DNA of 64,000 nucleotides. Source: Amphiscolops sp. MND2022 (lineage: Eukaryota). The notes under the pieces were generated by a model, which worked only from the letters and a program-made list of their open reading frames with translations, was not told the DNA's origin and ran no database searches. The position numbers and the translations under genes are program-made. Location of the stretch: assembly GCA_964187785.1 (NCBI GenBank), contig OZ076409.1:61382001-61446000 (forward strand), given 5' to 3'. Below are positions 1 through 64,000 of the stretch, one piece after another. The stretch's first letter is position 1. The number at the start of each line of letters is the position of its first letter.

Positions 1-429
1 ATGAAAAAATTAAAGGGGGACCCTTGAGAGATTTCAAAAAATTTCCGGAAAAAAATTGAAACTGAGATTTTTGAACAGTGTCACAGTGCCGAAAAATGTA
101 AACCCTTTGGGATTTTTTGACATCCATTGTGTGGCAAAATATCGAAACAAATGAAGGGGAGACCCTTTGGTGGAATGCGAAAAAATTCGAAAAAAAATCG
201 CATAGCGCCGAAAAAAATCCGAGTGAAAAACACCAAAATGGGAGTTCTATGTTTTCGAGGTTCCGGACGTCGATGTTTTTATTTTGAACGAGGTTCTGGC
301 GTTTCGAGTATGTTTTGGACGACCGTGGTTCAAGTTGATGATGTTGAACAAAAAAGCGGGAACAGTACGGGTCTAAAAAACTACTTACTGTTAGAGTCGG
401 GCTCATTTTCTACTAAAATGCGACTAAAA
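1..429 (-). mobile_element. DINE-1/HINE-like non-autonomous element, truncated by the window start
   Basis: Ends in CGACTAAAA (reverse complement of the family 5' end TTTTAGTCG) with the subterminal repeat AGTCGGGC. Internal ACAGTGCCGAAAAA and GGGGACCCTT motifs are shared with other copies in the window. Confidence 0.6.
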
Positions 430-880
430 TGCTTGGCAGCTTTCATTGATTTGAAAAAAGCTTTTGATATGGTAGATCATAATCTCATTGGAAAAAACGA
501 ATAGCTTTGGATTACGTGGTCAAATATAAAGTTGCTCATAGATTACCTATCTGATAGAGAACAGTTCGTATTTTCTGGTAATCGAAAATCATCATCGAAG
601 AGCATTGAATATGAAGTTCCACAAGGTTCAATCTTGGTTCCACTTTTGTTTTTGATATACATGAATGATTTGCCTGAAACATGTTGAAATTCAGAAATGG
701 TTCTTCTTGCTGATGATACAGCAATTATATCTTCTAAAAGCTGAAAAAATGTAATAAAAGACGTTTAATTGGATTTAGAAGGCATGAATGCCAAATTCCA
801 GTATCTACGCGTTAGTATTGATAAACGATTGAATTTTCATAGCTATATAGCGAAATGTTCAAAAATGTTAAATGGATACG
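430..880 (+). mobile_element. Decayed non-LTR (LINE, CR1/L2/Jockey-like) reverse transcriptase fragment
   Basis: Translated motifs FIDLKKAFDMVDH, VPQGSILVPLLFLIYMNDL and LLADDT, interrupted by stops and frameshifts. Confidence 0.8.
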
Positions 881-3800
881 AATTCATGCTGAATTTTCCA
901 TCAGATTTTATGTGGAAATACTTTCCAGTTATACCGACACAAGCTTAACTTCAAACATGACAAATTACTGACAATCAGGTCGAACAATCGATTGAACTTT
1001 TTTATTTGAATTGCATTCTCTATTGGCGAAAAATTTTCCATTTTCAAAAAAAGATTTGTGCAAAAACTCATTAGCCTTGAAAATTCCGCCTCTTGTTAAG
1101 TCGACATTTCAATAAAAGACAAATATTTTCATTATTTCGGCGATAGCAGGAATAATATTGAAATCTGAATTATTGAACTTTTTTGGTAGTTATGCATTCG
1201 TACGCCGAGTTATTGAGATGAAGCGAATGAGTGTTAATTATTCATTCGCCGAGAGCTTCGAATGCATCCTAATGCGAATGCGAAATTTCGTCTACGCTCA
1301 GTAGTTGTATTTTCTTTAGCTCGAGAAGAATTGAAGGCGGTGTAAACTGGTACAGTAAATAATTGTGCGCTATAAAAATGATTAAATTCTATTATTGAAC
1401 ACGAAGGAAGCCTAAAAGCAGAAATAATACTGTGCCCCGCAGGGGCATATTTTCAAATTTCGGTTTCATATGGAACGTGAACACTTTTGTCCATATTGGC
1501 AGACACAAAAACTCAATGCTATGACACTTTTGACTGAAGTGAATATTATCAGTTTTTGAATGTTTTTGCTTTTCTGAAGTTACTGTGTTGGTTCTGAAAT
1601 GTTATCAAATAAAAGATCCTTGTTTCATCCTTTTAGGCTTGCACATCTAAAATATGGCTGTTTTAAAAAGCAAAGTTTCAGTGAAGTTTCCCATTTTTCA
1701 AACTACTTCTGTAATGCACAGAAAAAAGACAAATTTCATCAAGTGTTTGATACTCAATTTGGTTCAACTTTGTCTGCAATGCAAAACAGAGGACTCAAAT
1801 CTGATTAGACTCAACATATCCCTGATTTTCATTCCCCAAAACGTAAATATTGTCACCAAAATATCCAATAACCGGCCATCTTTCATTACGTCATCCGTTT
1901 TCTACGTCATTGTTCATATTGAAATGCAGACTGTAGCAGCAATGCATGACATTTTTAATGATTTTCGATGTTGCAAGCAGATGTTTTTTCATCCTCCCAT
2001 GTGCAATAGGTAATCGAGGCGGCGCAGCTATAGACAAAAACTGGTAAACAAAAACACTATACGTGCTCCTTTCCGTTTTTTTGCATCAGTTTTCGGTTCT
2101 CATCGAAACATTTTACATCTGCAGGCTGTTAATGTAATTCATACATTCCCATATTTTACTCTTTGTTCATTGTTTTTTGCATTAATCATGGATGAATCTG
2201 GCATTTTAACTCATCCTTTGTTCCTTTTTCTCTACATGCCAATGAATCAGAAATGCTGTTCTTATTTTCGTTACAGGATTGGTTTAAATTGAGCTTTTTC
2301 TGTTCTACTTTAAATTTTTTATCCCGTTGGGTTTAATGGATCTTTTCTTGCATGTAGTACACATCGGCTCATAGGGGTTCTAGAATTTTAACCTCTACTC
2401 TGTTGCAATGAATCTATTCTCTACTTTTTGAATTCGCGAGAGAATTAATGTTTAAAAAAGTCGTATAAAGTTATTTTGTTGCATTCTAATTGTTGCAATC
2501 TATTATTGGTTAACTGCCAATTTAAGTTAGCATCTATTGTCTAAGGAACAAATTCCTTCGCAGTTCGCAAAAGCTTTTGTCTAAGTTAGAAGTTAAAGGC
2601 CGTGCGATTATTAATTTACCGAAGAAAAATTTCGGAAACAGTATTACGAATAACAATAATTCTTGTGGAAGCCGAGTGTTCTTCCCAATGCAGAGCAAAG
2701 ACAAGCTTAGTATATTTTAGTAGTTTCGTCTAATGATATAGTCTAAACCGGATGAATTTCATGTCTTTATCTTTATCGATATTCTGACCGTCTGTCTCTT
2801 TTTAAATTAAAACCCACCATTTTTAATTTTCAATTACTATTTTATTGCTAGTTTTGTTTTTTGAAATAACGATTCTGATGTAGAAAAGGGAGTATATGAT
2901 TGCTTTCCGCTAGCACTTTTGCCTACTCTTGAATGGAAATATTGGCTTTTTTGTTATATGGATAAGATTTATTTATACTACAATGTAAATGCAAATATTC
3001 GTCGCCCGTTGCCTTGACGTTCTATGCTACATTTAGTAATATAAAATATAGTTCACAATGCTTGTTAGACCGCAGCGCATAGAGATTTAATAATATCAGC
3101 AGTCTGTGTAGCTGTGGTTAAGCGTGAATTTTCCTCCAATAACGTCTATTTTCCTGTTTTTTTTAGATTTTCTTGAATGTTGATGTTGCCGTTCCTGCTG
3201 CTTTCTTGCTTTGAAGCCAATTAGTGCTTATTCGTTACCGACGTCATCATTTCCCCAACCTTTCCCCTCCCCTTTTCTCTCCCTCTCCCACTTTAGTCAT
3301 GGAAAACGAGGGAGAATAATAACGGAGACTGTTTCCTGTTTTGTTGCATCACCTAGATGGAAAAACGAAAAGTAACCCTTTCGCCGAGAGCTCCTCCAAT
3401 TGCGAAAAGAAATGAATAGCCGAACAGTTTGTTGTTAACTGACTAGCATTTAAAAACATTGTCAGTCTTTTCTTGGTCTTACGGACGAACGCTTTTACTA
3501 TGTTGTTCCCTGGTGAAAAATGGAATGTTAAGAGATTCGTGTTATCGCGTTGAGGAAAATTTGAACACGAAAAAAAAACGAAAAAAGGAAGTGTGCAACT
3601 AGTAGCTCGAGCTAGCAAAGCGGTGTTTAGCGGTAGTTTCGGCAAGGAGAGCAGACTTTTGTTGCCACTTTCTCCTCGAATTTTCTCTTGTTGCTATTGT
3701 TTATAGTTAGCGCTGCGGGTGATGCAGCTTTATTGAATTTTAGGAGAGCTCTTCTAATTGGGTCGTCGTTCCTTGTTTCCGTCAACATCACCTCAACTTG

Positions 3801-4212
3801 CCTTTTACCAACATCGCGCCCATCTTACCATTCATCGAGAATTACTTCGTCATTGCCATTGGTATAATCCCCCGATTGTTACAGTGGTAATTATTACTAG
3901 CAGTGGTCATTACTTAGTGTTCTTTTACATATTATATATCACCCGTTCATCCTGTGCTGTTGTACAAATTATTCTTACTTTCGCATTACACGTTGAATCA
4001 AAATTCTCACGATTTCGAATCAATTTTGAGCGAGTTAGATGAAGTTAAAACTACTCTCCATTTAATTAATTAGAAGCAGAGGTCAAAAGTCCTTCTGTTG
4101 ACACCCTACTTCCTTTTGACCATTTACAGTCGACATCATTACTACAAAAACACGTTATTTGACCGAACAGTTTCTGCTCACTGCAACCAGTTTCGGTAAG
4201 TTTTGCGATACA

Positions 4213-4683
4213 TTTTTAGTCGGCGTTTTCGAAGAAAAACGTTTTTTCGTCATTTCAACGCGATCGGTCCACTTTTTTGTTCATGTGTTCAACTTCTTGG
4301 CCGACTAATTTTCTGGTGTCTGAGAAGCAGGAAGGTGTGGGTTCGATTCTCGCACTAAATCACAAATTTTTTATGCTTCAAAAGTATAGTGGAGACCAAA
4401 GGGTCCCCCCTTTGCGGTTTTTTTTTCGGCACTATGCGACATTTTTCCGAAAAGTTTTGAATTTTATCAAAGCGTACCCCTTTGAATTTTTTGAAGTTTT
4501 CGGTTTGTGAAAAACGTTTATTGAGCCTAAAGGGTCTCTTTTTGGGGTTTTCGGCAATATGCGACTTTTTTACCAAATTCTTTTTTTGAAAAAAAAATTG
4601 TTTTCCAAATGTTTTCAATTGTTGTTCCTTGAATATTTTTGAGCCTTAGATATGGCGCCGACTTGGGCCGTTCCCGGCTTGTT
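4213..4683 (+). mobile_element. DINE-1/HINE-like element
   Basis: 5' TTTTAGTCGGCG; 3' GGCGCCGACTT subterminal inverted repeat followed by GGGCCGTTCCCGGCTTGTT; T-rich ends; no TSD. Confidence 0.75.
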
Positions 4684-5598
4684 ACTTGATGTATCATTTT
4701 TTGTTAAACCGAAACTTTGCGTTCATTTACTTGGCAAGTAATACAAATCAATTCATCTTATGTTGAAGTATTTTACATGAATTAGCGTTAGTTCTCATCT
4801 AAAATTCTAAAGAAAAACGATTTTCTGTTATTATTTCCGAAGGTAACTTTCCAGCTCCGCGTTGGACTTTTTCAATTTTCCAGCGTTAAATGAGGTTTCA
4901 ATTCTAATTCATCTACTTGAATGATTTCAGCGCGTTTAAAAAAAGTCATTTCAAATCTCACGAGGCACTTGATGTTAATTTGAGGTTTTTATTTGAGGCT
5001 CATTTGAGTTCTTTCAAACATCTTTTCTGAAGAGCAGTTCATACATTCGAATAAAGCCATATAAATGAATCCGTTTTTTGCAAATCCTGTTGTGGACGAA
5101 TAATGCGTATGATTTCTCGGATTTTCTTCATCGGCAAAAAATGCTAATTTCAATTCCCAGCTATCGAATCGAATATACAGCTCATTAAACTTGGATCTTC
5201 GGTTTGATGTCATCCGTCTTCAGTTCAAAATTTGTTTGTGATGTCTTTAAAAAATATCCGGAACTTTTTCGTCGAATTGTTGTTTCCGTGAAGTAAATTC
5301 ATATCTTCGAAACATGGAAGAATTCGGAGTAGCTATGAACTTGGTTATGGTTCTAATATGTTCAAGTGGATCCTCTTTACCGAGTCGTGTCCGTTCACGT
5401 AGTGGCTTCACACTGAATGAGAGTCCAAGTTATCAACTCCTTTAGCGTTCTGTGCACAAACTCGCGCCTTTTGTGTTTTTGCCGAGTTTTCGCATCTGAA
5501 AAATTAACACTAGCGCCAAAAATCCTTTGTAATTCGGATCCTGAAGAGGTAGGAATTATCAGATTGTCCAAACGTTTCCGAAGTCTCTTACACCGTAG

Positions 5599-5793
5599 CA
5601 GGGGCGGTTTTAAGGGGGGTGCTGGGGCGGCGACCGCCTGTCCCTTTGGAGTGATGTATGGAATGAATGAATTGATGTCACAATCGGTAAAATGATCCGA
5701 GTTTTTCTAGTTTCAAATATTCAACTTCTCGTTAGGTACGCCCCGCGTTTTGAAAATCCGCCTACCGTTGAGAAAATCCTAAAACCGCCCCTG
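5599..5793. mobile_element. hAT-type MITE (195 bp)
   Basis: TIRs CAGGGGCGGTTTTA / TAAAACCGCCCCTG; perfect 8-bp TSD CACCGTAG (5591-5598 and 5794-5801). Confidence 0.9.
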
Positions 5794-6840
5794 CACCGTA
5801 GATGTTCATATTCACTCTTGTAGTAGGAGCGGTTGTAATGAAAGTTGAGGCTTCTACTCGCATATAAGCCGCAAAGCGAACCCGATACTCTGAGTTCTGC
5901 GTAGAGTGTTTGTTTGTCTACCGATAAACATCAATGCCCGAGATGTTCCGGTTGGTGTCCGATATTGGAGTGCAATCTTGTCGTTTTCTCTCTTGACAAG
6001 GATTATCCTAATTAATATGACAAACTTCTTTTGTCCAAACATTTTGCGACCTTTTCCTTCCTTGTGGTGTGATTGAACGTACATCGTGCAAAGCCAGATT
6101 TCAAAGTCCAATCATCATCCAATCTTATGACACTTGGCAATGTTAGCTTAGACATTTCGCCAAACATTTCATTATTAACTTGGTATGTACATTGCTATGA
6201 TTACTGGTAATAACTTGATCTTGTAAAACGTTCTCAGTAACCAGCGGACAATTGGATAAACTCTTTCGTGTGTTCGTGACCTTCGCAAATACTTCAGTCG
6301 TGTGTGTTGTCATACAAGGATTGTGATTTTGATGAATAATATACTTGAATTGATACAAACTGTATGATAAAACTTATAATCAGTATTTTCTAGAGTTCTA
6401 ATTCAGTTTATTACGTCATAAATACATGACGCGGCTCAAAATTTAGTGTTTATCACCGACCGACTGATTGACAATTGAGTGCATTGTTTTCTTCCAATTG
6501 ACTGAACACTTCTCGCATCGAATCTGTAAGTATAAATTGATTATAGATCTATCAACGTATCGAATTGTAAGAGATTGCAGAAATCTTGAACCATATAGTT
6601 TGTGCTAACAGGGTTTTAGCATGCCGTTTTGAGCTAATTCGCAAACTGTGAATTATAATCTAGCAGATATTGCACCAGTGAGCGCCTGGGAAAACGGTCC
6701 AAAATATTACCAGAGGACGCTGCAATGTTTTTTGGGACGAGGAGCTTTTCGGCAAAAAATGGACACCTTGAAGTGGAGATGATAAAGTTTCTGAAAAGAA
6801 ATTGGGAAACAAAAGTCTAAGAAACGGTCTGTGTCGAAAC

Positions 6841-7192
6841 CAGAGTTTTGACACCGCTAACTAATCAGCGATTTAGCGAATTAGCGGCCGCGCATAATTT
6901 TTTCAGCGGTTTTATTAGCGATTCAAATTAGCGGCAACTAATAGATTGTCCAAAGTCAAAGTTTCTTCTGAGTATACCAAGTTTTAGAATGAATTTTGAA
7001 AAATTCCAAATCTTGCCCTTGTAAAACCTACACAGTATAAAAAATTCTAGTTTTTTCTTGCAAAACTAAATTCTAAAACCTACTTGAAGTTGAACATATA
7101 ATAGTTTGTAGGAATAGTTTTTCAGCGAAATAGCGATTTTAAAATTAGCGGTTAAGCGATTAGCGAAAAAAATTAGCGATGTCAAAACCCTG
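6841..7192. mobile_element. hAT-type MITE (352 bp) with subterminal TAGCG repeats
   Basis: TIRs CAGAGTTTTGACA / TGTCAAAACCCTG; perfect 8-bp TSD GTCGAAAC (6833-6840 and 7193-7200). Confidence 0.9.
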
Positions 7193-8633
7193 GTCGAAAC
7201 CTATTCAAGGGCCTTGTTTATTGAAAAGCCCCACTAGCGTCGCTGGAGCAATAGTCACATGAGCAAACTTTTGAAAACAATTGTTTGCAGTATAAACTTT
7301 TGCATCATTCAACATTTATAGAAATTCAAAAAACTAACTCAAGAATCTCACCGAAGCAATAATGTTGTAACTACATTAGTAAAATTTGGGCTACATAGAT
7401 CATACACGGCTGGCGGAAAGAGATGAAAATAAAGAAAAGTTTAGATTGCGGAAGCGCAAAAAGATACTATTTTATTCCGTATACGCAATTGAGCATTGCA
7501 GAGTAACGAATTTTGGTGATTTAACTACAATAGTGTTACCAAATAATGGAATTTAGCTGCATAAAATTGCCAATTTTGGCGTCCAATGTCTCCAAATTAA
7601 AAATTGGCCTTTTTGTTGCTAAACTTGGTTAAACAAAAGTCCTTGGATAAATGCGAAATTACACTTCTAATCGACTTCCGCGCGGTTTCCTTTACATACT
7701 ACATTACTGATATTGAAAGAAGCAGCCTGAGGAAAATATCAAAATTGAATATCTTGAAAATAGTAGAATTTGTGAAAAATTGTAAAAGTTTCAGATTTCT
7801 ATCTAGTTTACAAATCTGTTTATTTCAAGCTTTTGCGACCGATTTGTTTTGATTCACTAAGCAATGGTTCGCTGAGAGCTTCGTCTGATTCAAATAAAGA
7901 TACAAAAGGTCATTACCAGTGACTTGTAATTTTTATTCAGTTACAAAGCGTACGGTCCAAGATTGGATTGCTTTCTTCAAACTACTGTTTTTGCTTTTTT
8001 TTCGCAAAATTCAAAAATTGCATGTTTCGAGAAATCTGTTTGAAATTGGAAAGTTTTCTCCAGAAAATTTTAATTGTTTTTCCCAAAACATCTGTGAAGT
8101 AATTCTTTTTGCAATCGCAGAAACTACTGAACCCTGATGGGGAAAATTTTATAGTCGGGGCTCGTGGAATAAAACGCGAGTATTAGTGATTTTCCGTCTT
8201 TTTAAAAATTTTTCTTCGGAAGCTAAAATGTTATAGAAGCCGTAAATGTATTTTTTTCAAGATCTATTTGTCGACCTAATTAGTCAATTTTGATTTGCTG
8301 CTCCAAGCTTTGAGCTAGTTTGTAATCCTCGTAGCAACGCGTGCAATTGAGATGAATTGTACGAGTGTCAATCATTTGTACGCCCAGGTCATTGGAATGA
8401 AGCGAACGAGTTGTAATTATTCGTACGCTGAGAGCTTTGCCTGCATTTCAATACGAATGTTAAGCGTCATATACGTTCAATAGCTATCTTTTCTTTGGTC
8501 TGAGAAGAATCCATATACGTTCAATAGCTATCTTTTCTTTGGTCTGAGAAGAATCAAGGGCAGTGTTAACTCGTACAGTGAAGAATTGTGAGTCATAATG
8601 AATTGACAGGAGTTTATAGTTATTTCAGATGTG

Positions 8634-9555
8634 TTTTTAGTCGGCGCTTTCGAAGCAAAGAAACGACTATAGCAGTGGTTTTTCTAAGACCAGATAGCCT
8701 TTATCTGACAGATTTCTATAAGCTAAAAATTCTTCAATTATAAGCAACTACATAGCTGTAATTTAGTAACATCTAACTGCTATTTGACCTTGAAGTTAAC
8801 ACTGATTTCCTGAGCTCTGAGAAGCAGGAGTGCGTGGCTTCGAGTCTCGCACTGAGCCAAAATTTTTTGATGCTTGCAAAAGTAGAGGAGAGACGAGACA
8901 TGTTTTTTTTCGGCACCATGCGATTTACCGAAGTAGAAAAAATATACTTTTTAGTTTTTTGAGGTTTTGTGTATAGGAAACTTGTCCCGAGCCGTGAACA
9001 TGACTGCTTTGGTAATTTTTGATCCTGTAGAACTGATGGGTTTTCGTTATCACTGTGGAAAGCCTTTTTTCAGCTTTTTAATTGCCTCTGTGCAACTGTT
9101 TTTCCAAAACTTCATTTATTCATAGGGTACCCGCTCACTTTCATAACTGATTTCGGCTTGAAAAGAAGTAGTTCTGCGGTTTTCGAGCCTCGTGTTCCTT
9201 TGCATCTTCAAACAACTTGCAGGTTTGTTATTATTGAACATTAAAATTAAAAGTTATTGTAGCCTAAAGCAGAAATATCATTTGTGCCATAGGTTTTTTC
9301 CGACCCAGTCGAAGTGGTCAGAACGTGCCGAATGCCATATCATTCTAAGGGTCTCTTCGGATTTCAAGCCATATGAGAGTTTATTTTCGGGACTGCGATT
9401 TGTTTTTGGAAGGTTTTCTATTTCCACGAATGTGTTTCCCTGACTTTCGCGGCGGGAAAAGACTTTTATTCAAAAAGCTGTTCCTTGAAGCTTTGAAGTA
9501 CTTGGCGCATTTTGAGCTTTAAATGGGGTGCCGACTTTTGTCGTTCGTAAGCTTT
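8634..9555 (+). mobile_element. Diverged DINE-1/HINE-like element
   Basis: 5' TTTTTAGTCGGCGC...CGACTATAG; degenerate 3' end TTTGAGCTTTAAATGGGGTGCCGACTTT. Boundaries approximate. Confidence 0.5.
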
Positions 9556-9850
9556 TTGAGACTTATTTTTACGGCACCGTCATTTTCGAAATCACTGCAA
9601 AACTGCAGCAAAGATTGTCTTTAAAGTAATTCTAACTAACGTGTTTTCCAAAACTCAAGTGTGATAATCTCCTTGTAAATCCATAAGTTGTATTACCTTT
9701 TCTATAATTTACTGCTCAAGTTTACCTTCATAGCCAATTGCACTTTTGATTTTCTTTTCAGACGTGTTTTGGAGTGCGTATTCACCCAAGGTCTGTGGGG
9801 CCAATATCTCTTCCATGGTGACAAAATGCAGTGTCTGAAATAGTGAAATT

Positions 9851-10049
9851 ATGCTAGAACGTGGAAATAGTAGAACGAGGACCAAATTGGGCTTTCGTTT
9901 TGGAGGATGGAACGGGACCGCTGTATATTCCCGTTTCAGTGGCCTATTTTTGCCATATTTGGTCATATTGTGCCTTATTTGGACGTTGCAAGTGGTAGTG
10001 GTTGGCGCTGAGGTTGATGATGGTATCTCACTGGCATATTCGGGCGATG
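9851..10049 (+). CDS. TMEM63: TMEM63 first coding exon (hydrophobic, signal-like segment)
   Basis: ATG at 9851; upstream acceptor TTTTCTTTTCAG ending at 9761 implies a spliced 5'UTR; donor G|GTGAGT in phase 1 matches the next exon. Confidence 0.65.
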
Positions 10050-13000
10050 GTGAGTTCTTTTGTTCAAATGATTTACTGCTCTGCTACTTGAATTAATTCT
10101 AACTGATAACTGGATTTGTTTTCCGTTGTTACTTTCTGAATTTATTTTCAGGTTCTTCCGGGATTTTGAGAAATCGGCTTGTATATAAAATTGGTATTTC
10201 GAGAAATTGGCTTGTATAAAAATCGGGATTTTGAGAAATTGGCTTGTATAAAAAATCAGTATTTTGCGAAATTGACCATATGCTGAAGTATTCAGTCTTT
10301 TTTAGTCGGCGCTTCATGAAGTGAAACGCGACTATTATAGTGACTTTTTTTTCTATCCACACGAACTGACCAAAATAGTTCTACAAAAGTTCTACAAAAT
10401 ATTATTGCATCAAAATGCACTATTTGGTCTAGCGAACTGAACCAAAAAGGTTTTTCCTGTTTTTCCGCGTAACATACCATACCGGGCGAGACCAAAGACT
10501 CCCCCCTTTCATTTTGTTTCGGCACTGCGAGACTTTTTTTTTCGAAAAAAAATTTTTCCCCAAAGGGTCCCCCCTGCATTTTTTTTGATGTTTTGCGACA
10601 GAATGGATGTTGAAAAAGCCCAAAGGGTCCCCCCTTTCAGTTTTTTTCGGCATTGTGAGATTTTTTCCCGAAAATGACAATTTTTGTTTTCTTCAATTTT
10701 TTTATGTTTTGCGACAGAATGGATGTTGAAAAACCTCAAAGGGTCCCCCCTTTCAGTTTTTCGGCATTGTGAGACTTTAGCGCGTCAGGGGCTCGCGCTA
10801 GCGAGCCCCGGCGCGCCACTCGGTCCATTTTTTTGAGTATATAATTTTTTCGAAAAATTTTTTTTCAAAAAATTTCGATTTTCGAGTACTGTAAAAGAGT
10901 ACTTGACACTTGGAAGTCTTTTTGCTATTTTTGAGCCTTGGATATGGCGCCGACTTGGGCCGGTCCCGGCTTGTTTAAAACAAAAACTACTTTTGAACTG
11001 ACTGTTATTTTCTGTGTAGTGTGAGAGAATGATTTATTCGGTACCAAAAGTATCATGAACTCCATAAAATATCTCGCAATAGTCGGTTTGAGTATGTTTG
11101 AAAATTTCGAAAACCGAAAACATTCAAGGTCTCCGTAATTTCCTTCTATAGTTGCTTTTCTGACTCAAAAAAGGCATTTTTGGGGAAACTTTCGACCCTA
11201 TAGCTCTATTTCTGGAGCGGGAGGAAGCTTTTTGAGAGAGGTATTGGAGCCACGAGCACTTGTTTTAAAACAATCACGGGCATTACTGCTTCAGATGGTT
11301 CCAACAAAGACGCAACTACCACTTCCGACCCACTGGTGGGTGGCGCGACGACTAGCGTGGTGACCCCACCTGATGGCAACCAGCAAGTGCCTTCGTCTAC
11401 AAGTGCAGCCGGGGACAACACAGTGGCGGTATGTGTGACTGACAACCGCAACAGGAACTACACTGACATCTACACTCACGACTACGGGGGCATCTTCATC
11501 ACTTTTGCACTCAATGTCTTGTTCACTTTCTGTATCATGCTCCTCTTCTCTTTCATGCGCAAGGGTCAGTATAAAATGGGCCACATTAGAGAGACATTTA
11601 CCTTTTTTTAGTCGGCGCCTTTTCCCTTAAGGAAAAAAGCCCGACTATTACAGTGAGTAGTTTTTTTTCAGTTGACAATCTCACTGAGTGGTCCACTTAT
11701 TACAATGTTATTTCTTCAACTTCGGCCAATTTTCTGAACCCGGAGAGCGTGGGTTCGATTCTCGCACTAAACCATAAATTTTTTTATGCTTCCAAAAGTA
11801 CAAGTGAGACCAAAGGGCCCCCCTTTGGGTTTTTTCAGCACTATACAACTTTTTTTTGAAAATTTTCGAATTTTATCAAAGGGCCTTGCATTTTTTCAAG
11901 TTTGTAAAAAACGTTTAATGAGCCTTAATGACCTCTTTTTGGGTTTTCGGCATTGTGCGACTTTTTTTAACCAAATACTTTTTTTGAAAGAAAAAAAATT
12001 TCCAAATGTTTCCAATAGTTGTTCCTTGAATATTTTTGAGCCTTAGATATGGCGCCGACTTGGGACGTTCCCGTCTTGTTACATGATTAAAGTTGCTCTT
12101 ATTATTGAAAGTGAGAGTTTTTTAGGTGCCAAACAATTTACATAAATAGATGGACCCTTCTAAATTGTATTCTGCTTATTTCGTAGTTTTGTATAACTAA
12201 GTTAACATAAATGAAAAAAAAACTTTTTAAATAGCAAAAACAGGTTTTTAAAAAAATTTAACACTTTCTTGACTTGGAGTGGATGCTTCGAGAAGTCTTG
12301 TAGTAATACAGACGTTTGTCATGAATATGCCGCGACAAAAAGTTAAAGTTTGGGTTGAATGTCAATGAAAGGTATTATTTCTCTCGACAATGTTACCGAC
12401 ATACCGGACTCAAAATCAGTCTCGGTGCCGAGAAATTTTCGGTTGCCAAATGAATAAAAAAATTGGTTTTGGATGGAAAAAAATCTGTTTTGCAAATTCG
12501 GGGCATATTTTTATATGGAAAAACCATTTTGAACATTTGCCTTGACTTCCATGTACGTTTTACGCGGAACAACGGCTTTATCACAAAATGTAACAATCGA
12601 AAGTTTCTTCAGGTTTAGAGGAACAAAGTTGAAAGTTATGATTTTTCTTTCGTTTTCGTGCTCGTTGGTTGAACTTAAACACTAGATACACGATCTTTCC
12701 AATGAATAGTTTGTTGAATGTCGTGCACTTCCGTCATCCAACTAAGCAAACCGTCCTTCTTTGTATTCAAAATCCTGATTTATTTAGTTTCAGAAATAGG
12801 CAATATGTTCAATCGAAGTTGATAGTGCTAGCATTACGCTATGCACCTGTCAAGCAATTCAGCTACGTTTATAGCAGGGGTCCGCAATTAAAAATTGATG
12901 AAGCAATAATTGCAATTATAATTGATCAATTAATTGATTTTCTCATCTTGCATTTTTCAATTATTGGAAATTAACAAGCCAATTATTGCAATAATTGATT

Positions 13001-16000
13001 GAGCGCAATGCATTATCTTCAGGTTTGAAATGACATCTAAAGTTGAAGCGCCAAAAGACTACAAGGCTTTAACGAAGAAGTATTTCACTAAACTAGAGAA
13101 TGATGTTTACAAGTGCCACTGTGGAAAACTTCTAAAAAGGAAAGATGGCTGATAGAACTGCCTGATATATTTGCACTCATTTGCAAGAAGTATATTCATG
13201 TCAATAGTAGCATTGTGAAAAACAAAGACTTCGAGAATGGCGTCGTAAAAATATTGAACTCTGATGAGAATCTGACTTTGCAAGAGAACTTGGCCGTGAA
13301 AAAATTGCGGCTTCATGTCCAAGAAGTTGAAGAGATGGGGAAGGAGAATGAAGTGCCCTTGGATTTTGCCATGGAAATTCTGAGGAAGAGAAGATGCGAG
13401 CGGCGGTCAGATAAATATTTGGACTGCAGATTTCTGGTTCCCACGTCGAACTTGATGGAGAGACTTTTCAGCCGGGTTGGATATGCTTATGATGACTTGC
13501 GACGGAAGATACAACCTATTTATCTGGAGCAGCAGCTGTTTCTGATGTCGAACAAGAGACTGTGGGACCTGAGTCTCGTCAACGAAGTCGTCAACGCTAC
13601 TGAATGACTCTTTGAGTTCATTATTTTTGGGCAAATTTTCATCAATTTTGTCTGAATTTATGCATTGACAACTGTTGTTTTGATTTGCCAATTATTGCAA
13701 TAATTGTTTCATGAAGTGTCCAATTTTCAATTAATTGGTTTTTAAAATTTTAAATGCCAATTTAATTGCAATTAATAATTGCGGACCCCTGGTTTATAGT
13801 TCCCTGTCAAAGACGGTTGAATTGTATATCCTGGTGCATTTTGATGTATTTTTTATCTTGAGGAGCGGTTTTTGTTGGAAATTTCCGTTAAATTTATCGA
13901 TTTCCATTAATCTCGAAGGACATTAAGTGTTGTGGTTTCCAGATTCTTGAGACATCTTTGCTTTCAATTTCGAAAATGGATGAAAAATTCTCGCATTGTT
14001 ATCCTTATTTATCTGCATATTTACAATAGTATATGATAGGGTTGTTCGAAATAGTAAAAAATATAGTAGGATCTTTTATTCCACATAAAAAAATTTTGTT
14101 AGGTGTTAATCTTTCGTTCGCTTGAATCAACTGCATTTACTCAATTTAGTCTCAATTTAGAGCTAAATATAGTCTCAACGGTATTATTGGTTGGTTTGTA
14201 ATCTCGATTGGTTTAAGAAAACAGTTAACGGGTTTTGATTTAGGTGTTAATCTTTCGTTCGCTTGAATAAACTGCATTTACTCTGAGCTAAATATAGTCT
14301 CAACGGTATTATTGGTTGGTTTGTAATCTCGTTTGGTTTAAGAAAACAGTTAACGGGTTTTGATTTAGGTGTTAATCTTTCGTTCGCTTGAATCAACTGC
14401 ATTTACTCAATTTAGTCTCAATTTAGAGCTAAATATAGTCTCAACGGTATTATTGGTTGGTTTGTAATCTCGATTGGTTTAAGAAAACAGTTAACGGGTT
14501 TTGATTTAGGTGTTAATCTTTCGTTCGCTTGAATAAACTGCATTTACTCTGAGCTAAATATAGTCTCAACGGTATTATTGGTTGGTTTGTAATCTCGTTT
14601 GGTTTAAGAAAACAGTTAACGGGTTTTGATTTAGGTGTTAATCTTTCGTTCGCTTGAATCAACTGCATTTACTCAATTTAGTCTCAATTTAGAGCTAAAT
14701 ACGTAGGAAAACAGTTAACGGGTTTTGATTGACAAAGAATAATTTGAAGAAGTAAGTGCTATTGTTAATTGCGGTGGCGTCGTTTGAACCTTTTCACTCT
14801 TCTAGTGAAAGGAATGTGACATTTGAAAGCGGAAAAGTGTAATTAGTGAGAAAATGTGAGCATGGTAAATTTGTTGGCTTTATAAACTTTGATTGGATTA
14901 TTTGTTTTCGTGAATTTGATGTCTTGAGGTGGAATTGATTGTTCAAAAGGCATTTAAAAACCCTCTAAAAATTATTTTTTGCATGGCTGTCAAAGAATGA
15001 TTTTACCTCGGAAAAGCAATCAGAAATAACAGAAAAGCAAAACGTTCTGTATCTTCTACAGTGCGCAAAATGCAGTTTGAGTGTTTAAAACTTGTTAAGA
15101 TATCATTGCCAACTATGTAAAGAAAGAACTGCAACATGGCTTCGTTTCCTTTATTTTCCGCCCATATTTCCATGCTGGGAACCAAAATTACTGCGGTGCG
15201 TTTCTTTCCATGTTTGCGGGGTTTGCGATGTTCCAATTTTATATCAAGATTATACAGTTTCTTCTAACTTGAAACTAATTTCGTTGGAGATCTTGGAACT
15301 TATTTGGAATGACTAAAATGACCCCAAAATAGTTTGAATTCCAAACTTTTCAAAAGTTGACCTTATTTGGGATGCTTCCCTGGGTCTGAACATGCAAAGC
15401 GTTAAAGAGCTAAAATATTAGCTACTAAGCGTACTTTTTTTCAGAAATAGCTGTTTTCTTTTTAAAAAAATTGTTTCAAAAGAACCAAAGTTTCCTGTTT
15501 TTGATCATCATGGTGTAGTGGCTTGCAGAAGAAAATTGGAATTCTCTTGTTTTGAATGGGGGTCAAAACTCTTGACTTTGATGAATCACTTTTTTTCGAA
15601 TTTTGACAATAACTAATAATGGCGCGTGACAAATTATTCACAGATTTCCATTACACTCCAGGGGACATAACTGGTGGTCACTCTTCACAGTTTCGCCAGT
15701 CTTGGTTTTGAGTTTGCACTTTCGGACAATGTTGTCCGACCCTGGATAAACTTCTGTGTCACAAGACCCGAAGGCCCTAGTCTTCGGGGCGAGTTGTTCT
15801 CAAGAATCCACACCACTTAACCACACTTAATTGCATCTTCGGTCGTACGCCACTCTGATTGGGGCCTGTGTCGGCAAATACTCTTTCATGAGTCTTGTCC
15901 AGAATTGAGTGGCAATAGACTCGTACTGTCTGTTCAGTTGAATGCGTTTATCGGTGTGTTTGTTCGCTTCCAATGTCGTTGCCAAGTTGCTGCACCATGG

Positions 16001-19000
16001 GATGATGAAATGGTTGGGCGTGAGGCATTCTATGTCGTTGCTAAATGCTGAAGCTTTGGTCAGGGGTCTGCTATTCATAATTCCTTCCACTTGGCAAATG
16101 AACGTATTGAATGACTGTTGGGCTCAATTTCGAGTTCCAGACATTGAGTAGAGGATTCTCATCGCTATTCTGATTAAACGTTCCCAAGCTCCTCCTTGAT
16201 GTGGAATTCCAGGGATATAGGGATCCTAGTTCTATCTTTCCAAGGTTTTGGCTGCTGCGTGGAATGTACTTGCGTTGTGAGATACTATACTCGTTGGTTT
16301 TCCTTGCCGGCTCGCGAATCGTCTGATCGGTAGTAAGCATGAGTCCGTTGTTAGGTCTTCAACAACTTCGAAGTGCACTGCTCTTGTTTTGGAACATGTG
16401 ATAATGCAGACGTATTGGCTGATGCGTTGATTTTTTTGATATACCGGAAAGGGTCCAAAGTAGTCAATTCCAATATCTTCGAAAGCTGCAGGTGTTTTCG
16501 CGAATCTAAACTCTGGCAGGTTACCCATTTTGGCTTGACTAGGTAGCTGTCGTTGGCGTTTGCAGATGAAACAGTTGTAGATTAATTGTTTGAGTGTGGT
16601 TGTCAAATGGGTCATCCAGTGTTCTTGTTGCAGTATTACTATGCGTTCTAGTCCAACGTGTCCGTCATCTCCGTGTATGTGCTGTATGTAGAGTCGTATG
16701 ATGTAGTGCTTGGCATCCACGATTTGAGGGTTTTTTTTCGAAAGTTGATTAGTGCTTTTTGAATTCGGCTAAGTGATCGAAGTGTTATGCTTGCTTATCG
16801 AGATATGGGTTGAAGTTGACAAGCTTGCTGCGTGCTTTAGTGCTTTAACGGCTTGTGTTTTTTGGATGTCCTTGATGCATTCCGGAAAGCTTCCGTTTTG
16901 TGTGACCCTGAAAAGAATATCTTTAATCCGCTGATATCGTTCTTTTACTGTGGATAGTCGTCGTTTGGCAAGATCCAGTGTCTTCATAATGTAAAAGGTG
17001 GTTCAATGTTGTCTTTTCCACGATGAGAATCGTTCGTAGTACACGAAGGTGTGCGGTGTATTGCAGATTATGCTGTAGGTTTGTTGTATGTCGTCTGTTT
17101 CTGCTGCCGGCATATTCTTTACGGTGTTGGGTGTGGTTTCTGCGATAGTCCGAGGCCATAAATGTGAAGGCAACTTGAGAACTGGTCCATTCAGTCATTG
17201 CGAGTGTTTGAGTTCTGTTGTCTTGATACCTCGGGTTCCTTCGTCGACTGGACGTGTTTTGTAGGTATGTATTTTCAGTCATCTGCAGTTGTAGTGTGTC
17301 GTATTTCGTGTAGTCTGTTGGCCTTATACGTCTTCTTTCTGTTGTTTTTGTTGTAGTCCAATATAGCACAACCGTGCTGTCAGTCCAGTGTGTGATTTTT
17401 GAGATCGGCAGGGTTGTGTTTCTGATTGATGCTCTTTGTAGTCGGATCCTTGTAGTTCGTTTCGGATTGGTCTGTGGTTTCAATTGGGCGACTCTTGTTT
17501 TCCCATGATGAACTTCGTACGGTAGACTGTTTTGTCTGCGAATGGAATGAAAATGACTGTGGCGAGGGCCTGAGTTGAGGCATCGCAGAAGACGTCTTGT
17601 TCTATTGGCTGAGCGGTAGGCAGATTGTAATATCGAGGAATTTGTATTTTTTTTCAATTCTGCTGAATTAGTGGTCCAGTGCTCGACGAATTGTTGAAGG
17701 TCCCGGGGTAGTTCTTCGTCCCAGTGTTGTCTATTTCGCCATATCTCTTGTAACTTTATCTTCATGACAATTGACAGTTGCTGTTATTCCCAGTGGGTCA
17801 AAAAGTCGTGAAATAAGTCGCAACAGTTTGCGTTGAGTCCATTTCTGGAGGATGTCCGTGTTGTGTTTGTTTATGTGAGCTGCAAACATGTCTGAGTAGG
17901 AACCATGAAACTCCCAGTACCTTATGTCTGTCTCTCTTTGTGATGATTTCGCATTGTTCGTTAAAAGGCTTTCATCCAGTTCCTTGCAGAATGTTCAGGA
18001 ATTGCTACACCACTTGATGAGGTTGACGGAGTGTTTTCCTAAAACTTGTCTCAGTCGCTGATGTAGTTGTAGTGCTTCAGTTGATCCAACGGATTTTACG
18101 AAGTCGTCCATGTAGAAGTCGGTTCTCACAATTTCGAGAACATCTGGATAGTTCACAGCGTTGTCTCTGGCTCCTTGTTGTAAAGCGTCGATTGCGCAAG
18201 CGGGTGAGTCTCTTGCGCCAATTATGTGTCTTTGGTGGAATTCCTTCGGTGGTTTTTTGAAGTCTTCGTTCCACAAAAATCTTTTCGGACTCCAACTTGC
18301 ATGAAATACCTATGTCAGTTGTGATGAGGATTGGCTTCTCGCGACTGCGTAGTATGATTCCAACTAGGTCGTCCAGTAGATGATCGTTGAGGCATGTTCC
18401 ATCGAAGACAGCGGCGGCGTTGGCGATGCGGCGAGTCTTTCCCGGTTTCGCCGGGCTGACTATCCGATAGTGTGGTAGAAACCACTTTGTGTTGTCTTGT
18501 TCCTGTGCTCTGGGTCCATAACTTTCCATTTTCCACCAAGATTTGACGTCTTCAAAAAGTTGTTGCTCGTGGCTTTGCAGGTGTTGATTTTGCAGGTTGA
18601 TTGGTGAAGTCTGCAAAGTGGCTGCTGGTTGATGTGTTTCTGTTCTGTAGTTTTCGGCATCTGTTTTCCTCTGAAAACAGCTGTTTGTCGATTCCTTTTG
18701 TGACAGGTGAACTAATGTAGTGTTTTCTCTGTGGCTCTGGCTTTTGTTATGAGATGCTTCCGATGGCTGATTTTTGTTAACTGTTCTGAATCCTTGTCTT
18801 TTGGTGAGGTGTGATGAGTTACCGGCTATTTGGAAGTGTCTATGAAGTAAAGTGTTGTGTCGTTCATTGCAGTTGCTATGTTGGCAATTCTTCTTTGAGG
18901 GGCAGTTGGCGATGCGGTGGTCTTTGTTCAGGCTGTTAAAGCAGAGACCACTGTTTCTTGTAGTCATCTGTTCCGGGCTCTGTGCGATGAAAATTGGGCA

Positions 19001-22000
19001 TTTGAAAATTTTGTGTCGTCCATCTCCTAGCAGGCTAGTTGTTGATTGACTTGTTCATCCTTTGCTGTTGCTGGTCTGTGTTGTGAATGTCTGTAGTGTA
19101 TGCAGTTGTTGGTTATTGTCTTCTAGTTTCAACCAGTCGCAGAAGGTAATCATATTTGGTCGGTCGATGCGGCGGTTGACGATGTATTGTTGCCTTTGTA
19201 TAAGGTCTGAGGTAATTTCTTGACGACATAGCGCAAGTTTGTTGTTGATTCCAGGTCACCTGTGTGTTCTAATTGCTGTAGGTTGCGAATCATTCCTTTG
19301 ATGAAAGTTGCGTAGTTGATATACGATTCAGGGAGACCTTCGATTGGTGGTTTGTGGTTCATGAGTTGTTGAACGCATTGACAATTGTCGTTCAAACTTT
19401 CTTTCGAGGTGTTGCAGGTCATCATTGTCGAATTGTCCGTTGCAGTGGAAATGAAGAATGGCGTCTTTTACCTTTCCTGTTACTCGTCCTTGTAGATACG
19501 CGATCTTCTGGTTGTTGCTGAGTGGCGTGTTGCCGATCATGAAGTCGAAGCGACTTCTCCAATTAGACCACTGTTGAGGGTCTCCAGTGTAGGGTTCAAT
19601 GTTCATCTTTGGCAGTGTGTTCATGTAAGGTCCAAATGTCAGGTCATATGGTATTCCAGAGAGATCTGCTATGGCATTCGTAGCTGTTTGGACTGCGGAT
19701 GCTGCTGTCAGTGACCCTTGTCGGTCCTCTTGGTTGTCTGCTGCATTTGCTTGATGATTTTCGATGGTCTCTGGTTGAACTGTTGTCGTCTGTGATCTTC
19801 ATCGTTCGTTGCGTCGAAACTGACATTGGCTGCACCTCCTGTTTGGGTGTTAGCGACGTCGAGTTGATTAGCTGTCATGGTTTGAGAAGAAGACGTTGGC
19901 GTTATGTTTACCTGTGTTCCGCTGATGGGCATACTTACTTTCTGGGAGAGGTCATCGACTTGTAGGTGAAATTGAGATAGCTGGTCGATCAGTTCGGTTG
20001 GTTCTTCTGAGGGTTCGTCATTTGCTTCATAAGTTCCCTCTTCTAAGTGTTCCAAGTCTTTGTTGTGCAGTGTTTTTGTAATGGTTTATGGCAATAAACT
20101 TAGGGTTTTCTGACTCTATTTCTTTTGAAAAACTGGTTAACGCTTACGTCATTTTTAGCTGACGTCTCGTCGGAGGTGTCACCAAAAAATTTTAGAAGAA
20201 AATTGGAATTATCTTACTTTAATTGGGGCTCGAAACTCTTGACTTTGATGAATCACTTTGTTCGAATTTTGACAATAACTCATAATGGCACGTGACAAAT
20301 AATTCACAGATTTCCTTTACATTGTTAAAGGACTAGGCATGTGTTGGTGCGAAATACAGTACGAATCTCTCTCGACTCAGCATTGTTGGGTTCCGAGTAA
20401 TTTTAGAAGGGTACCGAATTCAAAAATCAAAATAGGGGACTTCGGAATTGAACTTTCCTCGTTCTGAACTTCCGTTTGTTTTTTGCTACTGGTTTCCGAT
20501 TTTCGAGTTTGAGTGGGTATAAATACCTTGTTTTAATTTTTTATGAGAAATGATGAAGTTCCCATAAATGCAAAAACGTTCTATTTTGAGAGTTTTTAAA
20601 GACATTTTGTTATTTTTTGCCAGTAGTGTCAATCGAGAGATAATACCTTCTAATTGATTTACGTGGAGCCGATTTCAGAGGTTTAGTTTCATTGTCGAGA
20701 AATACTTGATAGAAAGGAAGTAGCAAAAATGTCACTTTTATGCGAATTTAAAGACGTTTTCCCCCCAAAATTTTCCCCGTTTAATTCTTACTTTTTGGAA
20801 TGTCATTTATCCTTGCAGTTTTTTAGTCGCCGCTTAATGACATCGAGCGCGACTATTATAGTCGATTTTCGTCGTTTTTATTACAACCCCGTCGAAGGGA
20901 ACAAAAAAGATCTACGAAGATCTACAAAAAGTCTAAGATCCCTTTCATTTTTGCTGTTTTTATTCGGTTTACAAAGCGATGCTTGAGTCTCTAGCACTGT
21001 GCGGTTTGTTTTAGAATTTTTTTGATTGACATGGATTGCAATACTACAAATTGTGCGGACATAACACATTTTGGCGCACCTAAGTCTACGTCAATTTGGT
21101 CCTGCGTTCTGTAGCCCATTTTACTCGTCCAGTCATTTGCTTTTCACATATAACTGCTTGCAATCTACGTTCTGTGGACGAAATTTAACATTTTTGGGGT
21201 TTTATCAGTTGTCAGTTGGGACTGTGCCAAAATTAGATAATCGATTTTTTATTTTATATACCAAAAGGTTCATTTTTTGAACTCACTATCATAGCAAGAG
21301 TGCCTCCACAACGCGGCACCTGATTTTTGTGATACGTTGACTTCATAATATTCATTTACTGTGTTTTTAGTTTGTCTGCTGTATACATAAACACCATAAT
21401 ACACCTATTTGTTCTTAACCTGAAGGGAAATCCTTTGCAGGTATTGGGGGCTACGCACGTCTGGGCGTGACATTAGTACGAGCAGGGTTCCCACACTTGA
21501 TGAGTCACGTGACACAGACAGCACAGAACGCAGCCAATAGGATAACAGAAACTGGCAACAGGATCCGCAACTCGAGAATAGTGAGTCACAACCTGTCCAC
21601 TCCAGGAGACCACAGCGAGCCTGCTTCTCTCAGGGGAGTGGCTTCTACTGGCAGGTGCGAGGACAGGAATGGAGGGGCTTCCAGTACGGGCAAGAGGAAA
21701 CACAGAAACAGGATTCCTGATGAGTTCGCCAATTTGCCAGAGTCCGAGGAAACAGGTATTAAACATTACGTCACGAAATTGGATTTTTCAAAAGTAACTT
21801 CTAAATAGTTGTTGAAATGTCTCAAATGGAAAAATATTACAAACCATTAGACTACTTAAACCGGATCCCGATGATTCGGGTTTCTGTAATAAGTTCAATA
21901 TATGGTATAGGTCTTAGACTCTATTTCATTATCAGTAATGTATTGTTTTTATCCGGTTAATTTGTAGTCCGGATCGTTCTCTTGAATATTTCCTTCCGTA

Positions 22001-25000
22001 TATGGAAAACCTCGGCAGATGTAAGTGCTGTGTATCTCGAATTTCTTCACAGGTGTGAATCTAGTTAACATCACAATCCAGTCTGACTCAGACTACGGGG
22101 GTTGTTCCAACACAAGAGAAATAGACGTGAACAGTGTCAATTATGGCTCTGATGTCACAAGCGCGGCCGGTGAGATTGCCCCCACTGATGTGTCCATGGT
22201 CATAGACTCTCCTCCCCACAACATTGACTCAGCCAACAAAATGGGCGCCGGATCCTCTCAGTCAGATCCAGGTTGGTGTTCATGACAGAGAAATATCGTT
22301 TCGACATTGTTGTCAAAACGTGCCAAAAAGTAATTTGGTGCGAAAATTGAGCCTCTGATTAAAATCTCATTTTTCAAGCAAAACCGAGATCTGAGCGGAA
22401 AGAGTGCCTGACTTTTGCTTTGTTGTTTGGTTTGTTTTAACGTCATTCGTAGTCGAATTTGTAATACTTATCTGATCGATTAGTGGGGGACTCGGTTCGA
22501 TTACATGTCAAAATCTATGTTAACCTCATAAGTCAAAAAAAGTTAATCAAAACACTGGTTGCATGACTCTCCAGGTCACTTTCCGTCAAAATAATCGCTG
22601 GAGAAGGGGCTTTGCATCGCTTCTAAATTTAGAGCACTGTCGATAAGTGAACGTAGCTAATCACAATTCTATAATTTAAGATTCGATTCAAGTTGGTTGA
22701 TACTATTCTCGTTGGTTGCAGAAAATGTGCTGGAAAAGCGTCGGGTGAAGATTGCGGACGAAGACGAGCACAGTCTGTTCAGTTGGATCAAGTTGACCTT
22801 GACTCTGAACATGGGTGACTTCGGTCACAAGGTCAACTCTGATGCCGTGCAGTACTTGCACTTCCAGAGACACGTGATCGGCTTCATGTCGCTCAACACC
22901 ATCTTCTGCATACTTGTTTTGTTGCCAATCAACATCATCGGGGGAGTCAGATACAACAATAAAGAAAAATAGTGAGTTTTTTCAACACCGACGAATTCAG
23001 CTAAAAAGTTGGAAATTGAAATTCAACATATTTTTAAAATTCAGTCGTCAATTCAGCAGATAAATAGTCGTTTTTGATATAGCATTTGTTGGAACTTTTC
23101 CGAAGAAAAACGTCAGATATTTTTATCATTGACTTCTATTGATTATGAGTGTAAAATTGAATTATGGCAAAATAAGTGGAAAAAAGGCAGCTGAGAGACA
23201 TTTCCGTTATTCCATCTTAGAAATTATGGGCAAAAATACTGAGAAGGAGTGTTGATGTTTTTCTTTTCAGTTTCGGACGTTTAACCTTGAACAATTTGGA
23301 ACCTGACAGCAATCTCCTGTTAGTGCATAGTGTGCATGCATTCGCTATGTGTGTAATGATGTTCATAATCATGGAGCGATTCGACCGCAAATACGTGCGA
23401 AAAGAAGCCTCCAAACAAACAACAGTTTTGGTGCGAAACTTCCCCATCACGCGAATTTTGCAGGAACCCTCGGTACAGGGGAAACCCCATCTGGTCATTA
23501 ACAAACTGGAAAACTATTTCATGAAAGTGCTCAAAGTTTTACCCGCAAATTTTCAAATTTACTTAGTGTACGACGTGGGCGATTTGGAAAAACTGGTGAA
23601 ACAGTATAACAAGTTTACGGAATGTGTGGAATATGTTTTGCGTAAAAATGCCAAGAAAAGTGTGGCCGATGCTTCTGCTGGAACTTCCAGTGAGGACAAC
23701 ACGATAGAACTCAGCAGTTTAGCAACGTGTTCAAAGAACGCCTCAACCGAACAAGAGTTCACTGACATAATCTGCGCGGCGGCCGAAGTTGAAGACGATT
23801 TGGGGGCGGAGCATTCGAGGGAGAAACGAAAGGCGACTTCCACTTCGAAACGAGCGCCCATCTCGTCGACCCAGCACCCGTTGTACGGAACAAGTTGTAC
23901 GGAGTCAAACTGCACGCTACCTGGGGAACAAACTTATGTGATGACTGAAGGAGCTCTAAATGCTGATAACGCGTTCAGAGTTAACAATGGGTCTGCTAAA
24001 CGTAAGTGAACAAGTTGCAAACTATTGAAACATATATCAACTGTTTATATCAGCCGACTTGAAATCATGTCACTAGTAATTTAGACAATTAGATTTGAAG
24101 TCTTTTATTACTTCCACGCTCACCATAATACCGCTAGTCACTTGAGTATACCTATAGGTCACTTCCAGAAAGTTTTTTTCTGACAACGATCTGAACTTTT
24201 CAATTTGCTTCAAATTTGTGTTTGTGATTTCCGAAAGAAAGTTCTTGATATCAATCAGATGAAATTGCTGGTTATAAATACTTCAAGAAGGGAAATATTT
24301 CATCTGCTGTTCTGTTTCTGTTATGAAAAATTTGAAATCAGGATTTTCCTATTTGGGCGATTCGTGTACAGGTAATTTTCACTTGTAACCACATAGACCT
24401 TGGGTTGGAATTGATTTTGAAACTTCTGAGGGGTTAAGTAGTTTGTAAATTAGTTATTAGTTTGGACTCGTACTGGTATCATTGTTTTTTTCTTAGATTT
24501 CATTTGGTCACTGTTTCACCGTGAGTTGAATGAATCAGTAGAGCAGCCAAATAACTGTATTCAGTCTTGAATGACACTCATCTACTTTTCGCTTTTTGTT
24601 ATTTCATCAATTGCTGAGATTTTGTGACTGTTCAAAAATCTATGTAGATGATGGATTTCTCCTCCTCGAACTGTTTGTTGATACCTAAGTTCTCTACCAC
24701 TGCATTTACTTGTTTATACTTTGATAAATGTTAATTTCTAATTGTCCTTGAATGGGATGTGGAAGATAGCTTCCGATCAGAAAATGCTGAACGATGGAAA
24801 GGTTCTCAATCGAATCTTAGCTGATCTATTTTGGAATGTTTTGAAAAATCCTAGTTGTTTGAAATTTTGAAATCCTGCTTGTTTCGAAAAATGCTTTAGA
24901 AGTTTATCATAGAATGCGATTAAACAGTTTTTAGGTATTATATTTCAGAAATTTTCATCGCGCTTTACCGCTAGTTATTCTAGTCTACTTAGAAACTTGT

Positions 25001-28000
25001 TCAAGGTCATCCTAGTTTTGAAGCTCTTGTACATTTCATCTTCAACCATTTTGATTTACGTCTTTTTTTCTGGTTTTTCAAGATTTTCAATTTTCAGGTC
25101 TCAAGTGGCACTCAGAAGCCCAGTACATAAGTTGGTAACCCCTTTTTATTGTTACGTCATATTCTGCTGGCTCTGATCACGTGTTTTCCAACCGAAACAT
25201 CATCGGCATTCAAAATGACTTCTGTCCACTTGAAAATTTCATTTCATGAATCATTGAAATCATTTTGTCTTCGCCTATGTAAATGAAATTAGTTTAATTA
25301 AATTCAATGTCCCGCAACAAATTACATTCTATACATTCAAAAAGATTTTGATTTCTTTAACAATCCCGAGAAAATTTTACGATGATGGTTTTCGGGTTGA
25401 AAATGCGCAATATTTTTGTTTTCCAATTTCTTTTAACCGGTTGGGAGGTATCTGTCTTGTCAGAGTATTCTTTGATTTAACCCAACTGTAACTGCCTTTC
25501 AATGACTCATGAATTTACCCAAAATTGACTGATGTCTCACGTTTTAGCATCATTTGGCGGGATGGGCTCTTTCTTACTGCTGAAGGGATATCATTGTTTT
25601 TAGTCGGCGCCTTTTCCCTTTAGGAAAAAAGCCCGACTATTACAGTGGGTAGTTTTTTTTTCAGTTCACTCTGAATGGTCCACTATTTTTGTTCATTTGT
25701 TCAACTTTTTAGCCGAGAGGTCAACCCGGATTTTAGTTCGGATGTAACGTTCTCAAAGTTCGGATATAACGTTTTCAAAGTTCGGTTATAACGTTCTCAA
25801 AGTTCGGATATAACGTTCTCAAAGTTCGGATATAACGTTTTCAAAGATCGAATATAACGTTTTCAAAGTTCGGATATAACGTTTTCAAAGTTCGGATATA
25901 ACGTTTTCAAAGTTTGGATATAACGTTTTCAAAGTTTGGATATAACGTTTTCAAAGTTCGGATGTAACGTTTTCTAAGTTCGGATGTAACGTTTTCTAAG
26001 TTCGGACGTGACCTTTTCTAAGTTTGGATTTAACTTTTTCAAAGTTCGGATATAACGTTTTCATTTCTCGTATAACATTATCGACTTTTCCCCCAAAATT
26101 TCACATAATTTGTTGAGCCTTAGATATGGCGCCGAGCGCCGACTTGGGCCGTTCTCGGCTTGTTGAATCTGGTTGTTTCCTCTAATTTCCTACTATAACT
26201 TTATATAAGTATTAGTTTTGGCTGCCATTTAAATGCTTTTTCACTGAGATGCTTATTGAACACTCAATACAAAAGTTATCCAAATTTATTGTCATACAAA
26301 TTATTGCAACAATTTTTAAAGTTTGTATTTTTCTTTCATTTGGCTGAATCCAATCCGTATTAATTCTTTTGGGGTATCTATTTTTACTTTTTCGGAACTC
26401 ATGAAAACATTCTGTGATCAAACGTATTGATAATTCTATAAAATGAAGATTGCTGTACAAGAACCTTGTGCTTTCAAAGCCTGAAAAATGTGAAGGTTTC
26501 TTACCCATGAAAGAACCGGGGACGCCTCTGTTGTAAAAAAAGAATGGTAAGTTGCGAATGTGTTGCAAGATAAAGAACCTCCTTGCAGTGTCAACAACGG
26601 TCCCATGAATAATAGCTTTTCAAAACTCATTTCGTCTGCAATTTCTAAACATAGTCGTGTTGATAGTAAATTTTTGTTCTTTTTGTTTTAGTACTTGATT
26701 ATGGTAAATGTATAAGTAGTTTGAATCCGGCGGGATTGAGGAATGAAATCTTGAGATCAACTAATTTCAAGGACAAACCTTGCAGTTTATAATTCTTGAC
26801 GAATAATTGAAACAAATATGAACTGGTGGCGAAATCTATTTAAAAACAGATCTTGTCGCTTGTAGAAGTCTTGGATTCCATTGCTCAAACCCCAAACTAA
26901 CTTAGATTATTCTAACGCTGTCCGTCCTTTCACATTACGCAAAACCTTACACGGTCTTTGGGATCCTTGCATCACACGCTTAGCACCTTTTCCACAAATT
27001 TATTTATACGCCTGTACAATTTCGAAGTCAACAGGTTCCAAGAATGGCACTAAATACTGAAACTGTTTTTTTTCGATCTGATTGCATAGAATTAGTTCGT
27101 TCATGAGACTACGATCGATCGGTTGGTTTTTGAGATGGGGAAAATTCTCTTGCGTGAAAAACTTCGATTTTATCAGCACTCTATAAGCGAGTCATTTTTT
27201 TGTTCCACGGTTAATAAACTGTATGAAACTTTCATTGTATATGAAAGCATACAACGTACTGATTTCAAAGCAGTTCTGCAGTTTATTCGCTGTATTAATC
27301 GCAGTTTTAAAATTCTGGGTGCTGAAATTTTTATTTTGGAGAAAGTACCCCAGGAACATCTATTGAGTCTGAAAATTGAATAGAAGATCAGTTTCGGTTT
27401 CAAAGCCTCAGTAGACATTCGTGCTCTTTTAATGCCATAGCTTTAATCTTCTTGTTTTTCATAACTTGCAGATGAAAGCTTTCTTCTCTTTCAACACACT
27501 CGATCGAAATTCAATTGGTTTTTAACATGAAACTTGTAAAACTTCAATGAAAGTTGATGTTTAAAGCTGACAATTTTCGAAGATCAAAATTTGTGATAGC
27601 AATTTAGCAAATGAGTTTACGCTTTATCAAACAAATCATTTTGCTTTCAGTTCCATAATGGAATCTTTGATTATATTAGATTGAATTTTTTAGACCTGCT
27701 GCTTTTGTTAAGATTTTCTAACTGACTCCTGTTTTATGATTTTAATGGATTTGGGTTTTTCAAGTTTTGATGAAATTTTTCAACAGATGCGAAGGAAGGT
27801 ACTAAGTGCTTTGTACATTTTCAGACCTTGAGCCTATAACGTACATAAAGAAAGAGAAGAAAACGAATTCAGAGAATGTGAACAACAACCGGCCTCCTAG
27901 CATCACAGTTGGACCTACAGGCATGAAACTTAGGATACCCGACACAGACACCGACTTCGCAGAGTCGGCCACTAGCCCGACCAGCTCTAAGTCCGATTAC

Positions 28001-31000
28001 TCCCGTCGGGGCTCTTTCCATAGGTTAGCTGTGGTTTAAAAATTTGTTATGCCTCGTAAGATCTATCACCCAAGTTACCACACAAAAGCGTCCCAGACAG
28101 AAACGCCCAAATTACACAGTCAAAAGCGCCCCAATCAGAAGCGACACTTTACCACCAACAACTTGAAGTTCCTCACAGCAATTGAATAATTGTCAATTTT
28201 TCATTTTAAAACAAGCCTTGGCAATTGCTCTATTAAGAAATTAATATTTTTGTTCTCAAATGCCAAAATGAGCAAGTTGCCAAGTTTTTTGTGGATTGGT
28301 GTGTGAAAATGTCAGCATTGATATTACAACTGGATAATATGCTCAATCAATACATTCGATTCATTAATTTTAGGCAATAGAAACAGCTGAATTATTACAG
28401 ACCTTTTCGATTAGGGCGCTTTTTTCTGTCACACGACTGCCCCAGTTTTTCCATTTGTTTTCAACTTTACGCTGAGTCACTTGAGCATATGAAAAAAGAT
28501 TCTTCCAATCAACAGGAAAGGACTTGCCCTCTTAACGGAGTTTCAAGGCATGTTATTCGTGAATTTTAAGACTGTAACTTTGGGATTTCTTTTGGGTAAC
28601 AAAGTGGTGTGTCAAGTAGATTGGCAAAAATCCACCACCCTTTGTTTTATGAAATATGGGTGCCCCGTGTCTACAGGGTTCCCTATAGAAGTCTTATGTG
28701 AAAAGTACATTCACTTACGCCAAACGTGAGACTAATAGTTTTCTCAACTAGCTCTGAGCGAATTTTAGTAGCGAAATGCCATTAAATGATCTTCACATTA
28801 GAATTCATATCAAATGGTATTGAAATGGTAGCCAGCGCCATTTTGGGTTAACTAGTTTTCATAAAGCAAGATCTGTAATGTAATGAATTTGCAATGTTTT
28901 CAGCAGAATCAACCGCAGGTAAATTTGATCTATCCACTAGGGCATTCAATTTAGATGAGCGCTTTTGAACCAGAATTGACCTAGAATGTAGGAGGATCAG
29001 TGCACATATGTGTAGCACTGTAGTGTAGATACCATAGATGGTCACATATTTACCAAATGACACAAGCTCAGATCAAATTATGAATTTATTCGAAAATCAC
29101 AGTCGAAATGAAATTTAAAGTAAGATTGATGTTTTCAACTTGTTAAATTATTTTAACTGTGGATATTTTGACTGTGAAGAATGGATTGACATGAACCCTT
29201 TTCGTTTAAGAGTCGTTACAAGTGTTAATTTTGGACGTAATTTGATGTCCGTCAAATCTTTAATTATCAACAAGAGGAGAACGTCTCAAGATCCCGCTCA
29301 AGGCTCAAAAAGTGCAAAGCTTTAAAATATGCGCTGGGTTTATAAAGAAGAACGTCTTTTCCCAATTTCACGGGTGGACACCGCATAAGCAGTTCTGCTT
29401 TTCTGAGCGACATTATTGTCATGACCGAAAACATGGAAAAAGGAAAAGGGAACCCTTTGATGAAAAATTAATTTCTAAAAGTCGCACTGTGCCGAAAAAC
29501 CCTAAGAGGGGGACCGACCCTTCCGTCCAATATAATTTTGAGGAGATTGTAAGACTAGGTAAAACTCAGGCAACCCTTTCTCAACCATAAACTCATCCCT
29601 TTAGAATCATGGGGTACCCTTTAGAACTTAGGCTTAAAGTCTAAAAAGTGGACCATTCAGTGGGAGGTCTATGGTCTGATGAAACAAGACGAGAACGTCT
29701 AAAGTCGGAGCTATATCTAAGGCTCAAAAAGCACAAAACATTTTTTTTGAAAAAAAAACTTTCGGAAAATGTCGCATAGTGCCCAAAAATGTAAAGGGGA
29801 CCCTTTTTACCCACTCGGTCAGCCAAGAGGCTGACCACTCGGTCTCAATTTAAAGACTGGGCTCTATTTAGTCTCTATTTAATTGCCAGTCTCCATTTTC
29901 CCATATTTTTAGTCGGCGCTCCATGAAGTGAAACGCGACTATTATAGTGACTCTTTTTTGCCAATACACACGAACTGACCAAAATAGTTCTCAAAATTTC
30001 TACGAATTTTTATGGTCCCAAATTGAATAATTTGACATAGCGAACTGTACCAAAAAGGTTTTTCCTCTTCCGCGTTTCATACAATACCGAGAGAGATTAA
30101 AGGGTTCCCCATTTCAGTTTTTTTCCGGCATTGTGAGACTTTTTTTCGAAAATGAAGGATAACATCAAAGTACATCTGGGGATATATGAGCGTAGAACGA
30201 GTGCAAGTGTTACAAAAGAGATCAGCAAAATTGAAGGGGGACCCTTTGAAGACATTTAAAAAAATTTTCGAAAAAAAACGAAAAATGAGAATTTTGAAAC
30301 AGTCTCATAGTGCCGAAATCAGAGCTTTTTCTTCAGAAGGGGCCGCAAAAACTTTTGGGTGGTCATGAAAAAATTCTAAAATACACTAAATGCCCAATCA
30401 AACACTAACAAGACGGGAACGTCTAAAGTCGGCGCTATATCTAAGGCTCAAAAAAGCGCTAAGTTTTTTAGAAAAAGGCTTTTTGAAACTTCAGTTTGCT
30501 GCAAAATATCAAAAAACTTGAAGGGGGGACCGTTTGGCGACAAAGGAAAAATTTGAAAATTTTTTGAAAAAAATTCAAAAAAACGAAAAAATGAAAATTT
30601 TGGAAGTCTCACAGTGCCGAAAGACTAGAAAGGGGGACCCTTTGGGCTTTTTGAAACTTCAGTTTGCTGCAAAATATCAAATACTTGAAGGGGGACCCTT
30701 TGGCGACAAAAAATGTAGAAAAAAAGTCGCACAGTGCCGAAAAAATTCAAGGGGGCCTATAGTCTCGTCCGGTTTTGCATCTTACGTTACGTCCGGTTTT
30801 TATCAAGTCTCTTTGGTCTCTAGTTTGAGTATCAGGACGCTTTTTAGTCTCTATTTAGTCTCTATCCACTATCGATCATTTGGTCTCTATTTTCGGAAGC
30901 TTAGGATGGTCACCCTGCATTTGGGATTTATTGACATACATTCAGTTGCAAAAAGGCACCCTTTTGAGACATTAAAAAAATTTCGGAAAAAGTCGCACAG

Positions 31001-34000
31001 TGCCGAAAAAAAGCGATTGTTACAAAAAGCGATTAAAAACTGCTAGTTTATATTGTTTGGAAATTATTGCAATCTAACATGACTGCAGCAATGAAATATT
31101 TCAAGTCTGTGTTTTGATTGGCTGTGTGTTTGAATAAATTGTTTTTTTTGGTTGTCAGAAATTTTCATTCCATTATGGTATAAAATTGGTGGTGGATTTC
31201 CAAATAAGAAGAGCAAATAACTAAATTAGTTTCAATTAACAAAAATCAAAGGAGTTTTACTTTAAAAAATAAAATTGTGTACGAGAAAGTTTTAGTGGTC
31301 AAAAGCATTCACAATTGGAAAGATTCACTGAAAAAAGTATGAAAATTACTGATAGAATTTCTTGAGTTCGATTGTTTAACCAGGTATTCGGTTTCATTTT
31401 TGTTAAGTGATACTAATTTCATTTTTGTTAAGTGGCACTAATTTTGTTTTTGTTATTTGGTCTTTTGTTATTTGGTACGTAATCAAAATTGGTGTCTGCA
31501 ATTGCGCCTTCATGAAAAATTTCACTTTCGCCATAAAGAATCAAAAACGCGTGTCATTTTTGATCTTGTGTGAAATAAAAACAATACTTTTCCGTTTCAC
31601 TAGCTTCAAACCCCAGTTAGTAATTTGTGAGCACTGAGCACATCATCTTGTACATGGCTTCCAATTTGATCAAAATTAAGACCTGCTTCAATTGTTTGCT
31701 TGAAACGATCTGTTCGAATAGTTCAATGAATTTCCGGGCGAATATGTTTTTTTTTGCGGCCTAAATGTTACAACTGGAAATGCAATCATTTATTTAATTG
31801 ATAGTCAAAGTTTTATATGCCTGAGTAAGTTTGAATTGATTGTTATTTTGATTATTATATTATCTTTAATCCAACTGATTAAAAGATCTGTTTGAGTTTA
31901 GTAAGAATTTCGAATTATGCGTTTTTTATTTCTGCTTTCCTTTCATGTTTGTTGAGAAGGTAATCTCTTTCCGTTACTTGTTGATCTCAGAAAATGTTGT
32001 TCGATAGACGAGAAAAATTGTCTCTTGCAAGACTCTTGCTCGTTGTTGAGATGTTTTCAAACAACGATTTGAAAAAAAGCTTTAAATCATCGAGTTATTG
32101 CATCGAAAATTGCCAATTGTGTGAGCTTTGAAATGACTCGCAGTCGATTTCTAACCCACCTTCCGTCGTCTTTAATGATATAAGCAGACATGGCTTTAGA
32201 TTCATGCACTGTGGGTTTTTCGAATAATGATTTTGTTCATAATTGATGTTTGATTCAAGTATTTGGAGAATTGAATTTTACCCTCAAATATTGGGTATTA
32301 AAAATCAATCATAAAACCACCCAATGGGGCCGACCTTGGTTTTGGTTCACTTGTTTTGCCTTTTGTTACTCTCTTTGATAAATCATGACTTTGGAATGTG
32401 TTCAGGGCGTCCATCTATATTCGAGACAGTGTGACCCTACATCAGCTGAATCTGAAGTTCAACAAGTGTTGTGGAGGATTCCTCTGCTGTTTCTGCAACG
32501 AGACCAGAGATGCTTATGAGTACTATTCGCATAAACGCAGCCTCGTTCTGCACAAGATTGTCACTCGCATCAAAGAAAGACCCTTCGAAAAACGAACACT
32601 GCCCATGTTCTTTCTCACACTTCCATCCAAACCTGTGAGTTTAGTCTTCAGTGCCTTCCTTCCTCTCTCGTACAATCAAAAAACACAAACTTGTAAAATC
32701 AATGGAAACTTTCCGCTTTTTATGGTTGGCTGAAGAGGCAAAAGCTCAAAATTTATTCGATTCAGATGAGAGCCATTTGTTCATATTTCTGGTGAAGGTG
32801 GATTATCATTGAAACTCTAAAATTTTGCTTTCTTCTGTCATTATCGCTCACTGGTATTTTTCATTCAAATGCGGGGGTTTCTGTAGTGTGTGTCACGCTA
32901 AAAAGAAATAGAGCAGGAAAAATGTTTAAGCGTATTAGTCTTGTGGTGCCACGTTATACTGTCATGAATATCCATCCATGATTCATGGCTTGCCATATCA
33001 TGCACTGTGAATTAGATATCATCGACCCTCTAGGCAGCTAGGGGATGCTTAGTTGATATGAAGCGATCGAATATTCACTAAGCAATCGTTCGCTGACAGC
33101 TTCGCCTGTTTTCAAAAAGGAATGCAAAAGGCCATCACTATTTCTCATCATGCTTTCTTTGAAATTTACAACATTTGCACATCCTCAAAATTCAAATTAG
33201 GGATTATTTTGAGAATGGAGAGATTTGCTGCTGGAAAGACTCATAAATACTTTTTGTCCTAAAAGGTCGAAGTTTCAACTGAGTTTTTTAATTCATATAA
33301 CTCATACATGTATGGTACTTCTTTTGTTGCAGGCAGCGGACGCCATCTGCAACTACCTGCCTGTAGACGCAGCCCTGGTCACCCAACAGTGGGAGGTGTC
33401 GCTGGCACCCAATGTCGATGATGTCATCTGGGAGAACCTGTCTTTGAGCACTTTCAACAAGAGACTCAGATGGGTCATCGCCCAGATCCTCTTCACTATT
33501 CTATTCCTCTTCATCTCAACACCTTCTATCGTAATTCAGGTAACAAGTAAAACAATCTTGAACCCCAGGTGCAAGTTGGCAGCCCTTGTTGACACTCATG
33601 AAGAGAAGTCTCTTAAACATGGTCAGAGACAGTTATTGAGAAGCTTCTTATATCTCACGGTGCCGAAAATGGTTTACTTCAGGCTTGAAAAAGCGCTCTT
33701 TTTGTCCTAAAAATATTTAAAAAATACGAAAAAAAGGACCTTTTTGTGAAATGAAAAAAAAATTCAAAAAAGTTGCACAGGGCGACTGATAAACCGTCGG
33801 ACTTTGTAATCAGTTATGATGCTTCATTGATTTGAGTTGATCACATAAGTCCTCGAGTTGAATTGGCTATCCTTCTACAGGCCGATACAAACTAGTAATA
33901 AATGGTATTTGTTTTGTTCTGTTGACTTTTCACTCCACACGTTTTAAAATTAGAATTTCACCTAATTATACTAGAAACGTAATTTCTGAAACACTCTAAA

Positions 34001-37000
34001 CTCAGCTACAAATTTATGTAAATTTTCCATTTTTAGTCGGCGCTTTTCGTAGAAAACGCAGACTATAGCAGTGACTTTTTTAAGAACAACAGATTTTATA
34101 AGCTTTATAAGCTGGCTCCCACTAACTCTAACTGCCACACTAAACTGCTACTTCTACTGGCACTTGGCATAGAGGTTAATTAGGATTTTTTGAGGTCTGC
34201 CAAGTAGAAGGACGTGGGTTCCAGTGTCGCCCTTGACCAAAATTTTTTTGTGCATGTTATTGCGGCTTTGTGAGCTTTTTTTCGCAATTTTTTTAATGTC
34301 TCCAAAGGGTCCCCCTTCATTTTTTTTTCCATTTTGCAATAGAAAGGATGCTCAAAAATTCCAAAGGCCCACCTTTTACATTTTTCGGCACTATGCCACT
34401 TACCGGAGACTTCAAAAAAATTTCGAAAAAATTTTTGGAAATTTTTGTCCTCATTCGGGTACTGTAGAAGAAAGTACTTGACACTTAGAAGTCCTTTTGC
34501 TATTTTTGAGTCTTAGATATGTCGCCTACTTTGGCCGTTCCCGGCTTGTTGCACAGAATTTTACGCTTGTAGAGCGGGTTAAGGAAAAGTTGTGATTTGT
34601 TGTTTCAGAGAACAGAGGAGCTGAACAAGTACACAAGCTGGCGCGACCACCTGGAGAGGGTGCCTATGGTGCGTCTGTTCATAGCCCCTCTCATTTTCGT
34701 GATCCTGGCGGCCTTGCTGCCCTTCCTGATCATCCTGATCTCGGACATCAGGGGCTTCAGCACCAAGTCCAAACTCAATTACTACAACTACACCAGAGTG
34801 TACATCTTCCTCTTCTTCATGGTTCTATTCCTGCCTAGCATCGGTCTTACCAACTTGAAAGGTAAGCAAGTGGCAGACAGCACAGCACTGAGTTCAAAGC
34901 AGCTCATTAATCAACTGATTGGTTTCCACTTTTTATTGTTTCCAAAAATTGTATTTCAACAACTGTTCCTGGAAATTAGGTTTCTTAACATCATCGCTGA
35001 AATCTGTGCACTGTTTGTATTTTGGTATTCTGTAATTAGCGTAGAAGTGAAATTAGTGATTCTGGTGAATCTAAAATCAGTGGAATGAAGTGAGAAGTTG
35101 GAAAGTGAATTGATTCAATTCTAGCCGCGTGCATGTTTTAAAAGATAGCTATCTAATGAGGCTACGGCCGAGACACGTTTTGTGGTATTCAGAAAGTTGT
35201 TTGGTTTTTGCACATGACGAAGTCAATGTGCATTGCAGTCCAGCTAAGAAAGTTTTTTTTCCACAATAGTCAACTTCATAATGAGCGCCTTTTAGACAAA
35301 AGCCAAAACCCCTGAGAGATTCGAACCTGCAGCCTCCCGATTGCACGGCATAAGTGTTGACCACTGTGCCATAGGGACGTTATTGAACAAAGTTGAACTG
35401 TTGAATATATACGCATGCGATTAAAATAATATATATATATATACGCATATTAAAATAATGTCTTCGTCATGTGTTGCGAAGCACCGCTTCGCCTCTGTGT
35501 TAAAATTAGTCCTCCTACACAAGGAGGCGAAAGGGTACTGCATATGAGTTTTACATCTCGAAACTACATGGGACCGAAAGTTTTTTCGGCACTGTGCGAC
35601 TTTTTCGATTTTTTTTTCAAAATTTGCTCTGAGGCGAAAGGGTACTGATTATGAGTTTTACATCTCCTCGAAACTACATGGGACCGAAGGGTTTTTTTCA
35701 GCACTGTGCGACTTTTTCGATTTTTTTTTCTTACACGGCACTCTTATATTTGTGCGATTTTAATTGAAAAAACCCTGAGCATAGTTCAAATACTTTTCAC
35801 TTTTTGAACCTTCAGTGGGGCGCCGACTTGACGTTCCTGTCTTGTTCTCAATATTTGTCAGAAGGTTTATAATCTAGTTTCGAAGCCACTAGCGGAAAAT
35901 GGAGTGTTTCAAACATTATTATCAAATAGGGGCTCTGTTCTTTCATCACAGTACTACTGTGTTGTGTGTTGCAGGTCTAATTGAGGAGTTCATCAAAGAC
36001 GGAGTGGACCAGCTTCATTACAGCTGCATCTTCCACCCCGAGAACGGCGCCTTCTTCGTCAATTACGTCATCTCGGCCTCCATGATCGGGCTGATGGCGG
36101 AACTGCTGCGCATAGCAGACATGCTCTTCTACCTCATTCTACTCATACTCATGAAGTCCAAGGTTAGTTCAGTACAATTTGAACTGTACAATGTAGTAGC
36201 TGGCAGGCATTCCATTATGGAGCGACTATCAGTTATTGGTGAACTGGGTAGGATTGGTGCAAAGTTTGACATTTTAATAGGTTGTTCTCATTGAAACAAA
36301 AACGATCCAAGCCCCTTTACTCTTGAGATAAATTTTTCTCATGAATGAAAAAAGTGGATATAAGGTGTATCCAAAATGTACAAGGGGTATTTTTTTGTTA
36401 TAAAATGATTACAGTTGTACTGTTTATTTCTCAGGCCGAGCGTAAGTTTGTGAAGAAGCAGTCGATACTGCAATTCCCGTATGGCTACTGCTACGCATTC
36501 CAGCTGCTGGCTGCGTGCATTGTGATCGTGTACTCGCCCATCTGTCCTATCATGGCCCCGTTCGGCCTGTTCTACTCGCTGATGAGACACTACGTGGACA
36601 GATACAACCTATACTTCTCGTTCGAACCCTCCAAACTCAACCACAACATCCACAACTCTTCTTCATTCATTCTCCTATTCGCCGGATTTCTCAGGTAGTC
36701 GTCACTCCCTACTGACAACTGTACTTATGGCTGTGATAAAATGATTTGTGAAGTAAAAACCTTGCGACCAGAGTCAGTTTAGAACCTACACTGCTAGGAT
36801 CTTTGTTATAAATTAAACCGCGCGACATTGATCGTGCTAACAGTTTCTGAAAACATCATGGAAAATTATTGCCATGCTGCTGGAGAAGTTTTGGTGGCTT
36901 TTCAGAAAATACACATACTGATGTTATTGATTGGCATTTTATTGACATCCCTTTGGGCATTTTATTACACTTGCGATAAGAATGTTATACGAAACTATAC

Positions 37001-40000
37001 GCTTTTTCACGGGTGACAACTCGCTAAACTAGCCATCAAGTAGCAAAATTTTCATGTCAGGAAAACGCACTACTTCTCGGCGTTTCCGCGTTATTTTTGC
37101 TGAATCAATTGCTGATAATTTCATTTGTTAAATCTTATCTATCACAGTAGCCACAGATGCTTCAAAATTTCTAACATGTTACCCGCGGCTACTAATTGAA
37201 AAATGTTTCCAACTTAGTTTTTCAAGGCGGTTTAATTACAACTGTCTAAAGTCCCAGCGAAAGATTCGGGTTTTTGTTTTTCGCTAGCAAAATAAAAATT
37301 ATCAATGTTTTTTCAATTGCCAATTAATTATTGCGAACCTTGAATGTGTGCTATCTGTCTTCACTGGTTGAAAATCGATTCAAAGAAACGGTATCCATGA
37401 AGTCGTGTTCAGGTCAATAGAGATTTTTTCTAAGTTTCAAATATTCCGATAATTTTTTCGTCGAATAATTGATGCTGGAAGGTGTCTGATTTTTTCCAAA
37501 GGCGTATTAGCCGAAAATGCGGATAATATTGCAGTGCGACTACGCATCTAATTCTAGTATCCAGCTAAGCTAGCAATCTGTTAGCCTTGAGCAAAAGTAA
37601 GCGAAGTAGCGGTTTGACTTGTGACATAGGATGAACTGATAAGCTTAGTTTTCTCCTGCTCAGCGGTGATAGCGGTCGAATCCCTTGATAATTATTTTTA
37701 AAAAATTGCTCAAGCTTTTCATTGATTTTAATTAAACTGTGCAGTTGGTCGATTTCTCAAAAATAACTTCAAAGGTGTCTTTGTTTCCAAGATAAACCGC
37801 TCGATTTTTTAATCATTCTGATGTTTCAACTTACTTTGGTGTACATTTTAATGATGGTTTCTCATCGTTTCAGCTTAGTAATTCTGTTCATCTACAGCAT
37901 CCTGAACACAGAATCGGACACCAAACTCAACAATGCAAACTCAATTTTCCTGCTTCTGCTGATTATCGTAGTGCTCTCCTATTGGCTGATTAAAAAATTT
38001 CTTCACATGGTCAACTCTGTATCGAAAGGCGTGATTGAAACTTCAAATCTCATCAGACAAGGCAGTCAGGACGATATTTTGAATGCGGGGGCCCACCAAA
38101 CTGCCTCTGTTGATGGCAATGCCAATGTAACGCCGTCCAGGTACACAGCCATGTCCAATTGAACAAAATAGGTTGATGAATGGGTCAACGTTATAATTGT
38201 CGGTACTACCATCGAATCCGTTGATGGTGGTTTTTAGTCGGCGCTTTTATATGATAAAAGAGCCCAACTATTACAGTCACTTGCTTTTTTCTTTAAGACA
38301 GACTCGAACGCGACGAAATTTTTGTTCAGTTTGTTGAACTAAACGAATACCTGGGAAACATATCTAAGTTATTGCAAAGGGTCCCCTTTCATTTTTTAGT
38401 CGGCGCTTCATGAAGTGAAACGCGACTGTTATAGTGACTTTTTTTTCTATCCACACGAACTGACCAAAATAGTTCTTAAAAGTTCTACAAAATATTATGG
38501 TGTCAAATAGCACCATTTGGCCTAGCGAACTGGACCAAAATGGTTTTACCTGTTTTTCCGCGTAACATATCATACCGGGCGAGACCAAAGAGTCCCCCCT
38601 TTCAATTTTTTTCGGCACTGCGAGACATTTTTTTTTCGGATTTTTTTTCGAAATTTTTTTTCCTCGAAGGGTCCCCCCTGCATTTTTTTGATGTTTTGCG
38701 ACAGAATGGATGTTGGAAAATCCCAAAGGGTTCCTCCTTTCAGTTTTATTCGGCATTGTGAGATTTTCTCCCGAAAATAAAATTTTTTTCTTCAATTTTT
38801 TCATGTTTTGCGACAGAATGGATGTTGAAAAACCTCAAAGGGTCCCCCCTTTCAGTTTTTCGGCATTGTGAGACGTTAGCGCGCCAGGGGCTCGCGGTAG
38901 CGAGCCCCGGCGCGCCACTCGGTCCATTTTTAGTATGTAATTTTTCAAAAAAAATTTCGAAAAATTTTCGATTTTCGACTACTGTAAACGAATACTTGAC
39001 ACTTGGAGAACTTTTTGCTATTTTTGAGCCTTGGATATGGCGCCGACTTGGGCCGGTCCCGGCTTGTTACTTTTTAAACGTAACATACAAAACCGGACGA
39101 GACTGAAGGCCCCCCTTCCCATTGTTTCCGGCATTGTGTGACTTTTCGAATTTTTTTTGTCTCCAAAGGGTCCAACCTTTGATTTTATTGAAGTCCCCCT
39201 TCGTAATATCCTGATTAAAGCGCTATATCCGAACGTTTGACGTTATATCCGAACTATATTGCGTTTTTATTATTTCTGCTTCCGCAGGAATATTATTGAA
39301 TCTCAAAATGTCTACTTTTTTCAGTACAATTCTTCGTATGATACTGAATAATTCAGATATTTTGTTCGGCAATGACTGTAAGCGTGAGAATTAAATTTCT
39401 CAAGCTGCCGACGACAATTCAATTCTCGTGCGATGGAACGAGCGAGTGGTAATTATCCATTCTTATGCTGACGTCATTGAGATGAAGCGAGCGAATGTTC
39501 GTAATTGTGCTTTCGTTGCCCCGAGTTTTTGAGATGAAGCGAATGAGTGTTAATTATTCGTTCACAGGAGTATTGGTATTCCAGATATGATTCTATTATT
39601 AATTAAAGATTAAAGCAGAAATAGTAGTGTATCCCGGAGGGGCCTATTTTAGTAATCCCAGTATATGCAATGATTACAAGATAGCAATCCGATACGTAAA
39701 TTTAATAGATTACCCTGTCCCGTGAGAGTCTATTTTAAGACCAGACTTCAGATAAAAGAAAGCGGTGCAAGTTATCGATTCTTTTTATGAGTTCATATTC
39801 ATATGTTGTCAGATTTTTTCTGAGCTCTGAAATTTTTGAACTGGACATTGCTGCAGATTTGACGGGCATCAAAAATCTGCTTCGTCTAGTAAAACGCCTC
39901 AAACGGTCATTCCGAAACTGACGTCGCAAAATGTTTTGTCAGCTGGTGATACTTCCAACATCGGATACGATATTCAAATCAACATCGAAGACGACAAACG

Positions 40001-40610
40001 AAGAAAAGTTACGAATGCTTCACAGAAGAGCAGTCGCAACGACTCCATCAGAACTATGTACAACGAAAACAACAATGAACTTTTCGAGGGTGGCGACGAA
40101 TCTTTACTGACTCCGGCAGTTAGTTTGAAGAAAAAACCGCCGAAAAAGAGTACTGCCAAAATAATTGAAATGAAGCTGCAACATATCAAAGATATTGATA
40201 AGTACGTGCCACCAGTATACCACCTGATAAACAGAACAGAACTTCGGGATAAGTTTGACGAAGGCTTCAAGCCGAAAAAGAAAAACTGGTTCTCGGCGGG
40301 ACCCGATCCCCCGGACCCCGAGCCTTCGAGGAGTCATGTAAAGAGAGAGCTGTATTCTAAACATCGTAGAAGTGCCAGCGACGGTGCTTGTCTAGACAAA
40401 CACAAGAGGTATCATCATCAGAATCCAGGGGCCAGAAGCAAACACCGCAGTAGTCCTCACAGAGGGCAAACGCCTCCCCATTCTGGTTCCAATGCTGCTG
40501 AACATCACGGTGCTACTGTTCAACGAAACCACAGTGTTGCCATTAAATCAAACTCTTCAAAAACATACGACGATGCAGCCACCCCGAATTGTAGCAATTA
40601 CAAGCCATGA
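9851..40610 (+). CDS. TMEM63: TMEM63/OSCA/CSC1-family mechano/osmosensitive cation channel, full gene span. Coding exons: 9851-10049, 11295-11564, 21441-21755, 22053-22271, 22722-22971, 23271-24001, 27825-28023, 32406-32634, 33333-33539, 34609-34861, 35975-36162, 36435-36694, 37874-38140, 39857-40610 (about 1446 aa)
   Basis: All junctions are GT-AG with matching phases; total 4341 nt. Family motifs: RKGIGGYARL, DAVQYLHFQRH, FGRLTLNNL, DAYEYY, WEVSLAP..DDVIWENL, FISTPSI, FMVLFLPSIGL, PENGAFFVNYVI, YSPICPIMAPFGLFY, RHYVDRYNLYF. About 11 hydrophobic segments after the N-terminal region. Confidence 0.92.
10298..10975 (+). mobile_element. DINE-1/HINE-like element with an internal GC hairpin
   Basis: Same termini as the family; near-identical to 38392-39068; internal duplicated subunits. 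Confidence 0.8.
11295..11564 (+). CDS. TMEM63: TMEM63 exon (Ser/Thr-rich stalk and TM0)
   Basis: TTCAG acceptor; YGGIFITFALNVLFTFCIMLLFSFMRK; G|GTCAGT donor. Confidence 0.9.
11603..12080 (+). mobile_element. DINE-1/HINE-like element
   Basis: Family termini TTTTAGTCGGCGC ... GGCGCCGACTTGGGACGTTCCCGTCTTGTT; similar to 4213-4683. Confidence 0.75.
12875..13791 (+). mobile_element. Internally deleted hAT DNA transposon (917 bp)
   Basis: TIRs CAGGGGTCCGCAATTA / TAATTGCGGACCCCTG; perfect 8-bp TSD GTTTATAG. Transposase remnants: N-terminus MTSKVEAP...YFT...YKCHCGK from 13030 and C-terminal PTSNLMERLFS dimerisation motif ending at 13607. Confidence 0.92.
14099..14730. repeat. Tandem repeat with alternating 141/125-bp monomers (A-B-A-B-A')
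   Basis: Units start at 14099, 14240, 14365, 14506 and 14631 with TTAGGTGTTAATCTTTCGTTCGC. Confidence 0.92.
15524..20321 (-). mobile_element. Decayed BEL/Pao LTR retrotransposon within a TMEM63 intron
   Basis: Diverged ~130-bp LTRs at 15524-15655 and ~20191-20321; PBS-like TGGTGACACC ending at 20184. Frameshifted fragments in BEL order: gag (PYTGDPQQWSNWRSRF), Cys-His knuckles, WFLPH..KPGKTR, RT FYMDD, HWTDSTVVLYW, integrase GIDYFGPF/RAVHFEVV, NSRPLT/LTPNHF, FWTRLMKEYL. Confidence 0.92.
21441..21755 (+). CDS. TMEM63: TMEM63 exon (first cytosolic loop)
   Basis: TTTGCAG acceptor; GIGGYARLG continues the RK motif; phase 1-1. Confidence 0.85.
22053..22271 (+). CDS. TMEM63: TMEM63 exon (low-complexity insert)
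   Basis: TTCTTCACAG acceptor; open frame; G|GTTGGT donor; phase 1-1. Confidence 0.75.
22722..22971 (+). CDS. TMEM63: TMEM63 exon (TM1)
   Basis: SWI...DAVQYLHFQRH...VLLPIN; donor TA|GTGAGT. Confidence 0.92.
23271..24001 (+). CDS. TMEM63: TMEM63 exon (TM2 and start of the large cytosolic domain)
   Basis: TTCTTTTCAG acceptor; FGRLTLNNL...LVH; TVLVRNFP; YDVGDLEKL; C|GTAAGT donor. Confidence 0.92.
25098..25130 (+). CDS. Candidate 33-nt frame-preserving microexon of TMEM63 (RLKWHSEAQYI)
   Basis: TTTTCAATTTTCAG acceptor after a pyrimidine tract; GTTGGT donor; phase 1-1; no stop codon. Confidence 0.45.
   Translation, partial: VSSGTQKPST
25596..26164 (+). mobile_element. DINE-1/HINE-like element carrying a 22-bp minisatellite
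   Basis: Family termini; about 15 copies of GTTCGGATATAACGTTTTCAAA at 25736-26063. Confidence 0.85.
27825..28023 (+). CDS. TMEM63: TMEM63 exon (Ser/Thr-rich cytosolic insert)
   Basis: TTTTCAG acceptor and AG|GTTAGC donor; needed to bridge phase 1 to phase 2. Confidence 0.8.
29269..31050. mobile_element. Nest of DINE-1/HINE-like fragments in both orientations
   Basis: Reverse 3' ends AACAAGACG(A/G)GAACGTCTAAAGTCGG at ~29683 and ~30407; forward 5' end at ~29906. Confidence 0.65.
32406..32634 (+). CDS. TMEM63: TMEM63 exon (cytosolic domain)
   Basis: CCGGFLCCFC..DAYEYY; donor CCT|GTGAGT. Confidence 0.92.
33333..33539 (+). CDS. TMEM63: TMEM63 exon (TM3)
   Basis: WEVSLAPNVDDVIWENL...FISTPS. Confidence 0.95.
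34030..34550 (+). mobile_element. DINE-1/HINE-like element with a tRNA-like segment
   Basis: Family termini; TGGCATAGAGG ... GGTTCCAGT (A/B-box-like) at ~34165-34230. Confidence 0.7.
34609..34861 (+). CDS. TMEM63: TMEM63 exon (TM4-TM5)
   Basis: AALLP...TKSKLN...FMVLFLPSIGLT; G|GTAAGC donor. Confidence 0.95.
35205..35501 (+). mobile_element. Second HINE-like family element containing an antisense tRNA-like segment (35306-35378)
   Basis: Subterminal inverted repeat CACATGACGAAG / CTTCGTCATGTG; 3' hairpin GCGAAGCACCGCTTCGC; TT ends; minus-strand TGGCACAGTGG and GGTTCGAATC boxes. Confidence 0.6.
35975..36162 (+). CDS. TMEM63: TMEM63 exon (TM6)
   Basis: CIFHPENGAFFVNYVISASMIG..ELLRI. Confidence 0.95.
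36435..36694 (+). CDS. TMEM63: TMEM63 exon (TM7-TM9)
   Basis: FPYGYCYA...YSPICPIMAPFGLFY...RHYVDRYNLYF. Confidence 0.95.
37874..38140 (+). CDS. TMEM63: TMEM63 exon (last TM segments)
   Basis: TTTCAG acceptor; hydrophobic helix IFLLLLIIVVLSYWLI; AG|GTACAC donor. Confidence 0.85.
38392..39068 (+). mobile_element. DINE-1/HINE-like element, near-identical to 10298-10975, nested in another copy starting at ~38230
   Basis: Family termini and the shared GC hairpin GGGGCTCGC-GGTA-GCGAGCCCC. Confidence 0.8.
39857..40610 (+). CDS. TMEM63: TMEM63 terminal exon (long cytosolic tail)
   Basis: TTGCTGCAG acceptor gives a phase-2 match and a 250-codon open frame to TGA; contains YVPPV, resembling the family C-tail motif. 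Confidence 0.8.
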
Positions 40611-41690
40611 GCAATTTATTTTTTGACAAAATTATGTACGTAATGATAGTGAAATATTTTTCTTATTTATCATCATAAAATAATAATGTTTAGTGCATAA
40701 CCTACATGTGATTATGAAATGACATTTGAATTGACCTTGAAAACCAGTTTACTAACTCAATTTTTTGAGCTTTTGGTTCAATTTGGATTTTGTTCACCGA
40801 GGCAAAAGATAACTTTTTAAAAAGTCTTGAAATATTTGAGATTATTGGTTCTTTAGATGTGGTATTAGATGTGATGTAATATAGTTTTCTGACTGAATTT
40901 TCCAGGAATTTTGAGGGTGCCAGAAACTGCTGGTTCAGCCACCGAAAGCAAGTATCCCATATTTTTTCCTATATCTTGCAATGAATTACTGGACGTCTAA
41001 TTTTCTTCCAATACTTACGAATGGAAGATATACATAAAAGTTGCTTGCGACCGGTAAAAAATAGTTGAAGAACAACTCTGCAATATATTCATGCTCAATA
41101 TGATATTCGTATACAAGTGTCTTCTAGATGAAATTCGGAGAGAACTAAAGGTTGTCTGGGAACCACACAAACATCAAAATAGAGGAGTTATTTTTCCAAG
41201 AAAATGAATTGATGGAATCAGAATAAGACGGATAGTTCTCAATGTAACATTTTCATTGATCTTGTGATACAATCCCAAATTATTTTGATCCACTATTTGA
41301 ACCATAAGTTTTAAGACTAGGGATGGGAGAAATTCGTGGCGTATTTGACCGAAAAAGTGAATTATACGCTGAATTTCACGGTAACTCAGAAAAAAACGCG
41401 GGCAAAATCTTTTTGAAAGACAGCAATTTTAATTTTCTCGCAGCACAAATTTACATACGTTAGGATACGAAAAAGCCGAGGACACTCAATTGCGCTAAAT
41501 GTTCACATGATAAGTCGATACAAAAGTCCCAGGTGAAAACGCAAATTTTGTTCAGTATTGTTTTAGTCGGCGCTTTTTGTGAAACAAAAAATGCCCGACT
41601 ATTTCAATGATTATTTTTGCTGCAGACAACAGACCTCACTGAATGGTCCATTTTTTACAGAATTTTGCTGTGCCTTAAAACCTTACTAGA

Positions 41691-43352
41691 TGTAGAAATT
41701 TTTGCTAGAGGGTCGGAGAGAAATCCCAAAGGCTCGATTCTAACAGAAAGGTTTAGTTTTTAGTAAGTTTAGTCCACGTATCGCGTATTCTTTTCACAAA
41801 GTCTCTCCGGTGCTCAAGTTTCGACTCCAAAACACTATGGAAAAATTCCTTGCAATTAATACTCTAATTCAGGAATTATCTGGATATAACAAGTCGAAGG
41901 TTTCCACAGTATATAAACTCTCAATCAAATAACAATAGCACAGCAGGTGAATGAATTATATACAATAACTCGACAAGACTGTGCCAGAATCACGATTCAC
42001 TCAAAGATTTCCAAGTCCCGGTCTTGTAACTTATTCGCTGCTCTCACAAAGCAGTTAAGTCAAATTCGATCTCGAGTAGGTTTCTTGCCCGCACGCGGCT
42101 CAACTTACTCTTAACTTCGTAATTGTTCTTCTGTCTCACTTCGTCTCTTTTTCCCTCCCTAAGATATTTATTCATCAGCCGCATTTTTGTTGTACCGATG
42201 TCGCTCTTTTATTTGCATGCTTTTATAAATCATGTAATTTCATTCCTTTTATGGCATGGTAGCGCCCTAGTCATATTTCGGCCAGACATACTTCGCCGCC
42301 AACGACAAGTAATTCACATCTTGTCCGAAGTCCACATTTCAATAATAATTCAAGTCACCCGAGATTTTTTTAACATCGAAGAAATCGCTCAATGACCTTC
42401 AACTACATGGTTTACATGTTCTACACACGTAAGGGGTACTTTTCTATCATCCTAGGTGCAATACATCGCGAATCGTTCCGCCTGACTGAAATGCATAAAT
42501 TATCACTTAAAGACGCTGATTTACATGTTTCATTGTACGTTTTCCTATATGTTCCGGGGTTGCATCTAAAATGACCTTGAGGTCCATCCGTGACCTTGAA
42601 GTTATTTGTCCTCATCCCAAGTTGCTACATGCCAAGTTATATCGTCCTAGGGTCAATGGTTCCCGAGTTACATGATATCTGTATCGTTTATTTACTTAAG
42701 GCGGTTACCCCCGCATGGGTTACAAATACGGTTTCATTCACGTTAAAAATCGACTACATTCATCATTCCGGTTCGTTTGAGGTATTACAAGCCAAGGTCA
42801 ATGTCTATTATCGGTCGGGCTCGCGCGTCCGGTCCCGCGCGCCTTAAACAAACATTACTCCGTGCGTGGTGGATCGATTAATGTATATTTCATGTATATT
42901 ACTTAGGGTTACTAGGCGAACATCTTGGCTAAGTTTCATGATCCTCGGGTCATCCGGTGGCTATTTACATAACATTTGAGGTTTATTTACATAGGGTCCG
43001 TGCTCGTCCTACACGCGTCGTAGGGTTCCAAAAATATACGCAAAGGGCTTAATATCATATGGGCTATCGGTTCCATTTGTTATATGACTTATTCCGTGCT
43101 TGGCCGATGAGTTCGTAGGGGGGTCGACCTAGGTCACTTCCGGTGCTAATAGCTCGGGGCCGGGGGGTCTCGGCTCGGTTCCGTTTTCATAGGCGAGTAG
43201 CATAACACCTCAGGTATACGTGTGCCAAATTTCAGGTCTCTACGATAAATAGTCTTTGAGAAAATCCCGACTGGGGGGGGGGTTCGCCGGTTTTGTCACA
43301 CTTGGTTTTCCCGGGTGGTATCTTAGAATATTTTCGCTTGGAAGTGGGACTT
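41691..43352 (-). repeat. Downstream (3') long direct repeat / LTR, ~1.66 kb
   Basis: TGTAGAAATT...GAAGTGGGACTT on +; near-identical to 48157-49821. Confidence 0.95.
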
Positions 43353-43850
43353 GGTAAAATTCGCTCCAAGTGATCAACTCTGACTTAGTCAATTCGAATC
43401 GTTTCGTTGTTGACGTCGATTTCTACTTCGCTCAAACAATCAAATTTACTCTTTCTATTATTCGTATACCAAAACCATTAACGAAATACGTCTACTTCGC
43501 CTTTTCAGCTGTTTTCACCATTCCGACGGTTTTAAAACGTGATTAACATAGTCCTGCCTATCGTATGTACTTCGCGCAAAAATGATGGGATTTTTCTAAA
43601 ACGCCAAAATCTAAAAATTCTAACCTCTTCCCTTCTGGACTTTTATTCTCCCGAATAAACTTAGCGGTATTGTCGTTGGCTGAATCGTGGGATCTAGGTT
43701 AAACATATATAAATGTGGGGGGAGGATTCGGGATTGGTAAAAATGATTTCGGACTAAAAAATAACACCGATCGTTGATAATATGTACAGTGTTCCTGAAG
43801 GAGTATAGCATCGAATAAAAAAACAATTAAAATATCAAATAAAACATAAC

Positions 43851-44153
43851 TCATTTGCGCACCAGGGGAGGTCGAAGAAAGTCAACCATATACTCGAGCA
43901 AACTGATGACATCCTCAATTTCTTGATCTTCCTGGTGGGTTCGTATTATGGCCCAGTCATATAAAAAATCGAATAAAATATTCCACAGCAATGTCCTCGG
44001 AGGTATTGTAATTACTTCTTGACAATAGAGATCACGACAGAAAATGTCAACGACGATAGGTTCTCCATCGAACCAGCATCTAATCCGATCCAATCTTACC
44101 GGTCTGGTTCGGTCCGGTAGGGGCCAGTCAAAGAAAAGTTTTCTGAAAGCCAT
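43851..44153 (-). CDS. Orphan 100-aa ORF inside the element
   Basis: ATG start; protein-like composition; no recognisable motif. Confidence 0.4.
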   Translation of the reverse strand: MAFRKLFFDWPLPDRTRPVRLDRIRCWFDGEPIVVDIFCRDLYCQEVITIPPRTLLWNILFDFLYDWAIIRTHQEDQEIEDVISLLEYMVDFLRPPLVRK

Positions 44154-44523
44154 CTATGCAATTGCAAGAACAATAGGTATCAAACGACGGGTAATTCTTT
44201 ATGATAGATGCGTTTCTTTATCCAACTTTTATTTAGAGAGCCATTTAGAAGGTAAACAAAGATTTTCCTGTCGTCTTATTCTATATCGGCAATTCGGGTA
44301 CGGACTTTCATGGTTCCCTACTTGCTTGCTTAGTTATTCACGATTAGACGTCGTCAAAGAATCATAATTAAATGAAGTGGGATTTTCGTCGTTGAAAGTT
44401 TTGTTTACTCGACATATTTACTCTTTTACCACAGTCAACTTTCGCCAGCTCGGAGTTTCGGTACTGCTTAATTATACGTCCATACGCTTTCCTCTACGCC
44501 TAAATCAAAACGAGAATAACAAC

Positions 44524-44826
44524 ATGGCACAAGGTCCATTCCTATTGAGTCTGTATTGGGAATCTCAGTACTTCCGCGTGGTGTTCGAGATCACCCGTAT
44601 GGAAATTGCAGAGCATCACGAGGTCCAGCTGACCGTGGAGGGCGAATTGGGCGCGTTATGTCTGGACTACCTTAGCCCTGGTTGGGTAGAACTCGTCATC
44701 TTCCTGAGGAACCTCGCCACATCGGAGATTGGTCTGGTGGGAGTGCAAAAACTTCGTCTCCTCATTGCCCGCCAAAAACTCTGGGGTGCTCTGCGGGAGC
44801 CAACCCCTCCACATTTCTTTCTTTAA
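44524..44826 (+). CDS. Orphan 100-aa ORF inside the element (antisense to gag)
   Basis: ATG in AACATGG Kozak-like context; GC-richer than its flanks; MAQGPFLLSLYWESQYFRVVFEI... Confidence 0.45.
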   Translation: MAQGPFLLSLYWESQYFRVVFEITRMEIAEHHEVQLTVEGELGALCLDYLSPGWVELVIFLRNLATSEIGLVGVQKLRLLIARQKLWGALREPTPPHFFL

Positions 44827-45459
44827 TTCATCCGTATAAACATCATCTGTCATCATCGACTTCCTTCGTTAAAATTGAAATACAGTTTTCATAGCTCTGC
44901 CTCTAATTTGAGAAAGTCCCCTTTAATGCTTACGAACGATTTTGCACCGCATCATTAACTCGGGGTAGTCATTTTAAGGAGGGGAGGTCGGTTGATCGTA
45001 GATAAAAAATATATATATATAGTCAAGGCGGAACACCGCTTTGATAGAAGAGTATCTCAGGGCGATTAAAACATGAGACATACTTTCTTTGGAAGGGGGA
45101 ATCCTCAGGAACAGGTCTCGTTGGGTCGTGAAAATTATACGCAAGAACATGCCTTGAGCCTTGGGGGGGTGACAATGTTTCGAGGCGCCGTTGTTTTAGT
45201 AATACCCCAAATTCTGATACCTAGCACTGCTAATTCAAAATTCTTTCTTCCCTTCTGCTCGCTTCGAAACAACGTCACAGGGGGGTTTCATGTGTTCACG
45301 GGTGGCGCGTTAACTGATTTATAGAAAGAACATAAACAAAAAAACGTAAGATTAAGGAAAGTTTCACTATGTTTCGTAAAGTTGTCAAGCCGAATCGAAG
45401 TTTCGGGTCAAATATCTCTAACCAAAGACACGTCAATCTCCCGAAGTGATAGTTGTTCT

Positions 45460-47961
45460 TTAAGCCATCATCTTCTCACGTTTGTACGGTCCAGTGGTAT
45501 CCGGCTGAGCCGCTCCGCGTTTGACTGACCACAATCCTGCGTTCTCGCTCCTCTTGTGTCGGAGAGACCGCAACCCTCGCTCCTTGAACTTTCCCAGTTC
45601 TGATTGTTGGTTCCTGTCGAACCAGTCGTCAATGTACTCCGAGCTGGAAGGTGTCGGCGAAGGGCGTTCTCCCCTTCTGCTTCCAACTTCTTCGACGTCA
45701 GTCTCGCAATTGGGAGTCGGGTTCTGCTGAGGGACTACATACACTGTAATAGCTACGTGACTCCCTTTGAAGACGTCTTTAATTAGGCTTCGTATTTCAC
45801 TCCAATTCAGTTTATCCAACCCACAGTCCATCCTCGGCAGGCTTATTCTGTGGACCCCAGACCACTCCGCGTGAGTTCTCATCTGTTGCAGCGACGTTTT
45901 CACGGATTCGTAGGTCGGTTTCTCGAAGTATCGTTGTTTGGTGACCAAGTGATACACGTAACGACGTTCTCCTTCAATCCACTGCGCAAAAACTGGCTGT
46001 CTCTTGTGGTCGACGTCTTCCGGATAAGTAGTGGGATACCTCGTTTTGACTTGCTTGGCAACTCCGATCCCCATGTGGAAATCTGCCGAAACACAGTGAG
46101 CCAAACAACCTTTGGACGAAAATAGGTCTCCCTCGATCTCTTTGTACTTCAGGTTTCCGCGTTCAACGTCGACGTCATCATCGCCAAAAAGTGTAGTCTG
46201 TCGAGGTTTCAGGGTAGTAACGATGGAGCATCTGCTGCGATCACACCTGTACTTAGACTCTGTTGTCGATACCATGCGGAAATCAGCATTTGCGTCGACT
46301 ATCATTGCGTCCCAGCGCCTTGGTGGCGGTTTCTCTCCGGAACACCAGCTTGGATTCCTGCTCTCGGGAGCGCTCAAGTGCTGAGTGGAGGATGCCGACC
46401 AAGGAGGTTCAGTCTCCGCGCTTTCACGGCTGTCACTGGTGCTCCGCGGGTAACAACTTCCTCCGTCTTCGCCCCATTGCGATGCAACAACTCTCATTTT
46501 CAGCGGTTCTGAGGGCAGAGGAGGTATGGACAGTTCGTCTTTCCCAAAGTCAAAAATAATTCTATGGTTTTTCACGAAGTTCAAGCCTAGAATAACGGAT
46601 GGCTCGCAGTGGGGAACCACCACAAATTCTTCTTGCTCCTTCAAGGGTCCCAGCTGCAAATTTAGTCGGGTTAATCCATTAGTCGTCACTGGTTGACCGT
46701 CTACAGACCGCAACTCTCCACGAAACTTTTTGACCTCATCAGGGGTTCTAAGCGATTCCATTGTACTTGAGTCCACCACGTTCACGCCAGCTCCCGTGTC
46801 CAACAAAATGTCCATCTCTCTTCCCTCGATTCGGGCTTTCACGAAAACCCCGCTGTTACAACCAGAACAGTCTACCACACGCACAGCGTTCAGCGCCTTT
46901 CTTTCAATTGCTAAGCCGGCCCTCTCAACAATTTGTGCAGCTTTCTCTCTTGTCAACTTCCCGTGCACCTCAGGAGCGTCTTCGACCATCACCTGCCGTT
47001 TGGGGCATTGCTGGGGAAAATGTCCAAAACCATCGCAAACAGGGCAAATATCGGCTACAAAACCGCCATTTCCCTTGAATTTTCGTTCGGTCGCCACAGG
47101 GGTGGCCTCACGTTTGGGTGGGTCTGTCATCCCAGCCTGCTTCTCAGGCCTCACAGTTGTTGACAGAGTTTCCATGAAAGTCATCATCATCTGCGTCATC
47201 TCGTCCATTCTTCTAGTGAGCTGTTGTAACCCTTCTTTCCACGGTTCGTCTGAATAACCACGGATGTCACGACATGAGTCTTGCTGCCTTCCAAACTCTT
47301 CGTACCGCTCTTGTTCATTCCGTGAACGGCCACGTGTTGTTCGAGTAATAACTTCCAAGTCAACAGCCCTGTTCACTAGATCCCCAAATGTTTGTGGGTT
47401 TTCTTTCAACAACTGAACTTCCAGTTGTACATCGCTCAAACCCTCGAGGAACTTCTCGCGGAACAACTCGTCTCTCGTGTTGGGGTCCTTCTCTGAGTAG
47501 GCAATTTTTCCAATGTTTCTCACTCGTCGGGCAAATTCCCTCAGGGTTTCCTCTGGTTGCTGTCGAAGTTTTCTAATTTCTGCTTTCCCCAGACGGTCAT
47601 TTCGCATCATCCCCATTTCTCTACCCAGGTAATTGAATAGTGCAGCTAACGTAGGTGCATCTTCCCCATCCACTTGCTCTCTCAGTTCTCGAGGCGCAGC
47701 GTTGTACTCGTCCAATGCGTACCCAATCAAGCACACAGGCACAGCTTGCAGACCTTGCAACTCAGTCCATCCGTTGGCTCTGCCAACTCTGTAAAAGTGC
47801 GTTTTCCATTGGGACCAATCTGGATAGTTCTGAGAGGGGAAGCTGTCAGGTCTGATTGCTCCATTGCCAAACAGCCGATTCTCATTCCCGTTGAGGCCCT
47901 GTATCACCCCTTGGGCGACAGCCTCCATTATTGCAAGTCGCTGTTCGTCTTCCATACCCAA
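45460..47961 (-). CDS. Gag (CCHC knuckle) - retroviral-type aspartic protease - TARG1/OARD1 (Poa1p-like) macrodomain polyprotein, 833 aa
   Basis: Gag motifs W..HF...ANGW and LRQQPEETLREFARR; CPVCDGFGHFPQQC; LLDTGAGVN...ILGLNF. Macrodomain GDLF..LAHCVSADFHMGIGVA...HLVTK..EKPTY..SL..M...SLPRMDCGLDKLNW...ITVY at ~45740-46155. Confidence 0.9.
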   Translation of the reverse strand: MGMEDEQRLAIMEAVAQGVIQGLNGNENRLFGNGAIRPDSFPSQNYPDWSQWKTHFYRVGRANGWTELQGLQAVPVCLIGYALDEYNAAPRELREQVDGEDAPTLAALFNYLGREMGMMRNDRLGKAEIRKLRQQPEETLREFARRVRNIGKIAYSEKDPNTRDELFREKFLEGLSDVQLEVQLLKENPQTFGDLVNRAVDLEVITRTTRGRSRNEQERYEEFGRQQDSCRDIRGYSDEPWKEGLQQLTRRMDEMTQMMMTFMETLSTTVRPEKQAGMTDPPKREATPVATERKFKGNGGFVADICPVCDGFGHFPQQCPKRQVMVEDAPEVHGKLTREKAAQIVERAGLAIERKALNAVRVVDCSGCNSGVFVKARIEGREMDILLDTGAGVNVVDSSTMESLRTPDEVKKFRGELRSVDGQPVTTNGLTRLNLQLGPLKEQEEFVVVPHCEPSVILGLNFVKNHRIIFDFGKDELSIPPLPSEPLKMRVVASQWGEDGGSCYPRSTSDSRESAETEPPWSASSTQHLSAPESRNPSWCSGEKPPPRRWDAMIVDANADFRMVSTTESKYRCDRSRCSIVTTLKPRQTTLFGDDDVDVERGNLKYKEIEGDLFSSKGCLAHCVSADFHMGIGVAKQVKTRYPTTYPEDVDHKRQPVFAQWIEGERRYVYHLVTKQRYFEKPTYESVKTSLQQMRTHAEWSGVHRISLPRMDCGLDKLNWSEIRSLIKDVFKGSHVAITVYVVPQQNPTPNCETDVEEVGSRRGERPSPTPSSSEYIDDWFDRNQQSELGKFKERGLRSLRHKRSENAGLWSVKRGAAQPDTTGPYKREKMMA

Positions 47962-48137
47962 AGCGTTACTTCAGGCACCAACTAGTTGCAATAGAGAAAC
48001 GTCTCTGTTCTGTTGTACAAGAACGTTCTCAGTCGATCAACCTCATCGGATAATGTGCTTGTTTTGATCGCGTCGTGAAGGGATTACAGCTAAGTCCCAG
48101 TAAACATTTCCAAAATAACAGCGATACAACGAAAATT

Positions 48138-48155
48138 GCCCACCCAGGAGCGCCA
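48138..48155 (-). promoter_or_regulatory. Primer-binding site (TGGCGCTCCTGGGTGGGC)
   Basis: Begins with TGG one nucleotide after the repeat end ...TTCTACA on the minus strand. Confidence 0.75.
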
Positions 48156-48156
48156 C

Positions 48157-49821
48157 TGTAGAAATTTTTGCTAGAGGGTCGGAGAGAAATCCCAAAGGCT
48201 CGATTCTAACAGAAAGGTTTAGTTTTTAGTGAGTAAGTTTAGTCCACGTATCGCGTATTCTTTTCACAAAGTCTCTCCGGTGCTCAAGTTTCGACTCCAA
48301 AACACTATGGAAAAATTCCTTGCAATTAATACTCTAATTCAGGAATTATCTGGATATAACAAGTCGAAGGTTTCCACAGTATATAAACTCTCAATCAAAT
48401 AACAATAGCACAGCAGGTGAATGAATTATATACAATAACTCGACAAGACTGTGCCAGAATCACGATTCACTCAAAGATTTCCAAGTCCCGGTCTTGTAAC
48501 TTATTCGCTGCTCTCACAAAGCAGTTAAGTCAAATTCGATCTCGAGTAGGTTTCTTGCCCGCACGCGGCTCAACTTACTCTTAACTTCGTAATCGTTCTT
48601 CTGTCTCACTTCGTCTCTTTTTCCCTCCCTAAGATATTTATTCATCAGCCGCATTTTTGTTGTACCGATGTCGCTCTTTTATTTGCATGCTTTTATAAAT
48701 CATGTAATTTCATTCCTTTTATGGCATGGTAGCGCCCTAGTCATATTTCGGCCAGACATACTTCGCCGCCAACGACAAGTAATTCACATCTTGTCCGAAG
48801 TCCACATTTCAATAATAATTCAAGTCACCCGAGATTTTTTTAACATCGAAGAAATCGCTCAATGACCTTCAACTACATGGTTTACATGTTCTACACACGT
48901 AAGGGGTACTTTTCTATCATCCTAGGTGCAATACATCGCGAATCGTTCCGCCTGACTGAAATGCATAAATTATCACTTAAAGACGCTGATTTACATGTTT
49001 CATTGTACGTTTTCCTATATGTTCCGGGGTTGCATCTAAAATGACCTTGAGGTCCATCCGTGACCTTGAAGTTATTTGTCCTCATCCCAAGTTGCTACAT
49101 GCCAAGTTATATCGTCCTAGGGTCAATGGTTCCCGAGTTACATGATATGTGTATCGTTTATTTACTTAAGGCGGTTACCCCCGCATGGGTTACAAATACG
49201 GTTTCATTCACGTTAAAAATCGACTACATTCATCATTCCGGTTCGTTTGAGGTATTACAAGCCAAGGTCAATGTCTATTATCGGTCGGGCTCGCGCGCGT
49301 CCGGTCCCGCGCGCCTTAAACAAACATTACTCCGTGCGTGGTGGATCGATTAATGTATATTTCATGTATATTACTTAGGGTTACTAGGCGAACATCTTGG
49401 CTAAGTTTCATGATCCTCGGGTCATCCGGTGGCTATTTACATAACATTTGAGGTTTATTTACATAGGGTCCGTTCTCGTCCTACACGCGTCGTAGGGTTC
49501 CAAAAATATACGCAAAGGGCTTAATATCATATGGGCTATCGGTTCCATTTGTTATATGACTTATTCCGTGCTTGGCCGATGAGTTCGTAGGGGGGTCGAC
49601 CTAGGTCACTTCCGGTGCTAATAGCTCGGGGCCGGGGGTCTCGGCTCGGTTCCGTTTTCATAGGCGAGTAGAATAACACCTCAGGTATACGTGTGCCAAA
49701 TTTCAGGTCTCTACGATAAATAGTCTTTGAGAAAATCCCGACTAGGGGGGGTTCGCCGGTTTTGTCACACTTGGTTTTCCCGGGTGGTATCTTAGAATAT
49801 TTTCGCTTGGAAGTGGGACTT
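48157..49821 (-). repeat. Upstream (5') long direct repeat / LTR, ~1.66 kb
   Basis: Near-identical to 41691-43352. Confidence 0.95.
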
Positions 49822-52800
49822 ATATATAGTATGAGATGAGATTTAGTACTTTGAGATTTGATTGCGTAATAAAGTTTCAAGAATTTCAAAATTCCCCAAA
49901 GTGTGATGCAAGTTTTGAAATTTTGAATCGACTTTCAAACAAAAAATACGATTGTTTTTCTGATCAAGGTTTAAAAAACTTTTGCTTTTGAGGCTTTCTA
50001 AAAACTATTAAACAGATTTTGCGCTTTGAATTATTCTGTTCGTCGCATCAAGTGTCTTTTGAAACCGTAGTGAAATAGCAGTCTTTAGCCGTCTGGTAAC
50101 CAAACATTTTGTAGATTTTCCTCATTGAGTTTAGTCGAATTTGAAAATTTTAATGGCGTACAAATTTGAGTAAACACTGGCAAGAATAAATTTGTCAACA
50201 ATCTGCTATTTCAGGTTCAGATGTGAGAGCTTGCGCTCTGCCACAACGTGCGATAGAATCAAATCTGAGATCTTGGTACTTGTACTGACACTTAATTTTA
50301 ACTACCTGTCATAAAGATTGTCATACGAAGTTCAAAGAGAAACGACGATAGTGTCAAACTACCGGTACAACAGTCCACTCTGAACAAAATTTCTTGCTAT
50401 CGTTGCGATGATATGGCACTGCGAGCACACGGTGCTCCTACTTCCGGAATGGGAGCAGGGGAGGGAAAATTTTAAGATTGGGACATACAGGTGGAATTAT
50501 TTGAACCTGTTTTAGTGTTCAAGTGAACAATCTCTGTTTATGAGCTGACAAGAGATACCTCCGCTTTAGCTAGAGCAAAAGAAATGTTAAACAGGCTGAA
50601 TAAAACTGATGTACAAAAAAGCGTTTAGCTTTCTGTATATAGCACTTGGAGAGTCGGAGAGAAAAACATTTCTAGAAAAAATACCAATTCAGATGTGAAG
50701 AACATTCACATGAAAGAATTGATAGAATGTTGCTAAGCACTTCAGAAGGAAAGCAGTTGGTAGACGGATAAAAATAGGAAGCTAAAGTAAAACTAATGGC
50801 TGGAAAAGTTCTGGCATGCTCTGAATGGCTTTGCCGCAAATAGATACTTAGGAACCCAAACGCAAAGGCTGATTGATGACATTTTTGTGTCAACTGTGCA
50901 GGAGCAGACTAATAGATCTAGGAAAATTGCAGAAACTGGATTCGCTGAAACCGAAAAACGCAAAAATACCGAAATACTTCTTCATATAGATTCCAAATGA
51001 CCCGAGTATGCATAGAAAAGAAAGAACCAGACAAAATTAGAATCAAAAAAATAATTAGAAGAAAATCAATAAACGTTTTTCAACGAAAAATATTTTCTAA
51101 GTTTTACTCGAGTGTTATTCGAGTTTCTTAGTTTCGTAGAAAGTTTTATAATCTGCTAATAGCAACTAATTATAATTCGACTCATAACTCTAAGCATTTT
51201 GGCGTGACTGATAAAAGTAGAGAAGCTCCATGCCCGAGCACAATTCGACTGCATAAATGTTTTTGGTGAGAAACTTTATTCCATGTCTACTGCATTGATT
51301 AAATTTGATGCAATTGTTGTTCGACTATGTTCATTTTAACCGATACATTTATATCAAACCTTGAACAGTTTAGAAGCTTTGAAATAATTATCTAGACAAT
51401 GAGTTATCTGTTTTCGGTACGCATCTAGCTACTACTTTTCAATTATCTGCAAACGTCCAATTGTAGCGCGTGCAATTGAAAGAATTTAGACCTCTGAAAA
51501 CTGTGGTTTTTCTTCCCGTCGCACAATACACCGTTTCCACGTTAAATGAAGCACATCAGATGTTAAATGAACAACCAATAGAAATTGATTAGCTTGCTAC
51601 AGCAAATCTCAAATAATGTGAACGAAATCGCAGCTTGAATGAAAGTGTAAGCGAATGCCGCATACGATTTTGTGTACATGTACAGCACTCTTTGGTCAGC
51701 GTTTGTTAAATTTGAAAGCGTCGTTGGTGATTCTTATTCGCTAACTCACTTGGAAGCTGATATAGTTCACTTGAATTCTGATTGTAAAGCACTTTTAGTT
51801 TGGTGGCCGGTGATTGGCTGAAAATTTGGAACGAAAGCCGAGACGATTCACTTAAAATCTGATATGCTTCACTCAACGCGGAAACGGTGTAATTTACTCC
51901 TTGTTCCAGAGAAACTGATAGCGTTACACCTTTTCGAAGTTTTCACTCAGCAAATGAATTCCTCTGCAAAATCAATTCGAATTTCCCAATCCCAGTTTTC
52001 AGCTTTTGAAGCCATCTCGTATGGATGGTTTCTGCATCTCGTGGCCTATCTGATGGAATCGGTTCTGTTGAAAATATTACGAGACGTGGATCTTCTTCCG
52101 GTGACCTCAAAATTCGGCTCATACTCGTTTTGAGGGTTGGGAACAACATCAAGATCGTCGCCTCCCTTTGGAAAATGGAAGATGCAAGATGCTTTTGGGT
52201 CGAAATTGCCAAAGTTATGATCCCATAATTAATGTCATCACTTTTTTATCCATTAATGAAATGTAAAAAAATGCAGTGAAAAAGAATTGAAGAGCAGAAA
52301 GACTCATGAATAAGCGTGATTGACATTTAAGTATACACGTTTTGCTAGTTTTACATTGACTTTTCTGTGGGGATTAGTTCAACTTGCCTCTTCCAAATTC
52401 TCGGGCTGTTTCATCTCCAAAACTTCTTTCTCTTTCTTGCCACTTTTCCAGTGATGAAGAAGGCAGAGTACAGCCATGACGTTGCAACCACTGCATGATA
52501 GCAGAGACAGATATGAGTCATCGACCCCTGCACCCAGGAAAACTCAAACTGGACAGAAATTATTTCACAGTAGACTATCGATGTTTTATCAAAAATTGAA
52601 TGATGAGTATTCAAATGATCGTATTCTGAGGGATTTTTAGCTAAAACTTTTTATATGCTTCATCCATGATACTATTCTGCCTTTTTTGAACAACTTCTAG
52701 CCTGCTGTATAACTTTGCATTTTAAGGAGCTGCGAGTTTCAATGCAATATTGTTCAAATTGATTGAGCTTTTTCCATGTTTTTGAAGTTGGCAATAACTT

Positions 52801-53507
52801 CTACTATGATTTTCTAGAACTCTTACTAAAATTTTCATGCGAGAATATTTCCCTATTGTCTTCACCTTTTATGAAGCTGCTTGAAATTTTCAAAACTTTG
52901 GCGACCACACAATAATGTATTTCAAAGACAACTTAACATGGTGATCAAGAAACTCGATTAAACTCAAACTGAATGTGTTGTTCTCTAACTTTCAACATTT
53001 ATTTGGTGCTAACGAAATAACGAAGTTTGCGCTCTATCACAATAGGAAATGGAGGTAACTTCGGAACGTTATTTTGACTTCAGCTTCCTTCGGGATGCTC
53101 ACAAAACCCACCAAGAAAGTCAATGATTCCATAGGAAATTTTTAGGTACTTACAAAAAGTGCTCGGCCACCTTTTATAGGATAATTCATTAAAGCAATTT
53201 CCTACTGAAACGATCTGGTCTAGCTTTAAGAAGGCTGATTGAAAGAAGATAAGAATGTTGAGCAATAGTGTATTTGAAGATAGACCAAATGGTGAAAAGC
53301 CAAGTTCTCTTTTTGTTTTGATACTTATATGTTTGCAAATTATATCAGAAAGTGTTTCAACATCCATATACAAATGAATATATATTTACTCTTTTATTAG
53401 TTGAGGAGATGTGAGAGAGTGATCTTGACAATCGGGCGAACCTGTAACAAAACAATGAATTTAGGCAAGACGTGTGAATATATATGTATATGTGTGTGTG
53501 TGTGTGT

Positions 53508-53707
53508 NNNNNNNNNNNNNNNNNNNNNNNNNNNNNNNNNNNNNNNNNNNNNNNNNNNNNNNNNNNNNNNNNNNNNNNNNNNNNNNNNNNNNNNNNNNNN
53601 NNNNNNNNNNNNNNNNNNNNNNNNNNNNNNNNNNNNNNNNNNNNNNNNNNNNNNNNNNNNNNNNNNNNNNNNNNNNNNNNNNNNNNNNNNNNNNNNNNNN
53701 NNNNNNN
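53508..53707. other. Assembly gap (200 N) preceded by a (TG)n microsatellite
   Basis: Run of exactly 200 N, suggesting a placeholder gap of unknown size. Confidence 0.98.
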
Positions 53708-56009
53708 CCTCAACAAATAAAAGAGTACAAGTAAATGTAATTATCAATGAGCTTTGTAACGACCACATATTGTTTGTAGATGTTAATGTGATATTATAAT
53801 GAGTGTATGTAACTGCAAAAATCCCTGCGTATGCCTTAACGTATTTATGTATTCAAAATACATCAGCAGAGTCTTGTATGTTTTTAAGGTTTGTTACAGT
53901 GGGCCTTTGATTTTTTAGATCAAGACAATTCCCTAAAAGTCCGTTTTGTGACGATGTCTTTCTCTTCTAATTGCCAGTTTTTCTTCTCGTAGCGTTTCTC
54001 GCCTTGGTGACATTTCCGAGTCTTTTCTGATCCTGTCTTTTTTCTCCCTGCTTTCTTGTTTATTCTCCGCTGTTGGTTCTGGCACATTTTGTATTTCTTT
54101 TTCGCTATCCACTTTTGCGATCGTCGCCATGTTTTCTCAGCTTCTGTCGTAATGTTGTGTTTTGATTTTGGCTTATCGCTGTTTTTTCTGCCCGGTTTTT
54201 TAGTGCCTCTATTGCTGAAGTCCCCTTCATTTTGATGGTTCTTTGTTCTTTTGTCTTCTGTTTGTTCTTCGTTAATTGTTTGGTTTAGCGGAAAGCTCCA
54301 GTTTTCTTGAATTGACTCACTTGAGTCACTTTGCGTTTCACTCTGTAGTGCCTGTTCGCTTTCTTCGTACGCTTCGCCGCTGCTTGCCACTCATAGACTC
54401 TGAACCTCTTTAGAGCAGAATGGGTGATCTTCGCGGTTTTCGCCCTATGTCCCGTTTGACAGGATTGTTGCTTGGCTTTTCCTTTCTGGTAAAAATGTTA
54501 TTGGTGTGGTCGGTCTGTTGAGTAGAACCCGTTTCGTTTCTGGTGCGCTCCTTCCAATATAATTCCGCGAGTTCCTTCTCTTACCAGAATAGTCGAATCG
54601 TGACCTGATTCGAAGTCTGTTTCTGCCAATTTGATGAACATATAGAGTGAGTTATACATATAGACAGTAGAACATATTCTTTTTCGTTTGATACCTCTTC
54701 GTTTTAAAAAATAACGATGAATAGGAAAAAATTCGTTTTGGTGACTGCGCCACAAGCTACATTTTTTTGGTGATAAGAAGAGTTTATTTTCAGCAACACA
54801 TTTTTCTGTTTTTGGACGAAAGAGTATCATTCAAATGATTACAGATCTATCTAAGATAAAGTTGGTGGTATATGACTAAGAATGCATAAGTTTAGATCTA
54901 TCAGTTTTGTCTGTTGACTTTTCCGAACAGATCGGTGTCAATTTACATTTTATACTAAATTACCCAACATGAATATTTCCTAGCCGCCGAAATTCGAAGC
55001 AAAATCGACTGGAAAAAATTTCAAAATATTGCAATGGTGAACTTCAATGATGAGCAATAATTGAGCATCCCTGCCTGCGACTGGATTTCGATCGGGCGAT
55101 AGGTTGTCCAGATTGAAGTCTTGGAAGGTCGGCCCAATTTTCGCCATCAGGACGAATCCCGAAACAAACATTGCTAATTTGCAACCTGAAGCGCAAAACA
55201 TAAAACTTGAATGCAAGATGAACTTGCGTTTGCTCTTTCTACTTTTTTTCCGTTTCAACTCATCAACTCAGAGTTTGACGCCTGTACATCCCAATTCAAA
55301 TTCTTTTGTATCTCATTGTCACAGTCATTGTTCTGGGGAAGGTCCTTCCCCAGAACAATGACTGTGACAATGAGATACAAACGAATTTGAATTGGGATGT
55401 ACAAACAAAGTGAAACTCCAAACTTCTTAAGGTTTCTTATGAAGATTCTATTTACGTTTCTCAACGTTACAATTTAAATGAGTTTCTTTATACGCTCTAG
55501 GCATTGTTTCAAAATATTTTTGAATTCTCAACAATAGGGGAGGATGTCACAGAAATGAAACGTTTCAAAAATTACTTAAATTCCTTAAAAAATAATCCTA
55601 CCGCAGTTGGTTTTCAAGGGCGAGAACTAAAACGGTTTTGATCATTTCCAATACTTTTATGGTTACTTTCGGGAGCCTCATACGTGATGCCTAAATAGAC
55701 AAGATTATTGTTCTATTTTTAGCCGGCGTTTTCAGAGAAAAAGACGACTCTTACAATGACTAGTTTTTTCTCCAGTCGCACTGATCGGTCCAATTTTACG
55801 GAGTACTGATGGAGCAAGTATTTATACAGTAAAGACCATTTTTACCTGGTGGTTATTCGTTTTTGTACGGACTGAGAGGGCACGGTTTTGAGTCTGGGGT
55901 TGCGTTTAACAGTTCTCTTTTCACACACTCTACAACGCAAATTATTCCGGATATAAAGTTTTTGTTCTGACTTTGCGTTTTGGTACTTCCACTTTAGTAG
56001 AAAGAGAAC

Positions 56010-56071
56010 ATGGTGTAGTGGTTAGAGAGTTCAGTTTGTACTGAGGGCGGTATCAGGTTCGAATCTCTCTC
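56010..56071 (+). pseudogene. tRNA-derived fragment / SINE head
   Basis: A box TGGTGTAGTGG and B box GGTTCGAATC at tRNA-like spacing; no convincing full cloverleaf. Confidence 0.45.
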
Positions 56072-56220
56072 AACTGATCATTGTTAGCAAATCCTTCATC
56101 CCCACTTTAGTGGTATGGATAATGACAAAAAACGCATTTGGCTGAGAAAAGCAAAACAAAAAAGGGGAACGATGAGTAATCAGACCTGTGTGACCTTGAG
56201 CTACATTAAAGAGGCAAATA

Positions 56221-56585
56221 CTAGGTGAACCAAAAAAACGGAATGCACAAATTTTTTGAGCTCTCAAAGCTTTAAATATTTGTAAACAAACGTTTCACAA
56301 CAACTTTTAACGCTGCTGTCAATCATTCAAATTGGCAACTTTTCTTCAAAAAAGGACAAAATATCGAAATTTCGGATATCAAAAATAAGAAAGAACCAAC
56401 AGGTACATATGTCTAGACTTTTTCTGAAGGTTTGAACCATCCTTAGTTGAAGATTTGATTCAGTAACAAGTGTTTCATTTTAAACGATAGACAGAAATTT
56501 GATATAATTTCAGTGTCTTGTTTGCAAACAATACGATTTCGATGACGAAATTTTTTGTGCGTTCCGTTTTTTTTGGTTCACCTAG
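56221..56585. mobile_element. Tc1/mariner-type MITE (365 bp)
   Basis: ~30-bp TIRs CTAGGTGAACCAAAAAAACGGAA / TTCCGTTTTTTTTGGTTCACCTAG flanked by TA on both sides. Confidence 0.85.
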
Positions 56586-56964
56586 TAAAGAAAGCTACAG
56601 AAAGGGTTTCATCTAGTTGCATGGAAGGTGCCTACTAGAAAAGGCGGCCCTTCGATGCTGTGAAGTTTTCCATGTTAAAATACGCAGTAGGTCTATTACT
56701 ACGTGTAGTTGGGACATTATAATATTCACTCTACCGACGAATAATTTTCAGCTACTTTGTAAACTTCAAACAGGCGTGCTACTTGATAAACCAAAAAGTG
56801 AAAAAGAGAGCAAGATGTTTAGAAGTAAAACCTTTTTCAGTTTTGATTGAAACAGTGGAAACTGCTGAGCAGTTGTGCATTCATTTTCCAAGCATGCTCC
56901 AGGAATTTTACTTGTTTCGCTCAAACCGCCCATACCGCAGCCATCATTGTTCGTTGCTTCGGGT

Positions 56965-57436
56965 ATGCGGAAAACTCGTCGAAAACATCTCGCCAAATGC
57001 AACTCGTCGAAAACAACTCGTCAAAAATAAAGGGCGGAAAACTGGTCGAAAACTAACTCGTCGAATAATAATTGAGTTCAAACTCGTCGAATAATTACAG
57101 ATTACAAACAAGGATTATCCAGTCTAATTGTGCTAATTATGGACGAATTTTCTTTAATTGATTTTCAGTTTCGCGCATAATATAGCTTTTCTAGTTAAAA
57201 AATTGCTTGAAATATTTCACTTTAATAGTTAACAGTGTAATACTTCATAATAAGTTGGAACTTAATAACACAGTACGATTACAAAGTAAGCGCTATATTT
57301 GTCTGAGATTATTTTATGTTCTTGCGACAAGTTTTCCGACGGAGAATTTTCGGCGAGTTGCTTTTCTTGCTTTTCGACGAGTTTTCCGCCTAGAATTTTC
57401 GACCAGTTCTCGGCGAGTTGTTTTCGACAAGTTTTC
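56965..57436. repeat. Foldback-like element with inverted arrays of AACTCGTCGAAAA
   Basis: About 6-7 copies at 56970-57091 and inverted copies at ~57325-57436 around an AT-rich spacer. Confidence 0.65.
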
Positions 57437-58630
57437 CTAGATTCGTTACTTTGATTCTTTATCTTTCTATGGAAAACGTGAAAATAATGCAATGAACATA
57501 TATGGAACCCATGGAAGTCATAACAAGACCACAATTCGTTTTGTGTATGGAAACTATTAATATTTGGAAACATTGTGTGGACTATATATCATTTCAAACC
57601 GGAAACATAATTCCGATCGAAAACTGTTTTCGCGAGTCCTTTGAGAAACATTTGACAAAAAGCGCGGAAAAGTGTAAATTATTAACACTTTTCCGTGCTT
57701 TTTCTCGAAGGACCCGCGAAAATAATTTCCAATAACAAATTAAGTTTCCAGTTTCCAACCCTTGATAATCGAAGAAGGTTGCTAGGAAAGTATGAACAAG
57801 TGCAGCACTTTCTTTAAGCGGGGTACTTTTTGGCCCACAAACACACTGTTCGCGAATGAACTGTCTAAATCAAACGCTCGAATTTTTTAAAGATTTCGGG
57901 TTGTCAAACAAAAAGCTCGTAGGTTTTCGGACAGGTTAAATAGCTTGTTGTTTTTCAAAAGTTATGTTGCCATCATGACTCGGTTTCACAACAGTTGCAA
58001 TAGTGACCTCAAGAATTAACCGAAAATTTTTACCTGAGCATAGGTCAATGTAGAGGGATTTTGATTTTTTTTGGATAATGCTGAAAATTGATGTGAAACC
58101 TTTTTATAACTCCTAGATTTTTTCCGGATTGCCTGAAAGCGAGCTCTATACAAATCATTTTTCATAACCAGCGAACTTCTAGACCGGGCTAAATGACGTG
58201 AACGCAGGCAGCTTTCACGCAGTGAAATTAGGTTATCGGCAGCGATGCAAAACTGCATTTTTGCAGATAAAAGATTTCTTTACCTAAAGTATAGAAAACA
58301 TTAGAAAACGTGACAGTCACACCTAATTTTTCTAATCAAATCATCATGTCGAACATCGAACTGTACACGCTGCATCGGCTGTTGGTTTTTTTATCAGCTA
58401 GAGGGTGTTTTTCCATACGAGGGATCTGTTTTTCACAACGGCAGTTAACACTCATAAAAACGGCGTCTTGCACGAGTGAATTTGTTCGGGGAGGGATGTT
58501 TGTTCAGATTGTTGTTGTTTTGGGTTTCTATCTCCAGCACTGCACTCAGATCATAGGCGAAATGAAGGACTATGAGTTAATACTTTCTATAGTTAAACGC
58601 AGGCAATAGTTAAGAGAATTGTGGAGAAAA

Positions 58631-59345
58631 TGAAGAAATTTTACGCATCAGCCAATCTGGTCAAACAAAGGTCAAACTCGGTTCCGGCCGCGATGTGTCT
58701 GTGAAAAGACAACTTTATAGGAGTTTATATTTCTCGGAATTTCTAAATGCGCGGCAAGTCTAGAGAATTGAAATCACCCAGGATAATCGCAGTTTTGTCA
58801 GTGATGCAGTTTGAACTGAAAAACGAAGGAGATTTCGATGATTTATAATTAACGTAAGCCCTCAGCACACAAGGATATTTTGATTGTAGAAATAAAAGCA
58901 CGATTTTGCAGTATGTCTCAGTAGAATAAGCACATAAACCCTGGCCTTCTTCAAATTGATTGACTTCTAGAAATCTGGGATGGGAAGCGGGCCATGGATA
59001 AGCCTATCAGACTACGTTTCAGACTGCAATAGACTGCTACTTGAAACGATTAGATGATCGGCCTCGAGATGCGACTGACATATCAGACATCAAACAGTCT
59101 GCTCATCAGATTCAAGGAATTGTTTGCACTAGGCATTGGTGACCTTTCAAGTAGCTTGAGAAAGTGTTGTAGACTCGATAAAAGGTTTAAAGTAGGATGC
59201 TCAAGTTAAGAAAGTGTAAGTATTGTAACATACAAAGTGTAGCTGTATTCAACGTAAAGTTAGCATCAACTGAATATAGTCTAGAGAGCACTGTAAGTTC
59301 ATTGGCAGGTACCTAATTACTGTTGTCTAGACTATTCTCTCTTCA
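58631..59345 (-). repeat. Probable 3' LTR of the gypsy element (~715 bp)
   Basis: Termini TGAAGA...TCTTCA; polypurine tract (TTCCCCCCTCC on +, 59346-59356) abuts it. The partner LTR lies outside the window, so the left boundary is inferred. Confidence 0.6.
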
Positions 59346-62300
59346 TTCCCCCCTCCTCGGGATTGATATAAGCGATCTCAATTCTCGCCGGGTTTCTTGT
59401 TAGTTCCCGTCTTTGTTGTGTTCTTTGGGCTGCGGCGGGAGACGTTGGCTTTTCCGATGTTCTTTGACTTTGGATCTAAAGTCAAATTTTATTAGAAATA
59501 TTCTATTCCTCCCATTTTTACTACTCTTTTTGCAGATTTTATTCTATCTGATCTGCGAATCCCTTTTCTCCCACTTTGTTTTCTGTATTCTCCCCCCCGT
59601 CTAAATTAAGTTCTACTACACCTCTATTTGGGGACATGTGTATTTTTTGTGGCGATCCAGTTGGGGTGTTGTCGAAATCCTTAGCAGTACGCTTTGTTTT
59701 CTCCGTACTGCAGTCCACTGGTGGAGATATGGCGGGAGTTTCGTTATCTCGAGTCTCTTCTGTTGGTTTCACGGCATCGTCGTATTTAATTTCGGCCGTG
59801 ATGGTTAATTCCGGATCAATGTTTGCCGTGCTCGGTAATTCATCCGCGTGTGATGACTGGCTATCGGATATTACCGTGATGTCCGGTCGTGCTTCAGGCC
59901 TTTCAATTGGCATTGTGGGAATTGTTTTGTCTGCGCTCGTTGATTGTCCCTGTTGTTCGGAACGGATTCTTTTGTGTGTGTCACATAGATCATCATGGCT
60001 GAATCGGCCGCATCTGGTGCATCTGTTGGTGGGTTTCCTCGGCTCTTCTGTTTTCTTTGCTGGCTGAAATTTAAGGGGGTTAGATGCTAGTTTTTTGTGG
60101 ATAACTTTTCCATCGGTTATGTTATCGTATGTTTAGTCTCAATAGCTGCGGTTAAAATTTTATTGGTTTTGAACCTGCATTTCATAGCATTGGGCTTGGT
60201 TTCCTTTTAAAAAAATTGGTAACTTTCAAAATTGTCTCTTACCGATCTACCCCTCTTCCTTGATTCATTGAGGACCAAGTAGTCTGCAAGTTCCCCGTCG
60301 GAATCATGGACTGTAAAAACTTGTAGCTCCGCCGGTTGTGCTAAAATATAATTGGTTAATGTTTTCTTCCAGTCCGCTAAAAGGCAGGTGGGTTGTCCAA
60401 TCAGATTGGTGATCGGTGTGCGTGGTTTTCTTCCGTGATGTAATTTAAAGGGAATCATTTTCAGTGTGTTATGTGGTGTTTGTCTAATTGTTTTAATTGC
60501 CCTTGCGACGCTTTCTTCAAAAGTTAGGCCGTCTTCTAAATTGGCTCTTGTTGATGACTTAATTGTGCGTATTGTTCTCTCGACCAATCCGTTTCCCGTA
60601 TGTAAATTTGGGGTACATCTAATTTGTTTAATGTTTTCACCGTTGCAGTAACCTTTAAACTCGTTGCTTTTAAAACAGCTACCGTTGTCGGTGCGTATCG
60701 TTTTCGGTGTTCCATTGTCGGTGCAGTATTTTGTTAAAAATTTTATTACGGTCCGAGAGTCCGTATTTTTACAAATTTGTGCGGTTGGCCATTTGCTAAA
60801 ACGGTCGATGGCAACTAAAATGTAAATGTCTCCCCGCGATTTTGATTTGATTGGACCGGCGAAGTCCAATTGGATTTCTTGGCCGGGTTCGGTTAAAAGT
60901 TCGAGCCTATTTATTTCCGTTTGCGGTAATTGTGTTTTTAAATTCTTACCTGCTACTCGGCAACTGGGGCAGTTTTCCGCCTTTTCTCTAATGTCCCGGT
61001 GTAGTCCCGGCCACCAAAATGCTTCTGCTGATTTATCCATTTTGTTAATAGAGACATGGCCGCTGTGTAGCATGGCAATTATGGTTGACTGAATTGCTTC
61101 TGGGATGACGATTCTATCATTATAGAATAGTAGTCCAAATCTGGTCTCCAGGTGCTCACGGTGTGGTCGGTATGGGTAGAAGATACCGTCTCCTTTTCCA
61201 GCTTCCAGCGCGATGATTGCATCAAATATTTTAGCGTCTTGCGCAGTTTCCTCAACTAGTAGAGATAGATCCATGGAAAAGATTGATGCTCTCATGTTTT
61301 TTGAACTTTTTGAGGATGTTCGTTGGACACTTTTCGGTTTTTATATGGCTAATCTGGCTTTCGTTGTCTGACGAGGTATTTATCCAAGACTCGTGTAAGT
61401 TTTCATTAAATTCCCTGAGTGGGGTGGTCCCGAGTTTCTCGCAATGGTAAAAGAATCTATTGTAAATCAAGATGTTTAATTTCTCAATTTTTTTTCGATC
61501 TTGTTGCGAAGGACGATATTCCAATATCTGCTCGTTGTCCTTGCCTTTTCCCACAATTCTGGTTCGATTCGGTTGGAGAAGTTTAAATCGTTCAGTCCGT
61601 AGGCGGCTAGTTTCTGGGGAGTGTCCCCGTTTTTAAAGATAAACTGTAAATCGATTCCGTTTACTCTATCCATCTTTGACATTTTCGGTGCTTGCGAATC
61701 AAAGTTTGAATTGTTTGGTGAGTCAATATCTTTTTGCGGTGAGAAAGTTTGGATTGAATGTTCGCAGTTGTTTTGTTTGCGTACTTGCGTTCTGCGTTCT
61801 GATTGGTCGGAATTCTTTACCAGTGGTGGTCGCCGCATGTGTTGCGTAATACTGCCGTTCGTACGATTGAACTCGAATAGGCCGTATATCTGATTGATTA
61901 CGAATTCCTCTTCGGCTTCGCTTTCATCGCCTTCGTGTGGCGTTTCCGTTTCGTGTTCGTGTATGATCGGATGACGGCTTAAGTAATCTGTTAATGGAAT
62001 GTTTTTACCAGCGGTATATTGCACGTTGACATCGAAATGGCTCAAGCGGTCTAGCCACCGCGTTAATCTTGAGCTGTACTGTTTGTGCGCCCTGTTTCGT
62101 TTTAGCAGTGGTTGTAGTGCCTGGTGGTCGGTCAAGAGGTTTACTTTTTTTCCGTAAACGTAGTATCTAAAATATTCGAGGCCCCATAAGACGCCTAGTA
62201 ATTCAAGTTCATTTATGGCATATTTTCGTTCACATTCGGTGAGAAATCAGCTGGCAAACGCCACCGGCTAAAAAAGTTTCGTTTTCTTTCTGCCATAGGG

Positions 62301-64000
62301 TTGCCCCTAATCCGGTATTACAAGCGTCGGTGGTTATGAATTTATCTTTCTTTGGGTCGAAGTGTGCTAGACATGGTGTTTCGGTTATTTTCTTTTTTAG
62401 TTGTTCAAAATCATCGTTTATTTCTTTTGTCCATTCCCATTTTACGTCTTTCTTGAGTAGTTTTCTTATTCTATCGGTCTTTTTAGACAAGTTGTTCAGA
62501 AATTTTGATAAATGTTGTATCGAGCCCAGAAATGATTTTAGCTCTTTCGTGTTTGTGGGGGCTTTTAATTTTGTTATAGCCTCGGTTTTATCTTTAATTG
62601 GCTTTACCCCTTCTTCGTTTATCAAGTACCCCAACCAGGTTAGCTCTTTTTTGAACAGTTCTGTTTTTCTTTCACTCGCTCGGTAACCGGCTTCTTGCAA
62701 TTTTGTTAGAACTTCGCGTAGTTCCCGATCGTGTTCTTCTATTGTTCCGTTTGTGACGCAAATGATGTCATCTAACCATACCGGCGTTTTAAATTCTAGG
62801 ACCTTGTCTATATGTTCTTGAAATACCGTTGGTATGTCTGATAGGCCGTAGAATCCCTTCTTGAACCGGTAGTGTCCCATGAAATCGCCGCCAATAATGG
62901 AGACCACGCAATGTCTTGATGCTTCTGCGGATAGTTTGGCCTGTCCGTATGCATAATCTAAATCAATCTTGGACATCCAAATTTCGCCGTTATTTTGTGT
63001 ACTTTTTGCATAAATTTGACTGATTAGTTCCTCCATATTTGGCATTGTTGCTTTTCTTTTTTTGCAAGATTCGTTTAGTTTCCGAGAGTCTAGTGCATTT
63101 TTTACTGATTTGTCTTTTTTGATTGTTATAACGGATGGTGAGACAAAGCAGTTTTCAGTTGTTTTATCGGCTTTTTCCAAATGTCCTTTTTCGATTAATT
63201 TATCTAATTCTTTTTTCACAATTTTTTGAAAGTGTATTGGTACTGGTCTCCCCTTTTGTTGTATCGGTTTTGCGTCTTTTTTCAATTGAATGTCTATTGT
63301 TACGTTTTTTATGGTGTGATTGTTTTTTAAAAAGTTCTCGAAATCTTTAAAAATTTTCTCACCTTGTTCGTTTGTGGTTATGCTTCTGATGATGTTTGTT
63401 TCGCGGCTTCCTTGCAAACCGATTTCCAATTTATCTAGCCAATCCAATCCCAGCAGGGGTTGTGTATTCTTTTTCTCAGTTATTAGGATTGGCAACATCA
63501 CTTTTGTTTTCTCTGTTTTGACCTCAACTATTGCCTCGCCTTTGAATTCTATCGGGTTTTTGTTTACGTCCACGAAACACTTTGAAGTCGCTTTGAGTTG
63601 TTTTGGAGTGATAATTGGTGGGATAATCGATACTGGAGAGCCGGTGTCAATTATGAATTCAATTGGTTGTCCATCCACCAATAGGATGGCTTTGTAGAAG
63701 TCTACTCGATTTATGCCGTTGACGGACTGAATGTGGTCAATTTTTGGCCATGATTCCGTGTTGCTACCGGTATCTTCCTCTTGTATCCGGTTTACGGTTC
63801 TTGATCGGCAGACCTTTGCAAAGTGACCGGACTTTTTACAGTTGTTGCATTTCGCCTTCCGTGCTGGGCAGATGTGGTCGGGTGTCCAGCTGGATTTTCC
63901 GCAGAAGTGGCAATTTCGCTCCGTGTTTTTCTTTTTAGCCATGAACGTGGCCTTCTTCTTCGTTGCGGGTTTTGTGTATCCGACCTGTTCCTCGTCTGAT
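58631..64000 (-). mobile_element. Ty3/gypsy (Mag-like) LTR retrotransposon, frameshifted, truncated by the window end
   Basis: Tandem Cys-His knuckles, protease IDTGS, RT (KIDLDYAYGQ, WLDDI), RNase H (TTDAC, TDHQAL, DYLSR) and integrase (H..H, WWPG, CPSC, QLDFAGP, RTDNGS, NGLVER) in gypsy order, split across ORFs 62230-63942, 61476-62135, 61252-61554 and 60207-61295. Confidence 0.95.

Follow-up and report, generated by a model that had tools for sequence, protein, structure and literature searches.

A Pol-less Ty3/gypsy family of Amphiscolops that joins Gag-protease to a TARG1-type macrodomain, and its very probable env-bearing helper

The element described here, in a 64,000-nucleotide stretch of Amphiscolops sp. 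MND2022 DNA (contig OZ076409.1, positions 61,382,001 to 61,446,000; hereafter the window), is a copy of a Pol-less Ty3/gypsy family that has more than 100 copies and encodes a single Gag-protease-TARG1-type protein. We are highly confident that this family is a satellite of one env-bearing Gag-Pol family of the same genome. Its macrodomain is under purifying selection, and we slightly favor a role for it in counter-defence; the explanation as a whole, in which a helper-dependent family would use the domain as an eraser of host ADP-ribose, is one that we hold with modest confidence. Non-autonomous LTR elements are usually seen as pure parasites with hardly any coding value. Here an enzyme domain is maintained, selection on it is as strong as on the capsid and protease, Gag sets its dose, and the helper lacks it.

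The coding region of the window copy is a single open frame on the reverse strand (45460-47970, 836 codons from stop to stop), and all features below lie on that strand unless stated. Counted from the Met at 47955, the Gag-protease-macrodomain ORF (45460-47955) has 831 aa; the sequence-only reading had given one uninterrupted ORF of 833 aa, in which the single frame was right and the length included two codons upstream of the Met. Frame and domain searches agree with its proposal that Gag, a CCHC knuckle, a protease and a macrodomain stand in one ORF. The capsid region (aa 30-235; 47251-47868) has an omega of 0.26 and is sister to the helper Gag at a support of 99/99. Since Pfam names neither Gag nor the knuckle in the satellite protein, its Gag identity rests on homology: the satellite Gag is 53% identical to that of the helper, and its identity to another Gag, one that does match Retrotrans_gag, is 29% (E 2e-9). 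The zinc knuckle (aa 304-317; 47005-47046) is recognized by its pattern only, its ligands being kept in 44, 45, 46, and 46 of the 46 intact ORFs. The aspartic protease (aa 370-470; 46546-46848; omega 0.43) matches Asp_protease_2 (PF13650, E 2.4e-10 with the whole window ORF), and its DTG (aa 386-388) is present in all 46 ORFs. A Ser-rich linker (46156-46545; omega 0.68) separates protease and macrodomain, as had been noticed, with a length here of about 130 aa rather than 120. The macrodomain (aa 601-740; 45736-46155), placed at about 45740-46155 in the sequence-only reading, is complete and is followed by a 91-aa tail. The linker has no Pfam match, neither linker nor tail matches any of the Pol and Gag proteins compared, and no cleavage site for release of the macrodomain was identified in the satellite protein.

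The genome holds 111 matches to the macrodomain, and we examined 108 loci, 106 of them flanked by both LTRs. Probes for RT, RNase H, and integrase matched none of the 108, while the same probes find Pol elsewhere in the window; therefore, the lack of RT and integrase first seen in one copy is common to the family and not a one-off deletion. A frame of at least 800 aa is kept at 49 loci and missing from 59. The LTR pairs have a median identity of 99.3% (85 scored), and 5-bp target duplications flank 25 of 39 scorable copies. Such duplications, together with an autonomous partner that has the same LTR and primer binding site, uphold the idea that the element borrows Pol in trans. An outside protein (P0016) has the same architecture at 63% identity.

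Selection was measured on the 46 intact ORFs of the 108 loci. A codon model gave the macrodomain an omega of 0.37 (p 3.5e-15 against 1, in a likelihood test that recombination can inflate), well under 1, and pairwise dN/dS ranged over 0.15-0.30 for the macrodomain, 0.16-0.20 for the capsid, and 0.40-0.72 for the linker.

The assignment of the domain to the TARG1/OARD1 type is supported by phmmer, fold model, and conservation. Among PDB sequences, phmmer placed human C6orf130/TARG1 at E 1.5e-28 and DarG at 2.5e-5; the Pfam Macro profile scored 18.2 bits, below its cut-off of 22, and is absent from the whole-ORF report. An AlphaFold model built from a 31-row alignment reached a pLDDT of 88.6 and was used instead of the single-sequence fold, which was poor (52.8). 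With this model, Foldseek ranks 1-8 were all TARG1 (best TM 0.84), with DarG next. The satellite domain has about 36% structural identity with human TARG1 (PDB IDs 4J5S and 2EEE), with which it has the motifs AHC-S-D, KPTY, and GCGLD in common; unlike the human protein, it is embedded in a Gag polyprotein, and of the three basic residues that bind RNA in TARG1 it has just one fixed. With TARG1 numbers transferred via the phmmer alignment, Lys673 and Asp714 of the window protein correspond to Lys84 and Asp125, the catalytic pair of TARG1 according to PMC9411070. As anticipated, both are retained, being invariant in the 46 ORFs. Of the RNA-binding positions Lys50, Arg86, and Arg126, only that of Arg86 is conserved (45 of 46 ORFs); the Lys50 position holds Thr or Met with basic neighbors, and the Arg126 position Lys in 21 and Gln in 25. 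TARG1 itself is reported to remove base-linked ADP-ribose from RNA (bioRxiv 10.64898/2026.03.31.715305). The domain is probably an active hydrolase in most satellite copies.

The window copy is probably a damaged member of its family. Asp710 occupies the first Gly position of GCGLD, as the sequence-only reading noted; this holds for the window copy and is not a family trait, Gly being present in 45 of the 46 ORFs and in 125 of 137 outside relatives carrying the motif. The window copy also has a short 5' LTR (48157-49821), without the first 270 bp or so into which other copies extend. Its two repeats align over 1,668 bp with 99.16% identity, close to the 99% estimated at the outset. The full LTR, seen at the 3' end (41691-43624), measures about 1.93 kb; a 1.67-kb LTR with an AGT start was rejected on the longer extent in other copies.

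A search for an autonomous partner with the same repeats and primer binding site led to an env-bearing Gag-Pol family, with a Gag of 347 aa, TTTAAAC in the gag-pol overlap, a Pol of 1,420 aa (PR-RT-RH-IN), and an env-like ORF. It has 25 RT matches at ≥93%, 15 of them with Pol frames of 1,407-1,420 aa, and satellites outnumber it by about four to one. The primer binding site of the satellite (48138-48155), 18 nt complementary to the 3' end of tRNA-Asn(GUU), is the same in the helper; this tRNA-end sequence has 379 genomic matches, and two of three scanned are tRNA-Asn. The polypurine tract (43625-43636), directly upstream of the 3' LTR, lies in a region common to the helper. A 34-bp junction of LTR end and primer binding site is identical at 73 places, both families among these. 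Over the family, satellite LTRs are 81-95% identical to those of the helper (96.5-100% in the best 200-bp windows), and in three segment trees the LTRs of the helper fall within those of the satellite. The proteins are 53% identical in the capsid and 34% in the protease. At least three Pol-less families have the U3 and primer binding site of this one helper, two of them without any macrodomain, and no macrodomain match was found in 14 helper stretches. Env-bearing families of 12.7 kb, whose Pol macrodomain is 50% identical to that of the satellite, are not helpers: their primer binding site and LTR ends differ and they have no DNA match to the satellite.

That macrodomains occur in other retroelements, as the sequence-only reading cautioned, is correct both here and outside this genome: several of its autonomous gypsy families carry one between RNase H and integrase, as do outside Pol proteins. 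The satellite differs in that its macrodomain lies outside any RT-RNase H-integrase Pol. The novelty lies in a macrodomain fused to Gag in an element that has no Pol and whose helper has no macrodomain. In the literature consulted we found no Pol-less Gag-protease-macrodomain element; repeat-library tables (e.g., Repbase, Dfam) could hold the family.

The host has two TARG1 candidates, L188, an intronless 315-aa frame, and L210, a two-piece match 6.7 kb apart. In a tree that included the candidate host gene L188, the satellite macrodomain stood away from it and grouped with the gypsy Pol macrodomains of this genome (support 100/99, 97/96, and 95/92). A clade with this candidate, as a recent capture of host OARD1 would give if L188 is the host gene, is rejected (p-AU 0.003), and an origin from the degenerate macrodomains of the helper's own clade is weakly rejected (p-AU 0.029, with long branches). 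As far as these sequences allow, the domain most likely derives from a different gypsy lineage of the same genome, where it would have stood in the spacer between RNase H and integrase. TARG1-like domains of relatives outside this genome are fused to repair enzymes (ligase, PNKP, XPG, UDG, and NADAR), and one outside Pol (P0085) joins its macrodomain to a Tpt1/KptA domain.

The mosaic of satellite and helper LTRs leads us to infer co-packaging and template switching. Satellite RNA and Gag would enter particles with helper Gag-Pol, the helper RT would prime on tRNA-Asn, and the helper integrase would insert the satellite cDNA. The in-frame fusion would put one macrodomain on every capsid subunit; by stoichiometry, the dose of an in-frame Gag cargo is far above that of a frameshifted Pol. 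Once freed by the element's own protease, as predicted, the macrodomain would likely erase host ADP-ribose marks on particle RNA, cDNA, or proteins.

An eraser role for the domain would mean that retrotransposon particles are subject to ADP-ribosylation. Such action is established for RNA viruses and phages. In the literature examined, its one link to retrotransposons is the silencing of L1 by SIRT6-KAP1 (PMC4695847). The host genome has 32 PARP-domain matches, and all four long frames scanned are ZNFX1-type helicase-PARP fusions; a DarT family search found no match in the host genome but none in any control genome either, and is therefore uninformative. The helicase-PARP genes are tied to the element by co-occurrence in the genome only, and the case for a PARP-versus-retrotransposon conflict in this animal is circumstantial. 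It is conceivable, and we say so tentatively, that the satellite repays its env-bearing helper by supplying at capsid dose a TARG1-type eraser that the helper lost, directed against nucleic-acid marks made by an expanded host family of ZNFX1-helicase-PARPs. If true, this would be a helper-satellite division of labor in an animal; it would also offer a first example of nucleic-acid defence by PARPs against LTR retrotransposons, attacker and defender being encoded by the same genome. The macrodomain is not required for transposition here, because the helper is young and intact without it, and because one related family (Pol of about 1,330 aa) lacks it and three others have only degenerate ones. 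That two further families with this LTR and no Pol have spread while lacking any macrodomain likewise counts against the need for an eraser.

Moreover, the selection and the intact catalytic pair are also compatible with a reader or with a hydrolase that does housekeeping. The macrodomain as an ADP-ribose reader would tether Gag or particles to ADP-ribosylated granules or chromatin, much as chromodomains guide some gypsy integrases, with catalysis incidental. Transposons often capture chromatin readers, as bioRxiv 10.1101/2021.11.30.470311 describes, and in the autonomous families the domain directly precedes integrase and often has degenerate catalytic motifs. In the satellite, however, it has no integrase attached, and the Lys/Asp pair never varies in the 46 ORFs while adjacent positions do; we consider a reader unlikely. 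Nearly the same low probability goes to a hydrolase that is active but does housekeeping for replication: it would strip accidentally formed ADP-ribose adducts, or metabolites, from cDNA, RNA ends, or the tRNA primer, and no specialized host defence would stand behind it. The repair-enzyme fusions, the Tpt1/KptA coupling of P0085, and selection that is purifying overall rather than diversifying all suit this role. Yet the helper performs the same reverse transcription without a macrodomain, and gain and loss across gypsy families, with a shift to Gag-level dose, suit conflict better.

A decaying deletion derivative, with the macrodomain as a passenger kept for polyprotein folding, would explain the 59 loci without an 800-aa frame and an order of protease then macrodomain that equals Pol with RT-RH and IN excised. 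This reading is largely refuted, and we think it very improbable: no close parent was found (macrodomain identities drop from at least 73% to 51%, those of Gag from about 80% to 53%), P0016 repeats the architecture, and a C-terminal domain that one stop could remove keeps a low omega and invariant active-site residues. In other systems an overproduced divergent Gag can poison particles, but maintenance of the family for host benefit, as a dominant-negative Gag restraining the helper, is just as improbable given young dispersed insertions, differing target duplications, and a satellite excess over the helper, which indicate selfish spread.

The TR-GAG elements of plants, as described in PMC9784723, have two LTRs around a Gag region, lack RT and integrase, and are mobile in trans. 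The satellite resembles that description in its two LTRs, primer binding site, polypurine tract, Gag, trans mobility, and lack of RT, RNase H, and integrase; it departs from it in its animal host, in-frame protease, selected enzyme cargo, antisense gene, and identified env-bearing helper. The soybean pair of Du et al. 2010 reportedly comprises an autonomous and a non-autonomous element that swap LTRs, the LTRs staying in step and the internal regions differing. Satellite and helper LTRs are likewise kept alike by recombination over diverged internal regions, whereas here at least three Pol-less families share one helper's U3 and primer binding site, one of them with a macrodomain that the helper lacks. 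Fish epsilon-like ERVs are also LTR elements with a macrodomain (PMC4977317, citing Basta et al. 2009); according to that account, they are, like the gypsy families, autonomous, with the domain in Pol or an extra ORF, while the satellite has it on Gag-protease. As a compact test set, this genome combines gypsy families whose macrodomains are intact, degenerate, or absent with three satellites that share a helper, and it encodes helicase-PARP proteins that are candidate writers.

Finally, a 100-aa antisense ORF on the forward strand (44524-44826), overlooked in the initial reading, lies between the coding region and the 3' LTR. Retand elements are described as having antisense ORFs before the 3' LTR (PMC11963269); the satellite ORF is similarly placed and conserved and, unlike those described there, has no match to TRP28 or any other Pfam family. 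The helper has an antisense frame of its own, of 287 aa and resembling an integrase zinc finger (E 0.0018); the two are unrelated. The satellite ORF is intact at 71 of 108 loci, has a pairwise dN/dS of 0.17-0.49, and has homologues in both other Pol-less families.

In the window copy of the satellite, a Pol-less Ty3/gypsy family, positions 45460-47970 of the minus strand form a single frame of 836 codons, which yields 831 aa counted from the Met at 47955. The sequence-only reading had described one ORF joining Gag, CCHC knuckle, protease, linker and TARG1-type macrodomain between repeats of ~99% identity, and these points were borne out. This minus-strand ORF comprises a Gag region, a match to the CCHC pattern at aa 304-317, a protease of the aspartic type (DTG at 386-388; Pfam E value, 2.4e-10), a 130-aa linker, the macrodomain (aa 601-740) and a 91-aa C-terminal tail. 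The macrodomain matches human TARG1 (E value, 1.5e-28) and DarG (2.5e-5); its model, built from a 31-row alignment (pLDDT 88.6), retrieves TARG1 at structure-search ranks 1 to 8 (TM 0.84), and its score against the Pfam Macro profile is below the cut-off. The flanking repeats are 99.16% identical; by comparison with other copies the full LTR is 1.93 kb, and the window 5' LTR lacks its first ~270 bp. An 18-nt primer-binding site (PBS) matches the tRNA-Asn 3' end, and a polypurine tract directly precedes the 3' LTR. Elsewhere, the window holds a degenerate Bel/Pao element (16232-19798, minus strand), a degenerate gypsy pol unrelated to the satellite (59539-63320, minus strand) and exons of an OSCA/TMEM63-type channel gene (23221-35088, plus strand; PHM7_cyt and RSN1_7TM matches).

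A genome search with the macrodomain gave, among the best 150 of 978 candidates scored, at least 111 rows at 73% identity or more, the other 39 lying at 41 to 51%. We examined 108 loci, namely, the window copy, a set of 39, 60 of 68 further listed matches and 8 others. Probes for RT, RNase H and integrase matched in 0 of the 108, extending to the family the Pol-less structure claimed for the window element; the same probes recover degenerate Pol elsewhere within the window. Both flanks have LTR sequence in 106/108 loci, a frame of at least 800 aa survives in 49, and the LTR pairs have a median identity of 99.3% (at least 99% in 58 of the 85 loci scored). A 5-bp target duplication was found in 25 of the 39 copies with both ends callable, part of the misses being tandem arrays. 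From the probe negatives, target duplications and LTR-pair identities, the family is young, dispersed and Pol-less throughout. The outside protein P0016 is built in the same order and is 63% identical to its best local match, so the arrangement predates the present burst. Four pairs of copies adjoin each other 6.4 to 7.9 kb apart (L049/L054, L050/L052, L060/L065 and L130/L131); at least some are tandem dimers with one common LTR, and one pair is bounded by a single 5-bp duplication.

The autonomous partner with common repeats and PBS that the sequence-only reading had envisaged was also found. In a Gag genome search, identity falls from family level to 32 rows at 51 to 53%, which include one autonomous family, the helper. 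It encodes a 347-aa Gag, a 1,420-aa Pol (PR, RT, RNase H and integrase) and a further ORF with a weak, below-cut-off Baculo_F match (E value, 2e-4); the gag-pol overlap contains TTTAAAC, presumably a -1 frameshift signal. A search with the helper RT gave 25 rows of at least 93% identity, of which 15 lie within frames of 1,407 to 1,420 aa, and no macrodomain match was found across 14 helper stretches. At 73 places, satellite and helper both included, the 34 bp that join LTR end and PBS have the same sequence. LTRs of the satellite (40), the helper (4 of 7 tried) and the second satellite (6) were aligned; over most of the alignment windows, satellite and helper are on average as similar as satellites are to one another, and identity in the best 200-bp windows is 96.5 to 100%. 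The helper LTRs fall inside the satellite LTRs in 3/3 segment trees, with partners changing between segments. Coding identity is 53% in capsid and 34% in protease, and satellite Gag is sister to helper Gag (support, 99/99). Such ancient coding divergence with continuing LTR exchange is as expected from co-packaging, which we infer, and template switching; PMC6894440 reviews how recombination accompanies reverse transcription. In some helper copies (L183:2400-3260 and L184:243-1103), the stretch separating env from the 3' LTR contains an antisense ORF of 287 aa, part of which resembles an integrase zinc finger. Most of the 379 primer-tRNA pattern matches come from a big array on contig C7 in which the 3' end of tRNA-Asn is repeated in tandem (47639203-47691870 and beyond).

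The macrodomain probably has another history. It is 43 to 50% identical to domains lying between RNase H and integrase in two env-bearing gypsy groups with a different PBS, and clusters with them in three trees (100/99, 97/96 and 95/92). The sequence-only reading had proposed a tree with host OARD1; a clade with the host candidate L188 is rejected (p-AU 0.003). Three helper-clade families have a degenerate macrodomain at the same Pol position, a fourth and the helper none; a clade with these degenerate domains was weakly rejected (p-AU 0.029, long branches). The trees and p-AU tests make it likely that the satellite is a chimera, with Gag and cis-elements from the helper clade and the macrodomain from another gypsy lineage. 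Among outside relatives, Pol probes match 10/146 new representatives, Gag/protease probes match one, a member of the satellite family, and 2 further long Pol proteins carry a macrodomain. Given these Pol matches, macrodomains are not rare among retroelements; among the sequences examined, the satellite family and P0016 were the only cases of a fusion to Gag without Pol. The young env-bearing families (L070-L087; ~12.7 kb; RNase H-macrodomain-integrase) also encode a DnaJ domain (E value, 1.5e-8), which lies in their fourth ORF. The outside Pol P0085 joins a C-terminal TARG1-like macrodomain to a Tpt1/KptA phosphotransferase domain, putatively eraser and writer together. L188 itself (contig C1, 46.43-46.45 Mb) is a frame of 315 aa that lacks introns and has a TARG1-like domain at its end; adjoining it, L209-L210 form another TARG1-like sequence, split into two parts with 6.7 kb between them.

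We lean toward the following chain as a whole. The satellite would make a Gag-protease-macrodomain protein that, with its RNA, shares particles with helper Gag-Pol; tRNA-Asn would prime reverse transcription, helper integrase would insert the cDNA, and one predicted eraser per capsid subunit would rid the RNA, cDNA or protein of the particle of ADP-ribose. The strongest points against a defence role are the helper and two sister satellites, all of them successful although they have no macrodomain. As for possible writers, PARP domains were matched at 32 places in the genome; at least eight of these lie in open frames of more than 1,300 aa, some of them clustered. Four of five PARP stretches examined have long frames, and all four are intronless ZNFX1-type helicases of ~2,000 aa fused to one or two PARP domains (L211:33-5975 and L215:638-6124 on C4, L212:606-6803 on C13 and L213:1-6240 on C8). 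In two, inspection by eye finds the catalytic positions of the first PARP domain occupied by His, Tyr and Glu. ZNFX1 acts in RNA sensing. The fusions are a candidate RNA-directed ADP-ribosyltransferase family and candidate writers, linked to the element only by co-occurrence in the genome.

Selection was assessed on 46 of the 49 long frames, those with an early Met. Equivalents of the TARG1 catalytic pair, Lys84/Asp125 (PMC9411070), are kept in 46/46, as anticipated for the window copy. Set beside this pair, a macrodomain acting as reader or tether seems unlikely. A housekeeping hydrolase is a shade less probable again. RNA bases are a further substrate from which TARG1 strips ADP-ribose, aided by three basic residues (bioRxiv 10.64898/2026.03.31.715305), one of which alone is fixed in the satellite. 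In pairwise comparisons (five divergence bins), dN/dS is 0.15 to 0.30 for the macrodomain, 0.16 to 0.20 for capsid, 0.20 to 0.33 for protease (0.75 in the closest bin) and 0.40 to 0.72 for the linker; codon-model omegas are 0.37, 0.26, 0.43 and 0.68, respectively, all from intact frames only, with post-insertion neutral changes counted in and recombination ignored. The macrodomain is thus under purifying selection (omega = 1 rejected, p 3.5e-15), and that it is a mere passenger is very improbable; so, to the same degree, is a satellite acting as a host-serving decoy. The Asp noted for the first Gly of GCGLD is real in the window copy and is not a family trait (1/46), and all 18 scored motif residues are intact in 34/46 frames. 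This unique Asp and the truncated LTR make it probable that the window copy is a damaged member of a sound family.

LTR swapping between elements has reportedly been described already. TR-GAG-like elements (PMC9784723), antisense ORFs in LTR elements (PMC11963269) and macro ORFs in fish ERVs (PMC4977317) are likewise on record, so that each ingredient, including retroelement macrodomains, is known. Their combination was not found among the papers listed in a literature search; the available text of PMC9503650 mentions neither TARG1 nor transposons.

A 100-aa ORF antisense to the main ORF (44524-44826), missed by the sequence-only reading, is intact in 71/108 loci, absent from 29 and partial or broken in 8; its dN/dS is 0.17 to 0.49, and a Pfam search gave no match. 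Two more Pol-less families, both with this antisense ORF, have the PBS and the LTR's U3 in common with the satellite. The second family (L094, L097, L098, L100, L102, L104, L203-L205 and L208) encodes Gag and a ~450-aa orphan acidic ORF with the motif W-x-S-H-R-K-H-G-R-W-K, and retains the TTTAAAC site. The third (L192-L201, L206 and L207) has a single ORF of 840 to 1,005 aa, matching no Pfam family, that starts with a distant Gag-like region and ends in the same motif. Among the Pol-less families, the macrodomain family alone has the helper's full U5.
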